Shown: piece after piece, positions 1 through 64,000 of the stretch
Numbering within the stretch: position 1 is the first letter of the stretch
Layout of the letters: the number at the start of each line of letters is the position of its first letter
NCBI GenBank assembly: GCA_964618975.1
Contig: CAZUDI010000003.1
Span: forward strand, 61,962-125,961
Direction: 5' to 3'
Origin: an uncultured Bacteriovoracaceae bacterium
Lineage (GTDB): Bacteria > Desulfobacterota > Desulfomonilia > UBA1062
Length of the DNA stretch: 64,000 bases
The notes under the pieces: model-generated
The model's database searches: none
Told to the model about the DNA's origin: nothing
What the model saw: only the letters and a program-made list of their open reading frames with translations
Made by a program: the position numbers and the translations under genes

Positions 1-720
1 TACGAGACGGTCTTCCCGCTGATGATCGAGGACCAGCTCTTCGCCGCACTGAGCATCGTCTCCTCCAAGATGCTCACCACCGACGAGGAACGCAAGATCG
101 CCTATTTCCTGCAGCGGGCGGCGGAAAGGATGGAAAATGTGGCGCTCTACGAGGGGCTCTACGAAAACATCCTCTCCACCCTGAACAGTATGGCCAAGAT
201 CATCGACGCCCGCGACCCGTACACCTCCCAGCACTCCACCCGGGTCACCATGCTCGCCACTTCCCTGGCCCGGGCCCTGAAGATCTCGGTGGATGACCTG
301 GATATCCTGTCCATCGCCGCTTCATTGCATGACATCGGCAAGGTGGGCATACCCGATCACATCCTGCTCAAACCGGACCGGCTTACCGATGAGGAATTCA
401 CGGTCATCAAACGACATGCCGACATCGGTGCGGACATCCTCAATCCCATCATCCCCATGCGCAAGGAATCCCAGATCATCCGACATCACCATGAGCGCTA
501 CGATGGCAAGGGCTACCCTCTCGGTCTGGCAGGGGAGGACATCCCCCTGCTCTCACGGATTATCACCCTGGCCGATGCGTACGACGCCATGACGTCGGAC
601 CGCCCCTACCGCAAGGGCCTGGCAAAAGAGGCGGCCCTGGCCGAGATCACGCGCTGCAGGGGAACCCAGTTCGACCCCGTCATCGCCGGCATCTTCATCG
701 AAACGCTCGGCGAAGACTAG
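1..720 (+). CDS. HD-GYP domain c-di-GMP phosphodiesterase (5'-truncated by the window edge)
   Basis: Reading frame is open from base 1 (YETVFPL precedes the first Met). Protein has the HD motif 'LHDIGKVGIPDHIL' and 'HHERYDGKGYP' (the GYP signature), ending 'AYDAMTSDRPYR', all typical of HD-GYP. Confidence 0.8.
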   Translation, partial: YETVFPLMIEDQLFAALSIVSSKMLTTDEERKIAYFLQRAAERMENVALYEGLYENILSTLNSMAKIIDARDPYTSQHSTRVTMLATSLARALKISVDDLDILSIAASLHDIGKVGIPDHILLKPDRLTDEEFTVIKRHADIGADILNPIIPMRKESQIIRHHHERYDGKGYPLGLAGEDIPLLSRIITLADAYDAMTSDRPYRKGLAKEAALAEITRCRGTQFDPVIAGIFIETLGED

Positions 721-727
721 CTTACCC

Positions 728-1207
728 TTACTCGGTGGTCGTGCGCAAGACGGCCGAATCCCGGACGTCCTGCACGCGTGAGGCCTCTAGTTCCGCCTGC
801 AGCATCTTCAGGCGCTGCCTGAGCTGCCGGACCTCATCCTGGAGCTCGGAACGCTCGCCTTCAAGTTCCAGGATTCTCTCGTCCAGGGACTTGAGCTCGA
901 CCGCCTTCTCCTGGGGGGTCTTGGCAAGTTCGGCCTTGACGGTGGCAAGCTCGGCGCCCAGCTCGGTCATGCGCTGCGTCAGGCCGCGGTTCTTGTGCTC
1001 GAGTGTGGCGATGTAATCGATGACCTCGGTCAGCACCTGTTTATAATCCCGGGGCCCGTTCCCCCGGTATTCCCAGATATAATATCCCAGCCCGAGCCCC
1101 AGGATGAAGATGATCAGGATACCGATCAGCGGGGCCCGCCAGCGGTTGCCCTTCTTTGCACCCCCGGCAGCCGGGGCGTCCGGGTTCTGTTTTGCGTTGT
1201 CGGCCAT
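728..1207 (-). CDS. hypothetical membrane-anchored coiled-coil protein
   Basis: ORF 728..1228; start chosen at MADNAKQ (ATG 1207) because GGGAGGG lies 5 nt upstream. One N-terminal TM helix (LIGILIIFILGLGLGYYIW) followed by a heptad-rich E/L/Q/R segment. No family recognised. Confidence 0.5.
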   Translation of the reverse strand: MADNAKQNPDAPAAGGAKKGNRWRAPLIGILIIFILGLGLGYYIWEYRGNGPRDYKQVLTEVIDYIATLEHKNRGLTQRMTELGAELATVKAELAKTPQEKAVELKSLDERILELEGERSELQDEVRQLRQRLKMLQAELEASRVQDVRDSAVLRTTTE

Positions 1208-1317
1208 AGCACCCTCCCTGAAAATCATGCTCTAGGACAGATCCCGCTCCGAGTCAAGAAAGAAGGCACACATTCCCCGGTTGTACGAGATCGCCCGATA
1301 TGCCATAGCAGATAGAT

Positions 1318-2295
1318 ATGGATATCCTGATCGTCAAGCTGGGGGCCCTGGGCGACGTGATCAACACCTTGCCGCTGGCCATCCATCTGCACGAGCAGCT
1401 CCAGGCGCGTATCCACTGGCTCTGCGAGCCCTTGAGCCTACCCCTGTTGGTCGAGCACCCGTATGTCGATTGCCCCATCCTCTTCGACAGGCACCGCTGG
1501 CAGACAAGCCTGCCCCGCGTGCTGCGTCTTATCCGGGGGCAACACTTCGAGTTGGTGCTGGACCTCCAGCGCATCGCCAAGTCCGCCCTCCTGGCCCTGT
1601 ATGCCAACGGTGAGCGCACCCTCGGCTTCGACAGGGCCAGGTGCAAGGAGATGACCTGGCTTTTGCCCTTCGAGCGCATCCCGCCCTGCCCGGGGGTCAC
1701 GCACATGGCTTTGCAATACCTGGAGTTCGCGACCTACCTGGGACTGCCACCTGGTACCCCGCGTTGGGAGATCCCGGTGAGTGCGGTGCCTCCCATCAGT
1801 CTCCCCGCGAGGTACGTCGTCCTGAACATCGGCGCCACCAAGCCTGCCAACCGCTGGCCAGCCGCCAGTTTCGCCGCGCTGACGCAGGCGCTCCAGAAAA
1901 GCTTCGGCCTGCCGGCCGTAATCACCGGAGGTCCGTCCGAGAAACCGATGGCCCGCGAGGTCATGGACCGGGCCCACCCCGGCACCATCGATCTCACGGG
2001 CCGGACCACGCTGGGCGAGCTCACCGCGGTCCTGGCCGGGGCCCTGGCCGTGGTGAGCTGCGATACCGGGCCGCTGCACCTGGCGGTGGCCCTGGGGCGC
2101 CCCGTGGTCGCCCTCTTCGGCCCGGCCGATCCGCGCCGCACCGGACCCTACCGGGGGGTGGTGATCCAGAAGGAGCTTGCCTGCGTCCCCTGCAACCGGC
2201 GCGAGTGCCCGGACAACATCTGCATGCAGCGCATCACGCCGCAGGAGATCATCGCACGGCTCGAGCCCCTCATCATTAAAACTAAAAATTCTTGA
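1318..2295 (+). CDS. ADP-heptose:LPS heptosyltransferase (glycosyltransferase family 9, WaaC/WaaF-like)
   Basis: N-terminus 'ILIVKLGALGDVINTLPL', then 'CDTGPLHLAVALGRPVVALFGP' and a C-terminal CxxC...C pattern, as in GT9 heptosyltransferases. 325 aa. Confidence 0.8.
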   Translation: MDILIVKLGALGDVINTLPLAIHLHEQLQARIHWLCEPLSLPLLVEHPYVDCPILFDRHRWQTSLPRVLRLIRGQHFELVLDLQRIAKSALLALYANGERTLGFDRARCKEMTWLLPFERIPPCPGVTHMALQYLEFATYLGLPPGTPRWEIPVSAVPPISLPARYVVLNIGATKPANRWPAASFAALTQALQKSFGLPAVITGGPSEKPMAREVMDRAHPGTIDLTGRTTLGELTAVLAGALAVVSCDTGPLHLAVALGRPVVALFGPADPRRTGPYRGVVIQKELACVPCNRRECPDNICMQRITPQEIIARLEPLIIKTKNS

Positions 2296-2304
2296 AGGGG
2301 GCGT

Positions 2305-2334
2305 GGGGGGAACTTCTTATAAGAAGTTCCCCCC
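2305..2334. terminator. perfect 30-nt palindrome; likely bidirectional intrinsic terminator between convergent genes
   Basis: GGGGGGAACTTCTTATAAGAAGTTCCCCCC is its own reverse complement (14-bp GC-capped stem). It sits between the heptosyltransferase stop (2295) and the minus-strand kinase stop (2414). Confidence 0.6.
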
Positions 2335-2413
2335 ACATAAATAAGGCAGGTCCGCGTTCCTCCCTCTTCGGGTGCAAATTCTCCTTCCTGACAAAGAAAC
2401 ACGACCATGGCGC

Positions 2414-3901
2414 TCAGTGCGCCGCCTCCCCCCAGCACTCGCGGCGGTCGCCTTCCCCGGTGCAGTAGAGGACCTGCTCGGAGACCGAGCGCCGCCACAC
2501 CGCAGCCAGAAGCGCGCGCGGGTCGTCGCCGGTGACCCCGGCATAGGCTTTCAGGAAGGCCAGGCGCACGGGCCGACCCACCTTGAGGGGGATGCTCGTG
2601 TTGAGCTGGACGAGATTCTTGAGCCGGCGTGAGCGGGAAAGGGAGCGCGCCTGGAGCACCCGGTCGGTGTCGAGCAGAAAGAACCGCGGAAGTTCCGGGT
2701 CGATCTTGAGGTTGCAGCCCTTGAGATCGGCGTGGTAGATGGCTGCCGCATGCAGCTTGCCGATGATGCGGCCGAGCTCCCGGGCCAGGGCGTAGCGCTT
2801 GCGGGGGGCCAGCGTCTCATACCGGCAGCATAGAAACTGGTCGAGATCGGGCTCTGCCAAGGCCCCGGTGATGAGCGCGCTGCTGCGATCAGTCATGAGG
2901 ACCAGCGCCACAGGGGGCGCCGTGGCGAACCCGTGCATGTTGAGGGTCAGAAGCCCTTGCCAGGACCTCAGCGCATAGGGTTGCTGTGCGGGACGGGTGC
3001 GACAATAGGATTTCACACAGAGCCTTTCCACCAGCGTGATCTGGGTCTTGTGCTGCTGTTTGAGAACCTGGGTGCCGCTCTCAATGTTCGCGGTGTGGCG
3101 CGCGAGCACCGCGTCCACATCCAGCTCGATGCCCGCCATGACATAGGCCCTGTATCCGGGTCCCTCAAACTGCTGCATGAGGTCACGGTCGCGCAGCAAC
3201 CCCCTGACCCAGCGGGTCACCACCTGCCGGCGCACACGCCGGGAGCGCCGGACGATCTGCCGCGCACACGCCTCAAGGTCGGGCAGGTGCCCGAGACGCT
3301 CCAGGTAGCCCATGAGCTGCGAGTCAGGCACCTCGTAACGGCTGAGCACCTGCGCAAAGAGACGCACCGCGTCACGACGCCTGAGAAAAGCGTGTTCCCG
3401 GATCTCGTAGGCATCCAGAAACCAGGGGCGCCCATCTTCGTCGAGGATGACGTTCCCCGGATGCATATCGGTAAAGGAGAAGTTGCCGCTCAGAAGTTCG
3501 AGGGCCAGCTCCAGCAGGATGGCGGCCTGTTCCGAGGGGGGCAGCACATGCATGTCTCTCCCCTGGGGGATGGCCCGGGTGACGAGCGCCGAAAGCGCCC
3601 CCAATCTGACGTGGTCCACCACCTCGGGCACCCGCACCCCCTTGTCCGCCAGCCGAGCGAGCATGCGGGCCTCGTAGCCGGTCTTGGGCCGCAGGCGGTT
3701 TCTCAGGCGTGCGAAAGGCCCCCGGGGATCGCAGACCTTCACATAGTAGAGATCCCGGCCGTCTTGTGAGAGCCGGTACACGCTGCGCTCGGACTTGGCC
3801 TGCACCAGTTCCCACGTACAGCCAGGGCAGCATTGTGAAAGTGATCCCTGCAGCCGCCCGAGGGATTCCCCTCTGGAAACATGTGCGTACTTGACCTCCA
3901 T
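2414..3901 (-). CDS. tandem two-domain lipopolysaccharide kinase (Kdo/WaaP/InaA family) protein
   Basis: Start set at MEVKYAHV (ATG 3901), which is preceded by AAGGAGGG. N-terminal kinase-like half has 'DMHPGNVILDEDGRPWFLDAYEI'; C-terminal half has 'YHADLKGCNLKIDPELPRFFLLDTDRV'. Both are the catalytic-loop pattern of the LPS-kinase family (PF06293-like). Confidence 0.7.
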   Translation of the reverse strand: MEVKYAHVSRGESLGRLQGSLSQCCPGCTWELVQAKSERSVYRLSQDGRDLYYVKVCDPRGPFARLRNRLRPKTGYEARMLARLADKGVRVPEVVDHVRLGALSALVTRAIPQGRDMHVLPPSEQAAILLELALELLSGNFSFTDMHPGNVILDEDGRPWFLDAYEIREHAFLRRRDAVRLFAQVLSRYEVPDSQLMGYLERLGHLPDLEACARQIVRRSRRVRRQVVTRWVRGLLRDRDLMQQFEGPGYRAYVMAGIELDVDAVLARHTANIESGTQVLKQQHKTQITLVERLCVKSYCRTRPAQQPYALRSWQGLLTLNMHGFATAPPVALVLMTDRSSALITGALAEPDLDQFLCCRYETLAPRKRYALARELGRIIGKLHAAAIYHADLKGCNLKIDPELPRFFLLDTDRVLQARSLSRSRRLKNLVQLNTSIPLKVGRPVRLAFLKAYAGVTGDDPRALLAAVWRRSVSEQVLYCTGEGDRRECWGEAAH

Positions 3902-3971
3902 GCTGCCCTCCTTACCACATCCGCAGGGAGGATGAAAACAAACGAAAGATCCCTTCCCCTGGTGCACGCGG

Positions 3972-4000
3972 TTGACAGCCGCCCGGGGCGTGTGTAAGGT
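3972..4000 (+). promoter_or_regulatory. sigma70-like promoter (TTGACA-N17-TAAGGT) for the GT2::kinase gene
   Basis: TTGACA at 3972-3977, a 17-nt spacer, TAAGGT at 3995-4000. It lies in the 106-bp divergent region between ATG 3901 (minus) and ATG 4008 (plus). Confidence 0.4.
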
Positions 4001-4007
4001 CTTGCGC

Positions 4008-5759
4008 ATGGCGGCAGGCAAGCAAATCGTCCATGATTTCCAACAGACCCCCGATGAATCCTCCCCTTTCGCCGAGCACCCTTCCCAGGTCAGCATCATC
4101 ATCGTGACCATGGGCGCAGACGCGATGCTCAAGGCCTGCATCCACTCGATTCAGGCCCGGGTAGACCTACCCCTCGAGATCATCATCGTCAACAACGCGG
4201 CCACCCCCCTGGATTTGGAGGACGCCCCCGCGCTCACAATCATCGAAAACGGCACCAATATGGGCTTTGCCCGCGCCGTGAACCGCGGCCTGGAGATGGC
4301 CGCCTCCCCTCTCGTGTGCCTGCTCAACTCGGACACGTACCTTACCGAGGACATCATCGCGCCCATGGTCGCCTTCATGCACACCCACGCGCGGGCCGGC
4401 ATCTGCGGGTTACAGCTGGTCTTCGGGGACGGCGCGCTGCAGAACTCCTTGGACATCTTCCCCAACCTGGCCACCGAGTTCCTCAACAAGTCCCTCCTGA
4501 AGCTCATCTTCCGCCGAAGCTACCCGAGCAAACGCTCGGGGTTCACGGCCCCGGTCAGGGTGCCCTCGGTGATCGGTGCCTGCATGATGATCAGACGCGC
4601 ACTCCTCGATACAATCGGGGACCTGGACGAGGGGTACTTCTTCTATCTCGAGGAGACCGACCTCTGCCGGCGGGCCTGGGACCATGGGTATGAGGTCTGG
4701 CACCTGCCGCAGCTGCGCCTCGTCCACTACCAGGGAGGCACAGCCCGCCGGAGCGATATCAGGCGCAAAATCGAGTTCCGCCGCTCGGTGATCACCTTCT
4801 TCCGGCGCCACAGGGGTCCGTTGCGGACCGCGCTGCTCGTCGCCCTCAGCGTCCTGAAGTCGCTCATCGAACTCGCAGGCGCCCTCCCGCTGGTCGTCAC
4901 AGAACGCGGAAGACAGCGCCTCATCACGGTCACGAGCCTGCTCCTCTGGTACCTGAGCGGCCGCCCCGAGGGCTGGGGACTGGAGCGCACCCACCCGCTC
5001 TACGAGAAGAGCAGGGCTCACGGCTACACCTGGTTTCTCAAACCCGGGAAAGACCTTCCCTCTCCGACGCGTGATCCGCAGGCCTTCATGGAGGGCTTAA
5101 GGTGCGTCCTCAATCTCTCGCGCACGGCCTGTGTGAAATCGGGACAGTTGGACGGAAAGACGATCTTCATCAAGCGCTACAACTTCAAGGGCTGGCGTGA
5201 TGCCTGCAAGAACCTTTTCCGCAAAAGCCGCGCGCTCAGGGCCTTCGAGTCGGCCCTCCTGCTCGAGAACCTGGGGGTCCCCACCCCGGCGGTGGTCTTC
5301 GCCTGTGAAAGGCGGATCCTGGGGGTGCTCGTGGTATCCTATATCGCCACCGAGGGGATCGACGCCCTGGACCTGGTGCGCCATCAGGCGCGGCACGGCT
5401 TCACGGATGACGATATCCGCAGGCTTGCCCGCTGCATGCGACGCCTGCATGAGATGGGCATCCTGCACGTGGACCTCAAGGGAGAAAATCTGCTCATCGA
5501 CGATAAGCACACCATCCACCTCATCGATCTCGATCGCCTGCGGCGGGTGCGCCATTTGGGGCTGAAGGCGCGTGCCAAGAACCTGAGTTACCTGAACGCC
5601 TCCTTCGCCACCACCCTGCCAGGGGAGATGCGAGCGCTGTTCCTCGACGAATACCTCAAAGGGCACACGGATCTGGAACGCCAACGTCCCCGCCTGGAGG
5701 CGCTCATCCACGGCCACACGCAGCATCGGCTGCGCACACGTTACCCTGCCCCTCAGTAG
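4008..5759 (+). CDS. fusion protein: family-2 glycosyltransferase (N-terminal) + LPS kinase (Kdo/WaaP family) domain (C-terminal)
   Basis: N-terminus 'VSIIIVTMGADAMLKACIHSIQ...EIIIVNNAATP' and 'CLLNSDTYL' (GT-A fold, GT2). C-terminus 'KRYNFKGWRDA...LHEMGILHVDLKGENLLIDDKHTIHLIDLD' is an LPS-kinase catalytic loop. Start taken at MAAGKQ (4008); the ORF is open from 3972. Confidence 0.7.
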   Translation: MAAGKQIVHDFQQTPDESSPFAEHPSQVSIIIVTMGADAMLKACIHSIQARVDLPLEIIIVNNAATPLDLEDAPALTIIENGTNMGFARAVNRGLEMAASPLVCLLNSDTYLTEDIIAPMVAFMHTHARAGICGLQLVFGDGALQNSLDIFPNLATEFLNKSLLKLIFRRSYPSKRSGFTAPVRVPSVIGACMMIRRALLDTIGDLDEGYFFYLEETDLCRRAWDHGYEVWHLPQLRLVHYQGGTARRSDIRRKIEFRRSVITFFRRHRGPLRTALLVALSVLKSLIELAGALPLVVTERGRQRLITVTSLLLWYLSGRPEGWGLERTHPLYEKSRAHGYTWFLKPGKDLPSPTRDPQAFMEGLRCVLNLSRTACVKSGQLDGKTIFIKRYNFKGWRDACKNLFRKSRALRAFESALLLENLGVPTPAVVFACERRILGVLVVSYIATEGIDALDLVRHQARHGFTDDDIRRLARCMRRLHEMGILHVDLKGENLLIDDKHTIHLIDLDRLRRVRHLGLKARAKNLSYLNASFATTLPGEMRALFLDEYLKGHTDLERQRPRLEALIHGHTQHRLRTRYPAPQ

Positions 5760-6130
5760 CTCACGCCATCGACGCTGGCCGTTTCTCCCCGGATGAGCAC
5801 ATACACCCGGTTGGGAATGCACACGATCGAGCTTCCCGCTTTATGGATACGGCCTCTGCGCAGGCACAGCTGATGCGGACAGGGGGAGGAGAGCATGCTC
5901 ACCTCCCCGCCTTCGATGACCACCACACTCTCCCCCAGGGGCCCCTCGAGGCGTACGGTGACGTCCCGATCAAGGGGGAGGACGGCCACGAGGCCCTCCT
6001 GCGAACGGATCTCTACCTCACATCCCGGTGGCGCCCTCCAGGTGTCTATGGCGAACCATGCCCCGCCCACCATCAGGAGCGCGATGATCAGGACCACGTC
6101 GCCGCGGGTAAGTGGCGGCAGTCTTTGCAT
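5753..6130 (-). CDS. NusG domain II-like membrane protein (PF07009/DUF1312-like)
   Basis: Start at MQRLPP (ATG 6130) with AGGGGGGG upstream. N-terminal TM helix, then 'SSPCPHQLCLRRGRI...SSIVCIPNRVYVLIRGE', matching the CP..LC / VCLPNRV pattern of NusG_II proteins. Confidence 0.55.
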   Translation of the reverse strand: MQRLPPLTRGDVVLIIALLMVGGAWFAIDTWRAPPGCEVEIRSQEGLVAVLPLDRDVTVRLEGPLGESVVVIEGGEVSMLSSPCPHQLCLRRGRIHKAGSSIVCIPNRVYVLIRGETASVDGVSY

Positions 6131-6234
6131 ATCCCCCCCTATACGACGAACAGCCGTCAAACACAAACGCTGCCCTTCGCGCTCAAGGACCGGCTTGACC
6201 TTGAGCGCCGATCCTCCTATAGTCGGGGTCCAAG

Positions 6235-7167
6235 ATGGATATGGAGCAGATACGCAAGCGAGGCATCAGATTCACCAGCATCAACGAACGCCTCCACATC
6301 ATTCACGGCACCGGCCGCAGCCGTTCCCCCTTCGCCAACGCCTTCCTCGTAACCGACCGCGTCTGCGCCCTGATCGATACGGGCTGCGGCCTGGATATCC
6401 TCACGAAACTCCTGGATCTCCAGCCCATAGAACTCGTCATCAATTCCCATTCGCATCCCGATCACACGGCCGGCAACTGGCTGGTACAGGGAATCTGCTC
6501 CCCCGAGATCGCCGTGCCAATCGAGGCCGCCTCCAGCATCGGGAGCGCCGACAAACTCGCACCCAGGCTCGCCGGTGCGGAGTTGGCATCCTGCTGGCTG
6601 GAGACGTCCCTGTCCGTCACCGGGTTCAGGGACTTCACCCTCTCATCGCATTTCAGTGAAGGCCACGAGTTCCGCCTGGGGAGAACACGCCTGGTGGCCC
6701 TGCATACCCCGGGACACCTGGCCGACCACTACTGTCTGTGGGAGCCGGAGGAAAGGATTGTCTTCGGCTTCGATATCGACCTGAGCCCCTTCGGCGGATG
6801 GTATGGCAATGCGGAGTCCGACCTGGGACGCTTCAGGGCCTCCGTGGACCGGCTGCTCTCCCTGCCGGCCGAGGTCTATCTCTCGTCGCACGCCCGTCCG
6901 GTCAGGGGGGCGCATATCGACCGGCGCCTCAAGGCCTACCGGTCCATCTTCGACGTCCGGCGCGAACGCATCAGGGCCCTCGTGCCCGTCAACGCCTGGA
7001 AGGGCCCGGAGGACATCGCGCACCTTTCCCCCATCTACGACGTGCATCACCCCGACTCCAAGACCCTGCTGTTCTACAACGAGACCCAGATGGTGCGCAA
7101 ACACCTGGACGAACTCGTGCTTGCGGGAGAGCTGGTGCACCTAGATGGCGGCTATCGCCGCCGCTAG
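6235..7167 (+). CDS. MBL-fold metallo-hydrolase
   Basis: 'INSHSHPDHTAGN' (the HxHxDH motif), a downstream 'LHTPGH', and further His/Asp ligands. 310 aa. Confidence 0.8.
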   Translation: MDMEQIRKRGIRFTSINERLHIIHGTGRSRSPFANAFLVTDRVCALIDTGCGLDILTKLLDLQPIELVINSHSHPDHTAGNWLVQGICSPEIAVPIEAASSIGSADKLAPRLAGAELASCWLETSLSVTGFRDFTLSSHFSEGHEFRLGRTRLVALHTPGHLADHYCLWEPEERIVFGFDIDLSPFGGWYGNAESDLGRFRASVDRLLSLPAEVYLSSHARPVRGAHIDRRLKAYRSIFDVRRERIRALVPVNAWKGPEDIAHLSPIYDVHHPDSKTLLFYNETQMVRKHLDELVLAGELVHLDGGYRRR

Positions 7168-7466
7168 CCCCTGTCTGCCGCGAACGTCACCCGGAAAAGA
7201 ATCCGCCGCAGATGCTCCCCTGCAATCAGCCGCTCAGGGACACTAACTCGGGGCACCACTGCGGGGCACCCCTTGAAAGCCTCACGCGAAAGGGAACTGC
7301 CCCTAAGGGGACTCAAACCGGTTGATCTGCGGGTCAACTTCTGTCAGACTAACACACGGAAATCCTCTAGCATGGGGTTGAACCCCCGGCGGCACGCACC
7401 CTGGCCTCCCCATTCAGCCTTGAGCGGCGGGGAAGATGACCCATAGCAATCAAAAGGAGGCATGCA

Positions 7467-7910
7467 ATGGAATACTCCGAACTTGAACGACTCATCACGG
7501 ACACCATACCCTGGGTCAAGGACAGCGGACTGCGGGTAGATCTCATGGCCAAAAACCACATCCGTCTCACCGTTCCGCCTGAAAAGCACCTCAACCACGT
7601 GGGCATCGTCTATGCCGGGACCCACTTCATGCTCATGGAGGTCGCGGGGGCGGCCCTGTACTTCGCCACCTACGGCCTGAACAACCTTGTCCCTGTGAAC
7701 AAGCACATGGAGATCAGCTACCTCAAACCCGCCTTCGGCGACATCAGCTGCGAGCTGAGTCTGGATGAGGAGACGGCCCGCGCCATGATGGCCCCGGTCG
7801 AACAGCGCGGCCGGGGTGACTGGATCCTGGATATGGCGGTCACGGATACCTCGGGTGTTACGGTCTCAAAAGCGCGGTGCAACTACTACCTCATCCCGAC
7901 CCCGGCCTAG
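7467..7910 (+). CDS. hotdog-fold thioesterase-like protein (DUF4442/YiiD C-terminal-domain type)
   Basis: 147 aa. 'HVGIVYAGTHFMLMEVAGAALYFATYG' and 'KHMEISYLKPAFGDISCE' fit the PaaI/DUF4442 hotdog pattern. RBS AAAAGGAGG is upstream. Confidence 0.55.
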   Translation: MEYSELERLITDTIPWVKDSGLRVDLMAKNHIRLTVPPEKHLNHVGIVYAGTHFMLMEVAGAALYFATYGLNNLVPVNKHMEISYLKPAFGDISCELSLDEETARAMMAPVEQRGRGDWILDMAVTDTSGVTVSKARCNYYLIPTPA

Positions 7911-7949
7911 GACACCCTTCGGGGTGCAACAAGCCGGATCGGCCCTGAC

Positions 7950-9041
7950 CTAGAAGATGAAGCGCCTCCAGGAGACGCTCAACACGATACCGATGCAGGC
8001 CATGTTCACCAGCATGAAGGAGCCGCCGTAACTGATGAACGGCAGGGGCACACCCACCACCGGGAAGACGCCGATGGCCATGGCGATGTTGATGAAGACA
8101 TGCAGGGTGAAGTACAAGGCGATGCCGAAACAGATCATGGCCCCGAAGCGGTCCTTGGCCTTGTTCCCGACAGAGATGATCTGGGTGATCATGATCAGGT
8201 AGAGCACGATCAGGACGAAGGAACCCACAAAGCCCCATTCCTCGGCCACCACGGAGAAGATGAAATCGGTGTGGTGTTCAGGCAGGAACTTGAGCTGGGT
8301 CTGGGTTCCGTGCAGGAAACCCTTGCCGATCAGGCCGCCGGAGCCCACGGCGATCTTGGACTGAATCGCATGGTAGCCGCTGCCCAGCGGGTCCTGGGAC
8401 GGGTTCAGAAAGGAGAGGATGCGCATGCGCTGGTAGTCCTTGAGCGAGAGCCAGCCGAACGGCAGCAGGGCCAGAACGAGGATGGCGGAGGTGACCAGCG
8501 TCGACTTCTTGATCCCCAGCAGCAGCAGCATGCTCATGGCAATGATCAGGATGATGCCGGCCGTGCCGAGGTCCGGCTCGGACAGGATCAGCAGAACCGG
8601 GACGGCGACGGCCGCCATGGGACGGATCAGCTCCCGCAGGCCGTGCTCCTGGATATGTTTGTAACGCGCCCCCCAGTGGGCCAGCCAGACAATGATGATG
8701 ACCTTGGTGAGTTCCGAGGGCTGGATCCCCAGCGGGCCGAGGGAAAGCCAGCGCCGTGCGCCCGAGATCTCGCGCCCCATACCCAGCACGACCACGAGCA
8801 GCACCACGGCCAAGACATAAAGCGGCCAGGCGAATCGGGTGAGCAGGCGATAGTCGATCACGAAACTCACGAACATCACGAGAAGGCCCAGGCCTACCCA
8901 AAGGAGTTGCTTGAAAAAGATCGCACTGTCGGTGACCCGGGTGGAGCTGTAGAGACACAACAGACCGATGGCGACGATACTCATGACCGTGGTGATCAGT
9001 CCCCAGTCGATGTTATCGATTACCTTCGAATATCTGCTCAT
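7950..9041 (-). CDS. rodA: peptidoglycan glycosyltransferase RodA (SEDS family)
   Basis: 363 aa, 10 predicted TM helices. 'YSKVIDNIDWGLI' N-terminus and 'PFISYGGSFMLVNMACIGIVLSV' C-terminus are typical of FtsW/RodA. Follows mrdA in the operon. Confidence 0.9.
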   Translation of the reverse strand: MSRYSKVIDNIDWGLITTVMSIVAIGLLCLYSSTRVTDSAIFFKQLLWVGLGLLVMFVSFVIDYRLLTRFAWPLYVLAVVLLVVVLGMGREISGARRWLSLGPLGIQPSELTKVIIIVWLAHWGARYKHIQEHGLRELIRPMAAVAVPVLLILSEPDLGTAGIILIIAMSMLLLLGIKKSTLVTSAILVLALLPFGWLSLKDYQRMRILSFLNPSQDPLGSGYHAIQSKIAVGSGGLIGKGFLHGTQTQLKFLPEHHTDFIFSVVAEEWGFVGSFVLIVLYLIMITQIISVGNKAKDRFGAMICFGIALYFTLHVFINIAMAIGVFPVVGVPLPFISYGGSFMLVNMACIGIVLSVSWRRFIF

Positions 9042-10836
9042 CCGAGATCCCCTTCAGGAAATAATACCCCTTGATCACGTCCCTGACAATCGGCGCGGCG
9101 ATGGACCCGCCGTGCCCGCCGTGCTCCACCACCGCCACCACGAGGATCTCCGGGCTCTCCACCGGCGAGAAACCGAAAAACCAGGCGTGGTCTCGTACCT
9201 TGTACGGCAAATCGGACTCGTCCATGAGCTTCGAGGAATAACCCCGGGCCACCTGTGCCGTCCCGGTCTTGCCGCCCACCGAGAACATGGGGTCGCGGAT
9301 GCCCCGGCCGGTGCCGTACTCACCCTCCACCACGGCGCGCAGGGCCTCCTTGATGGCGTCCAGGTCCCCGGGGGCCACCTCCAGCCTGCGCTCCAGTCGC
9401 AACGGAGAGGATAGGATCAGACGCGGGGTGTAGACATACCCCCCGTTCACCACGCTGCTCATGGCCTTGGCCACCTGCAGCGGGGTCACAAGCGTGAATC
9501 CCTGCCCGATGGCGGTGATGATCGTCTCACCGGGATGCCACGGCTTGCCGAAGCGCCGCAGCTTCCATTCGCGGCTGGGGATGAGCCCCGAGACCTCATC
9601 GGCGAGCTCGATACCGGTGGGATGTCCGAAACCCAGTTCGGATGCCACGCGCGTGATGGTGTCGATCCCCACTTCCTCGCCGAGTTGGTAGAAATAGCTG
9701 TCGCATGATTCGGCCAGGGCCTTCTTGAGGGATACCTCCCCGTGACCGGTGGGCTTCCAGCAACGATAGGTGTTGGTTCCGAGCGTATAGGCCCCTGAAC
9801 AGTAATAGGCCTTCTGGGGGGTGATCACATTCGCCCCCAGGCCCGCCAGGGCCACCGCCACCTTGAAGATCGACCCCGGAGGATACTGCCCCCTCAGCGC
9901 CCGGTTCTCCAGGGGGTGCAGGGGGTCCTCGATGACCTGCCGCCACATCTCCGGGGCCATGGGGGTCAAAAACATGTTGGGATCGAACTGGGGGCCGCTG
10001 GTCAGGGCGAGGATCTCGCCCGTCCGGGGGGAGATGGCCACCACGGCCCCGGCCCTCTCGCCCAGGGAATCCTGGGCGATGACCTGCAGCGAGCGGTCGA
10101 TGGTCAGCCGCACTTCCTCTCCCGGCACCGGGGTGTGCTCCGAGAGCACCTTGATCTTGCGGCCGATGGCGTCCACCTCGAAGATACGAATCCCCTTGGT
10201 GCCTTTGAGCCGCGTCTCACAGGCACGCTCCATCCCGTTCTTGCCCTCGAGATCACCCGGGGCATATTCTCCGTCCGAGGCCTGTTTGAGGGTCTCCCGC
10301 GACACCTCGCCCAGGAATCCCAGACAGTGGGAGGCCAACTCCTTGTATACGTAATCCCGCTCGGTGGAGGCCTCGATGGAGACCCCGGGCAGGTTGAAGA
10401 TCTCGGATTCGATGCGGGCCATCTCCACGAAGGTGATGTCGCGTGCGAGATAGACCGGGTCGTACGGTCGGGAGAGACCCGTGACAATCTTCTGTCGGAT
10501 CTCCTTGGTATCCTGCTCCAGCAGAGTGGCCAGGCGGGTAGCGATGGAATCCGGGTCGGCGATATCCTTGGGCATCACCGTGAGGTTGTATGCCGGGCGG
10601 TTATCCGCCAGAACGACCCCGTGGCGGTCCAGGATCTTGCCACGCGGCGCCTTGAGGCTGACGATGCGGATGCGGTTGTTCTGGGCGAGCCCCTCATAGT
10701 AGCCCCCCTTGAAGATCTGCATATGGACCAGTCGCATCACGAGTGAGAGCAGGAGGATAAAAACCAGCAGGGTGATGAAACGCGCGCGCAGTCGCAGTTC
10801 CTCGTCCAACTCCGGTCCGGTGATCTTAGGGTTCAT
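9013..10836 (-). CDS. mrdA: penicillin-binding protein 2 (peptidoglycan D,D-transpeptidase MrdA)
   Basis: Start set at MNPKITGPELDEELRLRARFITLLVFILL (ATG 10836), overlapping the mreD stop. Has the transpeptidase motifs SIFK (SxxK), 'SCDSYFY' and the 'KTGTAQ' (KTG) box. Confidence 0.9.
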   Translation of the reverse strand: MNPKITGPELDEELRLRARFITLLVFILLLSLVMRLVHMQIFKGGYYEGLAQNNRIRIVSLKAPRGKILDRHGVVLADNRPAYNLTVMPKDIADPDSIATRLATLLEQDTKEIRQKIVTGLSRPYDPVYLARDITFVEMARIESEIFNLPGVSIEASTERDYVYKELASHCLGFLGEVSRETLKQASDGEYAPGDLEGKNGMERACETRLKGTKGIRIFEVDAIGRKIKVLSEHTPVPGEEVRLTIDRSLQVIAQDSLGERAGAVVAISPRTGEILALTSGPQFDPNMFLTPMAPEMWRQVIEDPLHPLENRALRGQYPPGSIFKVAVALAGLGANVITPQKAYYCSGAYTLGTNTYRCWKPTGHGEVSLKKALAESCDSYFYQLGEEVGIDTITRVASELGFGHPTGIELADEVSGLIPSREWKLRRFGKPWHPGETIITAIGQGFTLVTPLQVAKAMSSVVNGGYVYTPRLILSSPLRLERRLEVAPGDLDAIKEALRAVVEGEYGTGRGIRDPMFSVGGKTGTAQVARGYSSKLMDESDLPYKVRDHAWFFGFSPVESPEILVVAVVEHGGHGGSIAAPIVRDVIKGYYFLKGISDEQIFEGNR

Positions 10837-11285
10837 AGGCCACCCTGATAAGGCCCACGAGTCCCACCAGAAGCGGGGTGGCCAGGCCTGTGAGCACGGC
10901 ACTGAGCAGAAAGGCGGGCAGGCCATGCGCCAGGGGTACGACGTCGGCAAAGAAGGCGGCGGTAAGGACAATCATGACATACAGCCCCAAGCCCACCACC
11001 CCCTGGGCCAGGGTATTTTCGAGATAGATGAGGTTGCGCAGAAAATCGGCCAGGAGGTAGGACAGGACATACACGAAGGGGAAATACCCCAGCCTGGCTC
11101 CCGTGAATGCCTGCAGGATCACGGAGCAAGCTAGCACGAACAGGAAGCCCCGGGCAAAGGGACGGTAGATAATCACGCCCAGGACCATCCCCAGGAAGAG
11201 ATCAACCCTCAAGGCCGGTAGCATCAGGGGTAACAGCGTCGCCTCGAGCAGCACGACCACTACGAAGACACCGGCCAGGATCGCT

Positions 11286-11299
<14 letters not shown>
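10826..11299 (-). CDS. mreD: rod shape-determining protein MreD
   Basis: 157 aa polytopic membrane protein immediately downstream of mreC, in the conserved mreBCD order. Confidence 0.8.
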
Positions 11300-13153
<1,854 letters not shown>

Positions 13154-13268
13154 TCAATGAGGTATGTGTCTTCCACATTTATCAAATACCCATTTCTTTT
13201 ACAAGCAACTATCTGGTAAACCCTCATTATTGCGAAAATATCCTTCTTGTGATATCGAGGCAGGCACC

Positions 13269-14228
13269 ATGCAGAACACCATCAGTATCATACTGGCCGC
13301 CGGAAAGGGAACGCGGATGAAGTCCGCCCTCCCTAAAGTTCTCCATGAGATCCTGGGGTTGCCGCTCATATACTACCCCATTACCCTGGCTGAGGCCTTC
13401 AGCAACGTGGTGGCGGTGGTGGTGGGCCACGGTCGGGAGCAGGTGGAAGAGAGGCTTTTACCCTTTCAGGTTCGCACCGTGGTTCAGGATCCCCCCCTCG
13501 GCACGGGACATGCCGTGCTGCAGGCCCGGGATATCCTGTGTGAGTGCCCCTTTGAGAACGTCATCGTCCTGCCCGGCGACATGCCACTCGTCGACAAGGC
13601 CTCCCTTAAGGGGCTCATCGACCTTCAGACCTCTTCTCACGCCGCCCTGGGCGTCCTGACCGCCACCCTCGACGACCCTACTGGCTACGGCCGCATCCTT
13701 CGGGATCAAGACGGCCGGGTGCGGGCCATCGTGGAACACAGCGAGGCCAGTCAGGAGGAGCGCTCCATCCGCGAGATCAACACCGGGGTCTATGTCATCC
13801 GCCGCGACTTCCTGCTCGAGGCCGCTTCGCGCCTGGCGCCGGACAATACCAAGGGTGAATTCTACCTGACGGATATCGTCGCCATGGCGCCCGACGCCGT
13901 CGGGTTCCCCATGGCCGACGCCGAAGGTGCGCATGGCATCAACTCCCAGGCCCAGCTCGCCTGGGCGGCCGGAATCATGCAGCAGCGCATCAACCGCGCC
14001 CATATGGATGAGGGACTTACCCTCATAGACCCGCACACAACCTGGATCAGCCCCCTGACACGCCTCGGACGTGACGTGACCGTCTGGCCCAACGTCCACA
14101 TCCTGGGTGAAAGCGTGGTCGGGGATCACGTCACCATCCTTCCCAACACCTGGATCAGGGACGCCTGCATCGCCAGCGGCCGCAGCGTCCCCCCCGGAAG
14201 CATCATCGAGGGTAAATCTGCCGTCTAA
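13269..14228 (+). CDS. GlmU-like sugar-1-phosphate nucleotidyltransferase with a truncated left-handed beta-helix (320 aa)
   Basis: 'IILAAGKGTRMKSALPKVLH' is the GlmU uridyltransferase signature. The pyrophosphorylase domain is complete, but only about 3 hexapeptide turns remain before the stop at 14228, and no acetyltransferase-domain continuation exists in any frame before lon. Confidence 0.65.
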   Translation: MQNTISIILAAGKGTRMKSALPKVLHEILGLPLIYYPITLAEAFSNVVAVVVGHGREQVEERLLPFQVRTVVQDPPLGTGHAVLQARDILCECPFENVIVLPGDMPLVDKASLKGLIDLQTSSHAALGVLTATLDDPTGYGRILRDQDGRVRAIVEHSEASQEERSIREINTGVYVIRRDFLLEAASRLAPDNTKGEFYLTDIVAMAPDAVGFPMADAEGAHGINSQAQLAWAAGIMQQRINRAHMDEGLTLIDPHTTWISPLTRLGRDVTVWPNVHILGESVVGDHVTILPNTWIRDACIASGRSVPPGSIIEGKSAV

Positions 14229-14309
14229 GGCGCCCGGCGAACCACTGGCGTCATCTCCGCCGCCCGGAGATGGATTGACAACCCAGGCCGCTTCACCTAC
14301 AAGAAAGGC

Positions 14310-16739
14310 ATGGGCTGGATCAAAAACCTGTTCTATCAGAGTGGCGACCTGCAAGGCGATGTAGTACAAGCGGAGAGCTTCCCCTCCATCCTTCCGGTCC
14401 TGCCGCTCAAGGACGCCATCCTGATGCCCGAGGCCATCCTGCCTCTGATCGTGTCCCACCCCTCATCCATCGATCTCATCCGGTCATTCCACAAACGCGG
14501 CGAGGCCATCATCGCCGTGGGCATGCGTGAGCCCAAGGACATTCATCGCGCCACTTGGGACAACCTCCACCGTGTGGGGTGTGTGGCCAGGATTACCAAG
14601 ATTACCGAGGACGACAGCGGGGAGCTCTCCATCATGATCAAGGGCATCCGCAAGGCCGCGCTCGAGGAGATGCTCTCCGAGGATCCCTACCTGCGGGCAC
14701 GGGTGACCTACCTCAGTGAAGACCTGTCCCTGAACAAGCACGTGCTCGCCACGGCCCACTCCACCCGCGAACTCCTCAACCAGCTGGCGCGCCTGTCCTA
14801 CCACAACATGGACCCCATCCTGGCCAATCTCGCCAAGATCAAGGACCCGCTCATCCTCTTCAGCACCTGCGCCACGACCCTGCCCATCCCCGTGCGCCGC
14901 AAGCAGGAGATCCTGGAGACCGAGCCCCTGCAGCAAAAGTTCACCATGCTCTACCTCGCCCTCAAGGAGGAGCTCGACATCCTCGAGCTCTCCACCCGCA
15001 TCACGGAGACCGCCAAGGACGAAATCAGCCATGCGCAGCGCGAGTATTACCTGAGGCAGCAGCTCAAGGCCATCAAGAAGGAACTCGGGGAAGGCGCGGA
15101 TCCTGACAGCGAGATGGAGGATCTGGAAAAGGAGCTCAAGGACAAGGCTCTCCCGGACGAGGTGACCACCGACGTACAGAAGGACCTCAAGCGCATCGCC
15201 CGCATGCAGCCCGGATCCTCTGAATATGTCACTATCCGCACCTACTTGGACTGGATCCTCGACCTCCCCTGGCACGAGCAGACCGAGGACAACCTCGAAA
15301 TCGCCGCCGTCGAGGAGATCCTCAACGAAGACCACTTCGACCTCGCGCGTCCCAAAAAACGCATCCTGGAGTTCCTGGCAGTCAAGAAACTCAAGGGCGA
15401 CCTCAAGGGCCCCATCCTGTGCTTCGTGGGCCCCCCCGGGGTGGGCAAGACCTCGCTCGGCAAGTCCATCGCCCGCGCCATGGGCCGCACCTTCGTGCGC
15501 ATCTCGCTGGGCGGCGTGAGAGACGAGGCCGAGATCAGGGGCCACCGGCGCACCTATATCGGCGCCATGCCGGGCCGCATCATCAACGGCATCAAACAGG
15601 CCCAGACCATAAATCCGGTCTTCATGCTGGACGAGATCGACAAACTCACCCAGGACATCCACGGGGACCCGGCCTCGGCCCTGCTCGAGGCCCTGGACCC
15701 GGAACAGAACAACAAGTTCGTCGATCACTACCTCAACGTCCCCTACGACCTCTCGGCGGTCTTCTTCATCACCACCGCCAACGTGGTCGACAACATCCCG
15801 CCGGCCCTCAGGGACCGGCTCGAGATCGTGGAAATCGAGGGCTACACCCAGGAGGACAAGCTCCAGATCGCCCGGGAATACCTCATCCCCAAGGAGCTCC
15901 GGGCCAACGGCCTGGATGAGACCCCCGTCACCTTCCGCGATGAGGCCGTCACCCACATCATCCGGCACTATACACGCGAATCCGGTGTGCGCAACCTCCA
16001 GCGCGAAATCGCCTCGGTCCTGCGGGTGATCGCCTCCCGCGTCGCCCGACAGGGCCCCTCCCCCTTCGAGATCGACCGGGAGTTCATCGAGGAGGCCCTG
16101 GGGGCGGTGCGTTTCATCCCCGAGGTCAAGGAGCGCACCCGCATCCCGGGCATCGCCACCGGGCTGGCCTGGACCCCCTACGGGGGCGAGATCCTCTTCG
16201 TGGAAAGCGCCCTGGTCCAGGCCAAGGAGGAGATGATCCTCACCGGACAGATGGGCGACGTCATGAAGGAATCCGCCCGCATCGCGCTCAGCCTGATCAA
16301 GGGCACCGCCTGCGGCCTCAGTGAGAAGGCGTCTCTCCACATCCATGTCCCGGCCGGCGCCATCCCCAAGGACGGCCCCTCGGCCGGGGTCACCATGGTG
16401 ACCTCCCTCGTCTCGCTCCTGACCGGCCAGGTGGTACGGGAGAACCTCGCCATGACCGGGGAGATCACCCTCAGAGGCGTGGTGCTGCCCGTGGGCGGGA
16501 TCAAGGAGAAGGTCCTCGCCGCCCGGCGCGCCGGCATCACCGAGGTGATCCTGCCCCGCATGAACGAAAAGGACCTGCGTGACATCGAATCAGACGCCCG
16601 GCGGGATCTCACGGTGCATTTCGTGGAGGGGATCGACGAGGTACTGCACCTGGCCTTCCCGCAGGCCACCGACAGGCTCCTGACCCTCATCCCCCTGGTA
16701 CCCCACCCCCCCGACAAGGGGATCGGCCTCAGAGCGTAG
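14310..16739 (+). CDS. lon: ATP-dependent protease Lon
   Basis: 809 aa with a LON N-terminal domain, Walker A 'GPPGVGKTS', and the protease motif 'PKDGPSAGVTMVTSLVSLL' carrying the catalytic Ser. Confidence 0.95.
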   Translation: MGWIKNLFYQSGDLQGDVVQAESFPSILPVLPLKDAILMPEAILPLIVSHPSSIDLIRSFHKRGEAIIAVGMREPKDIHRATWDNLHRVGCVARITKITEDDSGELSIMIKGIRKAALEEMLSEDPYLRARVTYLSEDLSLNKHVLATAHSTRELLNQLARLSYHNMDPILANLAKIKDPLILFSTCATTLPIPVRRKQEILETEPLQQKFTMLYLALKEELDILELSTRITETAKDEISHAQREYYLRQQLKAIKKELGEGADPDSEMEDLEKELKDKALPDEVTTDVQKDLKRIARMQPGSSEYVTIRTYLDWILDLPWHEQTEDNLEIAAVEEILNEDHFDLARPKKRILEFLAVKKLKGDLKGPILCFVGPPGVGKTSLGKSIARAMGRTFVRISLGGVRDEAEIRGHRRTYIGAMPGRIINGIKQAQTINPVFMLDEIDKLTQDIHGDPASALLEALDPEQNNKFVDHYLNVPYDLSAVFFITTANVVDNIPPALRDRLEIVEIEGYTQEDKLQIAREYLIPKELRANGLDETPVTFRDEAVTHIIRHYTRESGVRNLQREIASVLRVIASRVARQGPSPFEIDREFIEEALGAVRFIPEVKERTRIPGIATGLAWTPYGGEILFVESALVQAKEEMILTGQMGDVMKESARIALSLIKGTACGLSEKASLHIHVPAGAIPKDGPSAGVTMVTSLVSLLTGQVVRENLAMTGEITLRGVVLPVGGIKEKVLAARRAGITEVILPRMNEKDLRDIESDARRDLTVHFVEGIDEVLHLAFPQATDRLLTLIPLVPHPPDKGIGLRA

Positions 16740-18006
16740 CCAGGGCCTCCCGGCAGGCCTCCAGCGTCTGCCCGATCACCTCCGGGGAATGCGCCGTGCT
16801 CACAAAGAACGCTTCGAAGGGGGACGGGGCCACATAGACCCCCTTTTCCAGCAGGGCGTGAAAGAAGCGCGTGTAGCGTTGCGCGTCCGCGGACATGACC
16901 CCCTCGAAATCCCTGACCGCACCGTCCTGGAAAAACAGACCCGCCATGGAGCCCACGCGATTGATCGCCAGGGGGATCCCTTGCCGGGCGGCCGCATCCT
17001 CAAGCCCGTCGGTGAGGGTCTCCATGGTACGGGCAAGACCGGCATAGGGGGACTCGTCCCGCAGTACCTTAAGCGTCGCCAGGCCGGCGGCCATGGCCAG
17101 GGGATTGCCGGAGAGCGTCCCCGCCTGATAGACCGGGCCTTCGGGCGCCAGCAGACGCATGATCTCCTGCCGGCCACCAAAGGCGCCCACCGGCAGGCCG
17201 CCGCCGATGATTTTACCCAGACAGGTGAGATCAGGGCGGATGCCGCACAGGTCCTGATAGCCGCCCAAGCACAGGCGGAAGCCCGTAATCACCTCGTCGA
17301 AGATAAGCAGGGCGCCGCGCTCACGGGTCTCGTGGCGCAGGACCTCCAGAAAGCCCTTCTGCGGCAGGATCACACCCATGTTACCGCCGATGGGCTCCAC
17401 GATGACCGCGGCCACCGCGTCCCCGCGTTGCGCCATGAACTCCCGGAAGATGCGGGTGTCGTTATAGGGCAACACGGCCGTGGTGGCGGCCAAGGACTGC
17501 GGTATGCCTGCTGAATCGGGCTTTCCCAGGGTGAGCGCCCCGGAACCCGCCTTGACGAGCAGGGCGTCCACGTGCCCGTGGTAGCAGCCCTCGAACTTGA
17601 CGATGATCTCCCGGCCCGTGCCGGCGCGGGCCAGCCTCAGGGCACTCATGGTGGCCTCGGTGCCGGAATTGACGAAACGCACCCGCTCCATCGAGGGCAT
17701 CGCCTGGCAGATCAGCTCGGCCATCTGTACCTCGAGCTCGGTGGGCGCCCCGTAACTGGTACCGGCCTCGGCCTGGATTTTCAACGCCTCCACCACGGCC
17801 GGGTGCGCATGCCCCAGGATCAGGGGCCCCCAGGAGAGCACGTGATCGATATAGCGGTTTCCCTCGACATCATAGAGGTGGGGTCCTTTTGCCCGCGCAA
17901 TGAAACGTGGTGTTCCCCCCACCCTGGCGAACGACCGCACCGGGGAATTCACCCCCCCGGGGATCCTGGCCTTGGCCCGCGCGAACAGTTCCGTATTCCT
18001 ATTCAC
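16729..18006 (-). CDS. hemL: glutamate-1-semialdehyde 2,1-aminomutase
   Basis: 'ARIPGGVNSPVRSF' N-terminus and a class-III aminotransferase PLP fold. Start set at GTG 18006 (GGGGAGGA RBS 5 nt upstream); ATG 18024 is an alternative. The 3' end overlaps the lon 3' end by 11 bp (convergent). Confidence 0.9.
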   Translation of the reverse strand: MNRNTELFARAKARIPGGVNSPVRSFARVGGTPRFIARAKGPHLYDVEGNRYIDHVLSWGPLILGHAHPAVVEALKIQAEAGTSYGAPTELEVQMAELICQAMPSMERVRFVNSGTEATMSALRLARAGTGREIIVKFEGCYHGHVDALLVKAGSGALTLGKPDSAGIPQSLAATTAVLPYNDTRIFREFMAQRGDAVAAVIVEPIGGNMGVILPQKGFLEVLRHETRERGALLIFDEVITGFRLCLGGYQDLCGIRPDLTCLGKIIGGGLPVGAFGGRQEIMRLLAPEGPVYQAGTLSGNPLAMAAGLATLKVLRDESPYAGLARTMETLTDGLEDAAARQGIPLAINRVGSMAGLFFQDGAVRDFEGVMSADAQRYTRFFHALLEKGVYVAPSPFEAFFVSTAHSPEVIGQTLEACREALATL

Positions 18007-18481
18007 CGTCGTCCTCCCCAACATACTGCATGGAAACCTTCTTGAGCTCCCGCACACTCCAGTAGATCCGATAATCCTCGCAGGCAAGCTCGCAGGCAAG
18101 CTCATGGACGAGGTCCTCCACCTCCTGGCGGGTAGTCCCGTGGACCATGGAAAAGATCCGGTAGGCACCGAAGGCTGGCCGCTCGTAGCAGTGGGTGACT
18201 TCCGGGTGCCGGGCGATCAGCCGGCCCACACGATCGCTCTCGGCCTCGGAAACAGCCCAGACTACCATGGCGTTGGCGCGTATCCCGACCTCCTGGTGAC
18301 GGAGGATCGCCTTGAATTCGCGGATGATGCCCTGGGCCTTCAGGGTCCTGATGCGCTCCAGCAGCTCGTCGGGAGCGATGCCGAGCTCCCGGGCCCAGGC
18401 ATCGAAAGGCTGCCTCCCGGCGGGAAGATCGCCCTGCACGCGCCGCAGGATGGCCCTGTCCCTGCTGTCCAGTTGTCGCAT
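17999..18481 (-). CDS. Lrp/AsnC-fold protein resembling siroheme decarboxylase AhbA/AhbB (NirD/L/G/H family)
   Basis: 160 aa. N-terminal HTH 'LDSRDRAILRRVQGDLP', C-terminal RAM-like domain ending 'YRIYWSVRELKK'. Sits immediately upstream of hemL with a small overlap, suggesting co-transcription. Confidence 0.5.
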   Translation of the reverse strand: MRQLDSRDRAILRRVQGDLPAGRQPFDAWARELGIAPDELLERIRTLKAQGIIREFKAILRHQEVGIRANAMVVWAVSEAESDRVGRLIARHPEVTHCYERPAFGAYRIFSMVHGTTRQEVEDLVHELACELACEDYRIYWSVRELKKVSMQYVGEDDGE

Positions 18482-18586
18482 GGGTATTGATCTATCCCCA
18501 ACTTATGAGTTAATTCAAGGAAAAACAGCCCGACGCGCCCGGCGCGCCCCTCAAGGGCCACGGCCCGGGGGTCTGCCCCTGACGCT

Positions 18587-19036
18587 TCAGCGCGCCTCGG
18601 GCGCGGTCCCCTCGCAGAGGGCCAGCCAGGCCTGCTCGTCAGAGACGCGGTTGATGTGCAGACCGATTTCCATGGTCCCCGGCTCGACACGGATGATGTC
18701 GGCCCACAGGGTGAGGAGCTGGTCTTCCAGCTCGACCACCACCGCCTTGCCCACCAGTCCGCGAACCAGGGAGGGGGTGAGGCTTCCCCTGGTCTCGAAG
18801 GCCGTGCCCACCACCCGGACCATGAACCCCCGGCTGGAGATGTTGAGTGTATCCACCAGACCGTAGATCTGGCGGCTGGACTGCCGGATGCGGGCGGACA
18901 GATCTGTGAAATGCAGGCTGATGCGGATCCGCGCCGGCAGTCTGGTCTCCCGGCGCGGATAGGTCCTGCGCTCCGGATGCGATCCCCTGGCATCCTCAGG
19001 CGCCCCCACCCTTTCCCTCGGCTCCCTATCCTGCAT
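18587..19036 (-). CDS. stand-alone PilZ domain protein (c-di-GMP receptor)
   Basis: 'RRETRLPARIRIS' (the RxxxR motif) and 'DTLNISSRGFMV' (the D/NxSxxG motif). GGGAGGGG RBS is upstream. Confidence 0.7.
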   Translation of the reverse strand: MQDREPRERVGAPEDARGSHPERRTYPRRETRLPARIRISLHFTDLSARIRQSSRQIYGLVDTLNISSRGFMVRVVGTAFETRGSLTPSLVRGLVGKAVVVELEDQLLTLWADIIRVEPGTMEIGLHINRVSDEQAWLALCEGTAPEAR

Positions 19037-19060
19037 GGATCCCCTCCCGTCTGCGGTTCT

Positions 19061-19483
19061 TCATTTCCGTCTGCGCCGCCACTCCTTGGGAAAGATGCTG
19101 ATGCCCTCCTGGTGCTCGTCACACAACCTTTTCCAGGCGTGCACATCGGACACCCGTTGGATGATGACGCCGAACTCCAGCGCCCTTTGCTCCACCCGGA
19201 CGATCTCGCCCCACAGCGTAACGCCCTCCCCGTCGAACTCCACCATGATCGGGCACCCCATGAGTTTCTGGCTATCCCCCGGGGCGAAGCTCTGGGCACC
19301 GGAAACAAGCGATCCATCGATCATGAGGCCCAGTCCGCCGATGCTTATGTTCACCGTCTCCACCAGGGCGCGGATCTCCTTGACGGCGGACCTGACCTTG
19401 GAGAACTGGTCCTCGAAGAGGCTGATGCGGATCTGACCCGGCAGGCGCGTGCTGATACGGTGGAATCGTCGTCTCTCGTCCAT
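19061..19483 (-). CDS. stand-alone PilZ domain protein (paralogue)
   Basis: 'RRRFHRISTRLPGQIRIS' and 'ETVNISIGGLGL' are the same PilZ motifs. Tandem with the previous gene. Confidence 0.7.
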   Translation of the reverse strand: MDERRRFHRISTRLPGQIRISLFEDQFSKVRSAVKEIRALVETVNISIGGLGLMIDGSLVSGAQSFAPGDSQKLMGCPIMVEFDGEGVTLWGEIVRVEQRALEFGVIIQRVSDVHAWKRLCDEHQEGISIFPKEWRRRRK

Positions 19484-19536
19484 GAACGTGGCCTCTCACA
19501 GACCTCTTCGTCCAACATATCCTTTTCCTTTAGTTT

Positions 19537-20568
19537 TTATTGCTGCGGGGCGCTCTCCGGCAGGACGACCATGAATGAATCCCATGCATAAAGCCGGTCT
19601 TCCCGCCGGCGAGCCGTGACAATGATACGATTGACCTTGCGGGTCAGCGCGATGGGACCCTCGCTGCTGAGAACCCCGGTCTCGGGATCGAACACCGCCG
19701 GCAGCCGCCCCCTCTCGGAGAGGAACATCTGGACCTGTCCTGACAGGTAGAGATGGGGATTGGCGAGGGTCAGGCGAATGTGTTCCAGGGTCCCTGAGGT
19801 GAGTCTGCCGTACGCCGGCTCCCGACGGACGATCATCAGCGGCGGGCTTATCAGCTTGGCGACGAAGGTATCCATCGTGATGTCCCGGCCCACGATGGCC
19901 TGTCGGGGGACCCGGCCGGGTTCGGCCCAGCCCCCTGTGTTTCCAGGGTCCGAGGTGAGCCCGAGCGTATAGCCCAGGTGGGATACGGCCTCCAGCACAC
20001 TGCCATCGTATTCCCCGAAGGGATAGGAAAACCATCGCACCGCATGCCCCAGGCCCTGTTCCAGGATCTCCTTCGAGAGCCTCATCTCGCGCACAGCCTC
20101 GCTCTGAGAAATATTCACCAGGCGGGGGTGGGTATGCGAATGGGAGCCAACCTCCCCCTTGTGCCGCTCCATCTCGCGCAACTGATCCCAGCTGACGAAA
20201 TGCTTTTCCCCGATCGCACGGGTGAAGACAAAGACCGAGAACGGATAGTCATAGGCCTTCAACACGGGAAAGGCCTTTTCATAGACCGAGCGATATCCGT
20301 CATCGATGGTGATGACCACCCCTCGGGAAGGCATCGCCTGCCGGCCGCAGAGTATGTCTTCCAGCTCTCTCAGGCAAAGCACCCGATAGTCATGCTCTTT
20401 AAGGTAGGCCATCTGGCGGGAGAATTCGGCGCTGGAGATCGAAGTGGAGGGGGAGTCCGCCTCGTCGAACTTGTGGTACAGCAGCACGCTGACATGGGCC
20501 TCGGCCGCAGCGCCCCCCCCCAGGAAAAAGATCATTACCGCCATAAGGATCTGCCGTACGTGCTTCAT
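19537..20568 (-). CDS. secreted polysaccharide deacetylase (NodB-homology, CE4 family)
   Basis: Signal peptide, then 'VLLYHKF', 'ITIDDGYRSVYEKAFPVLKAYDYPFSVFV' and an HxxxxH-type motif typical of CE4 deacetylases. Confidence 0.75.
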   Translation of the reverse strand: MKHVRQILMAVMIFFLGGGAAAEAHVSVLLYHKFDEADSPSTSISSAEFSRQMAYLKEHDYRVLCLRELEDILCGRQAMPSRGVVITIDDGYRSVYEKAFPVLKAYDYPFSVFVFTRAIGEKHFVSWDQLREMERHKGEVGSHSHTHPRLVNISQSEAVREMRLSKEILEQGLGHAVRWFSYPFGEYDGSVLEAVSHLGYTLGLTSDPGNTGGWAEPGRVPRQAIVGRDITMDTFVAKLISPPLMIVRREPAYGRLTSGTLEHIRLTLANPHLYLSGQVQMFLSERGRLPAVFDPETGVLSSEGPIALTRKVNRIIVTARRREDRLYAWDSFMVVLPESAPQQ

Positions 20569-20633
20569 GGCGCCCCCCTGGTTTTCATATCATGTAGGGT
20601 ATAATTGTGAAACCCACCCGATGGAATAGCGCC

Positions 20634-21452
20634 TCAGAAAACGGCGTCGGAGCGGGCCGGTGCAGGGCCGGGGAGCTCGAGGACACAGTCGTCATAGGCC
20701 GTGAGGTCGTTGTACCGGATGATACGCCGGAGCCTCTCCACATAGGCCGGGCCCGATTCGGAATAGGAGCTCAACGCCTGGGCCAGGACCAGGGCATCGG
20801 TTGGCTGGCCGGTTGACCCTCTGAGCTCCCGCAAGGCCGCATACGCCGGGTGTGTGTTGATGGTCCAGAGGTAGTAGTCGATGTTGGACTGCAGGTCCTT
20901 GAAGACCGAGACGCGAAAGACCCTCCCGGGGGCCTGGGCCTGCGGTACCATCCCCTCGCCCTCCGGGGTACGCAGGCCGAAGAGATTGTTGCCGTACCGC
21001 GCAAAGCGCGAACTCCCCCAGCCCGATTCGATGGCGGCCTGGGCGATGACCAGCGACACCGGCAGGGTGTCCACGCGCAAGAGCAACTCCGCCAGCATAC
21101 CTCGATATCCCTCTTCTTCCACACGATAGGTGCGGGCGAGGGCCATCAGCGTCTGCTTTTCCTTCTTTGTCAGCCACCAGGCACGGGCATCGATACGCTC
21201 CAGCATTTCGCGCTGGAAACGGACCTCGGCGTTCGACTTCAGTACCAGCGGCAGCAACACCTTAATGAACCGCTCCTTCCTGCGGCTTACGACCTGCATG
21301 GTCTCCAGATCCTCCGGCAGGCACTCGGAATACACGTAGGCCACCCGCACCGGCGCGTTAACGCGCTCCGAATCGGGAAGGAATCCCGGGAGTAGCACCC
21401 CCACGACACTCGCCAGCAGGACTCCCAGAACAATATATTCGCTCTTCTTCAA
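20634..21452 (-). CDS. glucosaminidase-domain protein (Bax / FlgJ C-terminal-type peptidoglycan hydrolase)
   Basis: N-terminal TM/signal segment and 'AQAAIESGWGSSRFARYGNNLFGL', the hallmark of PF01832 mannosyl-glycoprotein endo-beta-N-acetylglucosaminidase. Confidence 0.75.
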   Translation of the reverse strand: MKKSEYIVLGVLLASVVGVLLPGFLPDSERVNAPVRVAYVYSECLPEDLETMQVVSRRKERFIKVLLPLVLKSNAEVRFQREMLERIDARAWWLTKKEKQTLMALARTYRVEEEGYRGMLAELLLRVDTLPVSLVIAQAAIESGWGSSRFARYGNNLFGLRTPEGEGMVPQAQAPGRVFRVSVFKDLQSNIDYYLWTINTHPAYAALRELRGSTGQPTDALVLAQALSSYSESGPAYVERLRRIIRYNDLTAYDDCVLELPGPAPARSDAVF

Positions 21453-21568
21453 AACTCCCCTTTCTTATCACACATGTCTCCCTATACCATTCGGAAATTT
21501 TCCCCATGACATGAGTCTGACGGGCGGGGGTCCACATTCATGACCGCCTAGGACCGGACGCTTGAGGC

Positions 21569-21601
21569 TTGACATGCGACAGAAGCAGCATATTGTATAA
21601 T
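21569..21601 (+). promoter_or_regulatory. candidate sigma70 promoter with extended -10 (TTGACA ... TGTATAAT) upstream of pfk
   Basis: TTGACA at 21569-21574; TGTATAAT at 21594-21601. The spacer is long (21 nt), so this is tentative. Confidence 0.3.
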
Positions 21602-21631
21602 TGTTTCTTGCAATAAGGGGGTATATCAGGA

Positions 21632-22789
21632 ATGAGGATCGGCATACTCACGGGCGGGGGTGATGTTCCCGGATTGAATCCCTGTATCAAGGCATTGGTC
21701 TGGCGGGCCGTGGAAGAGGGGCACGCGGTTATCGGCATCCGCCGGGGCTGGGCCGGGCTCCTCAACTACAACCTGGACCTCGGACTTCAGGAAAACGCCC
21801 GCAACGTAATCCCGCTCGACAAGGGTGCGGTGCGTACGGTAGACCGGACCGGGGGGACCTTTCTGCACACCTCGCGCACCAACCCCTCGAGCGTGAAGGC
21901 CGGGGAGGTGCCCGGCTTCCTCTCTACGCGCCGCGCGCAAGACGCCACACAGAAGGTCGACCTCACCGATCATGTACTCAAGGTGGTCGAGGCCCTGGGA
22001 ATCGATGTCCTGGTTCCCATCGGGGGGGACGACACCCAGAGCTTCGGGGAACGGCTGCACCGCGAGGGCGTGCATACAATCGCGATTCCCAAGACCATGG
22101 ACAACGACGTCTTCGGCACGGACTACTGTATTGGCTTCTCCACGGCGGTCTCGCTCAGTACGCACTACATCCAGACCCTGCGGACCACAGCGGGCTCCCA
22201 CGAACGCATCGCCGTGATCGAGCTCTTCGGCCGCAACTCGGGGGAGACCTCCCTCATGGTCGCCTACCTGGCGGCGGTGGACCGCGCCATCATCTCGGAG
22301 GTTCCCTTCGAACCCACGAAGCTCTCCGAGCTCATCATGCAGGACAAACGCTCCAATCCCAGCAACTATGCCATGCTCACCATCTCGGAGGGTGCCCGGA
22401 TCATCGGGGGCGAGTGCATCGAGACCGGCGAGCAGGATGCCTACGGCCACCGCAAGCTCGGTGGAATCGGGCAGATCACCCGTGAGCGCCTCAAAGAGAT
22501 CACCGGCCAGGAGATCCTCTACCAGCAGATAGGATACCTCATGCGCAGCGGCGCCCCGGACTCGGTGGACCTCATGGTAGGTTTCAATTTCGCCCACCTG
22601 GCGGTCGAGCTCATCAACAAGGCGGTCTTCGGGCGGATGCTCGCCATCCAGAAAGGTGTGTACACCCACATCCCCTACAGCATGATCACCGGGGGGGTGA
22701 AACGGGTGAATGTGGATGAATTCTACGATATGGACCAGTACCGCCCCAATATCCGCAGCCTCGAAGGCAAGCCTCTCTTTCTCTACTAG
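21632..22789 (+). CDS. pfk: 6-phosphofructokinase, probable pyrophosphate-dependent type
   Basis: '[16 protein letters not shown]', and 'PIGGDDTQ' plus 'PKTMDNDV' instead of GGDGS/PGTIDND. These Asp/Lys substitutions are the established PPi-PFK signature. Confidence 0.85.
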
Positions 22790-22883
22790 ACCCGTGAAAG
22801 GGGGCCTCCGCCCTCCCCCAACCCCGGGTTGTTCCCGCAATATCATAAAATATCTGAGAGATCTTGTCGCGGTGAAATCGCAC

Positions 22884-22912
22884 TTGCAATATGAATGACT
22901 ATTCAGTAAGAT
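22884..22912 (+). promoter_or_regulatory. sigma70-like promoter TTGCAA-N17-TAAGAT upstream of atpZ
   Basis: TTGCAA at 22884-22889, exact 17-nt spacer, TAAGAT at 22907-22912. About 38 nt upstream of the atpZ start. Confidence 0.4.
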
Positions 22913-22949
22913 ACCACGATACAATTCGTGTTGTTTTACAGGATATCTT

Positions 22950-23198
22950 ATGCAGGATGATAGAGGGAACAGGAAGCAGTACCTCATGATAGCGGATCTC
23001 ACCACCATGGGGATAGCCATGGTGGTGTGTATCGTGCTGGGACTTGCGGCAGGCGTCTACCTGGACAGCCGCTTCGACACCGCGCCCATCTTTACGCTCC
23101 TGCTCATATTCGGCGGCATACTCGCAGGGTTCAGGATTATGTACAAGGTATACATGCGCTTCTTCAACGAGGACAAATCCGATGAGTCCAAGGGTTAA
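22950..23198 (+). CDS. atpZ: AtpZ/AtpR-type small F0F1 ATP synthase-associated membrane protein
   Basis: 82 aa with two TM helices and a basic C-terminal tail, directly upstream of atpI-atpB-atpE as in many anaerobes. Confidence 0.6.
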   Translation: MQDDRGNRKQYLMIADLTTMGIAMVVCIVLGLAAGVYLDSRFDTAPIFTLLLIFGGILAGFRIMYKVYMRFFNEDKSDESKG

Positions 23199-23565
23199 GG
23201 ACCGCGTTCAGAGGCAGATCGAATACATGTCTCTGGCGATCTGGGTCCTCCTGTGCGGTATGAGCCTGGTCACACTGGGCACGCACTTCGCCCTGGGGGT
23301 CTTTCTCGGAGGCGCCTTGTGCCTCATCAATCATCAATGGCTCTACCGTCATGCCCGCCTGGCCGTCACCATGCCGCCCAAGATGAGCTCCGGCTATATG
23401 GTCAGACGCTACCTCGTCCGGCTGACCACGCTCGGATTCATCATCTTCGCCCTCATCGCCTGGGCGCACGTGAATGTCATCGCCCTGCTCGTGGGGCTCT
23501 CGGTGGTCGTGCTCAGCATAGTGAGCTATGCTTGCTTTACCTACATATCTGCAGAAGGAGATTGA
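23182..23565 (+). CDS. atpI: ATP synthase protein I
   Basis: Start at [10 protein letters not shown] (ATG 23182), overlapping the atpZ end. About 127 aa with 4 TM helices, in the atpI position before atpB. Confidence 0.65.
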
Positions 23566-23566
23566 T

Positions 23567-24274
23567 ATGGATCACGGCATACTGTTTCTGGATTTTATCA
23601 CCAAACCCTTATATCATTTCCTGCAGCACCATTTTCACCTGATCGATGGTAATCATCTCTACCAGGTCACCTACATGTGGTTCTATATGCTCGTGCTCAT
23701 CATCGTCGGCTTCCTGGCCGTGCGGGGTCTGAAGATGGTCCCGGGCCGGCTGCAAAACTTCCTGGAGGTGGTGATCGACGGCCTCAGGAATCTGCTCATC
23801 GACACGATGGGGGAGGACGGCATGCGCTTTTTCCCGCTCATGGCCACGCTGGCCATGGTCATCCTCGTGTGCAACCTCGGCGGGATCATCCCCGGCATGT
23901 ATTCACCGACGGCCAATATCAACACGAATGCCTCCATGGCGATCGTCGTCTTTCTGCTGACCCATATCGTGGGGGTCAAGATTCACGGCATCAAATATCT
24001 CAAGCAATTTATGGGGCCGGTGTGGTGGCTGGCCCCTCTCATGATCCCGGTGGAGATCATCGGCCACCTGGCCCGCCCCCTGTCCCTGACCATGCGTCTT
24101 TTCGGGAACATCTTCGGGGAGGACCTGGTGCTGATCGTGCTCCTGCTCCTGGCCCCCTTCCTCATCCCGCTGCCCATGCTGGCCCTGATGATCTTTACCT
24201 CGGTGCTGCAGGCCTTTGTGTTCATGCTGCTCGCCATGATGTACATCAGCGGGGCAATGGAGGAGGCCCATTAG
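23567..24274 (+). CDS. atpB: F0F1 ATP synthase subunit a
   Basis: Start at MDHGILF (ATG 23567) after a GAAGGAG RBS. Carries the conserved '[14 protein letters not shown]' with the essential Arg, in a 5-6 TM topology. Confidence 0.9.
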
Positions 24275-24408
24275 CAATATCATGATGAATCCCGGGGCAC
24301 GCCCTGAAATCCCCGTGACGCCTGCTGGCGGCAAGGGGATTCGGCCCATAGCGATCAAGGGCAATTTTATGTTATACACGCAGTATAAATATATTTTAGG
24401 AGGATTGT

Positions 24409-24765
24409 ATGATGAAGTTTCTGGCATCAATGGGGTTCTTGGCATGTTGTGTTCTGGTAGGATCGTCGGCGGTCCTGGCGGCCGAGGGAACGGTGGGACC
24501 CGAGGCCATCACCTACTTCTGCTGGATCGCCGTCGCCGCTGGCATCGGCATGGGAATTGCTGCCGTGGGGACCGGCATCGGCCAAGGACATGCAGCGCAG
24601 GGTGCCTGCGAGGGGATCGCACGCAACCCCGAGGCCTCTGGCAAGATCACGACCGCCCTCATCATCGGTCTGGCCATGATCGAATCGCTCGCCATCTATG
24701 CCCTGGTGGTCGAGCTCATCCTGCTCTATGCCAACCCGTTCCTCAAATACGTCGTCGGGGCATAG
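24409..24765 (+). CDS. atpE: F0F1 ATP synthase subunit c with a ~30-aa N-terminal signal-peptide-like extension
   Basis: Core '[28 protein letters not shown]...[17 protein letters not shown]' is a c-subunit hairpin with the conserved Glu. The N-terminal '[27 protein letters not shown]' is extra. RBS TTAGGAGG is upstream. Confidence 0.85.
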
Positions 24766-24841
24766 TGCTTTAAGAATAATAATCATGGTGATTCGCCCGG
24801 GCCTTCGAGTGAAGCCGCAGTCGGCGGGGGAATTCGACCCG

Positions 24842-24890
24842 GAGAAATAAGAATTTCTCATCCGGGGTGGGTCGTGAAGCCCCACCCCGG
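24842..24890 (+). terminator. two consecutive hairpins downstream of atpE (candidate terminator)
   Basis: GAGAAAT-aaga-ATTTCTC at 24842-24859 and CCGGGGTGGG-tcgtgaag-CCCACCCCGG at 24862-24890. Neither is followed by a U-tract, hence low confidence. Confidence 0.35.
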
Positions 24891-25025
24891 ATGTAACCAC
24901 TAGACTGACACCCGGGAAACACCCCCATAGAGTACGAATATGAGGCTGCGTGGCATATTCAGTTTGCCTCGCCCCAGGTAATACTCTATATATGAGGTGC
25001 AATATATCATTGTTAGGAGGTGGGC

Positions 25026-25310
25026 ATGACAAAGGCAGAGCTGGTTGAGGCAATGGCAAAACAGGCTGATCTTACAAAGGCAGATGCAGCCAAGGCACTA
25101 GACGCCTTTCTGGAGGCCGCGGCAACGGCACTGAAAAAGGATGACAAGGTAACCTTGGTCGGATTCGGCACCTTTTCCGTGAAGAAGAGAGCGGCTCGCA
25201 CCGGCGTCAATCCTAGGACCAGGGAACCCATCAAGATTCCTGCATCAAAAACGATCGGTTTCACACCGGGCAAGGCCCTGCGCGAAACCGTGAACAAGAA
25301 GAAGAAATAG
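25026..25310 (+). CDS. hup: DNA-binding protein HU
   Basis: 'MTKAELVEAMAKQADLTKADAAKALDAF...GFGTFSVKKRAARTGVNPRTREPIKIPA' is the canonical HU/IHF fold sequence. RBS TAGGAGG is upstream. Confidence 0.95.
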   Translation: MTKAELVEAMAKQADLTKADAAKALDAFLEAAATALKKDDKVTLVGFGTFSVKKRAARTGVNPRTREPIKIPASKTIGFTPGKALRETVNKKKK

Positions 25311-25900
25311 CGTTTTCAGCGCGGGTGGCGCCGGCAAGAGAGGGCTCCACCCGCAATCCCCCACCCGTGCTTTACCCACCGGCGCAAAGGCCTTCACATC
25401 GCGGCGAGTCGCTTTGAATTCAGGGGACAGCCGGAGCCCCGGGGGCAAGACCAGAACCCCAAAGCATGCCGCAAACGGGGAGGGAATGCACGCATGGGTA
25501 TGAACCCCAGGGCTAGCCCTGGCCCCTCTTTGTCGCCACAAACGGAGGGGAAATTCCCTGAAATATCGGGGGAGGCCATCCTCCGCCTGACGTCGGCCTG
25601 ACAGGCATAAGCGGCCTCACTCAGGTCCTCGCATCGCGCGAGGTCGCCTGGCAGCATGCCTGATCACGGTCACCAAAAGCAGGGAGCCTTTCTCTGAAGA
25701 GAATCTATCGTTGCATACCCGGGGCTGTGGATGCCCTAAAGCAACGCCGGGGAATGGTTCGGAGAGGCAGGGCCGCCCGACCTTGAGGTCCTCCTCCTCA
25801 GGAATGGGGGAAATTCATCAGCGCCAGATAATCATAACTTTCCCAAAACACTCTCCGCCCTTACCGCCGGATACGCCCCCCCCAAAGGCAGAGAACGGTC

Positions 25901-26578
25901 CTATTCTCCGGGATTGAGGACCTCCGGATTGCCACCCCCCGTATCCGCAAGATGGACGTGTATGGCAAAGGGCACCTGGTCCTTGCGGACCCGGATACCA
26001 TCAAAGACCATATCCACCAGGGGATCCACCAGCGCGATGAGGCTCTCCGGCTTACCGAGCAGGTGCCAGCGGATGCATTCGTGCTCGATGGTGCCCAGGA
26101 TCATGGCCCGGATCAGGTAGGGGTCCGCATCCCTGCGGAAGATACCCTCGTCGATGCCTTCCTGGATACAGGTCAGCAGAATCTGCGAGATGCGCCGGAT
26201 CTGCTGGTAGGCGCCGGTCCTGAGAAAGTTGCGGTTGCTCTTGAGCTGGAGCATAACGAGGGCGGAATAGAGGGGATTGCTCTCGTAGAGGATCATATAG
26301 CCCAGAACGATCGCCCGCACCTTGTTGTCCGCCCCCCGGAGAAAGGGGAGCATTCTCTCCATCTGCTCCAGAGGCTCTTTGGTGATATTCTCCGGAATGG
26401 CGAAGAGCAGCTCTTCCTTGCTGTTGAAATACTCGTATACGGTGGCATCCGAGACGCCGGCGGCCTTGCTGATCTCTGAGATAGTGGCTTCCTGAAACCC
26501 CTTTTCCGCAAAGGTCTTCAGGGCCGCATCGATGATCTTGTTTCTCCTGGTCAGTTTGGTGCTGGTCTTGGCCACGAT
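25901..26578 (-). CDS. TetR/AcrR family transcriptional regulator
   Basis: HTH 'IIDAALKTFAEKGFQEATISEISKAAGVSDATVYEYFNSKEEL'. Start set at GTG 26578 (IVAKTST), which has GGAGGGAGAGG immediately upstream. The annotated ORF is open to 26800. Confidence 0.75.
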   Translation of the reverse strand: MVAKTSTKLTRRNKIIDAALKTFAEKGFQEATISEISKAAGVSDATVYEYFNSKEELLFAIPENITKEPLEQMERMLPFLRGADNKVRAIVLGYMILYESNPLYSALVMLQLKSNRNFLRTGAYQQIRRISQILLTCIQEGIDEGIFRRDADPYLIRAMILGTIEHECIRWHLLGKPESLIALVDPLVDMVFDGIRVRKDQVPFAIHVHLADTGGGNPEVLNPGE

Positions 26579-26984
26579 CCTCTCCCTCCATTTTGGGATA
26601 TCAACCTTTTTCAGGGAAGATGCACCCCGGATCCCCTCAAGGCGCCCGCCTGTGCTCCTGACACCATTCTCCCGCAGTACCATGGTTGCCCAGTCCGAGG
26701 ATACTGTATGGCGCAGGCCGCGACTATGCGCCCCCACCAAAAATCCTGGATTACCGCTTACGCCTGCTAGACGATCCGGATGGGGATACCCCCGGTACAC
26801 ACCCGCCGAAAGGGATACCCATATTCTCCGGGCGGGAACACGCCCAAAGGGGCAATCTGAGTGCCGCCACGGCCCCTCTACGGGATCCTGAAATGCGAGC
26901 AGTTACCCTGACCCTTCAAATTCTCCCCGGGGCAAGCCCAGCCACCCTTCAACCTTATGCGGCGGGCAATGCGCTCCCCGACGA

Positions 26985-27134
26985 TCAGAGTCCGAGCAGC
27001 TCAAAGACCTTCTTGCGCCGCTGAGCGTCTGCGAGCACGAAGACCGCCGTGCCGCTGAGTGCCATACCGAGGAAGAAGGGCTGCCTGAGCAGTCTGAAGA
27101 ATATTCTGAACACGAACCCGATGATTCCCTGCAT
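26985..27134 (-). CDS. small hydrophobic protein, 49 aa (paralogue 1 of a 3-member family; absent from the supplied ORF track, which lists no ORF under 60 aa)
   Basis: Translated by hand: MQGIIGFVFRIFFRLLRQPFFLGMALSGTAVFVLADAQRRKKVFELLGL. RBS GAGGGGGGAATT precedes the ATG. Its C-terminus ...A(Q/E)QRRKKVFE(L/V)(L/I)GL matches the next gene's C-terminus. Confidence 0.55.
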   Translation of the reverse strand: MQGIIGFVFRIFFRLLRQPFFLGMALSGTAVFVLADAQRRKKVFELLGL

Positions 27135-27161
27135 AATTCCCCCCTCTCAGGAGAGCCTGTC

Positions 27162-27434
27162 CTAGAGGCCGATTACCTCAAAGACCTTCTTTCTGCGCTG
27201 CTCGTCCATCAGCATGAATATCATGGCGCCACCGCAGGCCATACCGAGCACCAGCGGACGGGTAAACACCTTGAAAATTGCCTTCACCGTCAGACGCAAA
27301 GCGGCAAAAAGCCCGAAGATCAAGGCATTGTTCAGCATAAACCGGAACACCTTGAATGGTGCCAGAACGAGCCTGGTGATAATCTTCACCGGCAGGACCA
27401 CCAATGTCTTGAGTGTGCCTTTCAGGAATCCCAT
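27162..27434 (-). CDS. small membrane protein, 90 aa (paralogue 2; internal two-module repeat)
   Basis: The N-terminal half (LPVKIITRLVLAPFKVFRFML) resembles paralogue 3; the C-terminal half (LVLGMACGGAMIFMLMDEQRRKKVFEVIGL) resembles paralogue 1. RBS GGGGAGG is 7 nt upstream. Confidence 0.6.
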   Translation of the reverse strand: MGFLKGTLKTLVVLPVKIITRLVLAPFKVFRFMLNNALIFGLFAALRLTVKAIFKVFTRPLVLGMACGGAMIFMLMDEQRRKKVFEVIGL

Positions 27435-27561
27435 AAAATACCTCCCCTACATGATGCTGCCTGTATACACCCTGCCAGGGCGTCCTGCAAGATCGCGGTT
27501 CAGGGTGCTGTTCTCCCCGGGTATATCCTGCCGGATGCCTCTCGCCGAACTTCTTACCACT

Positions 27562-27762
27562 TTACCACACGCCACGCAGCACGTAGAACATCGCCCTCAG
27601 CAGCAGTCCGACAGGGATGAGGGCCAGCCGGAATACGCCTACCGCGAGCCGGACCGGCAGCAGCATTACCTTGAAGGGCACCAGCAGGATCGACAGGGGG
27701 AGGAACACGATCGTCTTTATGATTGAGACTGCTGCGGATATTGTGCACCTGATCAGACCCAT
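27562..27762 (-). CDS. small membrane protein, ~66 aa (paralogue 3)
   Basis: 'IIKTIVFLPLSILLVPFKVMLLPVRLAVGVFRLALIPVGLLLRAMFYVL' repeats the LP..I..L.L.PFKV module twice. Start taken at ATG 27762 after GGGAGGAG; the TTG at 27780 is an alternative. Confidence 0.55.
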   Translation of the reverse strand: MGLIRCTISAAVSIIKTIVFLPLSILLVPFKVMLLPVRLAVGVFRLALIPVGLLLRAMFYVLRGVW

Positions 27763-27786
27763 ACCCATCTCCTCCCGCAAAGGACT

Positions 27787-28023
27787 TCAGGGCTCGCACT
27801 TGTGAATGAGCCCCTCAACCGTGGCCAGCGCATCCGTTGATACCTGGGCGGCCCTGACATTCTCCTCCTGAATCTTGAGGTACACCTCCTGGCGGTGAAC
27901 CTCGACACTCTTGGGCGCCTTTATGCCCAGTTTCACCTGAGTGCCTTTGATATCAACTACATATATCTGGATCTCGTCCCCGATAGCGACGGCTTCGCCG
28001 ACCTTGCGCGTCAAAATGAGCAA
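27787..28023 (-). CDS. csrA: carbon storage regulator CsrA (flagellar-cluster type)
   Basis: '[48 protein letters not shown]' is the canonical CsrA fold with the GxxIxV...VxxHRxE motifs. Confidence 0.9.
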
Positions 28024-28062
28024 TCCTGCCTCCCAGGCATGCTTTTGGGGTTTTCTACACCA

Positions 28063-29823
28063 TTATTTCACCGAAAGCAATGTCTGCAACATCTCGTCGG
28101 CTATGGATATGAGCTTGGCTGAGGCCTGGTAGAGGTACTGATTCTTAAGCAGGTTGGCCATCTCCTCGTCCAAGTTCACCCCGGATACGGACTCCTTGCG
28201 GCTGAGGTACTGCCCGAGGAGCGTATCGTTGAACTGCGCGTTCATCTTGGCATTCTGGGTGTGTACCCCCACCTCGGAAACAAAGGCGCTGAAGAAGGCA
28301 TCCATGGTGGTACGCGTACCATCCATGGTGACCACCGTGTCCTGCAGGCCGAAAATAGCGCTCGCCACACTGTTGTCACCCGGGGCCACCGCGTTGTTCG
28401 AATCCAGGTACCCGGCACAGATGCGCTGCGGATCCGAAACCAGGGCGGCATTGATCCCGACGGTTTCGGAAAGGTCTCCCAGAGAACTGTCCCAGGAGAA
28501 GAAGGTGTTCACCCCCAGCACGGCCAGGGCATGGCTACTCCCCGCCGCATCCGAAGTGGGCTGGATAGCCAAGGTGTAACCGGCGTTGGCCTGAAGGGTA
28601 AAGTATCCGTCGGTACCGCCGCTCAGGGCGGCGCTGATCTCCCCGCCGCCGGCGGCTGCCTCGGCGTTGATCTCGTCTCTGAGGGCCTGCACCGTGCTCC
28701 CCGCCGGGTCGATAGTATAGGTGCTGGCCACCTGTCCGTCGGCATCAAAGACCACGATATCGAACGACCCGCTGGCGTTAAAGTGGCTGCCGAAGGTGAG
28801 AGCACCGATATCATCCGCGAGCCCGACATCCACCGTGCCGGACAAGGAGCTCACCGCCTGGAGCCCGACCCCTTCGGCGTGCAGGGAGTTGACCTGCCAG
28901 ACAAGTTCCTCGGTGAGCGTGTTGAGGGAATCGAGGTAGTCTCCGATGCGGGTGTCGCGCACCTCCACCCAGCCGGCGATCTTGCCGCCCTCGAGACGGT
29001 GGGTGATATCCACCTGCCGGCCGCTCTGGTCGTTCCAGAAGACATCGGTATATCCCGTGGTGGCGTTGTTACCCACGCTCAGCTCGTAGCTCTCGTTCCC
29101 CAGCACCAGGGGGGTGCCGCCCAGGATATAGACCATGACCTGGCCGCTTTGCTCCTCCTCGTAGTAATTGATGTCCATGTACTCGGAGAGCTCTTCCAGA
29201 AGCAGGTCCCGGCGATCCCGGAGGTCGTTGGCGTTGATCATGCCGTCGATCTCGACACTGGAGATGGTGCCGTTCAGCTCGGCGATCTGGGAAGTGAGGG
29301 AATTGACGTACTCCACCGAACCATCGATGTTGCGGTCAAGGTTGCGCTGATACGATCGCAGATTGTAGTCTATATCCTGTATGGCCTGCACCAGGTTGTC
29401 GCTCTGGGCGATCAGGGCCTCGCGCTCGGGGATACCGTCGGGATTGTTGCTCAGGTCGCTCCAGGCATTCCAGAACTCGCCCATGAGATAATTGAGGCCG
29501 TAGCCGTCGCTTTCGTTGAAGATCACCTCGATCTCCTCCATGGCATCACTCTGGGCGCTCCAGTAATAGTACTCCGAGTTCTTGATATTGAGCTGTTTGT
29601 TGATGAACTCGTCATAGGCCCTGGTCACCTCGGTGGCCCTCACGCCGGTCCCGATCTGACCCGGTCCCATCGTAATGGGATAGTTGGGCTCCACCAGCAG
29701 GGACTGTTTGGAATAACCCTCGGTATTGGCATTGGCGATATTGTGTGAGGTGACCTCGATGGCCAGCTGTGAAGAATACAGGGACCACCGTGCGATGTCG
29801 AGCGCTCCGCCGATTCCCGGCAT
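28063..29823 (-). CDS. flgK: flagellar hook-associated protein 1 FlgK
   Basis: 586 aa. N-terminus 'IARWSLYSSQLAIEVTSHNIANANTEGYSKQ' (flagellar rod/hook N-terminal consensus), C-terminus 'LLKNQYLYQASAKLISIADEMLQTLL' (FlgK C-terminal helix). Confidence 0.85.
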   Translation of the reverse strand: MPGIGGALDIARWSLYSSQLAIEVTSHNIANANTEGYSKQSLLVEPNYPITMGPGQIGTGVRATEVTRAYDEFINKQLNIKNSEYYYWSAQSDAMEEIEVIFNESDGYGLNYLMGEFWNAWSDLSNNPDGIPEREALIAQSDNLVQAIQDIDYNLRSYQRNLDRNIDGSVEYVNSLTSQIAELNGTISSVEIDGMINANDLRDRRDLLLEELSEYMDINYYEEEQSGQVMVYILGGTPLVLGNESYELSVGNNATTGYTDVFWNDQSGRQVDITHRLEGGKIAGWVEVRDTRIGDYLDSLNTLTEELVWQVNSLHAEGVGLQAVSSLSGTVDVGLADDIGALTFGSHFNASGSFDIVVFDADGQVASTYTIDPAGSTVQALRDEINAEAAAGGGEISAALSGGTDGYFTLQANAGYTLAIQPTSDAAGSSHALAVLGVNTFFSWDSSLGDLSETVGINAALVSDPQRICAGYLDSNNAVAPGDNSVASAIFGLQDTVVTMDGTRTTMDAFFSAFVSEVGVHTQNAKMNAQFNDTLLGQYLSRKESVSGVNLDEEMANLLKNQYLYQASAKLISIADEMLQTLLSVK

Positions 29824-29824
29824 A

Positions 29825-30253
29825 TCAGACCCCCTTCCGCACGAGTGGCAATGCCAACCTGGCCTTCTTCCCCGAACGGTCGTAGCCGGTCTGCAGCCCG
29901 GCGAAGAAGGGCTCGAGTTGGGCGCGCACCTCGCTGAGACGCTTGGTGACCAGTTCCCTGGCCGACTCGTTCAGGCCCCTCACGCGCGTCCACGACCCCG
30001 CGAGATCCTGCTGCAGACCCCTGATCCGCTGCGCCTGGCCGCGGGAGGGTTCTCCGGCCGGGTCTGACATGCCCTCGCGGTTTTCGGCAATGGTGTGCAT
30101 CAGCCGTTGCTTTTCGGGAAGCGATTCCTCCAGTTCCTCCACATCACCGGCTAGAATATAACCCAGTTCCTCTTCGAGGCACGCTCCGAGGCGGGCGACA
30201 AGCTCCTTTTCCCTCTCAAGACAGGCTTCCATCTCCTGATACGTCATCGCCAT
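29825..30253 (-). CDS. flgN: FlgN-family flagellar export chaperone (putative)
   Basis: About 142 aa, helical, acidic. Sits directly upstream of flgK, the usual flgN position. Start at MAMTYQEME (30253). Confidence 0.5.
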   Translation of the reverse strand: MAMTYQEMEACLEREKELVARLGACLEEELGYILAGDVEELEESLPEKQRLMHTIAENREGMSDPAGEPSRGQAQRIRGLQQDLAGSWTRVRGLNESARELVTKRLSEVRAQLEPFFAGLQTGYDRSGKKARLALPLVRKGV

Positions 30254-30294
30254 TCTCCCCCCTGACGGGTATGCCGGCACCCTGGTCCCGTACA

Positions 30295-30627
30295 TCACCG
30301 CCCCTCTTTCTTATCGGTCAAGGGGACCGATGTCTGAGTGGGCGTCTCCGCTGAGATTCCCTGGATGCGGGCGATCCTCTCGTAGAGCACCTGGGCGATA
30401 CCGATGCCCTCTCCGGCCGTGGCCCCCCTGGCCATGGCCATATAGAGCAGGTCCTTGGAAATCTCCCCCGAGAGTCCCTCGCCCATGAAACCCTCACCGA
30501 CCCCGGACCCCGTGGCCTTGAGCAGCTGGTGGACGAAGATGGACTCGAATTCACGGCAGGCCTCGCGCAGCGCCCGCTCGGGATGCTGGGCCTTCATATG
30601 GTAGAGCGCCGCCACATTGCCGATCAT
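30295..30627 (-). CDS. rod-binding protein (FlgJ N-terminal-domain homologue lacking a glucosaminidase domain)
   Basis: 'ALREACREFESIFVHQLLKAT' matches the FlgJ N-terminal / rod-binding signature (PF10135). Start ATG 30627 forms an ATGA overlap with the flgI stop. About 110 aa. Confidence 0.6.
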   Translation of the reverse strand: MIGNVAALYHMKAQHPERALREACREFESIFVHQLLKATGSGVGEGFMGEGLSGEISKDLLYMAMARGATAGEGIGIAQVLYERIARIQGISAETPTQTSVPLTDKKEGR

Positions 30628-31712
30628 ATGACCTCCAGATCGGCGTACAGCGCGTCCGAACGCTTGATGCACTGCAGGATCACCACCAGGTCCCGCGGGG
30701 TCACCCCGATGGCATTGAGGGCCCCCACCAGGTCCCCGATGGTTGTGCCGTCCGGCAGCACCACGAGTCTGCGCCCCCCCTCCTCCACCGTCACCCCGCT
30801 CCCGGGGACCACGGTGGTCACCCCCTGGGAGAAGGGCTGCGGCTGAGAGACGCCAGGTTCTTCCGTGATCTTGATGCTCAGGTTGCCGTGGGCGATAGCC
30901 ACGCTGGAGATACGCACATTGTCGCCCATCACCACGGTGCCGGTACGCTCGTTCACCACCACCTTGGCCCGCGAATCGGGGTTCACATCCACCCCCTCGA
31001 TCATGGCCACGAAGTCGACAATCCGCTCATGATACGCCTCTGGCACCTGCACACGGATCGTGGAAAGGTCCTCGGCATGCGCCACGCCCTGGCCAAGCCG
31101 CTTGTTGAGCGAGCCCACGAGCCGGTGCGCCGTGGTGAAGTCCGGGATGTCCATCACGAGCCGCAGCTCATTCCCCAGGGTGAACTCCGTGGAACGTTCC
31201 ACTACCGCCCCGCGGGGAATCATTCCCACCGTGGGGAAATTCTTGGTGACGCCGCTGCCGCTCTCACCCGCAACGGCAAAGCCGCCCACGGAGATGGCGC
31301 CCTGCCCCAGGGCATACACCCGCCCGTCGGGACCGTAGAGCGGGGCCGCAATCAGCGTACCGCCCGCCAGGGACGTGGCATCCCCCAGCGAGGAGATGGT
31401 GCAGTCGAGGTATTGTCCGCTGCGGGCAAAGGGAGGCAGGATCGCCGTCACCATGACCGCGGCCACGTTCTTGACCTTGAGCGCGTTCGCATCCACGGTG
31501 ATACCCATGGTCCGCAGGAGATTGGCCAGGGAATAGACGGTGAACTGCGCGCCGGTCTTGTCGCCGGTACCGTTGAGCCCCACTACCAGCCCGTACCCGG
31601 CAAGGCGGTTCTCCCGCACGCCCTGGATCTCCACCAGGTCCTTGACCCGTACGCCGTAGGCCACGGGGGCCAAAAGCAGTATTCCCAATATGAGCAGCAG
31701 TATCTTTTTCAT
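30624..31712 (-). CDS. flgI: flagellar P-ring protein FlgI
   Basis: Signal peptide, then 'VRVKDLVEIQGVRENRLAGYGLVVGLNGTGDK', the conserved FlgI N-terminus. Confidence 0.95.
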   Translation of the reverse strand: MKKILLLILGILLLAPVAYGVRVKDLVEIQGVRENRLAGYGLVVGLNGTGDKTGAQFTVYSLANLLRTMGITVDANALKVKNVAAVMVTAILPPFARSGQYLDCTISSLGDATSLAGGTLIAAPLYGPDGRVYALGQGAISVGGFAVAGESGSGVTKNFPTVGMIPRGAVVERSTEFTLGNELRLVMDIPDFTTAHRLVGSLNKRLGQGVAHAEDLSTIRVQVPEAYHERIVDFVAMIEGVDVNPDSRAKVVVNERTGTVVMGDNVRISSVAIAHGNLSIKITEEPGVSQPQPFSQGVTTVVPGSGVTVEEGGRRLVVLPDGTTIGDLVGALNAIGVTPRDLVVILQCIKRSDALYADLEVI

Positions 31713-31720
31713 CCTTCACC

Positions 31721-32413
31721 TCAGAACGGCCAGAGCTTGTCCATGGCCCGCGACACGATACCCCTTCTCTGCTGGTCGCCGATGATACCGTTCCCATAAT
31801 AGTCAATCCTGAGATCGGCGATGGAGGTCGATGCAATGGTGTTGTTCGAGCTGACATCATCGGGCCGGATGATTCCCGAAAGCAGGATATACTGCACCTC
31901 CGAATTCACACGGATCTGTTTCTTACCCTCGATCATCAGGTTGTTTGACGGCAACACCCTGACCACGCGGGCCGAGATTGTGGCCTGGATGCTACCCTTG
32001 CGCGAGGTGTCCCCGGTGCCCTCAAACTCGCTAGAGGAAGAGGCCCCGAGAGCAGGGGTCAGGGCATAACCCTTGACGGAGGCCCTGTCGAGTGGCAGAC
32101 CCAGGAGATTGGTGATCGAGCTGTCCGCCTTATTCGTCCGCTCCGCCTTGGTTTCGGCCTCCTTGCTGGCCGACGAGTTCTCCGCGATCTGCACCACCAC
32201 GAGATCACCCACGCGGCGTGCCTTGGATTCAGCATAGATGTCCGAAAATTTGGCGCCCGGCGACCACAGGGATCCGGGTATGGCGACGCTTTCCACGCGC
32301 TCCTCCACCGGTGGCGCCAGGGTATCCACCTCCAGGCGCGGCGGCCCCTCGTGCGCACAGCCCCCCATAATCAGGGCCAGCATCACCAACATGATGCACA
32401 TGTGTCTCTGCAT
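31721..32413 (-). CDS. flgH: flagellar L-ring lipoprotein FlgH
   Basis: Lipobox 'IMGGC'; 'GSLW...GDLVVVQIAENSSASKEA' and a C-terminal 'GNGIIGDQQRRG' match FlgH. Confidence 0.9.
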   Translation of the reverse strand: MQRHMCIMLVMLALIMGGCAHEGPPRLEVDTLAPPVEERVESVAIPGSLWSPGAKFSDIYAESKARRVGDLVVVQIAENSSASKEAETKAERTNKADSSITNLLGLPLDRASVKGYALTPALGASSSSEFEGTGDTSRKGSIQATISARVVRVLPSNNLMIEGKKQIRVNSEVQYILLSGIIRPDDVSSNNTIASTSIADLRIDYYGNGIIGDQQRRGIVSRAMDKLWPF

Positions 32414-32422
32414 ATCTTCCTC

Positions 32423-33379
32423 CTAGAAAACTACCCGTACGCAGGAAGGAGCAATAATGGTGCCAAACACCTGCTTACCGGAGGTCACATTCCTCACCGG
32501 TATGCGTTGACTGAGGCCGCCGTCCCTGAGTGCCACCCCCTTGTCCCGCACCACCAGCCTGTCGCGGGAGGCCTCGATAATCACCGTCTCTCCCCGGCAC
32601 ACCACGGGCCGGGGCTCGACATTGGCCTGCAGGATGGGCGCCTCGGCGCGGATGGCCGTCTTGGCACGCATGCCCGTACAGGACGCCTTGTCGGTCATGA
32701 GGCTCTCGAGGTCGCAGACCTTCAGGGGCCGCATGACCAGGGCCGCCTCTGTGATCATCTCCCCGCGCCGGATGGGGGCACGCGCCACAGGGACCTGGGT
32801 CTCCAGCGATACCCGGGCAGAGATGCGCACACGGGTGGATGATGGTCCCTCCCCGAAGCTCAGGATCATGCTCACCGGACCCAGAAAATCCTCGCGGGGG
32901 GAAATTTTTGCCTGCGGACCCTGTCGCTCATTGCCCCACACCCTCACACTGAGCGGGGCCCTGATGTCTTCAATAACGATCCGCCCCCTGCCCGCATAGG
33001 GCTGTTCACGCATCAGCGCGCGGGTAAAGATCGTCTCCAGTTGCTCACGCACGATCTCCGTATACAACGGCGCAACCAGCACCTCGCTGGCACCTCTCAC
33101 CTGCAGGGGAAGGCTCACCTGGCGGGCAATCCTCTCCCTGATCCAGGCTGCCGATACGCTACTCCCCGCTGGGGACACGGGGGTGCGCATGAGACGTAGC
33201 GCGCTCAGGCGCTCGGCGTCATGGCCCTCGATCCGGGCCAGGTCCCCGAGCGTCACAACCGAATGAGGAATCTGAACGCGCTCTTTGAGCACCACGGTGA
33301 TGCCTGACGAGGCCAGAACAGGCCCTCCCAGCAACAGCACACTAAAAACCAAGATCAGACCGCGGCCGCTGATCTTCAT
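32423..33379 (-). CDS. flgA: flagellar basal-body P-ring formation chaperone FlgA
   Basis: Signal peptide, with a SAF/FlgA-type C-terminal domain ('GETVIIEASRDRLVVRDKGVALRDGGLSQRIPVRNVTSGKQVFGTI'). Sits upstream of flgH/flgI. Confidence 0.8.
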   Translation of the reverse strand: MKISGRGLILVFSVLLLGGPVLASSGITVVLKERVQIPHSVVTLGDLARIEGHDAERLSALRLMRTPVSPAGSSVSAAWIRERIARQVSLPLQVRGASEVLVAPLYTEIVREQLETIFTRALMREQPYAGRGRIVIEDIRAPLSVRVWGNERQGPQAKISPREDFLGPVSMILSFGEGPSSTRVRISARVSLETQVPVARAPIRRGEMITEAALVMRPLKVCDLESLMTDKASCTGMRAKTAIRAEAPILQANVEPRPVVCRGETVIIEASRDRLVVRDKGVALRDGGLSQRIPVRNVTSGKQVFGTIIAPSCVRVVF

Positions 33380-34158
33380 GACCGCAGGTTATTGGCCACC
33401 TGCAGCATGGAATCCGCCGTCTTGATGGCCTTGGAATTCAGCTCGTAGGCGCGCTGGCCGGCGATCATATTGATCATCTCCTCCACGGCGTCCACATTGG
33501 ACATCTCCAGATATCCCTGAGCGATGGTGCCCATATTCTCTGTTCCGGCCTCTCCCTGAATGGGATCGCCGGAGGCCGGGGTGGGAATATAGGCGTTGCG
33601 GCCGATGGATTTCAGCCCCGCCGGGTTGGTGAAGGTGTACAGCGAGATCTCACCGGTCGCCAGGATCTCGTCGCCCGCCGACATGCAGGTGAGGTTGCCG
33701 TCCTGATCGATATTGATGATCGCGGTGTCCGCCGGCACCGCGAAGTCCGGCTGGAGCCGGTCACCGCGTGAGTTTACGATATAGCCGTCTGAGTCAATCT
33801 TGAAGGCCCCATCGCGGGTGTAGAGCTCATCACCATCCGAAAGCAGCAGGAAGAACCCGTTGCCCTCAATGGCCAGATCCAGTTGGTTCTTGGTCTCCAT
33901 ATAGTCGCCCTGGGTAAAGATCTTCTGGACCGCCACCGGCCGGGTGCCCATGCCCACCTCGATACCCACCGGCACGGTGCCGCCCTCGGCGGTGGGGCTG
34001 CCCTTTTCGCCATAGGCTTCATAGAACAGGTCTTCGAACTCGGTGCGGCTCTTCTTGAACCCCGTCGTACTGACGTTGGCCAGATTGTTGGCCATCACAT
34101 CGATCATCATCTGCTGGGCGCCCATGCCGGACGCCGCGGTCCACATCGCTCTAATCAT
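33376..34158 (-). CDS. flgG: flagellar basal-body distal rod protein FlgG
   Basis: 260 aa. 'MIRAMWTAASGMGAQQMMIDVMANNLANVSTTGFKK' and C-terminus 'YLEMSNVDAVEEMINMIAGQRAYELNSKAIKTADSML' are canonical. Confidence 0.9.
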   Translation of the reverse strand: MIRAMWTAASGMGAQQMMIDVMANNLANVSTTGFKKSRTEFEDLFYEAYGEKGSPTAEGGTVPVGIEVGMGTRPVAVQKIFTQGDYMETKNQLDLAIEGNGFFLLLSDGDELYTRDGAFKIDSDGYIVNSRGDRLQPDFAVPADTAIINIDQDGNLTCMSAGDEILATGEISLYTFTNPAGLKSIGRNAYIPTPASGDPIQGEAGTENMGTIAQGYLEMSNVDAVEEMINMIAGQRAYELNSKAIKTADSMLQVANNLRS

Positions 34159-34181
34159 GATCCATCCTCCCTCTGTTGCCC

Positions 34182-34919
34182 TTAAGCCAGCACTCCCACA
34201 TTGCGGATGGAGAGTGAGTACGTGTCTGAAAATGACTTGATCACCTTCTGGAAGGCCTCATACGCCCGCTGGGTGGTGATCAGCCCCACCATCTCCCGGA
34301 TGGGCTCCACATTGGACAGCTCGAGGCTCCCCTGCCGCACGGACAGCGCCTCCACCGGCGCGGGCACGAAACCCTCCTGCACGGCGAACATCCCATCGCC
34401 GCCCCGAATGAGGGCCTCCGGCGGGATGTCCACCACCCGCAGCACATCCACGACCCTCCCGTCGAGGACCACCGTGCCGTCGGTCTCAACGCTCACCGTG
34501 CCCCCGCCCAGGGGCAGATCCCCGCCCTCGCCCTGGACCGGGTCCCCGTGCGCATTCACGAGCACACCCTCCATGGATAGCTGGAAGGCCCCCGCACGCG
34601 TATAGCGCTCGCCGTCGAGGGTGTTTACCACAAAGAATCCCTCCCCCGTCACCGCCAGATCGAGGGGGTTAGCTGTCTCCCTCAATGGACCCGGGGTCGT
34701 ATCAATGAAGGGGCTCTCGGCGAGCACATCCACCGGTACCCGCTGGTATTGCCCGGAGGCAAGCGGGGTGGTGTCCAGCAGACGGATGTACTGCTCAAAC
34801 GCGAGGGCGTCCTTCTTGAAACCCGAGGTCCCCGCATTGGCCAGATTATGGGAGACGAGGGCCAGATTCTCCTCCATTGCCCTGGCTCCGGCAGCCGCCG
34901 TATAGATACCCTGATCCAT
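34182..34919 (-). CDS. flgF: flagellar basal-body rod protein FlgF (or second FlgG-type rod protein)
   Basis: Start at MDQGIYTAAAGARAMEENLALVSHNLANAGTSGFKK (ATG 34919) after a GGAGGA RBS. C-terminus 'LELSNVEPIREMVGLITTQRAYEAFQKVI' is the rod-protein consensus. Confidence 0.85.
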   Translation of the reverse strand: MDQGIYTAAAGARAMEENLALVSHNLANAGTSGFKKDALAFEQYIRLLDTTPLASGQYQRVPVDVLAESPFIDTTPGPLRETANPLDLAVTGEGFFVVNTLDGERYTRAGAFQLSMEGVLVNAHGDPVQGEGGDLPLGGGTVSVETDGTVVLDGRVVDVLRVVDIPPEALIRGGDGMFAVQEGFVPAPVEALSVRQGSLELSNVEPIREMVGLITTQRAYEAFQKVIKSFSDTYSLSIRNVGVLA

Positions 34920-34943
34920 GGTCGATCCTCCTGAGGCCCTCTG

Positions 34944-34959
34944 AGCAATAAGGGTGCCA
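34944..34959 (-). promoter_or_regulatory. sigma54 (-24/-12) promoter TGGCAC-N5-TTGCT upstream of flgF
   Basis: On the minus strand: TGGCAC-CCTTA-TTGCT, an exact match to the RpoN consensus TGGCAC-N5-TTGCW. It ends about 25 nt upstream of ATG 34919. Lying inside the longer annotated ORF, it supports the shorter start. Confidence 0.6.
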
Positions 34960-35157
34960 GCTACGGCAGAACCTCTTAAAGCCAGGCCCCGACACCGACA
35001 CAGCGGCAAATATTGCCCCTGGCCCGGCAGACGGTGGCCGGTCCCCCTGTCAGCGGGACCCCACAAGCGCCCGGTACGAATCTTGTGGCGGTCGACAGGC
35101 AGACCCTTTCGAACCGCAGGCAGCGGCCGGGGGCAGATCCCGGATGTATGGGGCTCT

Positions 35158-35787
35158 CTAGGAGGCGGAGTTGTGCTTGATGCGGTAGGCCAGCGAGATG
35201 AGCGAGGGGAAGAGGCTCACGTTCTCGAGGGTGATGTCGGGCGGCACACGCAGATTGATGGGGGCGAAATTCCAGATCCCCTTGATGCTGGCGTCCGCCA
35301 TGAGGTCGGCCACCTGCTGGGCCACGTCGGCCGGGGTGGTGATGATGCCGATGGTGATGCGTTCGCGCTTGATCACCTCGGGCATGCGTCCCACGGGGTA
35401 GGCGGGAACGCCGAGAATGCGCGTGTCGATCAGGTCTTCGCGCTTGTCGAAGATGGCCCTGATCACGAAGCCCTTTTCGCGGAATCCCGGATAGCGCAAG
35501 AGGGCAAAACCCAGGCTGCCGAGCCCCACGAGCGCCATGTTGGCGCCGGACGAGATCCCCAGCACCTCTTCCAGGATGGCCTTGAAGCTCGCTGTGCTGT
35601 AGCCGAAGGACGAGCTGTGGATCTTACCCAGATATTGGATATCCTGCCGGATGGTGGAGGGTGTGAGACCCAGGGACGAGGCGATCATGTTGGAGGAGAT
35701 CCACTTGCTGCCCTGCGCCTCCATATGGGCGATATATTCATAGTACAGGGGCAGGCGCGCAGAAACCGCCAGGGGGATCTTGAGCAT
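35158..35787 (-). CDS. rex: redox-sensing transcriptional repressor Rex
   Basis: 'LPLYYEYIAHMEAQGSKWISSNMIASSLGLTPSTIRQDIQYLG' (winged helix) plus a Rossmann fold 'MALVGLGSLGFALL' with the GxGxxG NADH site. Confidence 0.9.
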   Translation of the reverse strand: MLKIPLAVSARLPLYYEYIAHMEAQGSKWISSNMIASSLGLTPSTIRQDIQYLGKIHSSSFGYSTASFKAILEEVLGISSGANMALVGLGSLGFALLRYPGFREKGFVIRAIFDKREDLIDTRILGVPAYPVGRMPEVIKRERITIGIITTPADVAQQVADLMADASIKGIWNFAPINLRVPPDITLENVSLFPSLISLAYRIKHNSAS

Positions 35788-35924
35788 GGACCCTCTTCCT
35801 TATGATAATCTATTATTTAACATATAAATCAAAATAGCTTTCTTTCTGTGTATTGTCAACTATAGATATCAGGTACCTATATCATTCGAAGGCTATATAT
35901 TCTCCATTCCATGGACCCTTCGCC

Positions 35925-35942
35925 TTGTTAATTTTATGACAA
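35925..35942. promoter_or_regulatory. candidate Rex operator (imperfect inverted repeat TTGTTAATTTTATGACAA)
   Basis: 14-15 of 18 positions match the Rex consensus TTGTGAAnnnnTTCACAA. It lies in the rex / flgM divergent intergenic region, where autoregulation would be expected. Confidence 0.3.
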
Positions 35943-35978
35943 TTTCCGGTACGCCCCCCCACTTCAATCGAATAACGT

Positions 35979-36005
35979 TAAAGCTTTTTCCCTGACAACC
36001 GATAG
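35979..36005 (+). promoter_or_regulatory. sigma28 (FliA)-type promoter TAAA-N15-aCCGATAG upstream of the small ORF-flgM pair
   Basis: TAAA at 35979-35982, 15-nt spacer, ACCGATAG at 35998-36005, against the consensus TAAA-N15-GCCGATAA. flgM is classically sigma28-dependent. Confidence 0.5.
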
Positions 36006-36042
36006 ATCTGTAGTGGCTTTCAAAAAAGATAAGGAGTGCGTA

Positions 36043-36246
36043 ATGGAGGTCAAAAGCATCTTCGTCAACACCATCATGCGCAGCTACGAGCAATCGGTAC
36101 GACCGGGCGCAGCCAGAAAAGACCCTGACGATACGCACGATACGGTAAACATCTCATCCCGCGCAGGCCAACGCCTCTTCGGAGAGATGATGGAACACAG
36201 CCTGACCAAATCCCTGAACAAGGACCACCACCATGAAGGTGACTAA
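36043..36246 (+). CDS. small hypothetical protein (67 aa), translationally coupled to flgM
   Basis: AAGGAG RBS sits 6 nt before ATG 36043. The stop TAA at 36244-36246 overlaps the flgM ATG (36233). No family recognised. Confidence 0.45.
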   Translation: MEVKSIFVNTIMRSYEQSVRPGAARKDPDDTHDTVNISSRAGQRLFGEMMEHSLTKSLNKDHHHEGD

Positions 36247-36538
36247 TACCCCCCCCTCGGAACTCATCAAGGCCTATCAGTCGCACGCCTCCAACGGGGT
36301 CGAGCCCACACGCCATGAAGCCCGCGCCGGCACCTCAACCCCGCTCAGAGACACGGTGAGGATGTCCGAGAAGGCCGCCCTCTTCCAGGACATCCAGAAG
36401 GGGGTGGCTTCCGCCTCCGAGGTGCGCCCCGACAAGGTGCAGGAGGCCCAGAGACAGCTCCAGGCAGGCAACTACCAGGCGGATTACACACAGGTTGCCG
36501 ACAAACTTATCCATCCGGACCTCAGCGCGCGGATATAG
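36233..36538 (+). CDS. flgM: anti-sigma-28 factor FlgM
   Basis: C-terminus 'DKVQEAQRQLQAGNYQADYTQVADKLI' is the FlgM sigma28-binding helix signature. 101 aa. Confidence 0.8.
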   Translation: MKVTNTPPSELIKAYQSHASNGVEPTRHEARAGTSTPLRDTVRMSEKAALFQDIQKGVASASEVRPDKVQEAQRQLQAGNYQADYTQVADKLIHPDLSARI

Positions 36539-37703
36539 TCCTCCCGGCCTTATACGATCCCACATACCCAGTCCGGCGTGAACGCTGTTCCATTACGTGC
36601 ACATAGCGGAAGAACTCCCCGTCCTCACACGCGACCAGCATGCCCGAGAGATATTCATTGCCCATGACCGCCGCCAGGGCCTCGGCGAGCGGCTCACCCT
36701 CCCTGGTCAGGGCCAGGGCGTCCAGCACAAGCAGATAGGCATCCGCCGCCAGGGCAGCCCCCGTCGAGATCCTTCCCTCCCGGTGTGCATATTGCGCGAG
36801 ATAGGTCTGCGCCCTCTGCGATGTGGCCTGCGCGGCATAAAAGTCAGTGATGACGTAGCGGTGCGCCTTTTTGGGCACACCCTGGCGCAGGGCGCCAGAA
36901 GCGCTGTCCCCGCCGCAGAGGATGAGGGGGGTTTCGATGGCCAGTTCCAGGGCACTCCTCAGGGGTGCGAGGCTCCCCCCCCCGGGGGCGAAGATCACAT
37001 CCACACGCCCCGCCGCCAGAGACGCGGCCAGGGCCTCGGCCTCGCCGGAGGCGTCTCCCAGAAAGGCCATGCGTTCAATGGCGCCGCCCTGGTTGATGAA
37101 CAGGGCCGAGAACATGCTCGCCAGGCGCACCGACGCACTGTCCTGAGGGTCCACCACCACCACCGCGGTGAATGCGCCCAGTCGGTCGCGGGCAAGACGG
37201 GTAGCGGCCCAGGCCCGGTGTTTGAGTGATGATCCTAGACGCCACAGGTTTGCGGTGCCCCCCCTGACCAGGGGAACCTGGGCCGTTGTCACCAGCAGAG
37301 GCACAGGGTGCGCCTGCAGGAGGGGCTGCGCCGCCCGGACCTCGGCCTCACTCACCCCTCCGATGAGCGCCACGATCCCTTTCTGGGCGAAGAGATCGGC
37401 GAGGGCCTCGCCGGTGCCGGTGGCGTCCCCCCGGGTGTCGCGCAGTACCAGTTCCACGCGATGTGAGCGCACGGTGGGCCAGAGGGTATTCGCCAGGCAC
37501 AGGGCCTGCCACTGCTCTTCACCCTGGGCCTTGAGGTCACCGCTCATGGGCAGGCACACCCCGATCCGTAGGGGCTCGGCCTCAGGATCGGCCGTGGGTG
37601 GCAGCGGCAGATCCTTCTCGAAGCAGCCCCAGACCATGACGAGCAACGCCACGAGCAGCGCCACGAGTTTCGACTTGTCGGCAATGGGATTCATGCCCCC
37701 CAT
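36522..37703 (-). CDS. periplasmic substrate-binding lipoprotein (type-1 PBP, Leu/Ile/Val-binding-like family)
   Basis: Start around 'MGGMNPIADKSKLVALLVALLVMVWGC' (lipobox). 'RIGVCLPMSGDLKAQGEE' and 'VALIGGVSEAEV' are typical of PBP-1. No ABC permease or ATPase genes are adjacent. Confidence 0.6.
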   Translation of the reverse strand: MGGMNPIADKSKLVALLVALLVMVWGCFEKDLPLPPTADPEAEPLRIGVCLPMSGDLKAQGEEQWQALCLANTLWPTVRSHRVELVLRDTRGDATGTGEALADLFAQKGIVALIGGVSEAEVRAAQPLLQAHPVPLLVTTAQVPLVRGGTANLWRLGSSLKHRAWAATRLARDRLGAFTAVVVVDPQDSASVRLASMFSALFINQGGAIERMAFLGDASGEAEALAASLAAGRVDVIFAPGGGSLAPLRSALELAIETPLILCGGDSASGALRQGVPKKAHRYVITDFYAAQATSQRAQTYLAQYAHREGRISTGAALAADAYLLVLDALALTREGEPLAEALAAVMGNEYLSGMLVACEDGEFFRYVHVMEQRSRRTGYVGSYKAGRTISAR

Positions 37704-37857
37704 CTCTACCCGCAAAGGACTCCTCCTGTCCAGCCCTATGGCGCCCGGCTGGCCTTGAGGTCGCCCCACAAGCCCCCGACAGAAGAGGGCCGAGCGGTCT
37801 TGTTCAATGGCACACTTTGTGGTAAAGGGACTTTCCCAATAATCGTGGAGGTGCGCA

Positions 37858-38601
37858 TTGCCAGGCATTCAGGTCGCAGGACACAGGTACGAGACCGACC
37901 TCGTCATCTTTGACAAGGACGGCACCTTGCTGGATTTCCGCGAAACATGGATCGATATCATCCAGGAGCTGATCGCCGCCATCTCTCGGCGCACCCCGGT
38001 CAGCCAGGCCCTTGCGCTGCGCATCCAGAAGGACCTGGGCCTCTCGCTTAAGGCGCGGTCTATCGACGGATGCGGCCCTCTGGCCATGGGGAGTGCAGCC
38101 GAATGCGAGGCCGTGCTCAGCGCCTGCCTCTACCGCGAGGGGTTGCGCTGGGATCAGGCCCTGGCGGTCATTCAGGCCTCCGAGGATGAGGTCTTCGGGG
38201 GCGAATTGCGCGCCTCCCGGCTCAGACCCGCCCACGGTGCCTTGGAACTTCTCAAGATCCTGAAATCCCGCAACATCGCCGTGGCCGTGGCCACCAATGA
38301 CAATGCCGCCGAGGCCCAGAGGGACATGCTGGGTATCGGGGCCAGTGCCTACATCGATCTCGTGGTGGGGGCCGACAGCGTCCCGCGGCCCAAGCCCGCC
38401 CCCGACATGGTCCATCTGATCTGTGAACGGATTGGGGCTTTGCCTCAGCGATCGGTCTTCGTCGGTGACACCATCATGGACGCCCTCACGGGCAGGAATG
38501 CCGGCGTTAGTCTCACGATCGGCGTGAGCGGCATCGTTCCGGCCGAGGTCCTGCGCGAGCACAGCGACGTGGTCATCTCCAGCCTGAGCGACATCGGCTA
38601 A
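37858..38601 (+). CDS. HAD-superfamily hydrolase (phosphatase)
   Basis: Motif I 'LVIFDKDGTLLD', motif III with K, and motif IV 'VFVGDTIMDALTGRNAG'. TTG start with a GGAGGTG RBS. Confidence 0.75.
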   Translation: MPGIQVAGHRYETDLVIFDKDGTLLDFRETWIDIIQELIAAISRRTPVSQALALRIQKDLGLSLKARSIDGCGPLAMGSAAECEAVLSACLYREGLRWDQALAVIQASEDEVFGGELRASRLRPAHGALELLKILKSRNIAVAVATNDNAAEAQRDMLGIGASAYIDLVVGADSVPRPKPAPDMVHLICERIGALPQRSVFVGDTIMDALTGRNAGVSLTIGVSGIVPAEVLREHSDVVISSLSDIG

Positions 38602-38607
38602 TCCGCC

Positions 38608-39015
38608 CTAGTCATCGTCGCGGGGCAGTCGCTCCAGCATTCCGGCGAGGATCCCGGAATGCTCGCGGCAGAGCCTCTCTCCGGTCTGCCTGTCTCGAAC
38701 TGACGTGCCGAAGAAGGCGTTGTGGGCCGCTATCACCCCCCTTAAGGCCGCGAGTTCGTCGCGACCGAGTCCCCTGGCCGCGAAATCCATGCGCAGGAGC
38801 GAGGCGAGCACCCGGTCCTCCAGCAAGGGGGGCGTCTCGTCCTGTCCCGTCTCTCCTTGCAGGCCTTCCTGGCAGAGCCGGATGTGCTCCAGATTGCCCC
38901 TGATCTCTTGCGCCAGATCCCGCAGGAAGAGCCTTCGGGTGTGGCACCGCATCAACCACGGGATAAGCAGCACGGCCGCAAGGGTCACTATCAGGGTAAT
39001 GGTGATGTCACTCAT
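38608..39015 (-). CDS. hypothetical single-pass membrane protein
   Basis: Start at MSDITITLIVTLAAVLLIPWLM (ATG 39015), giving a TM helix followed by a soluble domain. No family recognised. Confidence 0.45.
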   Translation of the reverse strand: MSDITITLIVTLAAVLLIPWLMRCHTRRLFLRDLAQEIRGNLEHIRLCQEGLQGETGQDETPPLLEDRVLASLLRMDFAARGLGRDELAALRGVIAAHNAFFGTSVRDRQTGERLCREHSGILAGMLERLPRDDD

Positions 39016-39244
39016 GCCCTCCCCTTTACCAGAGGTGTGGCGCTGGTGACCAGAAAAACCTGCATCCGAAGTGATGCGCCTGAGCGTGGTATGGCTCTGC
39101 CCGGGTCGGCCTTCGGTGCCCCCCGGCAACCGCAGCGACAAATTTTACTGATTCCGCATGCATTCCGGTTAATTATCGCCCTAGGCCCCCCTCGTGTCCA
39201 GACGCCTGAGACCGGGGGCCCCCACCCGGCCCCATCTGCTTGTG

Positions 39245-39273
39245 TTGACTCCCGGGGGGAAATCTTCTATATA
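39245..39273 (+). promoter_or_regulatory. sigma70 promoter TTGACT-N17-TATATA upstream of lysS
   Basis: TTGACT at 39245-39250, 17-nt spacer, TATATA at 39268-39273. Confidence 0.45.
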
Positions 39274-39292
39274 AGCCTTCGATTTTCAAGAA

Positions 39293-40789
39293 ATGAAAGG
39301 GAGTGCCCCGGTGGAGGATGACAACCGTCTGAGAAAACAGCGCATTGATAAATACCAGATGCTCCAGGAGGAGATGGGGGTCGCCCCCTTCCCCAATACC
39401 TTCCGCAAGGACTCGCTGGTCAGGGACTTTATCGACAGTTATGGAGCCAAGGAGGCCACCGAGCTCGAAAGGGTCACCACGGTGCATCACCTTGCCGGTC
39501 GGATCATGGCCATACGCACGTTCGGGAAGGCGGCCTTCATCCATTTTCAGGATACATCGGGCCAACTCCAGGCCTTCTTCGAGAAGGCCACCGTAGGGGA
39601 AGAAGACTATGCGCTCTTCAAGAAGCTCGATGTCGGGGATATCATCGGGCTGTGGGGCAGCCCGATCAAGACGCGCACCGGCGAGCTGAGCGTGTATGTC
39701 CAGGGCTTCTCCCTGCTCACGAAATCCTACCGCCCGCTGCCGGAAAAATGGCACGGGCTCAAGGATATCGAGACCCGCTATCGCCAGCGCTATGTGGACC
39801 TCATCGTGAGCCCCGAGGTCCGGCAGACCTTCCTGATGCGTACCCGCATTATCCAGTTCCTGCGCTCATACATGGATTCCCGCGGCTTCCTCGAGGTGGA
39901 AACCCCCATGATGCACCCGCTGGCCGGAGGTGCCGCGGCCCAGCCTTTCAAGACCCACCACAACGCCCTCGACATGGACCTGTACATGCGCATCGCGCCC
40001 GAACTCTACCTGAAACGGCTCCTGGTCGGCGGATTCGAGCGGGTCTACGAGGTCAACCGCAACTTCCGCAACGAGGGCATCTCCACCAAGCACAACCCGG
40101 AATTCACCATGATGGAATTCTACCAGGCCTATGCGGACTATACCGATCTCATGGATCTCACCGAAGACATGTTCTCGAAACTGGCCTGCGAGATCTGCGG
40201 GGACATGCGGCTGACCTATCAGGGCACGCCCATCGACCTCACCCCGCCCTGGCAGCGCTACACTATGCAGGAGGCCACCGTCACCATCGGCGGGGTCGCC
40301 CCAGAGGTGCTTCGAGACCATGACAGGGCCCGTGCCTACTGCCGGGAACTCGGGCTCGATCTTGCGGGGGACGAACCCCTGGGAGAGATGCAGACGCTCA
40401 TCTTCGAGGCCACCACCGAGGCAAAGCTCACGGGTCCGGCCTTCATCACCGCCTACCCCATCGAGATCTCTCCGCTGTCGCGCCCGAACAATGACGATCC
40501 GGGCGTGGTGGATCGTTTCGAGCTCTTTATCGCCGGACGCGAGTACGCCAATGCCTTCAGCGAGCTGAACGATCCCCTCGACCAGAAAGAGCGCTTTCTC
40601 GAGCAGCTCCGGCACAAGCAGGGACCCGGCGCGATCGACGAGGATTACGTCCGGGCCCTGGAATACGGCATGCCGCCTGCGGCGGGTGAGGGCATCGGCA
40701 TCGACCGGCTCGTGATGCTCATGACCGACAGCCCCTCCATTCGGGACGTTATCCTGTTTCCGTTGTTACGTAAAGGAGATGTGTACTGA
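39293..40789 (+). CDS. lysS: lysine--tRNA ligase (class II)
   Basis: OB-fold anticodon-binding N-terminus; class II motifs 'FRNEGISTKHNPEFTMMEFY' and 'GIGIDRLVMLMTDSPSIRDVILFP'. The start may instead be GTG 39311 (AAGGGAG RBS 8 nt upstream). Confidence 0.95.
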   Translation: MKGSAPVEDDNRLRKQRIDKYQMLQEEMGVAPFPNTFRKDSLVRDFIDSYGAKEATELERVTTVHHLAGRIMAIRTFGKAAFIHFQDTSGQLQAFFEKATVGEEDYALFKKLDVGDIIGLWGSPIKTRTGELSVYVQGFSLLTKSYRPLPEKWHGLKDIETRYRQRYVDLIVSPEVRQTFLMRTRIIQFLRSYMDSRGFLEVETPMMHPLAGGAAAQPFKTHHNALDMDLYMRIAPELYLKRLLVGGFERVYEVNRNFRNEGISTKHNPEFTMMEFYQAYADYTDLMDLTEDMFSKLACEICGDMRLTYQGTPIDLTPPWQRYTMQEATVTIGGVAPEVLRDHDRARAYCRELGLDLAGDEPLGEMQTLIFEATTEAKLTGPAFITAYPIEISPLSRPNNDDPGVVDRFELFIAGREYANAFSELNDPLDQKERFLEQLRHKQGPGAIDEDYVRALEYGMPPAAGEGIGIDRLVMLMTDSPSIRDVILFPLLRKGDVY

Positions 40790-42021
40790 AATTCGAACTG
40801 TTTGTCGCTAAACGTTATCTCCGCGCGAAGAAGGCTCAAGGATTCATCAGCTTCACCTCGGGGCTCTCGGTGTTCGGAATTGCGATCGGTGTCATGGCGC
40901 TGATCGTGGTGCTCTCCGTCATGAACGGCTTCGAGGATGACATCAAGAACAAGATCCTCGGCACCCAGTCGCACCTGATCGTCTCCAGCTACTCGGGGGG
41001 CATCGACGCCCCCGACGCCCTGATGGAGCGCATCACCCGGGACCCTGGGGTACGCGGGGCCACCCCCTTCATCCTCTCCCAGGGGCTGATCACCGCCGCC
41101 GGCGGGATCAGGGGGGCCGTGATCCGGGGCATCGATCCGGTCAGTGCCCCGGAGGTCATCCGTATCCGAGACATCATTACCGCGGGTGACTTCGATTCTC
41201 TGGGGGACACCGGGGTGCTCGTCGGCTCCGAACTGGCCCTGCAGGCGGGCATCCACGTGGGGGATGCCCTCACCCTGGTCTCGCCCGCCGGGACCATCAC
41301 CCCGCTGGGCATGATCCCCCGCTCCAGTGTCTTCGTCGTCCGCGGTCTGTTTTCCACCGGCATGTACGAGTTCGACGCCAATATGGCCTATATCTCACTG
41401 GAGGCCGCCAAAAAGCTCTTCATGCAGGAGCACCCCTCCGGCATCGAGGTCAAGGTGGCCGACATCTACCGCGCCCAGGAAGTGGCCCAGCGGCTGATGC
41501 AGGACCTGGGTCCGGGATACTGGATCAAGACGTGGAAGGATATGAATCGCAGCCTGTTCTCCGCCCTGCGGCTGGAGAAGACGGTCATGTTCATCATCCT
41601 GCTCTTCATCATTCTGGTGGCCGCCTTCAGCATCATCAGTACCCTCATCATGCTCGTGATGGAGAAACGCAAGGACATCGCCATCCTCAAATCCATGGGG
41701 GCCACCACCTCCCAGATCCTGATAATCTTCATGAATCTGGGCATGGTGATCGGAATCTCCGGGACCCTGCTGGGGCTGGGCCTGGGACTGGGGTTGGCCT
41801 ACCATCTCGACCTGGTGGTGGCCGGCGTGGAAGGCATCATCGGCATCGAGGTCATGCCCAAGGACGTCTACTACATCACCGGGCTGCCCACCAAGGTGAA
41901 CCTCCTCCAGGTGGGTCTGATCACCCTGATGGCCCTGCTGCTCTCCTTCCTGGCCACCATTCATCCGGCCCGCCAGGCCGCCCGGCAGGACCCCGTGGAG
42001 GTCATGCGCTATGAAGGCTGA
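40786..42021 (+). CDS. lolC: lipoprotein-releasing system permease LolC/LolE (FtsX-like)
   Basis: 'KFELFVAKRYLRAKKAQGFISFTSGLSVFGIAIGVMALIVVLSVMNGF' is the conserved LolC/E N-terminus. No in-frame ATG or GTG exists between the upstream stop (40771) and this sequence, so a CTG at 40786 (AAGGAGA RBS 6 nt upstream) or another non-canonical start is implied. The start overlaps the lysS stop. Confidence 0.8.
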   Translation: MKFELFVAKRYLRAKKAQGFISFTSGLSVFGIAIGVMALIVVLSVMNGFEDDIKNKILGTQSHLIVSSYSGGIDAPDALMERITRDPGVRGATPFILSQGLITAAGGIRGAVIRGIDPVSAPEVIRIRDIITAGDFDSLGDTGVLVGSELALQAGIHVGDALTLVSPAGTITPLGMIPRSSVFVVRGLFSTGMYEFDANMAYISLEAAKKLFMQEHPSGIEVKVADIYRAQEVAQRLMQDLGPGYWIKTWKDMNRSLFSALRLEKTVMFIILLFIILVAAFSIISTLIMLVMEKRKDIAILKSMGATTSQILIIFMNLGMVIGISGTLLGLGLGLGLAYHLDLVVAGVEGIIGIEVMPKDVYYITGLPTKVNLLQVGLITLMALLLSFLATIHPARQAARQDPVEVMRYEG

Positions 42022-42700
42022 TCCCATCATCAAGGTGAACGGGCTCCATAAATCCTTCCCCCGGGGTCCGGAGGTCATCCATGTCCTCACGGGCGTCGAG
42101 ATGACCATCGGGCGCGGAGAGGGCCTGGCCGTGGTGGGGGCCTCGGGCAGCGGCAAGAGCACCCTGCTCCACCTGCTCGGCGGCCTGGAACACCCGGACA
42201 AGGGCAGCATCCTCTACGGGGAGAGGGAGCTCGCACGCCTCAAGACCGACGAACTGGCCGCCTTCCGCAACCAGACGATCGGTTTCGTGTTCCAGTTCCA
42301 TTTCCTGTTGCCCGAATTCACGGCCTTTGAAAACGTGCTGATGCCGGCGCTCCTGGCATACCCCCGCCCCCGGGATCACGGGGAGCGGGCCGCGGAACTG
42401 CTGCAGATCATGGGCCTGGAGAACCGTAGTCAGCACAAACCCGGGCAGCTCTCCGGGGGGGAACAGCAGCGGGTGGCCCTGGCCCGGGCCCTGATGATGA
42501 ACCCGGCCGTGCTCCTGGCGGACGAACCGACCGGCGACCTGGACCCCGAAACCGGCGAGCGCATGCGCGACCTGCTCATCTCGCTCAAGGAACGCCTGCA
42601 GCTAACCATGGTCATCGCCACCCACAACCTCGGCCTGGCACAGGCCATGGACAGAATCGTCATGCTCAAAGGAGGGCGACTTGAGCCGTACGAAAGGTAG
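42011..42700 (+). CDS. lolD: lipoprotein-releasing system ATP-binding protein LolD
   Basis: Walker A 'GASGSGKST', ABC signature '[15 protein letters not shown]', Walker B '[11 protein letters not shown]'. Its ATG overlaps the lolC stop (ATGA). Confidence 0.9.
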
Positions 42701-45107
42701 CATCGGCGTCCTTTCTCTGATCCTTATCCTCTTCCCGGCAGTGCTCATGGCCCAGAAGGTTGAGCTTTTCACCGATGACCAGGAGATCCTGGACCTGCTC
42801 GCGGATATCTCCTGCATTCAGGTTGCCGAGAAGGGGGGCACCTCCCTGCGTCTCAGTCGGGAGGGCAGCCTCTTTGTCGTTCAGGACACCCTGGGTGTCA
42901 CCTACCGGGCCCCTTCACCGCAGGAGGCGCTCGATGGATACCTCCGGCTCAAGGGCATCTGCCTGATCGAAGAGGTCAAAATAATCGGCACTCAGCGCAT
43001 CTCACCGGAGGCCATCCGCTTCCGGATCAAATCCGCCCGCGGGGATATCCTCCACCGACAGTCCGTCCGCGCCGACATCGAGGAAATCTACGCCATGGGA
43101 TATTTCGAGAGCTGCAACGGCACCTTCGAGGAGGGGGTCCTCACCTTCGAGGTCAAGGAGTACCCGGTCATCGTCTCCATCGAGGCTGAGGGCAACAAGA
43201 AGATCGACGACGACAAGATCCTCGAGTCCATCGGCCTGAAACGCTTCGACATCCTCAATACGCGCCTGCTCAAGACCAGTGTCGACCGCATCCAGGCCCT
43301 GTACCGCGAGAAGGGCTACTACAATGTGGAGGTGGATTCATCCCGAGAGCTCACCGACGGGGGGATCGTGCTCACCTTCGAGATCGATGAGAACAAACGT
43401 CTCTTCGTGAAGAAGGTCCTTTTCGACGGCAACGCGCACGTCCCGGACAAGAAGCTCCGCAAGGTCATGGAGACCAAGAACCGCTGGTGGCTCGGTCTCT
43501 TCTCGCATCCGGGTTCCTACATGGACGAGACCCTGGATACGGACCTCCTGCGCATCGAACAGTACTATGGCGACCAGGGATATATCGAGGCCCGGGTGGG
43601 TCGACCCCAAGTGGAGGTCGGAGAGAAGGGAATTTTCATTACCATCCCCGTCGAGGAGGGCCCCCTGTTCCACATCGGGGCGCTCGAGGTTACCGGGGAC
43701 CTCATCCGCCCCCGGGAAGAGCTCATCGAGGCCCTGGATCTGAAAAGCGGGGATGTCATGAGCAAAAGCAGGATCCACCTGGGGATCGAGCACCTGCGGG
43801 ACATCTATATGGACGAGGGCTATGCCTTTGTCCAGATCCAGACACAGAGCAAGGTCGAGGGCACCACGGTGGCGCTGACCTTCGACATCCGCAAGATGAA
43901 TCCCGTGCACATCGGAGAGATCACGATCCAGGGCAACACCAAGACGCGCGACAAGGTCATCCGGCGCGAATTGCAGCTGGAAGAAAGCGACCTCTTCTCA
44001 TCAAGCGCGCTCAAACGCAGCAACGACCGTCTGAACCGCCTCGGCTACTTCTCCTCGGTAGAGATCGAGCCCACTCCCGGCCCGGACGACACCATGTCCC
44101 TGCGGGTCAAAACCGAAGAGACCACCACTGGCGCTTTCTCCTTCGGCCTGGCCTACTCGAGCGAGGACAAGGTCACCGGCACCCTGGAGCTCAGCGAAAA
44201 CAACCTCAAGGGGCTGGGGCTCAAAACCAAGCTGGCAATGGAGTATGGACAGGAAAAAAAGAAGTACACCCTGGACATCGAGGAGCCCTGGCTCATGGAT
44301 TACCCCGTCTCCCTGGGATGCCGTCTCTACAGCCAGGAGAAGGAGGAGCTCTACTACACCAAGGAATCCCGGGGCGGCAATATCCGCCTGAGCTATCCCC
44401 TCTTCGAGGAGGTACGCCACTTCATCGCCTATACCTATGAGGAGGTTACCGGGCTGAGCGATATTGACCCCACCTACCGCTACCTGCTGACGGCAGACGA
44501 TATCGACGGCTATCTCACCTCCAGTGTCACCAACACCCTCTACCGCGATACGACCAACGATTTCTACCGCCCCACACGCGGTTCGGACCTCTCCTTCTCC
44601 CTGCAGTACGCCGGGCTGGGCGGCGACTACCACTTTACGCGCACCTCTCTCAAGGCAGCGCAATTCTTCCCGATCTACAAGGACAAAGTGGCCTTGATGT
44701 TGAAACTCAGATGGGGTACCATTAACGGGTCCAAGGGTGATGATGTGCCCATAGACGAAAAGTATACCCTGGGCGGAATGAATACCATCCGGGGTTTCAG
44801 ATACGGCGAGATCGGGCCTCAGGACGTTTATGGCAATGTCATCGGGGGGGACAGGATGTTCATTTTCAATACCGAGGTCACCTTCCCCATCGGCGGTGTG
44901 CCCGGTCTCTCGGGGCTGGTCTTCTACGATGCCGGCAATGCCTACAACAAACGCATCGACCTCGGGAACATCAAGCAGGCTTACGGCGGCGGCTTCCGCT
45001 GGGTGACACCCATGGGACCTCTGCGGCTGGAATACGGCAAGGTTATCTCTCCAGAGTCCGGAGAATCCAACGGACGCTGGGATTTCACCATTGGAACATT
45101 TTTCTAA
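42681..45107 (+). CDS. bamA: outer membrane protein assembly factor BamA
   Basis: 808 aa. TTG start after AAAGGAGGG; signal peptide, POTRA repeats, and a C-terminal beta-barrel ending '...WDFTIGTFF' (terminal aromatic). Confidence 0.9.
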
Positions 45108-45133
45108 GGAAATCATAGAACGGAGGAACATGT

Positions 45134-45676
45134 ATGAAAAAAACGGTGTCGGTGCTCACCACCCTGAGCATGCTGCTGATCCTGATCCCTTGCGCCTATG
45201 CCGCGGAGTACAAAATCGCGGTGGTGGACAAACAGAAACTCCTGCTGGAAAGCCAGGCCGGCAAGGATGCCCTAGCAGAGCTGGAACAGGTACAGAAGGA
45301 GAAGGAGGCGGAAATCAACCAGAAGCGCGAGGCCATCCGCAAGCTCGAAGAGGAGATCTCGATCAAGGGACTCACCATGAGCGATGCCGCCAAGGAGGAG
45401 CTCGAGCTGCGCCATCAGCAGATGACGCGCGAGATGAACCGCTTCTTCCAGGACGCCCAGGAGGACTGGAAGCGCAGCCAGATCACGCTGCTCAAGCCCA
45501 TCAGTGACGCCCTGGACGAACTAATAACCAACTACGGCCAGGAACACGGACTGGACCTCATCATCGACAGACGCACCCCGGGCGTGCTCTTTTCCGCCGA
45601 CGGGATCGACATCACCCCGGGCATCCTGGCCCTCTACGACAAGCTCTACCAGGAGAAGAAGGCCAAGAAAGAGTAG
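45134..45676 (+). CDS. skp: periplasmic chaperone Skp (OmpH)
   Basis: Signal peptide followed by 'KIAVVDKQKLLLESQAGKDALAELEQVQKEKEAEIN', the OmpH coiled-coil tentacle sequence. Immediately downstream of bamA. Confidence 0.85.
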   Translation: MKKTVSVLTTLSMLLILIPCAYAAEYKIAVVDKQKLLLESQAGKDALAELEQVQKEKEAEINQKREAIRKLEEEISIKGLTMSDAAKEELELRHQQMTREMNRFFQDAQEDWKRSQITLLKPISDALDELITNYGQEHGLDLIIDRRTPGVLFSADGIDITPGILALYDKLYQEKKAKKE

Positions 45677-45679
45677 CCC

Positions 45680-46690
45680 ATGCGTTTGAGCGAGCTGGCA
45701 TATTCCGTCGCGGGCCGCCTGCGGGGCGAGGATCGCGAGATCACCGGGGCCTCGACCCTCGAGGAGGCCCAGAGGGGTGACATCACCTTCCTGGCCAATC
45801 CGCGCTACAAGGCCCAGGCCCTCAAGACCTCCGCCGGGGCGATCCTCGTGTCCGAGGAGCTTGACAGCCCCATATCCCAGGTCATCGTGGGCAACCCCTA
45901 TCTGGCCTTTGCCGAGGTCCTCGACCGGCTCTACCCCCCCCGGGAACACCCTGCCGGGATCGCGAAGGAGGCCTGCGTGGCGCCGAGCGCCCGCGTGGAC
46001 AGGGGTGCCAGCATCGGTGCGCACGTCTTCATCGGTGCAGACGCCCACATCGGGGAAGACTGCATCATCTATCCGGGATGTTTTATCGGTGACGGGGTGC
46101 GCATCGGGAAGGAGTGTGTGCTGTACCCCCAGGTGGTGGTGTATGACGGCTGTCTGATCGGGAGCTCCTGCATCATCCATGCCGGCAGCGTCATCGGCTC
46201 GGACGGGTTCGGTTTCACCTGGGACGGCCAGCGTCACCGCAAGATCCGCCAGAAGGGCATCGTGGTCCTCGGCGACGGGGTCGAGATCGGCAGCAACTGT
46301 ACCATCGACCGCGCCGCACTCACGCGCACAATCGTGGGCACGGACGTCAAGACCGACAACCTCGTGCACATCGGCCACAACGTCGTGGTGGGGGATCACA
46401 CCCTCATCGTGGCGCAGAGCGGAATCGCCGGCAGCGCCCGCATCGGCAACCACGTCACCCTGGCTGGACAGTGCGGGGTCATCGGACACATCACTATCGG
46501 GGATTACTGCGTGGCCGCCTCGCGCGCGGGCATCACCGCGGATCTCAAACCCGGCAGCATCGTCTCCGGTTATCCGGCAATCGACCACAAGCAGTGGCTG
46601 CGGGTGCAGAAGGTGTACAAGGAGCTCCCCGAGCTCCTCCGACGCGTGCGCGAGTTGGAAAGGAGACTGGATGTCCACGGTGACGATTGA
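45680..46690 (+). CDS. lpxD: UDP-3-O-acylglucosamine N-acyltransferase
   Basis: LpxD N-terminal domain ('ITGASTLEEAQRGDITFLANPRYK') followed by left-handed beta-helix hexapeptide repeats. Conserved position after skp. Confidence 0.9.
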   Translation: MRLSELAYSVAGRLRGEDREITGASTLEEAQRGDITFLANPRYKAQALKTSAGAILVSEELDSPISQVIVGNPYLAFAEVLDRLYPPREHPAGIAKEACVAPSARVDRGASIGAHVFIGADAHIGEDCIIYPGCFIGDGVRIGKECVLYPQVVVYDGCLIGSSCIIHAGSVIGSDGFGFTWDGQRHRKIRQKGIVVLGDGVEIGSNCTIDRAALTRTIVGTDVKTDNLVHIGHNVVVGDHTLIVAQSGIAGSARIGNHVTLAGQCGVIGHITIGDYCVAASRAGITADLKPGSIVSGYPAIDHKQWLRVQKVYKELPELLRRVRELERRLDVHGDD

Positions 46691-47453
46691 TCCCACGGCC
46701 TGTGTCTCACCCCGGGCCGAGCTGGAAACGGGCGTGCGCGTGGGGCCCTACAGCGTCATCGAGGACGAGGTCCACATCGGTGCCGGCACCTTTATCGGCC
46801 CCCACTGCCTGATCCAGGGTCCCTCCCGCATCGGAGCCCAGTGCACCTTCACGGGCTACGCCAGCATCGGCACCCCCCCTCAGGACCACAGCTACCGGGG
46901 GGAGAAGACCTCCCTGGTCATGGGCGACCACAACACCGTGCGCGAGTTCGCGACCATCAACCGCGGGACCCTCAAGGACAAGGGGATCACCCGCGTGGGC
47001 AGCGGCAACCTCATCATGGCCTATGCGCACGTGGCCCACGACTGCATCGTGGAGGACCACATCGTGATGGGCAACCTCGCCACCCTGGCGGGGCACGCCC
47101 AGGTGGGCCACCACGCCATCATCGGGGGGCTCTCCGCCGTGCACCAGTTCACCCGGATAGGCGCCTATGCCATCCTCGGCGGCGGTTCCATGGTGAGCCT
47201 CGACATCGTCCCCTTTGCCAAGGCCTCGGGCAATCGCGCGCGGCTCTTCGGGCTCAACTCCATCGGCCTCAAACGCAACGGCTTTACCCCCGAAGCGGTC
47301 CGCGACCTGCGGCAGGCCTTCCGCCTGCTCTTCCAGAAGGGCCTGCTGCTCGCCGAGGCCCTGTCCCTCCTTAGCAGCACCTTTCCCGACTCCGAACACA
47401 TCGCCCATCTGATCGACTTTATCGAGTGCTCAAAGCGGGGGATCGCCCGATGA
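46671..47453 (+). CDS. lpxA: acyl-ACP--UDP-N-acetylglucosamine O-acyltransferase
   Basis: Start at MSTVTIDPTA (ATG 46671) after GGAAAGGAG. 'IDPTACVSPRAELETGVRVGPYSVIEDEVHIGAGTFIGPH' is the canonical LpxA LbH N-terminus. Overlaps the lpxD 3' end by 20 nt. Confidence 0.9.
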   Translation: MSTVTIDPTACVSPRAELETGVRVGPYSVIEDEVHIGAGTFIGPHCLIQGPSRIGAQCTFTGYASIGTPPQDHSYRGEKTSLVMGDHNTVREFATINRGTLKDKGITRVGSGNLIMAYAHVAHDCIVEDHIVMGNLATLAGHAQVGHHAIIGGLSAVHQFTRIGAYAILGGGSMVSLDIVPFAKASGNRARLFGLNSIGLKRNGFTPEAVRDLRQAFRLLFQKGLLLAEALSLLSSTFPDSEHIAHLIDFIECSKRGIAR

Positions 47454-48376
47454 AGCGCATCCGTGTCGCCGTGATCGGCGTGGGCTATCTCGGCCGCTTC
47501 CATGCCCAGAAATACGCTGGTCTTGAGACCGTCGACCTCGTAGGCGTGGTCGACATCGACGCCCGGCGCGCCCAGGCCGTCGCCTATGAGGTGGGTTGCC
47601 CAGCCTTCAGCCGGATCGAGGAAATCAGAGAAGGCCTCGATGCGGTGAGCGTGGCGGTGCCCACCTCGGTGCACGCCGAGGTGGCCATCCCCCTGCTCGA
47701 GCAGGGTATCGCGGTGCTACTGGAAAAGCCCATGTCGGCCAGCATTGAAGAGGGCCGCCGCATCATCGCCGCCGCCAGGAGCGGCGGCGCCGTGCTCCAG
47801 GTGGGGCATCTCGAACGTTTCAATCCGGCGCTGCTGAGTCTCAAGGACCGCATCGATCGTCCCATGTTCATCGAGGCGCACCGTATCAGCCCCTTCCGCG
47901 AACGCGGCATCGACGTGGACGTGCTCTTGGACCTCATGATCCACGACATCGACATCATCCTCTCGCTCGTCAACTCTCCCATCACCTCGGTGGAGGCCGT
48001 GGGTGTCCCGGTGCTCACCCAGGAGGTGGACATTGCCAATGCCAGGCTGCGCTTCGAGAGCGGCTGTATCGCCAATGTGACGGCCAGCCGGGTCAGCGCC
48101 GATACCATGCGCAAGATCCGCATCTTCCAGCCGGACGCCTACATCTCCATCGACTATGCCAAACGCGCGGTGGATGTCTACACCCTGGGGGAGGGTCGGG
48201 AGATCCTGCACGATCACTTGAGCATCTCGGAGGCCGACGCCCTGCAGGCGGAGGTGCACGCCTTTGTCGAGGCCCTCCGAGGCAAGCTGTCCGTGGTGGT
48301 GGACGGCGAGGCCGGTCTTCGTGCCCTCGAGGTCGCCTACCGGATCAAGGACGCCATGATCATACCCGAACGATGA
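47450..48376 (+). CDS. Gfo/Idh/MocA-family NAD(P)-dependent oxidoreductase inserted between lpxA and lpxB (candidate UDP-GlcNAc 3-dehydrogenase, GnnA-like)
   Basis: 'IRVAVIGVGYLGRFHAQ' (Rossmann GxGxxG) and 'EKPMSASIEE' (the EKP motif of Gfo/Idh/MocA). ATGA overlap with the lpxA stop; runs to the lpxB start. Confidence 0.6.
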   Translation: MKRIRVAVIGVGYLGRFHAQKYAGLETVDLVGVVDIDARRAQAVAYEVGCPAFSRIEEIREGLDAVSVAVPTSVHAEVAIPLLEQGIAVLLEKPMSASIEEGRRIIAAARSGGAVLQVGHLERFNPALLSLKDRIDRPMFIEAHRISPFRERGIDVDVLLDLMIHDIDIILSLVNSPITSVEAVGVPVLTQEVDIANARLRFESGCIANVTASRVSADTMRKIRIFQPDAYISIDYAKRAVDVYTLGEGREILHDHLSISEADALQAEVHAFVEALRGKLSVVVDGEAGLRALEVAYRIKDAMIIPER

Positions 48377-49449
48377 AGAGCATCCTCATGACAGCCGGCG
48401 AGGCGAGTGCTGATCGGCACGCCGCGTGTGTAATCCGACAACTGAAAGCCACGCTTCCCGAGGTGGAGGTCTTCGGTATGGGCGGACCCGCGATGGTCCA
48501 GGCGGGCCTTAAGTGCCGCTACGGCATGGAGCACCTCAGTGTCATGGGCTTCTCGGATGTCCTTCCCCGCCTTAGCGACATCCTCGGCGTCTGGCGGGGC
48601 CTGCGCCGGATCATCCGCGAGGAGCGTCCGGACGTGTTCATCCCGGTGGACCTGCCGGATTTCAACATGCCCTTGGCCCGCTATGCCCGGCGCTACGGGG
48701 TGAAGGTGCTCTACTATATCGCGCCCCAGGCCTGGGCCTGGAGGAGGTACCGGGCGCGCACCCTGGCGCGCATCACCGACGGACTGGCGGTGATCTTTCC
48801 CTTCGAGGAGCCCTTCTTCGCCTCTTACGGGGTGAAGGCCCGCTACGTGGGGCACCCCATGCTCGAGGACGATCCCGACCCGTGGGAGGTCGCCTGGCCG
48901 CCAAGGCGCATCACCCTGCTGCCCGGCAGCCGGGCCCATGAGATCGAACGCATGCTGCCCGTGATGCTCACGGCCAAGCGCATTGTTCAGCGCCGCAGGC
49001 CAGGGCTGGCGTGGACGCTGCCCGTGGCCCCCGGCCTCGACGGGAGCTGGCTTGCAGGCCTGCTCGACGACGACGTCACACTGAGTGCCGCCATGGTCCC
49101 GGCGGATCTGGCCCTGGTCACCTCCGGTACCGCCACCCTGGAGATGGCCGTTCGCGGTGTCCCGCAGGTGATCTGCTACCGCACGTCACAGGCGAACTAC
49201 CGTCTGGCACGGGCCTTCGTACGGTTGGAGCATATCGGCATGCCCAATGTGATCCTGGGCCGGGAGGCCGTGCCCGAACTCATCCAGGAGCGGTGTACGG
49301 GAGAGGGTCTGGCCGGCGCCATGCTGCGCCTGCTGGAGGAGCGCGAGGAAGCTGAGCGCCAGTTTGCGGCCTATGCGCAGTTACGTAAGAATCTCGGAAA
49401 CAGGAAGGCCGCCCAAGGAGTCGCCACATGGATACGACAGATGCTCTAG
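48373..49449 (+). CDS. lpxB: lipid-A-disaccharide synthase
   Basis: 'ILMTAGEASADRHAA...VFGMGGPAM' N-terminus and a GT-B fold (glycosyltransferase family 19). Confidence 0.85.
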   Translation: MKSILMTAGEASADRHAACVIRQLKATLPEVEVFGMGGPAMVQAGLKCRYGMEHLSVMGFSDVLPRLSDILGVWRGLRRIIREERPDVFIPVDLPDFNMPLARYARRYGVKVLYYIAPQAWAWRRYRARTLARITDGLAVIFPFEEPFFASYGVKARYVGHPMLEDDPDPWEVAWPPRRITLLPGSRAHEIERMLPVMLTAKRIVQRRRPGLAWTLPVAPGLDGSWLAGLLDDDVTLSAAMVPADLALVTSGTATLEMAVRGVPQVICYRTSQANYRLARAFVRLEHIGMPNVILGREAVPELIQERCTGEGLAGAMLRLLEEREEAERQFAAYAQLRKNLGNRKAAQGVATWIRQML

Positions 49450-51188
49450 CGCACAGAAGCGATCTCCAGGTCTACAAACGTCTGATCGGCTACCTCGGGG
49501 ACTACTGGCCCAAACTCGCCGTGGCGGCGGTGCTCATGATCATTCTCTCGGCCACTCAGGGGATGCTGGCCTTCCTGGTCAAACCCGCCATGGACGATAT
49601 CTTCATCGCCAAGGACGTCTCCAAGCTGCACCTCATCCCCTTAGGTATCGTGGGCATCTTCCTCCTGCGGGGGGTATGCGATTACGGGCGGTATTACCTC
49701 ATGGCCGAGGTGGGACAGCGCATCATCATGGATATCCGCGACCAGCTCTATGCCCACATCCAGCGCCTCTCGATGCCCTTTTTCATCCGCACCCCCACCG
49801 GCATCATCATCTCGCGTATCACCAACGACGTGAACCTCGTCCAGGCCTCGGTGACCAATGCGATCACCGGGCTGATCCGTGAGGCCTTCACCCTGGTGGG
49901 GCTCGTCTTCGTGGTCTTCTACCGCGACTGGCAGCTGGCGCTGATCGCCATGCTCGTCTTCCCGGTAGTGGCCGTCCCCATCAACCGCTTCGGTAAGCGC
50001 CTCAAACACTACTCCACCAAGGGTATGAAGGTCATGGGCGACGTCATGACCATCCTGGACGAGGGCATCTCGGGCATCCGCATCGTGAAGGCCTACAATA
50101 TGGAGGACTACGAGCAGCGCCGTTTCAATATCGAAAACCGGCGCTATTTCCGCAACTGGATGCGCCGTCTCTCCATCCGGGCGGTCTCCACCCCGCTCAT
50201 GGAGCTCATCGGCGGTCTGGCCATCGCTTTCATCCTCTGGTACGGGGGCATGAAGGTCATCGATGGAACCTCCACCCCGGGCAACTTCTTCTCCTTCATG
50301 GCCGCGCTCTTCATGCTCTACGCCCCCATCCGCAAGCTCAACGAGCTCAACATCGTGGTGCAGGAGGGTATCGCCGCTGCCCGCCGGGTATTCTCCCTGC
50401 TCGATACCGAGCCCGAGATCGCCGAGAGCATCGATGCGCTGACCCTCGCGAACGCCCGCGGGCATGTGGTCTACGAGGACGTGTGGTTCAGCTATACCGG
50501 TGAGATCGATGCCCTCCAGGGGATCTCCTTCGAAATCAAGCCCGGTGAGCACGTGGCGCTCGTAGGCGAGAGCGGGTCCGGCAAGACCACCATCGCCAAT
50601 CTGCTGCCGCGCTTCTTCGACGTCACCAAAGGCCGCATACGCGTCGACGGGTGCGACATACGGGAGCTCACCCTGTGCTCCCTGCGGGAAAACATCGCCG
50701 TGGTCACGCAGGACATGGTGCTCTTCAACGACACCATCCACGCCAACATCGCCTATGGCTCGCAGTCCGCCTCTGAGGAGGATATTCAGGCCGCGGCCAG
50801 AGCCGCCCACGCCCACGATTTCATCATGCAGCTGCCCGAGGGCTACGAGACCAAGGTGGGCGAAGGCGGCAGCCGCCTCTCGGGCGGCCAGAAACAGCGC
50901 CTCTGTATCGCGAGGGCCGTCCTGAAGAAGGCGCCCATCCTGATCCTGGACGAGGCCACCTCGTCTCTCGATACCGAGTCGGAAAAGGAGGTGCAGGCGG
51001 CCATGGACTCCCTCATGTCCGGACGCACCACGCTCTCCATTGCCCACCGCCTCTCCACCATCGTCGGCGCCGACCGCATCATCGTGCTCAACCAGGGGCG
51101 GATCGTGGAGACGGGAACCCATACACAGCTGCTCGCCAGGGACGGCTACTACACGCGACTCTACTCCCTCCAGTTCAGCAATGACTAG
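49428..51188 (+). CDS. msbA: lipid A export ABC transporter (permease/ATPase fusion) MsbA
   Basis: Six-TM domain plus an ABC ATPase: 'GESGSGKTT', 'LSGGQKQRLCIARAV', 'ILILDEATSSLD'. Confidence 0.85.
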   Translation: MDTTDALAHRSDLQVYKRLIGYLGDYWPKLAVAAVLMIILSATQGMLAFLVKPAMDDIFIAKDVSKLHLIPLGIVGIFLLRGVCDYGRYYLMAEVGQRIIMDIRDQLYAHIQRLSMPFFIRTPTGIIISRITNDVNLVQASVTNAITGLIREAFTLVGLVFVVFYRDWQLALIAMLVFPVVAVPINRFGKRLKHYSTKGMKVMGDVMTILDEGISGIRIVKAYNMEDYEQRRFNIENRRYFRNWMRRLSIRAVSTPLMELIGGLAIAFILWYGGMKVIDGTSTPGNFFSFMAALFMLYAPIRKLNELNIVVQEGIAAARRVFSLLDTEPEIAESIDALTLANARGHVVYEDVWFSYTGEIDALQGISFEIKPGEHVALVGESGSGKTTIANLLPRFFDVTKGRIRVDGCDIRELTLCSLRENIAVVTQDMVLFNDTIHANIAYGSQSASEEDIQAAARAAHAHDFIMQLPEGYETKVGEGGSRLSGGQKQRLCIARAVLKKAPILILDEATSSLDTESEKEVQAAMDSLMSGRTTLSIAHRLSTIVGADRIIVLNQGRIVETGTHTQLLARDGYYTRLYSLQFSND

Positions 51189-52134
51189 AGCGAGCGTATC
51201 CTTGACCCTCCCCTACGGCGCCCTCATCCGGGTGCGCAACCACCTCTATGACCGGGGCCTCCTGCCCAGCTACCTCACCCCGCCGCTGGTCATCAGTGTC
51301 GGCAATCTCGAGACCGGCGGCACGGGCAAGACCCCCACGACCATCGCCCTGGCAAAAACCCTCACCAACCGCGGACACCGCGTGGCCATCGTGACTCGGG
51401 GCTATCGGGGCCGGCTGCCCGGGGTCGTTGAGGTCACGGCCACGCATACGGCGCGCGAGGTGGGGGACGAGGCCCTCCTCATGCAGCGCACGAGCGGGGT
51501 GCCGGTCATCAAGGCCCCCGACCGGGTGGCCGGGGCCCTGTATGCCTCCCGCCTCGGATGCACCATCGTAGTGCTCGACGACGGCTTTCAGCACCGCCGG
51601 ATCCGGCGCGACCTCGACATCGTGCTCGTCTCGCGCGACCTGACTCGCGCCCGTCTGCTGCCCACCGGGGTGCTGCGCGAACCGGTGGACTCGCTTGCAC
51701 GCGCGCACCTGGTCATCGCCACCAAGGGGGCGCCCCCGGGAGGGCTGAGCGCTCACCTCGCCCCGGAATGTCTGGTGGACATCCACGCCCACACGACACC
51801 GCTCGAGGCGCTTAAGGACAGACGGGTGCTGGCCTTCTGCGGCCTGGCCCGCCCGCAGGGCTTCTATGACAGCTTGAGCGCCTTGGGTGCCCGTGTGGAA
51901 GCCTTGAGCTTCAGGGACCATCACCGCTACACGCAGCGGGATCTCCGACGCATCCAGCGTCACGCCCAATCCAGCGAGCTGGTCGTGACCACGGAAAAGG
52001 ACCTGGTCAAGCTCAGGCCGGAATGGACCGAGAAAAACTGGTACGCGCTGCGGGTGGGTATGCAGTTCAGCGATCCGGGCAGGATCATCCAGGAGATTGA
52101 GGACCGTGTATCCAACAGGCGTCTTTCTCGATAG
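51181..52134 (+). CDS. lpxK: tetraacyldisaccharide 4'-kinase
   Basis: Start at MTRASVSL (ATG 51181), overlapping the msbA stop. P-loop 'VISVGNLETGGTGKTP' is the LpxK signature. Confidence 0.85.
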   Translation: MTRASVSLTLPYGALIRVRNHLYDRGLLPSYLTPPLVISVGNLETGGTGKTPTTIALAKTLTNRGHRVAIVTRGYRGRLPGVVEVTATHTAREVGDEALLMQRTSGVPVIKAPDRVAGALYASRLGCTIVVLDDGFQHRRIRRDLDIVLVSRDLTRARLLPTGVLREPVDSLARAHLVIATKGAPPGGLSAHLAPECLVDIHAHTTPLEALKDRRVLAFCGLARPQGFYDSLSALGARVEALSFRDHHRYTQRDLRRIQRHAQSSELVVTTEKDLVKLRPEWTEKNWYALRVGMQFSDPGRIIQEIEDRVSNRRLSR

Positions 52135-52663
52135 GGACGACACCCTCATCCGTGATCGGGTCTATCTCAGCGACCCCGAGGGGATCGAGATCCTTCCCGG
52201 GGTGCCGCAAGCCATCGCCCAGCTCAACGCCCATGGCATACCCGCCATCATCGTCACGAACCAGTCCGGTATCGCCCGGGGGCTCTTCGACGAAAAACGC
52301 CTGGCCGAGATCCACGCCCGGCTTACGACACTGCTGGCCGCCCGTGGTGCCCGCATCGATGCCATCTACTACTGCCCGCACCATCCCGAAGGGATCGTAG
52401 CTCAGTACCGCCTGGAGTGCCCCTGCCGCAAGCCCGAACCCGGCATGCTCATCCAGGCCGCGCGCGACTTCGCGCTCGACCTTACACGCTGTTATCTGAT
52501 CGGCGACCAGTCCATCGACATCGCCACGATCAAACGCGTAGGCGGCACCGGCATCCAGCTCGTCCCGCCCGGGACGGCGCCCCCCTGCGGGGCCGACCAT
52601 ACCGCCCCGGACCTTGAGCAGGCCGTAGAGTGGATCCTGAGGAAGGAAAACCTCTCATGCTGA
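52097..52663 (+). CDS. gmhB: D-glycero-D-manno-heptose 1,7-bisphosphate phosphatase (HAD-IIIA)
   Basis: 'VFLDRDDTLI' (the DxDxT motif), 'IIVTNQSGIARG', and 'CYLIGDQSIDIA' with a CxHxxxxC..C zinc motif ('YCPHHPEG...CPCRKPEPGM'). Confidence 0.75.
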   Translation: MRTVYPTGVFLDRDDTLIRDRVYLSDPEGIEILPGVPQAIAQLNAHGIPAIIVTNQSGIARGLFDEKRLAEIHARLTTLLAARGARIDAIYYCPHHPEGIVAQYRLECPCRKPEPGMLIQAARDFALDLTRCYLIGDQSIDIATIKRVGGTGIQLVPPGTAPPCGADHTAPDLEQAVEWILRKENLSC

Positions 52664-53622
52664 GCGCCAAAGAGCTGGTCTCACACCTGCTCCCCCTCAT
52701 CCGCGGGCTGATCACCCTCATCCGCTTCACCCCCTATCCGCTGGCCATCCTCGGCGGCCGGACCCTGGGGCTCCTCGGCTGGGCCCTGGATCCCTTCCAC
52801 CGCCGGTCAGCCGACACCCAGATGCATGCGGCCCTCGGGACGGCCTGGCACCCCCTGATGAGCCTCAAGGTCTTCATGAACCAGGGGGACATCCTCGTCG
52901 ACACGATCAAGTATGCCTATATGGACACACAGGAGCTCAGACGCCGCGTGCGCATCGAGGGCCGGGAGCACCTCGAGCAAGCCCTGGCCAGCGGGCGGGG
53001 CATCATGCTCGTGACCGGGCACATCGGCAACTGGGAGATCCTCGCCAACCTCGCGCGCCTGATCGACATCGAATTCTGTGTTATGGCCGATCAACGCGAC
53101 GACCCCGGGCTGGAGAGCATCATCGACGGCCTGCGCGAACGCACCGGGGCCACCATCCTGCCGCCCAAGGGCAAGGCCCTCATGCTTGTGCGCGAGCTGC
53201 GGCGAGGCCGAACCATCGGCATGGTCGTGGACCAGCGCGGCCGCAGGGGCGAACGCCTGCTGTGTGACGTCTTCGGCCTGCCCGCCCCCACCAACCCCGC
53301 CCCGGCCGTCATCGCGCTGAAGGGCCGGGCCCTGATCGTGCCGGTGACGGCCGTCCGGGAGCACCATGGCTACCGCATCCGCATCGAGGAGCCCCTGGAT
53401 GCGACCAGCTTCGGGTCCAGCGCTCAGGCCATCCAGGAAGCCAGCGACTTCATGCAGTCCTGGGTAAGCCGCGAGGTGGAGCGACACCCGGATCAGTGGT
53501 TCTGGCTGCACTGCCGCTGGACCAGACGCTCCGAAATGCGCCGCCTGCTGCGGGAGGGCATCGATTTCCGTGATTATATCCTGAAGCAGGCCGAGGCGGT
53601 CAGGCAGGGTCGCTATTTATGA
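52658..53622 (+). CDS. lpxL: lipid A biosynthesis late (lauroyl/myristoyl-type) acyltransferase, LpxL/LpxM family
   Basis: N-terminal TM helix, the 'LVTGHIGNWE' HX4D-like acyltransferase motif, and 'DQRGRRGE'. Has a C-terminal tail 'RWTRRSEMRRLLREGIDFRDYI' past the usual LpxL end. Confidence 0.75.
53514..53557 (+). repeat. 44-nt segment nearly identical (2 mismatches) to 54609-54652, within the lpxL paralogue tails
   Basis: cgctggaccagacgctccgaaatgcgccgcctgctgcgggaggg against cgctggaccaggcgctccgagatgcgccgcctgctgcgggaggg. Confidence 0.8.
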
Positions 53623-53720
53623 ACATCCACCATTCCGCCAGGCCACAGGCACGAGCCGTTGCGATCAGCGGTGATGCCGGTCCATCTATGGCGCCCCCCC
53701 TTAAAAGGAGAAACATACGC

Positions 53721-54755
53721 ATGCAGATACCATCACGAATCCTCTATCACTCGGCTAAGGCCGGCATCTTTCTCATTGGCGCCATGCCCGCTGTCATGGC
53801 GCAGTTCCTGGGCCAGCTGCTCGGGATCCTCGGCTTTATCCTGGCGCCGCAGCACCGCAAAACCGCCGAACTCCAGATGCGCCAGGCCCTGGGTGACGAC
53901 TACAACAGGAGCCTGCCGCTCAAGGTCTTCATGCATCACGGTCGCGTCCTGGTCGATGCCATCCGTTATGCCGGCATGGATACGGATAGCGTGCATCAAA
54001 GTTTCGAGATCGAGGGCCGTGAGTACCTCGATGCGGCCCTGGCTTCTCCGCGCGGCGTCATGCTGATCGAGGGACATCTCGGCAACTGGGAGATGACACC
54101 CCACCTGCCACGCGTCCTGGGTTTCGCTTGCGATATCATCATGAACGAGCGCAAGAACCCCGGTATCGAGGCCCTCATCCAGGAACTGCGCGACCAGCCC
54201 GGGGTTACCAAGCTGCCCCCCAAGGGGGGGGTGATGAAGGCCATGATCGCCACCCTCAGGGCCGGCCATACGGTCTTCATGGCCGCCGATCAGCGCGGCC
54301 CGCGAGGCAATACGCTGGTCTGCAACTTCTTCGACCTGCCCGCCCTCACCAGCCCGGTCCCGGCCTACATCGCCATCAAGGGTGACGCCCTGATCGTGCC
54401 GGTGTCCATCATTTACATGGCCGACCGCTACCGCGTCCGCTTCGAGGCCGCCATCGATCCGCGCGACATCTGCCCGAACGCCGACGCCCTCACCGGTCTG
54501 CGCCAGGGCATGCAGACCGAGCCCGTGGAGAGACTCAGTACAATCATCCAGGACTGGCTGGTCGCGATGATCCGGCAATATCCCACCCAGTGGATCTGGC
54601 TCTACAGCCGCTGGACCAGGCGCTCCGAGATGCGCCGCCTGCTGCGGGAGGGGGGAGATTTCAGGGCCTATATCCGCTCTCAGGCCGAGCGCATCAACCA
54701 GAGGCCGGGGACGCATCCTGAAGTGGGCAGTCAAACCGGAGCGTTCCTGCCATAA
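53721..54755 (+). CDS. second LpxL/LpxM-family late acyltransferase (paralogue)
   Basis: Start at MQIPSRILYHS (ATG 53721; AAGGAGA RBS). 'LIEGHLGNWE' and 'DQRGPRGN' motifs, and the same C-terminal tail 'RWTRRSEMRRLLREGGDFRAYI'. Confidence 0.75.
   Translation: MQIPSRILYHSAKAGIFLIGAMPAVMAQFLGQLLGILGFILAPQHRKTAELQMRQALGDDYNRSLPLKVFMHHGRVLVDAIRYAGMDTDSVHQSFEIEGREYLDAALASPRGVMLIEGHLGNWEMTPHLPRVLGFACDIIMNERKNPGIEALIQELRDQPGVTKLPPKGGVMKAMIATLRAGHTVFMAADQRGPRGNTLVCNFFDLPALTSPVPAYIAIKGDALIVPVSIIYMADRYRVRFEAAIDPRDICPNADALTGLRQGMQTEPVERLSTIIQDWLVAMIRQYPTQWIWLYSRWTRRSEMRRLLREGGDFRAYIRSQAERINQRPGTHPEVGSQTGAFLP
54609..54652 (+). repeat. second copy of the 44-nt near-identical segment (see 53514-53557)
   Basis: See paired feature. 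Confidence 0.8.
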
Positions 54756-54889
54756 GACCTTTGCCAACGCGGCCAGGGGTAGTCGGCCCCGGGGGCCGCG
54801 CCCCGTTCGTACCGGTATATTTACACGATTACCTCATACTGGGGCTTGATTTTCAGACCCTTTATCGGTATACGGAAGGTGCACTCTGG

Positions 54890-54964
54890 GGCGGCATAGC
54901 CAAGTGGTAAGGCGACGGTCTGCAAAACCGTTATTCACCGGTTCAAATCCGGTTGCCGCCTCCA
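54890..54964 (+). tRNA. tRNA-Cys (anticodon GCA)
   Basis: GGCGGCAtaGCCAAGTGGTAAGGCGACGGTCTGCAAAACCGttattcaCCGGTTCAAATCCGGTTGCCGCCtCCA shows a 7-bp acceptor stem, anticodon loop CT-GCA-AA, T-loop GGTTCAAATCC and an encoded CCA. Confidence 0.85.
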
Positions 54965-54988
54965 TTTTATTATCCAGTCCGGGGTTTT

Positions 54989-55915
54989 ATGAAGAAGGCT
55001 TCCCACATAACGCACATCATACCCCTGCTGCTGTTGCTCTTTTCCACGCCTCTGCTGGCCGACGGCGGGGGGCGCATCGAATGCATGGGTCTGCGAATAT
55101 CCGGGGAAACCCGCTATGAGCTCACCATCCCCGCCGGCCAGAGTGCCCTCGAATGGCCCCTGGAGCACTATCTCGTCGGACTCAACGCCACAGTCGATAT
55201 GGACGATCACCTGGAGGCCGAGCTCACCTGCCTGATTTCCCCCTGGCAGATCTCGGAGTCGCCCCTGAAGGATTCCGACTGGCTTGTCGATACGCATCCG
55301 CGCCTGCGCTACTATTCGGAGACCGACCTGGACACCAGGGGGCTGCTCCTGTGGGCCCAGGTGCGTTTCTATCCCATCGCGCACGAAAGCCTCTCCCTCG
55401 GAATCACCGGCGGATACCGCTTCCAGGAATTCAGCTTCATGGGCTATGATGCCCTCCAGGCCGAATACACCTCGGGGGACTGGAGCGGGTATGTGGTCGG
55501 GGGGGAGGTGATCACCTACCGCGTCCTGTACGACCTGGTTCAGGCGGGTCTGAGCCTGCGCCTTAGACAGGGCGACGCCTTCCACCTCACGCTCGACACC
55601 AGCTTCATTCCCCTGGCGCGTGTCCGCGACGCCGACAACCATCTGCGGCGCTATAAAAAACTGCAAGGTTCCTGCATAGGCGACGGGATTGCGGTGGATC
55701 TCGCCGTACGATACCGCGTGTATGCCCGCTGGCACCTGCTTCTTACAGGCGGTCTGACCCGTGTGAGTACCAGCGGTCATCAGGACCAGATCTGGTATGG
55801 CGACGATCCCATAACCCCCGGTACCGACGACACCGGCCAGGCCTCCCTGCATCTCCCCCTAAAGGTGGAGTTGAACGCCGTGCACCTCGGGTGCGGCCTC
55901 GGCCTGCAGTTCTAA
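54989..55915 (+). CDS. outer-membrane beta-barrel protein of unknown function
   Basis: Start at MKKASHITHIIPLLLLLFSTPLLA (signal peptide). Alternating amphipathic beta-strands, ending '...GLGLQF' (C-terminal Phe). Family not determined. Confidence 0.55.
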   Translation: MKKASHITHIIPLLLLLFSTPLLADGGGRIECMGLRISGETRYELTIPAGQSALEWPLEHYLVGLNATVDMDDHLEAELTCLISPWQISESPLKDSDWLVDTHPRLRYYSETDLDTRGLLLWAQVRFYPIAHESLSLGITGGYRFQEFSFMGYDALQAEYTSGDWSGYVVGGEVITYRVLYDLVQAGLSLRLRQGDAFHLTLDTSFIPLARVRDADNHLRRYKKLQGSCIGDGIAVDLAVRYRVYARWHLLLTGGLTRVSTSGHQDQIWYGDDPITPGTDDTGQASLHLPLKVELNAVHLGCGLGLQF

Positions 55916-55967
55916 GAAATCACCCCGGGGGGTAATGCCCGTTTGAGAGCCTGTCGATAGGGTACCT

Positions 55968-57317
55968 ATGTCGCAGGCCAAGAGACTCGCCAACCGCAAT
56001 ATCGGTCGTGCCCGGCACTCCCTGCCCTATCTCCCCGTTGAGGCGCAGGAACTGATCGCTATCATCCCCTGCCTGCTTGCGCTCGGAGATGCGCCCTGCG
56101 GGGTGTACGGCCACCCCGTGTGCACCCCCTCCCAGTTCGATCTGCTCATGCGGCACCTGGGATGCAAGCCCGACCTTCCCGTCGGACGCCTGCCGGACAG
56201 AATCTGTCTTGAGAGCCTCATGGCCATTCCGCGCCCCTCTCTTACGGGCCCCTTCTCCCTCGGTCTGACGCTCATTGCCATTCCGCGTCCGGATATCCAT
56301 CTTGCGGAGGTCCACCGCCAGATGGAGCAGGTCGGATCGTTTTTACGCCACAGGGGAATCACAACCACCACCCTGGTCCAGACGCAGTTTCCGGAGTTCC
56401 TGATCAACGAGATCATGCGCTTAGGTATCGTGTTGGGCGGCAAACACCCGGTCACCAGCAGAGAGGAACTCACCGCGGAGGCGATCCATATCGGCGAGCT
56501 GCCCTCCGCGCTTAACGACCCCACCCTCGTCCTTCACGCGGACAGGAACCCCTTCCAGGACTATCTGAACCGGGAGCTCGCCGCCCGCGTGAGCCGCTCT
56601 GCCTATCCCTGTCCCCTGAGCATCCCCGGGGCCAATCCCTTCATCCTGCCCTACCTGAACATGCTCACCGAATCCGAGGAACGTGCCGACCACGACCGCC
56701 TGACCAAGATGCGCACGAGCCTGTTCCACCTCTTCGGGGGCTTCGGACCCACACGCGGGGTGGAGACCGTCCGGGGGACCTCCGTGCCGGACAGAACCAG
56801 CCTGGCCCATCTCAGTGCCGGGGAACGCCTGCGACTGAGAAAATGGCTCGTGCCCCTCGAGGATGACGAGCTGCCGCTCTTCTCCTGGCCGCCCCTCTCG
56901 TCCGGGGCCCTGGACGAGGTATCCCTCACCTGCCGCAGTGGCCTGTGGTCCCTCCAGGAGGCGGGAGATTTCGCCCACCGCTACTCCTGGATGGTGCTCG
57001 CCTGGGGGGCCCTGGCCGGGCTGATCGGCATAGAGACCCGCATCCGACACGCCGCCTCCCACAATCTGAAGCCGCAGGCCACGCAATACCTCATGGACAT
57101 GCTCGCGGCCTTGGAGGATGGAGCCACGCTCATCGTCACCCCCGATCCGCTCCAGGGTTCTATCCGTGTGAGCTCCGGACGCTTCTTCACCTCGAACAAA
57201 CCCTTTGCCCTGCTGGAGAACGGCATCAAATTCAGTCTCGAGTTGCACGAACCGGTCAAGAAGAAGGCCCTGATTGACGATAGGGATCTGGAGATCACAG
57301 CCAGGACAAAAATATGA
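55968..57317 (+). CDS. hypothetical protein (449 aa), no confidently recognised domain
   Basis: Continuous ORF with even codon usage, translationally coupled (ATGA) to the downstream pseudo-receiver gene. There is a weak, unverified resemblance of the first ~200 aa to the N-terminal region of class I adenylate cyclases. Confidence 0.5.
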   Translation: MSQAKRLANRNIGRARHSLPYLPVEAQELIAIIPCLLALGDAPCGVYGHPVCTPSQFDLLMRHLGCKPDLPVGRLPDRICLESLMAIPRPSLTGPFSLGLTLIAIPRPDIHLAEVHRQMEQVGSFLRHRGITTTTLVQTQFPEFLINEIMRLGIVLGGKHPVTSREELTAEAIHIGELPSALNDPTLVLHADRNPFQDYLNRELAARVSRSAYPCPLSIPGANPFILPYLNMLTESEERADHDRLTKMRTSLFHLFGGFGPTRGVETVRGTSVPDRTSLAHLSAGERLRLRKWLVPLEDDELPLFSWPPLSSGALDEVSLTCRSGLWSLQEAGDFAHRYSWMVLAWGALAGLIGIETRIRHAASHNLKPQATQYLMDMLAALEDGATLIVTPDPLQGSIRVSSGRFFTSNKPFALLENGIKFSLELHEPVKKKALIDDRDLEITARTKI

Positions 57318-58339
57318 CCATCGTTACGGACATCACCATTCTCATCGTCGGCCCGGACAATATCTTCCGGCGATCGATGGCCAACATGCTCACGACGATC
57401 GGATTCAGCAACATCCACGAGGTGCATGACGGAACCACGGCCTGGGAGGTGTTGCGCCGGATTCAGCCCCGCATCGTCATCACCCAGTGGGACATGCCGG
57501 AGATGAACGGTATGGCCCTCCTGAAGCTGATCCGCAGGGACAACGAATACGGTGACACCCCGCTCATTCTGTGGACCAAAGAGATCGACAAAACCGATGT
57601 CGTTAAGGCCGGCGAAACGGGGGTGAACTCCATCATCGTGGATCCGGTCGGCCTCGAGAGCCTCGAGTCCAAGATGCATGCGATCCTCGATTTTGAGATG
57701 AGTCCTCAGACCAAGCAGGCCAAAAACATCATGGCCAGGGGCGATTTCTATCTCAAAGAAAACCGCCTGGAGGAGGCGCTTAGAGAATACGAGCACGTGC
57801 TGGACATCCTCGAATCGGCCGAGGTGTACTACAATATCGGCTACATCAAGACGGCCAAGGGTGAGTACGACGAGGCCCTGGCCGCCTTCCGCAAGGCCAC
57901 CCAGCTGAATCAGATGTTCGCCAAGGCCTACAAGGCCATGGCGGATGTCTACCTCAGAATGGACAACAAGCAAATGGCCGAACAATACCTGCAGATGGCC
58001 GGCGAGATCTTCCTGGAACGCGAGATGCATGAGAGCGCCGAGAGCATCTTCAACGAGATCCTGGCAATCAATCCGGACACCATCAACGTCTACAACAGCC
58101 TGGGCATCATCTACCGCCGTCAGCACCGCTTCCAGGATGCCCTCATCCAGTACCAGAAGGCCGTCAAGATCAGCCCCACGGACGAGAACATCTACTTCAA
58201 CATGGGACGCGTCTACCTCGAGCTGAACAATCCGGACATGGCCAAGAAATGCTTCATCAAGGCCGTCAAGATCAATCCCAATTTCGATATCGCCCAGGGA
58301 ATGCTCACCGCCATCCAGACTTCGGAAAAGGTGGACTGA
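57314..58339 (+). CDS. CheY-homologous pseudo-receiver domain fused to TPR repeats
   Basis: The receiver aligns residue-by-residue with CheY ('GFSNIHEVHDGTTAWEVL', 'IVITQWDMPEMNGMALLKLIRRD', 'TPLILWTKE...SIIVDPV'), but the phospho-acceptor Asp is Gln (ITQW vs ISDW), the DD pair is PD, and the conserved Lys is Asp (VDPV vs VKPF). The C-terminal ~200 aa are TPR repeats ('AEVYYNIGYIKTAKGEYDEALAAFRKA', 'NIYFNMGRVYLELNNPDMAKKCFIKAVKINP'). Confidence 0.7.
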   Translation: MTIVTDITILIVGPDNIFRRSMANMLTTIGFSNIHEVHDGTTAWEVLRRIQPRIVITQWDMPEMNGMALLKLIRRDNEYGDTPLILWTKEIDKTDVVKAGETGVNSIIVDPVGLESLESKMHAILDFEMSPQTKQAKNIMARGDFYLKENRLEEALREYEHVLDILESAEVYYNIGYIKTAKGEYDEALAAFRKATQLNQMFAKAYKAMADVYLRMDNKQMAEQYLQMAGEIFLEREMHESAESIFNEILAINPDTINVYNSLGIIYRRQHRFQDALIQYQKAVKISPTDENIYFNMGRVYLELNNPDMAKKCFIKAVKINPNFDIAQGMLTAIQTSEKVD

Positions 58340-58535
58340 GAGCCTGTCACCGAGATTACCGCTTCCTCCGGCTTCCCTTTAATCGCTAGAGGTCGACATC
58401 CCGGAGGCTCGCGGCGTCAGGGCGGGTCCCGGGCTTGCCCCGGGGTTCCTACCCATGACCTGCAGATCAAAACCGGGAAAACGCAGGGGGAAATATCTGT
58501 TTGATGAGCTCTGGTTTTGTGCTACAAACACCGCT

Positions 58536-58781
58536 ATGGGTAACAACGATTCCTTCCTCAGCATCCTTATCCTGTTGGTTCTCTTCTTCGTGCTGCCACC
58601 GGTGCTGAAGCTCCTGGGCAGGTATACACTGAACAGCAAGGAGCAGGCCGAAAGGCCGGAACCTCTGGCCTCCGCACCCGCCGATCCTGCGGACTACAGC
58701 GGGCATTTCACGTCCGAGAGCGGCCTCCACGCGGGTGAGGCCGGGCATTCCTACAAACCGATCAACCCCAAATGGTTCTAG
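58536..58781 (+). CDS. small hypothetical membrane protein (~82 aa)
   Basis: Start at MGNNDSFLSILILLVLFFVLPPVLKLL (TM helix), followed by a Pro/Ala-rich tail. No family recognised. Confidence 0.35.
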   Translation: MGNNDSFLSILILLVLFFVLPPVLKLLGRYTLNSKEQAERPEPLASAPADPADYSGHFTSESGLHAGEAGHSYKPINPKWF

Positions 58782-59413
58782 GTCCCGCAAAAGGCAATCC
58801 CGGGCTCAGGTTCCTCCTCGGCATCGTCGTCATCTCCCTTTCTATCTACCTCTTCTACATCGGTCTTGCCCGCAAAAACTCGCCCCAGCTCTTCATCGTG
58901 CCCGCCCCGGTCAAGACCGTGGACTATCCCTGCAAGGTGGAACGCAGCGACACCTTGTCCGCATGCATCCCCAGCACCATGCGCGCCGCCCCCACACAGA
59001 AGGGGCTCGTCTTTCACTCGCTTGAGCTACGAACCCGCGGGGAGATCTTCATCCTGGAGGGGGGGCTGCCCGAGGAGAAGGCCTGGAGGGACTCGCTAAA
59101 GACCCCCATCGTACGGGTCTTTCTTGGTGACACGGAGGACTCCGGGACCTTCCACCTCATGAAGGACCTCCTGAGGCACCGCTGGAACCCTTCCCTCATG
59201 GGGATCAAGGCCCGGCTGATGCCTTCATGGACCAAGGGTCGCAGCGACGTGGAAATCCTCATACCCGAGGCGCTCCCGGCCCTGATCTTCTATACACCGG
59301 AACGCGCCCTCGGCCTGGCCTTCGGTACGGACCACGTGGCGGTGCTAACGGTGAGCGGTCACTTTGACAAGACGCTCCTCGCCGGCATGCTGCGTTCGAT
59401 CAGCCCTCAGTGA
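58772..59413 (+). CDS. hypothetical membrane-anchored protein (213 aa)
   Basis: N-terminal TM helix (FLLGIVVISLSIYLFYIGLA) then a soluble domain. Overlaps the preceding ORF by 10 nt. Confidence 0.45.
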   Translation: MVLGPAKGNPGLRFLLGIVVISLSIYLFYIGLARKNSPQLFIVPAPVKTVDYPCKVERSDTLSACIPSTMRAAPTQKGLVFHSLELRTRGEIFILEGGLPEEKAWRDSLKTPIVRVFLGDTEDSGTFHLMKDLLRHRWNPSLMGIKARLMPSWTKGRSDVEILIPEALPALIFYTPERALGLAFGTDHVAVLTVSGHFDKTLLAGMLRSISPQ

Positions 59414-59864
59414 CGGGGACGACCAGCAGGGGGCACGGCGGCTGTTTGAGGAGCTTCTCGGCCAGGTCGACCTTGAAGGACGAAAGCGTCCCCTTGGAGA
59501 CATCGTGCCCGAGGACCAGCAGGTCGATGCCCTGGTCCTGGATGACCTCATTGATCACGAGGAGGGGATTGCCCCGCATCACCAGCCGGTTGGCCGGGTC
59601 CACATCCCCAATGACCTCATGGCAGATGCTGTACATCTTGTCGCTGGCGGCCTTGATCACCTCCTCCTCGAGCTTGTCGGTGTTGATATGAGGCACATAG
59701 AAGCCGGCCGCGCCCTTGATATCGGTCACCGTGTGGAGCATGAAGAGTCTGGCATCGAAAATCCGTGCGACGCGGTAGGCGTAGCTGACCACCTGGATAC
59801 TGTGCCGACCGAGATCGAGATAGCAGAGCACCCTGGTGGGGTCCTGCGAAAACACCTTCTTCAT
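59400..59864 (-). CDS. universal stress protein (UspA family)
   Basis: Start at MKKVFSQ (ATG 59864; GAGGAGGG RBS). 'LLVLGHDVSKGTLSSF...CPLLVVP' is the USP C-terminal ATP-binding motif region (G-x2-G-x9-G(S/T)). Confidence 0.75.
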   Translation of the reverse strand: MKKVFSQDPTRVLCYLDLGRHSIQVVSYAYRVARIFDARLFMLHTVTDIKGAAGFYVPHINTDKLEEEVIKAASDKMYSICHEVIGDVDPANRLVMRGNPLLVINEVIQDQGIDLLVLGHDVSKGTLSSFKVDLAEKLLKQPPCPLLVVPVTEG

Positions 59865-59908
59865 TTCATCCCTCCTCATCATCGTTGAATGGTTACTTCA
59901 CGCTAGCC

Positions 59909-60289
59909 TTAGCGATTGCATACCGAATCGATCACATCCTTGAGGTCCTTAAGGTGGAAAGGCTTGGCCATAAAGGCATCCGCCCCCCGCTCGAAGGCCA
60001 CCTTGCGGGCGTCCTCCACGCTGAATCCCGTGATGAGGACCACCGGCATCCCGGGATACTGTTGCTTGACCTCGGTCATGAGCTTGAGCCCGTCCATCCG
60101 CGGCATGTGGATGTCCGTCACCACGATATCCAGGCGCCTCTCCTTCATGAGGTCCAGAGCGGCATAACCGTCCTTGGCGGTGGTGACATCGTACCCGAAC
60201 ATTCCCAGGAAGTCGGCGATGACCTGGGACAATTCATTGGAATCATCCACCACAAGCACTTGTTTTCTCTTATTCATTGCTCGGTTCAC
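59909..60289 (-). CDS. single-domain response regulator (CheY-like receiver)
   Basis: 'VLVVDDS', 'DIVVTDIHMPRMDG', 'VVLITGF', 'FMAKPF': all five canonical receiver residues are present. Confidence 0.85.
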   Translation of the reverse strand: MNRAMNKRKQVLVVDDSNELSQVIADFLGMFGYDVTTAKDGYAALDLMKERRLDIVVTDIHMPRMDGLKLMTEVKQQYPGMPVVLITGFSVEDARKVAFERGADAFMAKPFHLKDLKDVIDSVCNR

Positions 60290-60944
60290 TTGTCAAATCA
60301 ATAATCTCGTAGTCACGTAGCGAGGTATACTTCTTCGTATCGGCCTTGCTGAGCCTGGCCAGCTTGTCCATAACCTCCTTGACCTTGAAGATCTGGTCCT
60401 CCATGGTTTTCAGTATCTTCTGAACGCCACTGACCCGCTCCAGTTCCTCGCTCAGCTGCAGCATCTCGATATTTCCGAGGATGATGGTCAAGGGCGTGTT
60501 TATCTGATCCGAGAGGGTCACCGCGGTCTTGGCGATGGCATTGACCTCCTGTAAACGCCGCTGCTCGGCCCCGAACTTCTGCATGTCAAGTGCCCGGTGT
60601 ACCCGCATGAGAAGCTCCTCCTCGTCACAGGGCTTCAGCAGGTAATCGTAAACCCCGAGCCTAAGGGCCGAGACCGCCGTCTTGATGGAGCCGTAACCCG
60701 TGATCACAATCACCATGGTCCGCGGTGAGAGCACCTTGACATTCTCGAGCAGTTCCAGCCCGTCCATGCCCTCCATGACGAGGTCCGTCAGCACGAGATG
60801 GTAGTTCTTCTCATAAAGTAGCTTGAGGGCATCCTCGGCCGAGGCAACCCCATCCACCTCATACCCGTGAGATGTCAGGATATTCACCAGCGAATACCTG
60901 ACGATCTCTTCATCATCAACTATGAGTATTCTCTGTGTGCTCAC
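60270..60944 (-). CDS. response regulator: canonical receiver plus a C-terminal DHp (HisKA)-like helical domain lacking the phospho-accepting His
   Basis: Receiver 'ILIVDDEE', 'LVLTDLVMEGMDG', 'VIVITGY', 'LLKPC'. C-terminus 'AIAKTAVTLSDQINTPLTIILGNIEMLQ' resembles the HisKA H-box (hsHELRTPL..I.G..ELL), with Asp/Gln where the His would be. Confidence 0.65.
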   Translation of the reverse strand: MSTQRILIVDDEEIVRYSLVNILTSHGYEVDGVASAEDALKLLYEKNYHLVLTDLVMEGMDGLELLENVKVLSPRTMVIVITGYGSIKTAVSALRLGVYDYLLKPCDEEELLMRVHRALDMQKFGAEQRRLQEVNAIAKTAVTLSDQINTPLTIILGNIEMLQLSEELERVSGVQKILKTMEDQIFKVKEVMDKLARLSKADTKKYTSLRDYEIIDLTSEPSNE

Positions 60945-63085
60945 TGCCTGATCATCCTGTACTTGAGCCTGCTGATCTCCTCGTGCACGATGCCCTGGAG
61001 CTCCTTGACACGGAAGGGCTTGCGGATGAAGGTCGCGCCGGTGCGGTCGAAGAACTCCTTGACCTGCAAATCATAGGTATCTCCAGTAATGAAAAGAAAT
61101 CTCTGCTGCAGGCAGGGTTTCTTGCTGACGACCTCCCGGTACAGTTCCATGCCGTCCATGACCGGCATCCTCAAGTCCGAGATGATGAGCTCCCACTCAT
61201 GCTCATCCAGGTGCTCGTAAGCCTCGCGCCCGTTCCTGAAACTGCGGATGGAATAGTACGGTCCCAGGGCGTCGGCCATGAGATCAAGGAGATCCTCCTC
61301 ATCCTCCACTACCATGATCGTGCCCGGATCATCCCCCCCCTGCATCTCCTCCAAACAGCACTCGGCCATCTCATGACCCTGGGGGGTCCGAACCCTGTCT
61401 TCCCCTTTCTCGACCGCCGGGATCTTCACGATCGCCAGCGTCCCGTGATCGGTGTTCTCCAGGCTGATCTCGCCCCGGTGATCCGTGATGATCCCGTAAC
61501 AGATCGACAGCCCCAGACCGGTGCCCTTATCCACGGACTTGGTGGTGAAAAAGGGGTCGAAGACCTTGGGCATGACCTCGTCCAGGATCCCGGGGCCGGT
61601 GTCTTCGATCTGGATATGGACAGAGCCACCCTTGATAAAGGACCGGATGATGATATTGCCGCTCTCGTTGCCGATGGCATCGATGGAATTGTTGATGAGG
61701 TTGACCATGACCTGCTCCATGCAGTTCATGTCGGCCCGCACCACCAGGGGCGCCTGGGAGATCTCGTGCATGATCTTGATCCCCCGTTTCTTGATGGTGG
61801 GCTTGTAGAGATTCATGGTACGATCGATGATCTCGCGGATATCGAAGACCGTCTTGGCCGGCGGGAGGTTGCGCGAGAAGGTCAGCAGCGACCCTACTAT
61901 GTTGCGGGCCGAGTCGGCCGATTCCATCAGGGTGGTGAACCGCTCGCGATCGCGGGGGGTGAGATACGAGGTGTCGATCAGATCGGCGAACCCGAGGATG
62001 GGGGTGAGCTTGTTGTTGAGCTCATGGGCAATGCCCGAGGTGAGCAGCCCCAGCGAGGTGAGCTTCTCGGTCTGCATGCTGCGCTGCTCGATACGTTTCT
62101 TGAGCGTAACATCTTTGAGGATGAGCAGTATCTGGTCCGGCATGATGCGCTTGACGGAACACTGGCAGATGAAACTCGAGGCGTTGACCAGTACCAGGCC
62201 CACATCGAAGTCCCGGGCTTCACCCTCGGCCAGATCGTCCATCTGGGTCTTAAGGATCTGCAGGGATTCGGCGTCAAAGATATCTTCCAGGGTGAAGGGC
62301 TGACGCTGCAGGCGGGCAGACAGGGCCTGGTTGCTGAAAATCACCGTATCCTGCTCGATGAGGAGGATCATCTCCTCAGTGGAATCGACCACCGCCTTAT
62401 AGCGGGTGGAAATCTCCCGCAGCGTGGTCTCCTTCGTATGCACTTGCTGTTGCAGCTCGTTGTATTCCCTGCTGAATATGCCATAAAGGCTCAGGAGTGT
62501 CAGCATCTGGCCCACGAGCAGCCCCAGGAGCTCGAACATCCGCACGTCATGGACATGGAAAAAATTCTTCTCCGCATGTGAGAGGTTCAGGACGCCGACG
62601 ACCCTGTCACCCTCCTTGATGGGCACGCACAGCATCGAGCCGATCGGCACACGAGTATCGGGTCGCCGTTCGAAAAAGGCACAGCGCTCGGTATCCGAGA
62701 CCAGCACATGGCGCCCCTCCTGAGCACACTTCCCCGCCACCCCTTGGCCGAGGGCGATGCGGACATGTTTGTTGGTATTCTCGTTGTGGGAACCCGAGGC
62801 CGCCTTCAGGACCAGCTGATCTCCCGACACCATGAAGAGGGAGGCGTTCTTGCACTTGGATTCTTCGATGAGCACATTGACCACATAGGCATAGAAATCC
62901 TCCTCGGGTGAACCCTTGCGCACGAATTCCTGCAGCCGGAAGATGCCCGAGAAGATACCGATGGTGTCCTCGTAGAAGGTGGTCGTCTGACGGAGAAGGT
63001 CGAACAGTACCTCTTCCCGCCTGCCCCCCGAGGATGCCTCGAACTCGGTAATCTGATCCATCAACGTGCCCTCGATGCCCATCAC
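60941..63085 (-). CDS. hybrid sensor histidine kinase (GAF - PAS-like - HisKA - HATPase_c - receiver)
   Basis: GAF-like region ('VLNLSHAEKNFFHVHDVRMFELLG'); H-box 'LGLLTSGIAHELNNKLTPILGFADLI'; N/G boxes 'VMVNLINNSIDAI', 'IEDTGPGI', 'GTGLGLSICYGI'; C-terminal receiver 'IMVVEDEEDLL...LIISDLRMPVMDG...FIRKPF'. Confidence 0.85.
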   Translation of the reverse strand: MMGIEGTLMDQITEFEASSGGRREEVLFDLLRQTTTFYEDTIGIFSGIFRLQEFVRKGSPEEDFYAYVVNVLIEESKCKNASLFMVSGDQLVLKAASGSHNENTNKHVRIALGQGVAGKCAQEGRHVLVSDTERCAFFERRPDTRVPIGSMLCVPIKEGDRVVGVLNLSHAEKNFFHVHDVRMFELLGLLVGQMLTLLSLYGIFSREYNELQQQVHTKETTLREISTRYKAVVDSTEEMILLIEQDTVIFSNQALSARLQRQPFTLEDIFDAESLQILKTQMDDLAEGEARDFDVGLVLVNASSFICQCSVKRIMPDQILLILKDVTLKKRIEQRSMQTEKLTSLGLLTSGIAHELNNKLTPILGFADLIDTSYLTPRDRERFTTLMESADSARNIVGSLLTFSRNLPPAKTVFDIREIIDRTMNLYKPTIKKRGIKIMHEISQAPLVVRADMNCMEQVMVNLINNSIDAIGNESGNIIIRSFIKGGSVHIQIEDTGPGILDEVMPKVFDPFFTTKSVDKGTGLGLSICYGIITDHRGEISLENTDHGTLAIVKIPAVEKGEDRVRTPQGHEMAECCLEEMQGGDDPGTIMVVEDEEDLLDLMADALGPYYSIRSFRNGREAYEHLDEHEWELIISDLRMPVMDGMELYREVVSKKPCLQQRFLFITGDTYDLQVKEFFDRTGATFIRKPFRVKELQGIVHEEISRLKYRMIRQ

Positions 63086-63888
63086 ATGAGACTCTTGATA
63101 ATGGTGGCCTGTTTTTTATACCTGTGTATCATATCATTGACAAGGTCTTTGTAATTACCCCCCAGAAACACCCTCAGCCATCCCACATACTTGGCTATGT
63201 CGAAAGGAATTCCACTCTGTTGCTGGTGCACCACCAGATTGGCGACGTGAATCAGGGCCGAAGGTCGGTTGATGGGTGTGTGGTGGTTCCGGATCATGCC
63301 CGCGACCTCGGGGGGGAAATGCCACTTTTTGGCCACGATCTCCCCGATGAACGTGTGGTCCATCGCGAAAAGTTCGCGCTCCTTCTCCGTATCCGGCCAG
63401 GACCCGTCCTTTTCGTACAGGGCCGAATAGCGCGGCTGGCCCTGACTGAGGAGCACCATGCGTCCCAGATCGTGCAGCAGACCGCCCGTGAACAGCCATT
63501 GGCGCTCGTTCCTGGTGGAGCCCAGCTCATAGGCGACCAGGGCGACCCCGTATGAATGCCGCCAGAGGTCGTTGGCTGCCTGCGAGAAATCGCTAAGCCT
63601 CTCCATCACCGCCATGGAGAGGGTGATACACTTGACCATATTGAATCCGACCGTCCTGAGGGCATCCTGCAGGCATAGGCCCTGCTCGGTATGCCGGTAG
63701 AACGGTGAATTGGCGAGTTTCATGATCTTGGCCGCCATGGCCGGATCACTGGCAACCACCTGCTCGATATCCGAGACCTCGGTGTTCCCATCCTCCAGGA
63801 GATTCAGCAGCATCATCTTGCTCGCCTCCAGGGTGGGGACACTCTCCAGGTCCAGCTCGACACACATCACAGCATCTCCAGACTCCAT
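63082..63888 (-). CDS. HDOD domain protein (HD-related output domain)
   Basis: 'VASDPAMAAKIMKLANSPFYR', 'LWRHSYGVALVAYEL', and 'GGLLHDLGRMVL' carrying the degenerate HD motif, as in HDOD proteins. ATGA-coupled to the hybrid kinase gene. Confidence 0.75.
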   Translation of the reverse strand: MESGDAVMCVELDLESVPTLEASKMMLLNLLEDGNTEVSDIEQVVASDPAMAAKIMKLANSPFYRHTEQGLCLQDALRTVGFNMVKCITLSMAVMERLSDFSQAANDLWRHSYGVALVAYELGSTRNERQWLFTGGLLHDLGRMVLLSQGQPRYSALYEKDGSWPDTEKERELFAMDHTFIGEIVAKKWHFPPEVAGMIRNHHTPINRPSALIHVANLVVHQQQSGIPFDIAKYVGWLRVFLGGNYKDLVNDMIHRYKKQATIIKSLM

Positions 63889-64000
63889 AGTATTGTATAT
63901 ACGGAATATCCCTGAAGCAACTTTAAGGCTTTCTGCTCAGGGCCTCTGACCGCCCAGTCCCCCGCCCACGATCCCCTTGTAATTTTCCCCCCGGACCTTT

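Follow-up and report, generated by a model that had tools for sequence, protein, structure and literature searches.

A probable clade-specific rex insertion between two flagellar promoters, beside a predicted FlgM-like small-protein family coupled to flgM

What is a gene for the redox-sensing repressor Rex doing within a flagellar gene cluster, back to back with the gene for the anti-sigma28 factor FlgM? The locus belongs to a window of 64 kb (the whole stretch of DNA that was analysed). Its initial annotation had noted a rex gene diverging from a small open reading frame (ORF) coupled to flgM, with a FliA-type promoter and a Rex-type inverted repeat in the shared spacer, and had suggested that the NADH/NAD+ ratio may feed into flagellar gene control, while the small ORF may encode a partner of FlgM. 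This observation is confirmed, and its interpretation is partly supported. Every sequence feature named there was found in the window, and the divergent layout is correct, as are the gene identities, which Pfam and NCBIfam matches bear out. The exception is the gap between rex and the small ORF, quoted as 225 bp and measured at 255 bp (35788-36042); 225 bp is the distance to a GTG at 36013, the start of a mechanical 77-aa ORF, and the homologues of the small ORF all begin with MEVKSI, which corresponds to the ATG at 36043. For comparison we used about 20 related loci, and all transcription start sites of the locus were placed from consensus motifs. The features that matter for the argument are the following.

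34182-34919, minus strand: flgF, heading the rod/ring operon.
34944-34959, minus strand: predicted sigma54 promoter of the flgFGAHI... operon, TGGCACCCTTATTGCT, an exact match to TGGCAC-N5-TTGCT.
35005-35017, no strand assigned: palindrome GGCAAATATTGCC, upstream of the sigma54 promoter.
35158-35787, minus strand: rex, redox-sensing repressor, 209 aa.
35806-35823, no strand assigned: box 2, the proximal Rex-like box, on the predicted rex start site and 5' untranslated region.
35831-35859, minus strand: candidate sigma70-type rex promoter, TTGACA-17-TATTTT, with a predicted start near 35824.
35925-35942, no strand assigned: box 1, the distal Rex-type box, TTGTTAATTTTATGACAA, the candidate of the initial annotation.
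35979-36005, plus strand: predicted sigma28 (FliA)-type promoter, TAAA-N15-ACCGATAG (TAAAG-N15-CCGATAG), upstream of the small ORF and flgM.
36043-36246, plus strand: small ORF, 67 aa, of an unannotated family.
36233-36538, plus strand: flgM, anti-sigma28 factor, 101 aa.

By domain and equivalog criteria, the product of 35158-35787 is Rex, and NADH-sensitive binding to an operator is predicted for it. The protein matches PF06971 (N-terminal winged helix, 57 bits) and PF02629 (Rossmann domain, 63 bits) and scores 196.4 bits against the NCBIfam equivalog NF003994, for a cutoff of 130. Its Rossmann motif GLGSLG (residues 88-93) fits GxGxxG and its recognition helix reads LTPSTIRQDI. The solved Rex structures 3WG9, 2VT2, 3IKT and 1XCB match it over the full length (E=1e-33 to 1e-40), the nearest being 3WG9 (140 bits), from Thermoanaerobacter, and this best PDB match has the IRQD motif of the recognition helix in common with the Rex of the window. 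The target of Thermoanaerobacter Rex is ATTGTTA-N6-TAACAAT (PMC5886521). FlgM is identified by PF04316 (49.3 bits vs a cutoff of 25) and TIGR03824 (48.6 bits vs 40.75), and the FlgM profile of the clade matches the solved FlgM chains 9wsf_B (E=8e-12) and 1rp3_B. After flgF (TIGR02490, 181.5 bits) come flgG, flgA, flgH, flgI, a flgJ-like gene, a putative flgN and flgK, with Pfam matches for the downstream genes; position and the gene order of relatives suggest that the ORFs at 30295-30672 and 29825-30298 encode a rod-binding protein and FlgN, respectively.

Both flagellar promoters appear to be older than the presence of rex between them. The sigma54 motif lies 24 nt before the flgF ATG (34919) and agrees with TGGCAC-N5-TTGCW at -24/-12; such a promoter precedes the flgF ATG by 23-29 nt in all loci, rex-bearing and rex-less alike, and rex does lie upstream of a sigma54-driven rod operon, as had been proposed. 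The palindrome, a GGnAA-N3-5-TTnCC element, has the same position in every locus and is probably the site of an enhancer-binding protein. On the divergent side, the sigma28-type promoter has 2 mismatches to the consensus TAAA-N15-GCCGATAA, with a predicted start near 36012-36014. A TAAAG-N15-CCGATA motif 37-44 nt before the small-ORF ATG was found in all the related loci inspected, whether or not they have rex, a conservation that bears out the claimed promoter; by motif and distance 35979-36005 is of the FliA type, and FliA dependence is predicted. The gene order PBP-flgM-small ORF, divergent from rex-flgF-flgG-flgA-flgH, recurs in L005-L010, L094-L097, L099 and L101-L106. In the rex-less Desulfomonilia loci (L085-L090), flgF directly faces small ORF-flgM across the same sigma54 and sigma28 promoters. 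Relatives of Rex at 57-58% identity (L011, L107, L108) are encoded elsewhere in the genome, and rex at this flagellar position is restricted to one clade of Desulfomonilia-related Thermodesulfobacteriota, uncultured relatives of sulfate reducers, where the position is kept down to about 36-41% FlgM identity. Comparative gene order thus shows a putative ancestral unit made of the sigma28 promoter, the small ORF and flgM, divergent from sigma54-driven flgFGAHI; by the same comparison, rex is probably a clade-specific insertion into this older intergenic region.

The small ORF was the other puzzle of the locus. It is present as described, its stop overlapping the flgM ATG by 14 nt in the window; in loci where both starts are clear, the offset of this stop relative to the flgM start ranges between -17 and +4 nt. 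Its ribosome-binding site, AAGGAG at 36031-36036, has conserved AAGGAG-type counterparts in relatives. A single-sequence search returned only the query itself, and the family could be recovered only via a profile built from syntenic loci. It comprises 72 clusters at 90% identity, and an exhaustive HMMER search with the profile among 1.84 billion representative proteins found only 19 relatives, with FlgM not retrieved. Forty-eight family members are 34-60% identical to the small protein of the window; none of the 48 matches PF04316, even at E<=10, and no meaningful match emerged from Pfam (same members, same threshold), NCBIfam or PDB profiles. The small ORF is consequently not a FlgM family member by curated definitions, since the FlgM models of Pfam and NCBIfam do not match it. 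At its invariant Arg, Ser and Leu positions 4-6 different codons are in use, and, judged by this synonymous turnover, the ORF is a real lineage-restricted protein family under purifying selection. The concern that it might not be conserved with flgM in relatives is thereby lifted.

A link to FlgM nevertheless came from hhalign, which aligned the small ORF and FlgM colinearly (residues 11-52 with 11-57) at P=4e-5 and 70% probability, with a score of 29.1 vs 10.4 +/- 2.4 (maximum 22.5) for 200 column-shuffled controls, 0/200 of which reached 29.1. Because the HMMER search had found no FlgM, the link rests on one profile-profile alignment; by it, the N-terminal half of FlgM and the small ORF are detectably homologous, and the small ORF would be a truncated paralogue of that half. 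Two features of FlgM, the N-terminal I-x-K-x-Y-E motif and the first D-x-V-x-I-S-x-x-A-x-x-L-F helix, are retained in the small protein. Missing is the C-terminal stretch of the Pfam FlgM domain, where the main sigma28-binding helices of the FlgM-sigma28 complex reside. An export signal has been reported for the N-terminal half of FlgM. An AlphaFold2 model of the small protein predicts helices at 3-19 and 39-60, one of them confident, with a flexible linker, and a natural 147-aa fusion of the small ORF with FlgM exists (P0080). The earlier suggestion of a FlgM partner thus gains support from the coupling to flgM, the fusion and the homology to the N-terminal half, the function itself being conjectural: made together with FlgM, the small protein may act in FlgM secretion or in the sigma28-release checkpoint, be it as a co-exported substrate, as a competitor at the export gate or as a direct binder of FlgM or sigma28.

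We now come to the spacer in which Rex itself may act. No other stretch of the window is as rich in AT, and an Rfam scan of 34800-36700 detected no known RNA element (E<=1) that would explain it. The candidate rex promoter matches 10/12 positions, is the best promoter-like site of the region in a promoter scan, and has a -35-like TTGACA, or a one-base variant of it, at the same place in all rex-containing loci. Box 1 has 3 mismatches to TTGTGAA-N4-TTCACAA and 2 to TTGTTAA-N4-TTAACAA, the latter being the Clostridiaceae/Thermoanaerobacter-type Rex consensus (PMC8457756, PMC4600107, PMC5886521); with these 2 mismatches it fits the 18-bp inverted repeat of a TTGTTAA-type Rex operator (ROP). At least 10 distinct related sequences carry it at the corresponding place, which makes the inverted repeat of the initial annotation a real conserved element. 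Box 2 in the window has a good half-site only, ATGTTAA on the minus strand; at the homologous position, L006, L007, L008, L009, L102, L103, L104 and L106 have 2-3 mismatches to TTGTKAA-N4-TTMACAA, and the box forms an aligned conserved block across loci. Characterised Rex operators lie within or just downstream of promoters (PMC5355995). Box 2 spans the predicted +1 to +18 of the best sigma70-like rex promoter and is degenerate in the window; box 1 lies outside both predicted promoters, some 100 bp upstream of the predicted rex start, and neither inspection nor a scan of both strands revealed a convincing or conserved promoter over it.

Rex-type boxes are found in most rex-bearing loci and absent from the rex-less ones, whose intergenic regions contain no match with <=3 mismatches; L094-L096 keep rex and both flagellar promoters without a box. 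Box 1 is the sole match with <=3 mismatches to the Rex consensus in the 64 kb, and allowing <=4 mismatches yielded no intergenic candidate elsewhere in the window, upstream of the ATP synthase a-subunit gene included; none of the other flagellar promoters of the window has a Rex box. The two boxes are separated by 118-119 bp in four lineages, by 108 bp in one and by 133 bp in one. Three lineages, those of L005, L009 and L099, have box 1 placed 51.5-53.5 bp away from the sigma28 -10 element, and for the lineages of the window and L007 the figure is 65.5 bp; these two classes are approximately one helical turn apart, and the spacer sequences cannot be aligned. An argument tying box 1 by its spacing to the rex promoter alone was dropped when, in more loci, the sigma28-side spacing proved clustered too.

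The reading that we favour, with a probability of about 0.6, is that of a composite locus, an ancestral flagellar unit plus an inserted rex unit in which Rex would control its own gene through the predicted boxes. The inserted rex would have come with its own sigma70-type promoter and two Rex-type operators; at a low NADH/NAD+ ratio Rex would occupy the boxes and repress rex transcription, and NADH would release it. The sigma28 promoter and flgM would form the usual FliA-FlgM feedback loop, which presumably runs without Rex in the rex-less relatives. Autoregulation, established in Streptomyces via an operator at the rex promoter (PMC5355995), is the best and simplest reading of the boxes, and it would not be universal in the clade, since L094-L096 have rex and no box. 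It sits awkwardly with autoregulation that the best-conserved box covers no promoter and that the other is a half-site in the window; we know of no precedent for cooperative or looped binding by Rex dimers.

Could box 1 instead be an accident of composition, a chance palindrome in the AT-rich spacer, next to a spurious or leader-type ORF without protein function? The count over the window would allow it: one match against 0.16-0.69 expected, with 15-57% of shuffles carrying at least one, is weak evidence by itself. However, when the intergenic region is shuffled with its dinucleotides preserved, an equally good match arises in only 0.5% of cases (P=0.005; in relatives 0.0085 for L005, 0.016 for L007 and 0.01 for L008), box 1 stands as an aligned block across lineages whose flanks cannot be aligned, and the small ORF has its protein-level selection, its conserved ribosome-binding site, its 72 homologous clusters and a confident model helix. 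Chance has a negligible likelihood and is already largely refuted. A real inverted repeat may still belong to another regulator, for instance of the CRP/FNR family, rex being a coincidental neighbour. The core TGTTA-N6-TGACA resembles TGTGA-N6-TCACA, the Rex consensus itself contains a CRP-like core, the box of L005 has a perfect TCACA right half, and a position of about -65 to -86 from the predicted sigma28 start recalls the sites of class I activators. Yet the outer T and A of the 18-bp Rex site are conserved as well, together with its GTTAA / ACA pattern, the box comes and goes with rex, a second, similar box sits on the predicted rex start, and the recognition helix fits a Rex that binds TTGTTA-type sites (PMC5886521), all of which makes this explanation highly improbable.

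There is more to say for the idea of the initial annotation, namely that Rex, sitting on box 1, tunes transcription from the sigma28 promoter and that read-through from rex may reach flgF, NADH/NAD+ then feeding the FliA-FlgM checkpoint and rod synthesis. Box 1 does lie between the two divergent promoters, its distances to the sigma28 -10 are clustered across unalignable spacers, rex has held its place through considerable FlgM divergence, a simple scan found no intrinsic terminator between rex and flgF (which is not proof of read-through), and, a weak hint, the same MAGs yielded no further rex. These points meet serious objections. The box is about 80 bp upstream of the predicted sigma28 start in the window, and its centre about 65-86 bp upstream across loci, beyond the footprint of RNA polymerase, for a protein known as a steric repressor (PMC5355995). 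It overlaps neither promoter, and the second box falls on the rex start. The rex gene is probably a clade insertion and the box occurs only where rex does; rex-less relatives use the same sigma28 promoter without it, and L094-L096 have lost it while keeping the promoters. Adjacency is not specific evidence either, because the neighbouring genes for a PBP, a HAD hydrolase and lysS are equally syntenic; flgF retains its own sigma54 promoter and palindrome in every locus, the other flagellar promoters of the window have no Rex box, and no link between Rex and flgM was found in the literature searched. We therefore consider this redox input unlikely. Control of flgM by redox state may exist but finds no support here, and an effect of Rex on the sigma28 promoter is conceivable because the spacing of box 1 to that promoter is partly conserved. 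Its boldest form, in which the flagellar hierarchy would have co-opted Rex, the distal box tuning flgM and its FlgM-N-like partner, read-through from rex tuning the rod operon, and the small protein being a new checkpoint component (an export-competent decoy or co-substrate), strikes us as distinctly doubtful.

Rex autoregulation and sigma28-driven flgM feedback are already well described. What is new is, on the one hand, an unannotated, lineage-restricted small-protein family that apparently descends from the N-terminal half of FlgM and whose genes are always translationally coupled to flgM, and, on the other hand, the stable placement of the gene of a global redox sensor between two flagellar promoters. 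Should the small protein have a role in FlgM export or sigma28 release, it would add a component to a well-studied bacterial checkpoint, and would be a natural experiment separating the N-terminal half of FlgM from its anti-sigma half. As rex sits there, an energy-state input into flagellar control can be tested on a single 255-bp fragment. The practical impact is limited for now, the organisms being uncultured.

Among known systems, the closest to the rex part is the rex-hemACD locus of Streptomyces coelicolor and S. avermitilis, which likewise has a Rex with winged-helix and Rossmann domains and an 18-bp inverted repeat of the TTGT-A-N-ACAA type upstream of rex, with NADH-relieved self-repression to be expected (PMC5355995). 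Unlike it, the operator here would be of the TTGTTAA-N4-TTAACAA type, as in Clostridia and Thermoanaerobacter (PMC8457756, PMC5886521), not TTGTGAA. There are also two boxes, about 119 bp apart, the better conserved of which lies about 100 bp upstream of the predicted start rather than over the -35 element, and rex is placed inside a flagellar cluster instead of being co-transcribed with metabolic genes. The flagellar part resembles the class 3 flgM of Salmonella and E. coli, behind a promoter of the TAAA-N15-GCCGATAA type and divergent from a flagellar structural operon, with the usual negative feedback on sigma28 of the FliA-FlgM checkpoint. By contrast with these bacteria, flgM here comes second, after a FlgM-N-like small ORF to which it is translationally coupled; flgN, going by its deduced position, is in the rod/hook-associated operon and not downstream of flgM; and the divergent operon is flgF... 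under sigma54, not flgA/flgB under FlhDC. As for the small ORF, in Bacillus subtilis flgM is preceded in its operon by yvyF, a small gene of unclear role, and neither NCBIfam nor Pfam indicated any YvyF-type zinc-ribbon similarity. The small ORF resembles the FlgM family (PF04316 / TIGR03824), with which it is colinear, in its N-terminal x-x-Y-[EQ]-K and D-x-V-x-[IL]-S-x-x-A-x-x-[LF] motifs and in the helices and flexible linker given by its model, the difference being the absence of the C-terminal 45 or so residues (G-x-Y...IA-x-KLL). Helicobacter pylori has a short FlgM without the N-terminal half; here, unlike that case, an extra copy of the N-terminal half would be present as a separate protein.

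The rex gene lies on the same strand as a minus-strand flagellar cluster spanning 31.7-36.5 kb of the window, and is divergent from a small open reading frame (the small ORF) coupled to flgM. This arrangement, reported in the initial annotation, is confirmed; the distal Rex-type box proposed there (box 1) and the small ORF are both conserved in relatives, and every motif quoted was found in its place. The distance between rex and the small ORF, put at 225 bp, is actually 255 bp. The features of the region are these.

31721-32413, minus strand: flgH
32423-33379, minus strand: flgA
32450-32465, minus strand: another exact sigma54 motif, TGGCACCATTATTGCT, within the 3'-terminal part of flgA
33376-34158, minus strand: flgG
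34182-34919, minus strand: flgF
35005-35017: palindrome GGCAAATATTGCC (GGnAA-N3-5-TTnCC), some 45-60 bp upstream of the sigma54 promoter that precedes flgF
35158-35787, minus strand, as the flagellar cluster: rex (PF06971 and PF02629; NCBIfam equivalog NF003994)
35788-36042: rex/small-ORF intergenic region, 255 bp
35806-35823: proximal Rex-like box (box 2), at the inferred rex start
35859-35831, rex strand: sigma70-like site TTGACA-17-TATTTT, the best in the region
35925-35942: box 1
36043-36246, plus strand: small ORF, 67 aa, with an AAGGAG ribosome-binding site at 36031-36036
36233-36538, plus strand: flgM (PF04316 and TIGR03824, both above cutoff)

The intergenic region, with about 34-40% GC, is the most AT-rich stretch of the window, the rest of which has about 63% GC. 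Farther downstream in the cluster come flgI and flgK, separated by two ORFs that, from their position and the gene order in relatives, would be flgJ-like and flgN. The sigma54 motif TGGCACCATTATTGCT is placed 37 nt before the flgH ATG and may be an internal promoter for flgH, flgI and the genes downstream. On the other strand, the flgM ATG lies 14 nt inside the small-ORF end; a mechanical ORF of 77 aa from GTG 36013 was rejected as the gene, since every homologue begins MEVKSI. Converging on flgM is a minus-strand periplasmic-binding-protein gene (36522-37715 or -37868), whose 3' end shares 17 nt (36522-36538) with that of flgM. A simple scan found no terminator between these two genes; its sole terminator-like site falls in the small-ORF/flgM overlap, on the opposite strand, probably by chance.

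The window derives from an uncultured bacterium that was assembled from several samples belonging to one series of metagenomes. The closest Rex proteins (64-72% identity) come from metagenome-assembled genomes labelled Deltaproteobacteria, Syntrophaceae or Thermodesulfobacteriota, followed by those of Desulfomonilia (56-58%). Wherever Rex is at least 64% identical (related loci L005-L010, L094-L097, L098-L106 and L109), a single gene order was found as far as each contig extends: periplasmic binding protein, flgM, small ORF, then divergently rex, flgF, flgG, flgA, flgH. Remoter relatives of the small ORF in Desulfomonilia (P0052, P0047 and P0072) face a flgN-flgJ-flgI-flgH-flgA-flgG-flgF cluster with no rex between flgF and the small ORF-flgM pair. 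Their intergenic regions, of 234-256 bp, carry TAAAG-N15-CCGATAA before the small ORF, as rex-containing loci do, and TGGCAC-N5-TTGCT before flgF, together with the upstream GGnAA-N3-5-TTnCC palindrome. Loci with rex retain all three elements, the sigma54 promoter and palindrome in the short spacer separating rex from flgF, and the sigma28 promoter at 37-44 nt ahead of the small ORF. Whether or not rex is there, every locus of L005-L010 and L085-L097 keeps the palindrome at the matching position; it is probably bound by the flagellar enhancer-binding protein. In Desulfomonilia-type genomes rex is sited differently, beside cytochrome c assembly genes and recC in L011, and away from flagellar neighbours in L107 and L108. 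At the level of sequence, comparison shows a composite origin of the locus and the conservation of four promoter or operator blocks; the parsimonious account would be that rex entered once, bringing its own upstream region, between the two divergent flagellar promoters.

The protein itself scores 196 bits on NF003994 against a cutoff of 130, and aligns with solved Rex structures across its full length. It is most similar to Thermoanaerobacter Rex (3WG9), with which it has in common the recognition-helix motif IRQD, in place of RKD in Thermus and RRD in Bacillus; this motif would fit a TTGTTA-type site, if residues and bases correspond as we infer. In the wing of the winged helix (residues 53-63 of the window's Rex), this clade has G-K-I-H-S-S-S-F-G-Y where solved Rex proteins have G-x-x-G-x-x-G-x-G-Y, with two glycines and the basic residue replaced, and the altered wing could read the AT-rich spacer differently.

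Box 1, the window's only match with at most three mismatches to either Rex consensus, has two mismatches to TTGTTAA-N4-TTAACAA, a variant reported for Rex of Clostridiaceae and Thermoanaerobacter (PMC8457756, PMC4600107, PMC5886521). Counted across the whole window, its matches are not significant; dinucleotide-preserving shuffles of each intergenic region gave P=0.005 for the window, 0.0085 for L005, 0.016 for L007 and 0.01 for L008; in L006, L009 and L010 the values were weaker. In a MAFFT alignment box 1 (consensus yGTTAATTTTATnACA) is among the four conserved blocks, set in unalignable DNA; once metagenome loci are added, the distinct sequences that carry it number at least 10. It is missing from the three rex-less intergenic regions, as well as from the rex-containing subclade L094-L096. 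In the window an imperfect local duplication (35785-35809 and 35910-35943) repeats the rex start codon and ribosome-binding region (CATGGACCCTCTTCCTT...TTATGATAAT) beside and within box 1 (CATGGACCCTTCGCCTT...TTATGACAAT), its second copy yielding a minus-strand mini-ORF of 11 codons.

Which promoter box 1 serves cannot be read from spacing alone, because both distances are partly conserved by lineage in spite of unalignable spacers. Eight loci have about 80.5 bp between the box centre and the rex -35 element, three have 70.5 bp and two about 94 bp. For the sigma28 -10 element the distance is 51.5-53.5 bp in eight loci and 65.5 bp in three, with single loci at 60.5 bp and 72.5 bp. Box 1 falls outside the polymerase footprint at either promoter: the inferred rex start is about 100 bp away, and the inferred sigma28 start about 65-86 bp. 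A -35-like TTGACA, or a one-base variant, stands at the matching position in all rex-containing loci, and directly downstream of the sigma70-like site a conserved block covers the inferred +1 to +18. In L006-L009 and L102-L106 this block differs from a Rex site at 2-3 positions (ATGTTAAAAAATAAACAA in L008, for instance); in the window, where it is box 2, only the half ATGTTAA is good. Four lineages have 118-119 bp between the centres of the two boxes; a fifth has 108 bp and a sixth 133 bp. A box at the transcription start occupies the classic position of a repressor. In Streptomyces, Rex autoregulates through an operator at its own promoter (PMC5355995).

The balance tips to the rex promoter as the one that box 1 would serve, since box 1 co-occurs with rex and has a partner box at the rex start, and since relatives lacking rex and box 1 alike have the sigma28 promoter unchanged. 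That box 1 has, in addition, some influence on sigma28 transcription is possible but rather unlikely. By analogy with the family, Rex would repress its own promoter through the boxes when NADH/NAD+ is low, and sigma28 would drive the small ORF and flgM as a feedback loop. More speculatively, the two boxes might act cooperatively, and Rex might affect the sigma28 promoter or rex read through into flgF (a simple scan found no terminator after rex). Support for redox input into flagellar control, as earlier proposed, comes down to adjacency, and the locus would be better explained if rex and its autoregulatory region had landed together between divergent flagellar genes.

The most original element of the locus is the FlgM-N-like small protein family. 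A profile built from seven syntenic homologues recovered 72 clusters (58-113 aa), all labelled hypothetical, the named members all coming from metagenome bins of Deltaproteobacteria, Desulfomonilia or Thermodesulfobacteriota; searched exhaustively with a profile, 1.84 billion representatives gave only 19 relatives, and no Pfam, NCBIfam or PDB family matched. The small ORF codes for protein: codons vary while amino acids stay fixed (six codons for an invariant Arg, four for a Ser, four for a Leu). Its ribosome-binding site is conserved, and in loci where both starts are clear it stops between -17 and +4 nt relative to the start of flgM. AlphaFold2 predicts helices at 3-19 and 39-60, with pLDDT about 90 for the second and low confidence for the linker that joins them. 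In profile-profile alignment, residues 11-52 are colinear with FlgM 11-57, sharing I-x-K-A-Y-[EQ] and D-x-V-x-I-S-x-x-A-x-x-L-F, with P=1.2e-4 for seven-sequence profiles, and P=4e-5 and 70% probability for 48 against 11 sequences. With the columns of the FlgM alignment shuffled, 200 controls scored 10.4 +/- 2.4 and at most 22.5, all short of the real 29.1, and the reversed alignment scored 11. Comparison of sequences shows both the coding status and the relationship to the N-terminal part of FlgM.

As further cases, a metagenomic protein of 147 aa (P0080; L093 498-941, on a single 1.3-kb contig) has the small ORF fused in frame to FlgM, being either a natural fusion that supports a functional link or a one-base assembly error. 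In L094 (3688-3948), of the subclade without Rex boxes, the FlgM call is just 67 aa long, or 86 aa if begun at an upstream ATG, and is without the N-terminal I-K-A-Y motif, while the small ORF is intact, a hint that the missing N-terminal function could come from the small protein in trans. A remote member of the small-ORF family from another lineage (P0082; L091/L092 4001-4198; E=6e-4) overlaps the start of a response-regulator/GAF/HD-GYP gene, near genes for PilZ, a sigma54 activator, MotA and flagellin glycosylation, a motility setting but with no flgM.

In FlgM of Salmonella and Bacillus, the N-terminal half holds the signal for export as well as the first of the helices in the region that binds sigma28, and one may speculate that the small protein participates in FlgM export or sigma28 release. 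It differs from the FlgM family in being without the C-terminal part of the Pfam FlgM domain, and by curated criteria falls outside that family; on account of the profile-profile alignment and its shuffle controls, the best description for it is a paralogue of FlgM's N-terminal half.

Follow-up and report, generated by a model that had tools for sequence, protein, structure and literature searches.

The window, i.e. the whole 64 kb stretch of DNA that we analysed, carries on its + strand the genes bamA-skp-lpxD-lpxA-oxidoreductase-lpxB-msbA-lpxK-gmhB-like-lpxL-lpxL', which form a single operon with tight overlaps (Table 1). Gene families were assigned with Pfam and NCBIfam profiles, and the NCBIfam bit scores were compared with the curated cut-offs. 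These assignments, together with the overlaps read directly from the sequence (20 nt for lpxD/lpxA, 22 nt for lpxB/msbA and 8 nt for msbA/lpxK), confirm the tightly packed order from skp to lpxL' that a first-pass annotation had proposed. The oxidoreductase gene is joined by an ATGA overlap both to the stop of lpxA and to the start of lpxB. For lpxA, the start is the ATG at 46671, and the NF003657 match begins at residue 166 of the longer open reading frame. Besides, three metagenome contigs that encode the identical 308-aa oxidoreductase were gene-called independently, which yielded the same genes with the same starts. A promoter and terminator scan of positions 39000-58500 returned counts close to the shuffle expectation, with only weak hairpins on the + strand; the first of these after the end of an operon gene lies at 54832, directly past lpxL'.

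Table 1. Genes of the operon, their positions in the window and the matches on which each assignment is based.
Gene	Position	Strand	Evidence
bamA	42681..45107	+	TIGR03303 627 bits (cut-off 297); five POTRA domains and Omp85; first gene of the operon
skp (OmpH-family periplasmic chaperone)	45134..45676	+	PF03938, 99 bits
lpxD (UDP-3-O-acylglucosamine N-acyltransferase)	45680..46690	+	NF002060 395 bits (cut-off 207); TIGR01853 359 bits, above cut-off
lpxA (UDP-GlcNAc acyltransferase)	46671..47453	+	NF003657 341 bits (cut-off 226); 260 aa gene call
gnnA orthologue (predicted UDP-GlcNAc 3-dehydrogenase), 308 aa	47450..48376	+	PF01408, PF22725, PF02894; 7bvj match; synteny
lpxB (lipid A disaccharide synthase)	48373..49449	+	TIGR00215 269 bits (cut-off 190)
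msbA (lipid A flippase)	49428..51188	+	TIGR02203 664 bits (cut-off 602)
lpxK (tetraacyldisaccharide 4'-kinase)	51181..52134	+	TIGR00682 207 bits (cut-off 92); start per L001 gene call
GmhB-like HAD-IIIA phosphatase	52106..52663	+	NF006506 152 bits (below cut-off 178); TIGR01662 111 bits (above cut-off 45)
lpxL-type late acyltransferase 1	52657..53622	+	PF03279 (Lip_A_acyltrans), 136 bits
lpxL-type late acyltransferase 2 (lpxL')	53721..54755	+	PF03279 (Lip_A_acyltrans), 118 bits; start per gene call

The protein encoded between lpxA and lpxB has the two-domain Gfo/Idh/MocA fold with an N-terminal Rossmann NAD-binding domain and the GxGxxG motif (PF01408, PF22725, PF02894), and had been put forward as a GnnA-like candidate. 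The comparison with characterised GnnA suggested at that stage gives a clear ranking: the best solved relative is GnnA of Acidithiobacillus ferrooxidans (7bvj/7bvk; 218 bits, E 1.4e-63; 298 aligned columns with about 40% identity), the 7bvj entry being titled 'UDP-N-acetylglucosamine 3-dehydrogenase GnnA', whereas the next-best structure reaches 66 bits and no other non-GnnA structure, inositol dehydrogenases included, scores higher. The AlphaFold model (pLDDT 91.7) finds the same two entries as its top Foldseek matches (TM 0.91-0.94, rmsd 1.7-2.3 Å), with E values of 1e-32 for GnnA versus 1e-24 for inositol dehydrogenases, a difference of eight orders of magnitude. Using a profile made solely from gnnB-syntenic family members and the A. 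ferrooxidans enzyme, we obtained 406 bits for the window protein versus 100 bits for an inositol dehydrogenase. Clustering with unrelated Gfo/Idh/MocA subfamilies, named beforehand as the outcome that would speak against GnnA, is not what the neighbour-joining tree gives; the protein is nested with A. ferrooxidans GnnA in one family, and a long branch leads to the inositol dehydrogenase. Furthermore, 68 columns are conserved at ≥95% across 81 family members, and the window protein matches 67 of them, G10-x-G12-x-x-G15, D35, E92-K93-P94, D161 and H165 included; the EKP lysine and the Asp-x-x-x-His motif belong to the catalytic site of Gfo/Idh/MocA enzymes. Among the NCBIfam models, the protein matches best that of the archaeal UDP-GlcNAc 3-dehydrogenase (NF040723), the sole one for this activity, at 217 bits and under the equivalog cut-off of 450, which places it outside that equivalog as a homologue for which the same chemistry is predicted. 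As judged from its sequence, the 308-aa protein is a GnnA orthologue, a predicted UDP-GlcNAc 3-dehydrogenase that adds one more ordinary member to a known family.

Gene neighbourhoods were counted over 80 species-level genomes carrying the GnnA family. A DegT aminotransferase gene (gnnB) directly follows gnnA in 27 of them, which further bears out the GnnA-like candidate, and 15 of these 27 run on into lpxB; in 30 genomes gnnA is directly followed by lpxB, in one it is fused to it, and lpx genes are present at 57 of the 80 homologous loci. The closest relatives, five species-level genomes (L004-L008; 64-70% identity), all have lpxD-lpxA-oxidoreductase-lpxB without gnnB and without fabZ. GnnA-LpxB fusion proteins of 668-750 aa make up about 43 of the 120 clusters listed, down to 34% identity, and come from several phyla.

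The window can be compared with several known arrangements. The A. ferrooxidans enzyme is described as a UDP-GlcNAc 3-dehydrogenase (Sweet et al., 2004; Manissorn et al., 2020; as cited in PMC5644692 and PMC9636410), and the window protein shares its two-domain fold, its GxGxxG, EKP and D-x-x-x-H motifs and roughly its size (308 aa versus the 321-aa 7bvj chain), but it is only about 40% identical, stems from an uncultured Desulfobacterota-type genome with no gnnB found nearby, and its activity is a predicted one. The gnnA-gnnB-lpxB clusters of Geobacterales/Desulfuromonadales and Gammaproteobacteria (L010, L023, L074, L081; 47-53% identity) also carry the gnnA-family gene upstream of lpxB (directly so in the window) and in the same orientation, and at the Geobacter-type loci it directly follows lpxA, as in the window; however, they hold a DegT gene between gnnA and lpxB as well as fabZ between lpxD and lpxA, both of which are missing from the window and its clade. 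The skp-lpxD...lpxA...lpxB backbone downstream of bamA is common to the window, the canonical E. coli-type lpxD-fabZ-lpxA-lpxB cluster and the lpxA-lpxI-lpxB variant, whereas in the window fabZ is missing and the slot between lpxA and lpxB is taken by gnnA instead of being empty or holding lpxI. The archaeal NF040723 enzymes align over the full length and have the same predicted reaction, but their context is diacetamido sugars rather than lipid A. Finally, the GnnA-LpxB fusions of UBP18, Omnitrophota and Verrucomicrobiae (L054:3585-5651, P0121-P0165) have an N-terminal domain that shares about 50% identity with the window protein and the same succession of gnnA and lpxB, in one polypeptide rather than in two separate, translationally coupled genes.

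The earlier statement that the cluster lacks fabZ holds. Because lpxD and lpxA overlap, fabZ cannot fit between them; Pfam found no FabA/FabZ domain in the larger open reading frames of the window (about 50 of 63 candidates scanned), tblastn of the window with FabZ and GnnB from syntenic loci gave a best E of 0.09, and fabZ was not found in the 10 kb past either window end. A DUF4442/YiiD-type hot-dog protein at 7467-7910 was considered as a FabZ stand-in and rejected, as it has no FabA/FabZ domain and the FabZ tblastn was negative. The LpxI domains (LpxI_N, LpxI_C) were likewise not found by Pfam in the 308-aa protein, whereas real LpxI of related loci matches PF17930 and PF06230; at other Desulfobacterota loci (L031, L044-L046), LpxI sits between lpxA and gnnA. 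The missing fabZ and the missing lpxI are clade-specific rearrangements and not functional novelties.

The remark in the first-pass annotation that the window has no DegT-type aminotransferase (GnnB) also stands: no DegT domain was found by Pfam in the same set of larger open reading frames, and GnnB/DegT was not found in the window plus 10 kb past each end (about 84 kb in total), in agreement with the tblastn result. The only aminotransferase in the window, a class-III enzyme at 16729-18168 on the - strand, was rejected as a substitute GnnB since it is HemL (TIGR00713, 614 bits, above cut-off). Within 10 kb of gnnA, gnnB was found neither in the five closest relatives nor at any of the 30 loci in which lpxB directly succeeds gnnA.

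The best explanation, which we consider likely, is that 47450-48376 encodes an orthologue of the NAD+-dependent GnnA that feeds a GlcN3N lipid A pathway. By homology, GnnA would act on UDP-GlcNAc and oxidise its 3-OH, and the resulting 3-keto sugar would be turned into UDP-GlcNAc3N by a PLP-dependent DegT-type GnnB, presumably encoded elsewhere in the genome. LpxA, the product of the gene directly upstream, would then N-acylate the 3-amine rather than O-acylate a 3-OH, and with the rest of the Raetz pathway the same-operon members LpxD, LpxB, LpxK, both LpxL-type acyltransferases and MsbA would assemble the lipid A and export it; its backbone would contain 2,3-diamino-2,3-dideoxyglucose (GlcN3N), one unit or two, to which the primary acyl chains are joined by amide links. 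Through the 4-nt ATGA overlaps at its two ends, translation of gnnA is coupled to that of lpxA and lpxB, and production of the modified precursor would therefore keep pace with lipid A assembly. Since a clear GnnA relative lies between lpxA and lpxB, amide-linked fatty acids are probably present in the lipid A of this uncultured, sulfate-reducer-like bacterium. When the literature was searched for GlcN3N in Desulfobacterota or Geobacter, nothing relevant came up.

The same 3-oxidation of UDP-GlcNAc (or UDP-GlcNAcA) could also serve another product, such as a 2,3-diacetamido sugar that goes into O-antigen, into capsule or into a surface glycan, as happens in the archaeal and WbpB/WlbA pathways, the position in a lipid A operon then being incidental. 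This reading would fit the top NCBIfam match, an enzyme of archaeal diacetamido sugars, and the 17 of 80 family loci that lie away from lpx genes (e.g. the Bacteroidota/Chlorobi-type L040 and L071). It appears unlikely, however, given the ATGA coupling to lpxA and lpxB both, the lpx genes at most of the homologous loci and the recurrent GnnA-LpxB fusions; moreover, the oxidoreductase entries 3q2k and 3q2i, which we take to be WlbA, match the window protein at 37-42 bits versus 218 bits for the lipid A enzyme. An unrelated Gfo/Idh/MocA sugar dehydrogenase of, e.g., the inositol or glucose type, with a different precursor of lipid A or core as its substrate, as the first-pass annotation had allowed for, is very unlikely: the Pfam domains are indeed generic for Gfo/Idh/MocA proteins and there is a weak IolG match (TIGR04380, inositol 2-dehydrogenase; 110 bits), but this score is far under the cut-off of 355, and both the structure comparison (at most 66 bits for non-GnnA enzymes) and the nesting within the GnnA family leave that alternative unsupported.

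A further reading accepts a GnnA-family enzyme but no orthologous GnnB, so that a non-DegT aminotransferase aminates the 3-keto product or the latter has another fate, and would extend to many other Desulfobacterota with gnnA-lpxB and no adjoining gnnB. The negative searches in about 84 kb around the gene and at the 30 gnnA-lpxB loci favour it, but we regard it as very unlikely. A separated gnnB has precedent, because the Legionellaceae loci L048 and L076 have gnnA-lpxB without gnnB within 10 kb and yet the Legionella lipid A backbone is GlcN3N (PMC7956469, PMC7867332), and M. loti likewise keeps gnnA and gnnB apart in its genome (PMC5644692); besides, the catalytic and family-conserved residues of the window protein are intact. 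It is likewise very unlikely that this clade and many gnnA-lpxB Desulfobacterota truly lack GnnB and that 3-keto-UDP-GlcNAc receives its amino group from an unrelated aminotransferase or goes into a so far undescribed modification of the lipid A backbone.

If the GlcN3N reading is true, an uncultured Desulfobacterota lineage builds lipid A with a GlcN3N backbone and amide-linked primary acyl chains, and the same lipid A is to be expected in many relatives with the gnnA-lpxB arrangement. For Legionella, a protective role of GlcN3N lipid A against degradation by amidases and esterases has been proposed (PMC7867332), and in Campylobacter jejuni the inactivation of gnnA and gnnB leads to higher TLR4 activation and higher sensitivity to antimicrobial peptides (PMC8036547). 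The mechanism is not new and the outcome is an incremental gain in annotation: proteins of this kind, which databases name just 'Gfo/Idh/MocA family oxidoreductase', can be recognised as GnnA with good confidence. The taxonomic placement rests on named homologues, which come from Desulfomonilia, 'Deltaproteobacteria' and Thermodesulfobacteriota MAGs.

The lipid A genes of the window lie in a 13-kb run of genes on one strand (see table), and the Gfo/Idh/MocA oxidoreductase between lpxA and lpxB is, judged by its sequence, a member of the known GnnA (UDP-GlcNAc 3-dehydrogenase) family. All core lipid A enzymes of the operon exceeded their curated NCBIfam cut-offs, and the same genes and starts were called on three independent metagenome contigs whose 308-aa oxidoreductase is identical. 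Reading the sequence directly, we found the ATG of lpxA within the 3' end of lpxD, and the start codons of the oxidoreductase and of lpxB each share an ATGA with the stop codon of the preceding gene. The gene order and tight overlaps described in the first-pass annotation are therefore borne out in full. This order, common to many genomes, is neither that of the E. coli paradigm nor that of gnnA-gnnB-lpxB clusters.

Features in the window and, where a locus handle (L) is given, in homologous loci from other genomes
Feature	Location	Strand	Basis
GT9 heptosyltransferase	1318-2295		
Kdo/WaaP-family kinase	2414-4141	-	
GT2 glycosyltransferase fused to Kdo/WaaP-type kinase domain	3972-5759		
GlmU-like ORF	13164-14228	+	
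lon	14310-16739		
hemL	16729-18168	-	TIGR00713
Flagellar block	28063-35066	-	
bamA	42681-45107	+	Pfam/NCBIfam
skp	45134-45676	+	Pfam/NCBIfam
lpxD	45680-46690	+	Pfam/NCBIfam
lpxA	46671-47453	+	Pfam/NCBIfam
Gfo/Idh/MocA oxidoreductase, 308 aa	47450-48376	+	Pfam/NCBIfam
lpxB	48373-49449	+	Pfam/NCBIfam
msbA	49428-51188	+	Pfam/NCBIfam
lpxK	51181-52134	+	Pfam/NCBIfam
GmhB-like HAD-IIIA phosphatase	52106-52663	+	Pfam/NCBIfam
LpxL-type acyltransferase, first	52657-53622	+	Pfam/NCBIfam
LpxL-type acyltransferase, second	53721-54755	+	Pfam/NCBIfam
308-aa and 449-aa proteins	54989-57317	+	
lpxA paralogue	L038:9195-9962		
lpxA paralogue	L058:9231-10004		
lpxA paralogue	L063:9205-9981		
lpxA paralogues	L074:16282-17833		
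lpxI	L031:8843-9667		Pfam
lpxI	L044:8014-8823		Pfam
lpxI	L045:2290-3102		Pfam
lpxI	L046:9046-9864		Pfam
gnnA-lpxB fusion	L054:3585-5651		

The proposal of a GnnA-like enzyme stood up well to comparison with characterised GnnA. Among all solved structures, a sequence search ranked chain 7bvj_A first over the full length (218 bits, E 1.4e-63), against 66 bits for the second-best, an inositol dehydrogenase. The entries 7bvj/7bvk are titled 'UDP-N-acetylglucosamine 3-dehydrogenase GnnA from Acidithiobacillus ferrooxidans', an assignment also made in the literature (10.1101/2024.11.05.622173). With an AlphaFold model made from 24 homologues (mean pLDDT 91.7), the top five Foldseek matches in the PDB were all GnnA chains (TM 0.90-0.94, rmsd 1.7-2.3 Å, 38-39% identity, E about 1e-32), followed by scyllo- and myo-inositol dehydrogenases (about 1e-24). 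PDB entries 3q2k and 3q2i we take to be WlbA. The top NCBIfam model, the archaeal UDP-GlcNAc 3-dehydrogenase equivalog NF040723, gave 217 bits where membership requires 450; the protein is thus related to it, with the same reaction predicted, but falls outside that archaeal equivalog. When 81 family members were aligned, 68 columns were at least 95% conserved, and the window protein departs from the consensus in only one of them; the 67 retained include G10-x-G12-x-x-G15, D35, E92-K93-P94 and D161-x-x-x-H165. In Gfo/Idh/MocA enzymes, motifs of the GxGxxG, EKP and D-x-x-x-H type serve in dinucleotide binding and catalysis. Its identity to A. ferrooxidans GnnA is about 40% (118/298 columns); for comparison, 44% identity lies behind the putative GnnA of Granulibacter bethesdensis, a bacterium with GlcN3N in its lipid A (PMC8036547). 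In this lineage of uncultured Desulfobacterota, where homologues are named Desulfomonilia or 'Deltaproteobacteria' MAGs, databases give only 'Gfo/Idh/MocA family oxidoreductase'.

A single scan of species-representative genomes yielded 80 loci with relatives at 44-70% identity, in which ORFs were called with a simple longest-ORF heuristic and families assigned by BLAST, the queries being proteins of the window together with FabZ, GnnB and LpxI candidates from the loci (Pfam: FabA-like, DegT_DnrJ_EryC1 and LpxI, respectively). In a neighbour-joining tree (no support values), the protein and the five closest species (L004-L008, 64-70% identity) form one clade nested in a single family with A. 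ferrooxidans GnnA, with the inositol dehydrogenase outgroup on a long branch, which argues against clustering with unrelated Gfo/Idh/MocA subfamilies. Three of the five species are represented by JAKQBR01 (L005), JALNWY01 (L006) and DAOPXM01 (L008). A profile built only from the 27 gnnB-adjacent members and A. ferrooxidans GnnA gave 406 bits for the window protein versus 100 for inositol dehydrogenase. At least one lpx gene is present in 57 of the 80 loci. The gnnA homologue is followed by a DegT aminotransferase in 27 loci (15 of these going straight into lpxB), directly by lpxB in 30 and by another gene in 17; it lies at a contig end in five and is fused to LpxB in one. This synteny is the signature expected for gnnA and gnnB. 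Examples of the 27 adjacent aminotransferases are L010:10973-12067, L009:2205-3296 and L074:10961-12055.

In the fused ORF (688 aa; bacterium UBP18 UBA7526, DLMW01000053.1), LpxB comes after an N-terminal GnnA-like half that shares 50% identity with the oxidoreductase of the window. When it served as database query, PF01408 and PF02684 occurred together in about 43 of 120 protein clusters among the matches listed (668-750 aa, down to 34% identity; P0121-P0165 and P0174), from sources named Omnitrophota, Verrucomicrobiae and unclassified bacteria and annotated only as 'lipid-A-disaccharide synthase'. The fusion is thus recurrent and independently ties the GnnA family to lipid A assembly; we know of no earlier description of it.

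The partner aminotransferase GnnB, noted earlier as missing, was indeed found neither in the window (no DegT domain in the larger ORFs by Pfam; no tblastn hit in any frame with FabZ and GnnB queries from syntenic loci, best E = 0.09) nor in the 10 kb past each end. The window's only aminotransferase is HemL (glutamate-1-semialdehyde 2,1-aminomutase, 614 bits), not a sugar aminotransferase. Among the 80 loci, gnnB adjoins gnnA in Geobacter-type Desulfuromonadales and Gammaproteobacteria; gnnA-lpxB without gnnB occurs in the window's clade, in Desulfobulbia- and Desulfobacteria-type loci and in Legionellaceae. Among cultured bacteria, Desulfogranum japonicum DSM 18378 (L018), a relative in the wider family, has the lpxA-gnnA-lpxB arrangement. 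The missing neighbour is weak evidence against the pathway, since the 10 kb around gnnA is also free of gnnB in the Legionellaceae loci (L048, L076) and a GlcN3N disaccharide is the base of Legionella lipid A (PMC7956469, PMC7867332). A true absence of GnnB from the window's clade and the many other Desulfobacterota with gnnA directly before lpxB is very improbable.

The absence of fabZ from the cluster was likewise confirmed: lpxA starts inside the end of lpxD, leaving no room for it, and neither Pfam on the larger ORFs of the window, nor tblastn, nor the 10 kb past each window end revealed the gene. It is also missing from L004-L008, lies upstream of lpxA in L037 (60% identity) and stands between lpxD and lpxA in most more distant loci. 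Four other Desulfobacterota loci (L031, L044-L046) have the order lpxD-fabZ-lpxA-lpxI-gnnA-lpxB; the window cluster has no LpxI. The cluster of the window's clade is thus a stripped-down one. No UDP-2,3-diacylglucosamine hydrolase (LpxI, LpxH or other) was found in the window, so this step would be encoded elsewhere; fabZ, the hydrolase and gnnB must all presumably reside elsewhere in the genome.

Orthology argues strongly that GnnA would oxidise UDP-GlcNAc at C3 with NAD+. A putative GnnB transaminase would then form UDP-GlcNAc3N, and LpxA would acylate the 3-amine, giving a backbone that would be all GlcN3N or hybrid, depending on the acceptor preference of LpxA. LpxC, LpxD, the hydrolase, LpxB, LpxK, LpxL-type enzymes and MsbA would carry synthesis through to export; the operon encodes five of these activities. 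The ATGA overlaps may couple translation, so that gnnA would be co-expressed with lpxA and lpxB.

In some Methylococcales- and Ectothiorhodospiraceae-type genomes an lpxA paralogue lies directly upstream of gnnA-gnnB. A further lpxA of L058 sits beside fabZ in a cluster of its own, while L074 carries two copies in tandem, adjoining fabZ-lpxD. The arrangement is reminiscent of the lpxA/lpxA' pair of Capnocytophaga canimorsus, reported for a hybrid GlcN3N-GlcN backbone (PMC3342949).

Elsewhere in the window, a GlmU-like ORF, 82 nt before lon, is below the cut-offs of all GlmU models and matches only positions 1-320 of their roughly 455 residues; most of the C-terminal acetyltransferase part is therefore missing, and the gene is either truncated or codes for a GlmU with the uridylyltransferase alone. 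The three genes at 1318-5759 form a second LPS-core group. Upstream of the envelope operon lies a flagellar basal-body/hook-associated block (flgF/G-like rod proteins, flgA, flgH, flgI, a rod-binding protein, flgN, flgK). Directly 3' of the second lpxL-type gene, two proteins are encoded on the operon strand: one of 308 aa that weakly matches the Omptin family, possibly an outer-membrane beta-barrel, and then one of 449 aa with no match in Pfam or NCBIfam; both could possibly act in modifying lipid A or the outer membrane.

Follow-up and report, generated by a model that had tools for sequence, protein, structure and literature searches.

To our knowledge, nearly all that is understood about class I adenylate cyclases comes from E. 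coli CyaA, which is regulated by the sugar phosphotransferase system (PTS) and not by a receiver-TPR protein. The degenerate GGDEF/EAL proteins PelD, LapD, and FimX keep a second-messenger enzyme fold and work as receptors or scaffolds, and in P. aeruginosa the TPR protein FimV, together with FimL and the CheY-like PilG, controls the class III cyclase CyaB. Among TPR domains, those of Hop and CHIP read short EEVD tails, and the asparagine ladder of the OGT TPRs reads extended peptides. Pseudo-receiver (aspartate-less) domains, for example FrzS and the KaiA/CikA PsR, have been reviewed (PMC4395418, PMC12632262). The 2025 review (PMC12632262) mentions neither TPRs nor adenylyl cyclases, and our literature search turned up neither a description of TPR or receiver partners for class I cyclases nor a paper on pseudo-cyclases of this class.

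Here, we describe a gene pair in the window, by which we mean the whole stretch of 64,000 nucleotides that was analysed. A cyclase-family gene, whose 449-aa product we call X449, is followed directly and in the same orientation by a gene for a receiver-TPR protein of about 340 aa. Both ORFs lie where a previous reading of the DNA, made from the sequence only, had placed an ATGA-coupled pair, and the overlap is at 57314-57317.

55968..57317, + strand: X449 gene, putative class I adenylate-cyclase-like pseudo-enzyme, 449 aa (ORF list, hhalign homology)
57314..58339, + strand: pseudo-receiver and TPR gene, 341 aa (ORF list, Pfam, NCBIfam)
57314..57317, + strand: ATGA start/stop overlap of the two genes, the ATG of the second lying on the TGA of the first

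The ATGA overlap is also found in one relative (L015), and the gap is 1 to 21 nt in the other relatives. The GC3 values of both ORFs (0.80-0.84) are similar to those of the adjoining genes.

The closest functional analogy to the pair is provided by PelD, LapD, and FimX, where catalysis was lost and the protein was kept under selection with a dedicated partner, but these differ from X449 in fold and messenger, and nucleotide binding by X449 is only hypothetical. The FimV-FimL-PilG/CyaB system likewise ties a CheY-like protein and a TPR scaffold to an adenylate cyclase, whereas its cyclase belongs to a non-homologous class, its components are separate proteins, PilG can be phosphorylated, and the components are linked neither as a gene pair nor by fusion. 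The window protein resembles FrzS and the KaiA/CikA PsR in having a receiver fold without the phospho-acceptor and other quintet residues, and by analogy it is presumably regulated by binding and not by phosphorylation. Unlike these proteins, it carries fused TPRs, and its gene is linked to that of a class I cyclase or pseudo-cyclase.

X449 and the class I adenylate cyclases

X449 yields no match at E<=1 to Pfam or NCBIfam models, including the class I cyclase models PF12633 and PF01295. A search with these two models had been recommended in the sequence-only reading; it gave nothing at this threshold for the window protein itself and two sub-threshold matches in other members of the family, where PF12633 (E value of 0.052) and PF01295 (E value of 0.35) each matched one of the 18 members. 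PADLOC indicated no defence-system match for X449. The PDB sequence search yielded no match for X449 and none for the class I cyclases either, so that a structural template is absent. The HMMER search with the X449 profile against 1.84 billion representatives retrieved the 18 family members only and did not reach the cyclases; the link between X449 and the cyclases therefore came via the neighbours of the partner gene. In large protein collections, the family comprises 13 to 18 clusters.

The alignment of the X449 family to 25 class I cyclases with hhalign has a probability of 96.8% and an E value of 2.6e-10 over 380 collinear columns, and a second cyclase alignment gave 91.5% and 8.4e-7. Sub-blocks of X449 each align in register, with E values of 4.7e-10 for the N-terminal, 1.1e-4 for the middle, and 1e-3 for the C-terminal block, compared to 0.19 and 0.31 for the control comparisons. 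Two independent AF2 models agree in helix and strand at 81% of the positions and at 43% when the alignment is shifted, and pairwise BLASTP of X449 against two cyclases gives marginal but collinear matches (E values of 0.01-0.03). The weak N-terminal similarity to class I adenylate cyclase that had been remarked on earlier is genuine and spans about 380 residues in hhalign. By sequence comparison, X449 is a shortened, collinear homologue of the class I adenylate cyclases. Like all 18 family members, it lacks about 220 aa relative to the cyclases of 660-680 aa, and the difference from the 848 aa of E. coli CyaA is about 400 aa. The following regions of X449 could be delimited.

55968..56462, + strand: N-terminal nucleotidyltransferase-like domain, residues 1-165, homologous to the cyclase catalytic core
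56223..56279, + strand: degenerate catalytic loop, residues 86-104, AIPRPSLTGPFSLGLTLIA, standing where cyclases have G-S-x-G-S...S-D-L-D-Y-W
56865..57257, + strand: C-terminal alpha/beta domain, residues 300-430, AF2 pLDDT of 80-94

X449 has the order of secondary structure elements in common with the class I cyclases (CyaA type, with Adenyl_cycl_N, PF12633, and Adenylate_cycl, PF01295). The two also share the scaffold motif NI.R.R at the N-terminus, the scaffold motif E-x-x-R...G-[KR]-x-P (EEFYRT...AGRxP versus YEIMRTG...AGKHP), and, in the C-terminal domain, the WxxL helix, and they differ by a 20-residue loop after the third strand, which is deleted in X449. The C-terminal domain alone is a weak match to the cyclases, although in register, and its secondary structure order corresponds to that of cyclase residues ~460-600 in the AF2 model of a natural cyclase-receiver-TPR fusion.

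The loss of catalytic residues in the cyclase homologue was not seen in the sequence-only reading. The key catalytic residues of E. coli CyaA are S103, S113, D114, D116, and W118, as quoted from Linder 2008 in PMC12104821. They fall on positions S115, S125, D126, D128, and W130 of our cyclase alignment, which are conserved in 24 or 25 of the 25 cyclases. At these five positions, hhalign places R89, G99, a gap, L100, and L102 of X449, and the equivalents of all five residues are missing in 18/18 members of the family. None of the members has a DxD in the catalytic loop (0/18), P90 is invariant, and half of the members lack any acidic residue in residues 86-104. Because the Ser, Asp, and Trp residues for two-metal nucleotidyl transfer are lost, X449 is predicted to be a pseudo-cyclase, which very probably cannot make cAMP.

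The receiver-TPR protein

The partner of X449 is composed of a receiver-like N-terminal domain and a TPR region.

57329..57691, + strand: CheY-like pseudo-receiver domain, residues 6-126 (NCBIfam CheY, MAFFT, solved-sequence matches)
57350-57355, + strand: G13-P14, in place of the acid pocket (MAFFT against E. coli CheY)
57485-57487, + strand: Q58, in place of the acceptor Asp (MAFFT against E. coli CheY)
57641-57643, + strand: D110, in place of the Lys (MAFFT against E. coli CheY)
57716..58318, + strand: TPR region of about 5-6 repeats, residues ~135-335 (Pfam TPR_1, TPR_2)

The Pfam Response_reg model (PF00072) matches residues 9-120 of the 341-aa protein with 62 bits (cutoff 30.2), and the NCBIfam CheY model places residues 6-126 on model positions 5-125. 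Three TPR models score above their cutoffs, namely TPR_1 (PF00515) with 112 bits, TPR_2 (PF07719) with 109 bits in 5 stretches, and TPR_8 (PF13181) with 96 bits, indicating 4-5 repeats. The earlier description, that the first ~125 aa align along their full length with CheY and are fused to about 5 TPR repeats, agrees with these matches and with the MAFFT alignment, which has no gap in the core. The best matches among solved receivers are CheY proteins (residues 7-125, E values of 1e-20 to 1e-17), and those of the TPR region are OGT and consensus TPRs, with OGT being the best natural sequence (E value of ~1e-31). The score against the CheY equivalog NF007901 is 73.5 bits versus a cutoff of 189, and we classify the protein as CheY-like in sequence but not a CheY.

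In the ungapped receiver core, MAFFT aligns D12, D13, D57, T87, and K109 of E. coli CheY to G13, P14, Q58, T88, and D110. Four of the five active-site residues are missing and T88 is kept, while two canonical receivers in the same window retain DD/D/T/K. The claim of a CheY-like receiver without the canonical phosphorylation residues, with Gln for the acceptor Asp and Asp for the conserved Lys, is borne out. The acid pocket is lost as well, although its description as "DD is PD" was off by one, GP being aligned with DD and the Asp coming next.

We considered whether the acceptor Asp was misplaced, which is ruled out by the ungapped core and by Q, E, or R in that column in 59/59 close homologues (Q in 54, E in 4, and R in 1). 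The distant group (n=60) has A/G/S/V/T at the acceptor position in 59 sequences and D in 1, so that Gln (or Glu) in the close group contrasts with Ala/Gly/Ser in the wider family, and an acceptor Asp is found in 1/119 receiver-TPR homologues. The window protein shares 60-71% identity with its orthologues. The pseudo-receiver state is an ancestral feature of a far wider family of receiver-TPR proteins, which the sequence-only reading did not note. As the acceptor Asp, the acid pocket, and the Lys are all missing, the domain is predicted to be one that cannot be switched by phosphorylation.

Pairing with active cyclases and the tail motif

In all complete related loci (14/14), the receiver-TPR gene comes directly after the X449 gene. 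The two are conserved as a pair, and the suggestion that they form an undescribed signalling-type module is supported. Pairs with active cyclases and fusions elsewhere were not part of the sequence-only reading. In 18 loci, of which about 12 are distinct, a homologous receiver-TPR gene lies downstream of a bona fide class I cyclase of 660-680 aa. These cyclases belong to one subclade, and the hosts of the loci are other Desulfobacterota and Nitrospinota-like. For cyclases that are at least 34% identical to the reference, the receiver-TPR gene is downstream in 16/16 metagenome loci with downstream DNA and also in L019 and L021. Seven cyclase loci have the partner gene 0.75-2.2 kb off, with opposite-strand genes between the two in L023, the locus inspected. 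Two proteins (P0180 and P0182) are natural cyclase-receiver-TPR fusions. The window pair is descended from a widespread, undescribed "cyclase + pseudo-receiver/TPR" gene pair, which makes it a candidate example of a novel mode of cyclase regulation.

The cyclases linked to a receiver-TPR gene also share a C-terminal motif with X449.

57255..57290, + strand: conserved tail motif of X449, residues 430-441, VKKKALIDDRDL (family consensus KKKALLDD[IS]DL)

These cyclases end in [KR]-x-[KR]-L-D-x-D (...[KR]LD[TKL]D), and the tail of the window protein (KKKALIDDRDL, residues 431-441) carries the same basic-L-D-x-D pattern. E. coli CyaA, unlike the linked cyclases and X449, has no LDxD tail, and a tail of vague similarity (RSRNIDL, KSRIDI) is present in some cyclases that have no partner next to them. 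The motif is the third most conserved 10-mer of the X449 family (0.82), with K433, D437, and D438 being invariant, and it is found in a low-confidence tail with a pLDDT below 50. X449, the partner of the TPR protein, has its short, conserved acidic motif in a C-terminal tail that is disordered, which resembles the Hop/CHIP and OGT cases. In contrast to Hop/CHIP, the basic-L-D-x-D motif is internal in the fusions and in most X449 proteins, and since it is not always located at the extreme C-terminus, a carboxylate clamp is unlikely. The tail may dock on the TPR domain. The AF2 model of a natural fusion, built from cyclase rows only, gives this docking no support and is a weak test with only 2 sequences for the receiver part; its tail and linker have pLDDT values of 29-37.

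Functional readings of the pair

We consider it rather probable that the two genes represent a degenerate, non-catalytic form of the cyclase and pseudo-receiver/TPR module and that their products act together as a complex. In the ancestral module, the gene for a class I adenylate cyclase would have preceded that for a pseudo-receiver/TPR partner. In a Desulfomonilia-type MAG lineage, the cyclase gene would then have been cut from ~670 to ~450 aa, with loss of the catalytic Ser, Asp, and Trp, leaving X449 and the receiver-TPR protein to act as a scaffold, adaptor, or sensor. The TPR domain would supply the docking surface, and the likeliest docking element on X449 would be the basic-Leu-Asp-x-Asp tail common to the active cyclases. 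Such a joint complex, and with it a physical interaction of X449 with the receiver-TPR protein, is suggested by genes that are kept adjacent, co-oriented, often translationally coupled, and under purifying selection. As the lipid A gene neighbourhood is constant, the output of the complex may concern the envelope.

A more far-reaching version is tentative, and we would not expect it to hold in full. It proposes that the pseudo-receiver/TPR proteins are dedicated, phosphorylation-independent regulators of a cyclase subclade (Desulfobacterota, Nitrospinota, and relatives) that dock on the LDxD tail. In Desulfomonilia, the pair would be wholly non-catalytic, and the cyclase fold would serve as a nucleotide sensor or scaffold for an envelope (lipid A or outer-membrane) function.

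The neighbourhood of the pair includes the lipid A cluster lpxB-msbA-lpxK-gmhB-lpxL-lpxL and an outer-membrane protein gene.

54989..55915, + strand: Omptin-like outer-membrane beta-barrel gene, upstream of X449 (Pfam Omptin, 28.6 bits versus a cutoff of 22.6)

The same neighbourhood is kept in the window, L001/L003, L005, L014, and L015, although the X449 proteins are only 37-44% identical. The Omptin-like gene is directly upstream in 12/14 related loci, and a search for terminator-like sites on the + strand gave none between the genes. The pair might thus have been recruited to cell-envelope control with the Omptin-like protein and the lipid A cluster, for example in lipid A acylation or outer-membrane remodelling. 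We regard this as unlikely, although it is compatible with the non-catalytic complex as the output of the pair. The Omptin link is broken in L005, where an opposite-strand gene is inserted before X449, and in L015, where an acyltransferase takes the place of the Omptin-like gene. For this reason, we rejected the idea of an obligatory three-gene unit; the Omptin-like gene often adjoins the pair but is not at its core. Elsewhere, pairs of an active cyclase and a receiver-TPR gene are found in unrelated contexts, such as a trp operon or next to peptidase M16. No signal peptide is evident by eye in X449 or its partner, unlike in the Omptin-like protein, which has a signal-peptide-like start (no predictor was used). 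The gene order could also persist through shared ancestry within one class.

Alternatively, X449 might still be an enzyme, in which a nucleotidyltransferase-like scaffold was re-tooled with a new active site and the receiver-TPR protein regulates or targets the activity. X449 is under purifying selection and has strongly conserved motifs that are absent from the cyclases, namely the invariant W307-P308, G397, and R405 and the blocks ELPLFSWPPL, RFFTSNKPFA, and VTPDPLQGSI, where ELPxFSWPP, QGSI, and RFF could mark such a site. We judge this distinctly unlikely, as the canonical metal and phosphate ligands are all gone in 18/18 members, the former catalytic loop now consists of an invariant Pro and hydrophobic residues and is free of acidic residues in half of the family, and the Pfam, NCBIfam, PDB, and PADLOC searches matched X449 to no other enzyme family.

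It is also conceivable, though improbable, that X449 and the receiver-TPR protein do not interact and are co-transcribed remnants with partners of their own, X449 being in the process of loss. Four receiver-TPR homologues without an adjacent cyclase (L020, L057, L058, and L059) indicate that the TPR protein may have other partners, and X449 evolves 2-4 times faster than the receiver-TPR protein (dN/dS of 0.13-0.29 versus 0.05-0.12). These points have to be weighed against full-length X449 ORFs at these dN/dS values in at least 18 divergent lineages, the adjacency in 14/14 loci, and the proteins in which the ancestral pair is naturally fused. The dN/dS values indicate purifying selection on both genes of the window. 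For X449, they also rule out, together with the full-length ORFs, a pseudogene in decay.

The window also contains flagellar genes.

28063-35066: flgK-N-J-I-H-A-G-F, >20 kb from the pair

A role of the locked CheY-like TPR protein in binding the switch or motor of the flagellum, or as a scaffold for chemotaxis proteins, with X449 as an accessory, follows the proposal of the sequence-only reading and is highly improbable: the genome encodes flagella, the closest solved relatives of the receiver are CheY proteins, and cheW lies near one distant locus (L021), but apart from this cheW no flagellar or chemotaxis genes were found near the pair in the 14 related loci or in the other cyclase/receiver-TPR loci examined, the protein falls far below the CheY equivalog cutoff, and the constant partner, which explains the pair, is a cyclase or pseudo-cyclase of the class I lineage.

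The receiver-TPR gene is found with an entire subclade of cyclases, and in two proteins as a fusion with the cyclase, making it a concrete candidate for a cyclase regulator. X449, a protein without database annotation, receives a family and fold assignment, and the pair is a further clear example for the open problem of pseudo-receiver control (PMC12632262). If the receiver-TPR proteins are indeed dedicated regulators, they would represent the first known regulatory partner of class I cyclases other than the enteric ones, and X449 would be the first class I pseudo-cyclase. Under our preferred reading of a non-catalytic complex, the Desulfomonilia pair represents a natural experiment, in which the enzyme chemistry and the phospho-switch are both gone and the pair is kept under selection. 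Since it persists without either, its joint function would need neither cAMP synthesis nor phosphorylation.

Conservation of the gene pair

Both open reading frames lie exactly where the sequence-only reading had placed them, as an ATGA-coupled pair:

55968-57317, plus strand: X449 gene, open reading frame of 449 aa
57314-58339, plus strand: receiver-TPR gene (the partner), open reading frame of 341 aa
57314-57317, plus strand: ATGA start/stop overlap, with the ATG of the partner over the TGA of X449

No terminator-like sites were found on the plus strand between the two genes or between the pair and the upstream gene, and the GC3 of both genes (0.80 to 0.84) is similar to that of the surrounding genes. 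The two are conserved together, the X449 gene being followed immediately by the receiver-TPR gene in 14/14 complete related loci (Desulfomonilia, Syntrophaceae UBA1062, and “Deltaproteobacteria” MAGs), with a spacing between a 4-nt overlap and a 21-nt gap. The partner shares 60 to 71% identity with its orthologues, X449 being far less conserved (37 to 44%). The dN/dS ratios of close pairs, 0.05 to 0.12 for the partner and 0.13 to 0.29 for X449, indicate that both genes are under purifying selection, and the ratio for X449 rules out a decaying remnant.

X449 and the class I adenylate cyclases

X449 has zero matches in Pfam, NCBIfam, PADLOC, and, by sequence, the PDB. Its family is tiny, with 13 clusters among 5.8 billion and 18 representatives among 1.84 billion, all being unnamed proteins of about 450 aa. 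The lead to the cyclases was given by two receiver-TPR genes of a wider group (40 to 46% identity to the partner), which are located directly downstream of class I adenylate cyclases of 667 to 677 aa (PF12633 and PF01295). A homologue search with a receiver-TPR-linked cyclase as the query returned 44 relatives, including two natural cyclase-receiver-TPR fusions of about 1020 aa (P0180 and P0182). All 16 metagenome loci that have downstream DNA and a cyclase with 34% or more identity to the reference carry a downstream receiver-TPR gene on the same strand, at a distance of 47 to 111 nt in nine and 0.75 to 2.2 kb in seven; in the examined member of the latter loci (L023), opposite-strand genes lie in between. 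No receiver-TPR gene was found within about 4 kb of more distant class I cyclases. On the Nitrospinota-like contig L021 (3719-9032), one class I cyclase with the tail ...KAKLDLL is followed by three tandem receiver-TPR paralogues, and cheW and a STAS gene are found a few kb past these.

Pairwise BLASTP matches between X449 and the cyclases are marginal yet collinear. The profile-profile comparison of 18 X449 sequences with 25 cyclases gave a probability of 96.8% (E 2.6e-10) over 380 aligned columns, matching X449 residues 2-382 to cyclase residues 18-541. The register was unchanged when the thirds of X449 were aligned separately (E 4.7e-10 for the N-terminal, 1.1e-4 for the middle, and 1e-3 for the C-terminal third; controls at 0.19 for a reversed profile and 0.31 for a wrong block). 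A second cyclase alignment of different composition matched at 91.5% (E 8.4e-7), and under this alignment the DSSP assignments of two independent AF2 models agree at 81% of the X449 helix and strand positions (shifted alignments: mean 43%, maximum 51%). From the profile matches, their controls, and the agreement of the predicted structures, we conclude that X449 is a divergent homologue of the class I cyclases, which confirms and extends the weak N-terminal similarity noticed earlier. X449 is homologous to this family but falls short of the tests that define it, remaining below the Pfam thresholds and being without the catalytic residues.

For E. coli CyaA, five residues are reported to be essential, S103, S113, D114, D116, and W118 (Linder 2008, cited in PMC12104821). 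Once this protein was added to the cyclase alignment, they corresponded to S115, S125, D126, D128, and W130, conserved in 24 to 25 of the 25 cyclases. The same five positions in X449 are R89, G99, a gap, L100, and L102 (hhalign), and at the D116 position every one of the 18 family members has L, V, I, F, or M. Where the cyclases have the Gly-Ser loop, these 18 members have (P/V/L)-R-P, its Pro being invariant. Half of them have zero acidic residues in residues 86-104, and shifting the alignment by a few residues would still yield no DxD. Scaffold residues are retained, namely, E148 and R151 of an EEFYRT-like helix, G158, and P161. A PDB search by sequence returned no class I cyclase structure. 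Because the catalytic positions are replaced while scaffold residues are kept, X449 is a predicted pseudo-enzyme.

The receiver-TPR partner and a shared tail motif

The partner matches Pfam Response_reg with 62 bits (cutoff 30.2) at residues 9-120 and contains four to five TPR repeats with Pfam scores far over the threshold. Residues 6-126 align with the NCBIfam CheY model from end to end (model positions 5-125), the score of 73.5 bits being well under the equivalog cutoff of 189, and among solved receiver-domain sequences CheY proteins come closest (E 1e-20 to 1e-17). In the MAFFT alignment, which is gap-free in the receiver core, E. coli CheY D12, D13, D57, T87, and K109 correspond to G13, P14, Q58, T88, and D110, whereas two ordinary receivers of the window have all five active-site residues. 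The sequence-only reading of a full-length CheY alignment, an acceptor Asp replaced by Gln, a Lys replaced by Asp, and about five TPR repeats thus stands; the acid pocket is lost as described, but not with the letters PD, since Gly-Pro aligns there and the Asp follows one position later. With receiver and TPR domains recognised and the phospho-acceptor residues missing, the partner is, judged by its sequence, what PMC4395418 and PMC12632262 call a pseudo-receiver.

Its family is large and consists of proteins of about 340 aa with identical architecture, in which the close orthologues share 58 to 70% identity with the partner. The acceptor position is Q in 54, E in 4, and R in 1 of 59 close homologues, A, G, S, V, or T in 59 of 60 distant ones, and Arg in the cyclase-receiver-TPR fusions; the remaining distant homologue, P0078 (locus L058), has an acceptor Asp, alone among the family members found. 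The pseudo-receiver state is, as far as these alignments indicate, ancestral in the family. The association with cyclases is not symmetric, because four receiver-TPR homologues (L020, L057, L058, and L059) stand alone, with no cyclase within 5 to 8 kb; their neighbours are pyruvate kinase (L057 to L059), HSP20 (L020, L057, and L058), and FtsH (L020 and L059).

Cyclases linked to a receiver-TPR gene have the C-terminus [KR]-x-[KR]-L-D-[TKL]-D. This LDxD motif is doubled in two of them, P0167 and P0169 (e.g., SRLKLDLDEQGPARRRPPRSKLKLDLD), which fits a modular docking peptide. The X449 proteins carry KKKALLDD[IS]DL at the C-terminus or at most 12 residues from it, a motif that ranks third in conservation among the family's 10-mers, with K433, D437, and D438 invariant, in a tail with an AF2 pLDDT below 50. 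The fusions retain the motif (TQLDID and SALDLE) right before the receiver linker. Being short, conserved, and located in a disordered tail beside a TPR partner, the motif is a candidate docking peptide; in the AF2 model of a fusion, whose receiver part was based on only two sequences and which had no contact output, the motif is undocked (pLDDT 29 to 37).

Genomic neighbourhood and possible role

The surroundings of the pair in the window are as follows:

28063-35066, minus strand: flagellar cluster flgK, flgN, rod-binding (FlgJ-like), flgI, flgH, flgA, flgG, flgF
52630-54755, plus strand: two tandem Lip_A_acyltrans (LpxL-like) paralogues
54890-54964, plus strand: tRNA-Cys (GCA), after the second lipid A acyltransferase gene and before the Omptin-like gene
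54989-55915, plus strand: Omptin-like outer-membrane beta-barrel gene (Pfam Omptin 28.6 bits; signal-peptide-like N-terminus)
58536-59413, plus strand: two small/unknown open reading frames of 81 and 213 aa, downstream of the pair
59400-63085, minus strand: two-component cluster (Usp, receivers, histidine kinase-like open reading frame)

The lipid A cluster lpxB-msbA-lpxK-gmhB-lpxL-lpxL precedes the pair in the window as well as in loci L001, L005, L014, and L015. Related genomes have one to three Lip_A_acyltrans copies, with three in L015. The Omptin-like gene, which could encode a protease or an enzyme that modifies lipid A or the outer membrane, lies directly upstream of the pair in 12/14 loci, the link being broken in L005 and L015. 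Its mechanical start at 54953 runs into the tRNA-Cys, so translation probably begins with the ATG at 54989, giving the 308-aa protein that is also called on the identical contig L054. The two downstream open reading frames are also found on L054, downstream conservation being absent in other relatives, and the 213-aa one has no significant Pfam or NCBIfam match. The two-component cluster comprises Usp, a 126-aa single-domain receiver, a 224-aa receiver-HisKA protein with no Pfam ATPase-domain match, and a 714-aa open reading frame, histidine kinase-like by BLAST; the 126-aa and 224-aa proteins are the two receivers aligned with CheY and keep the canonical Asp residues.

This neighbourhood, the sole pointer to an output, suggests an envelope-related one, and it favours the pair being an envelope regulator, which we nevertheless consider unlikely. 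A re-tooled enzyme is likewise an unlikely reading of X449, and two independent proteins a very unlikely one of the pair. The flagellar cluster confirms that the organism is flagellated; however, it lies more than 20 kb from the pair and related loci show no tie between the two, which makes the flagellar switch or motor binder proposed earlier highly improbable.

We consider it fairly probable that the pair is a degenerate “class I cyclase plus pseudo-receiver/TPR” module retained as a non-catalytic complex, since catalysis and the phospho-switch are lost, yet the two genes are retained together. The cyclase member would have lost catalysis, the receiver member would have no phospho-switch, and both proteins would form a complex in which the TPR region mediates docking, the LDxD-type tail being a possible site. 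X449 may be likened to degenerate GGDEF/EAL proteins, in which the enzyme fold is kept as a sensor or scaffold. Neither a cyclase-linked receiver-TPR protein nor a class I pseudo-cyclase was found described in PMC4395418, PMC12632262, or a full-text literature search. As a clean module of two predicted pseudo-domains, the pair offers a testable candidate regulator for an under-studied cyclase class.
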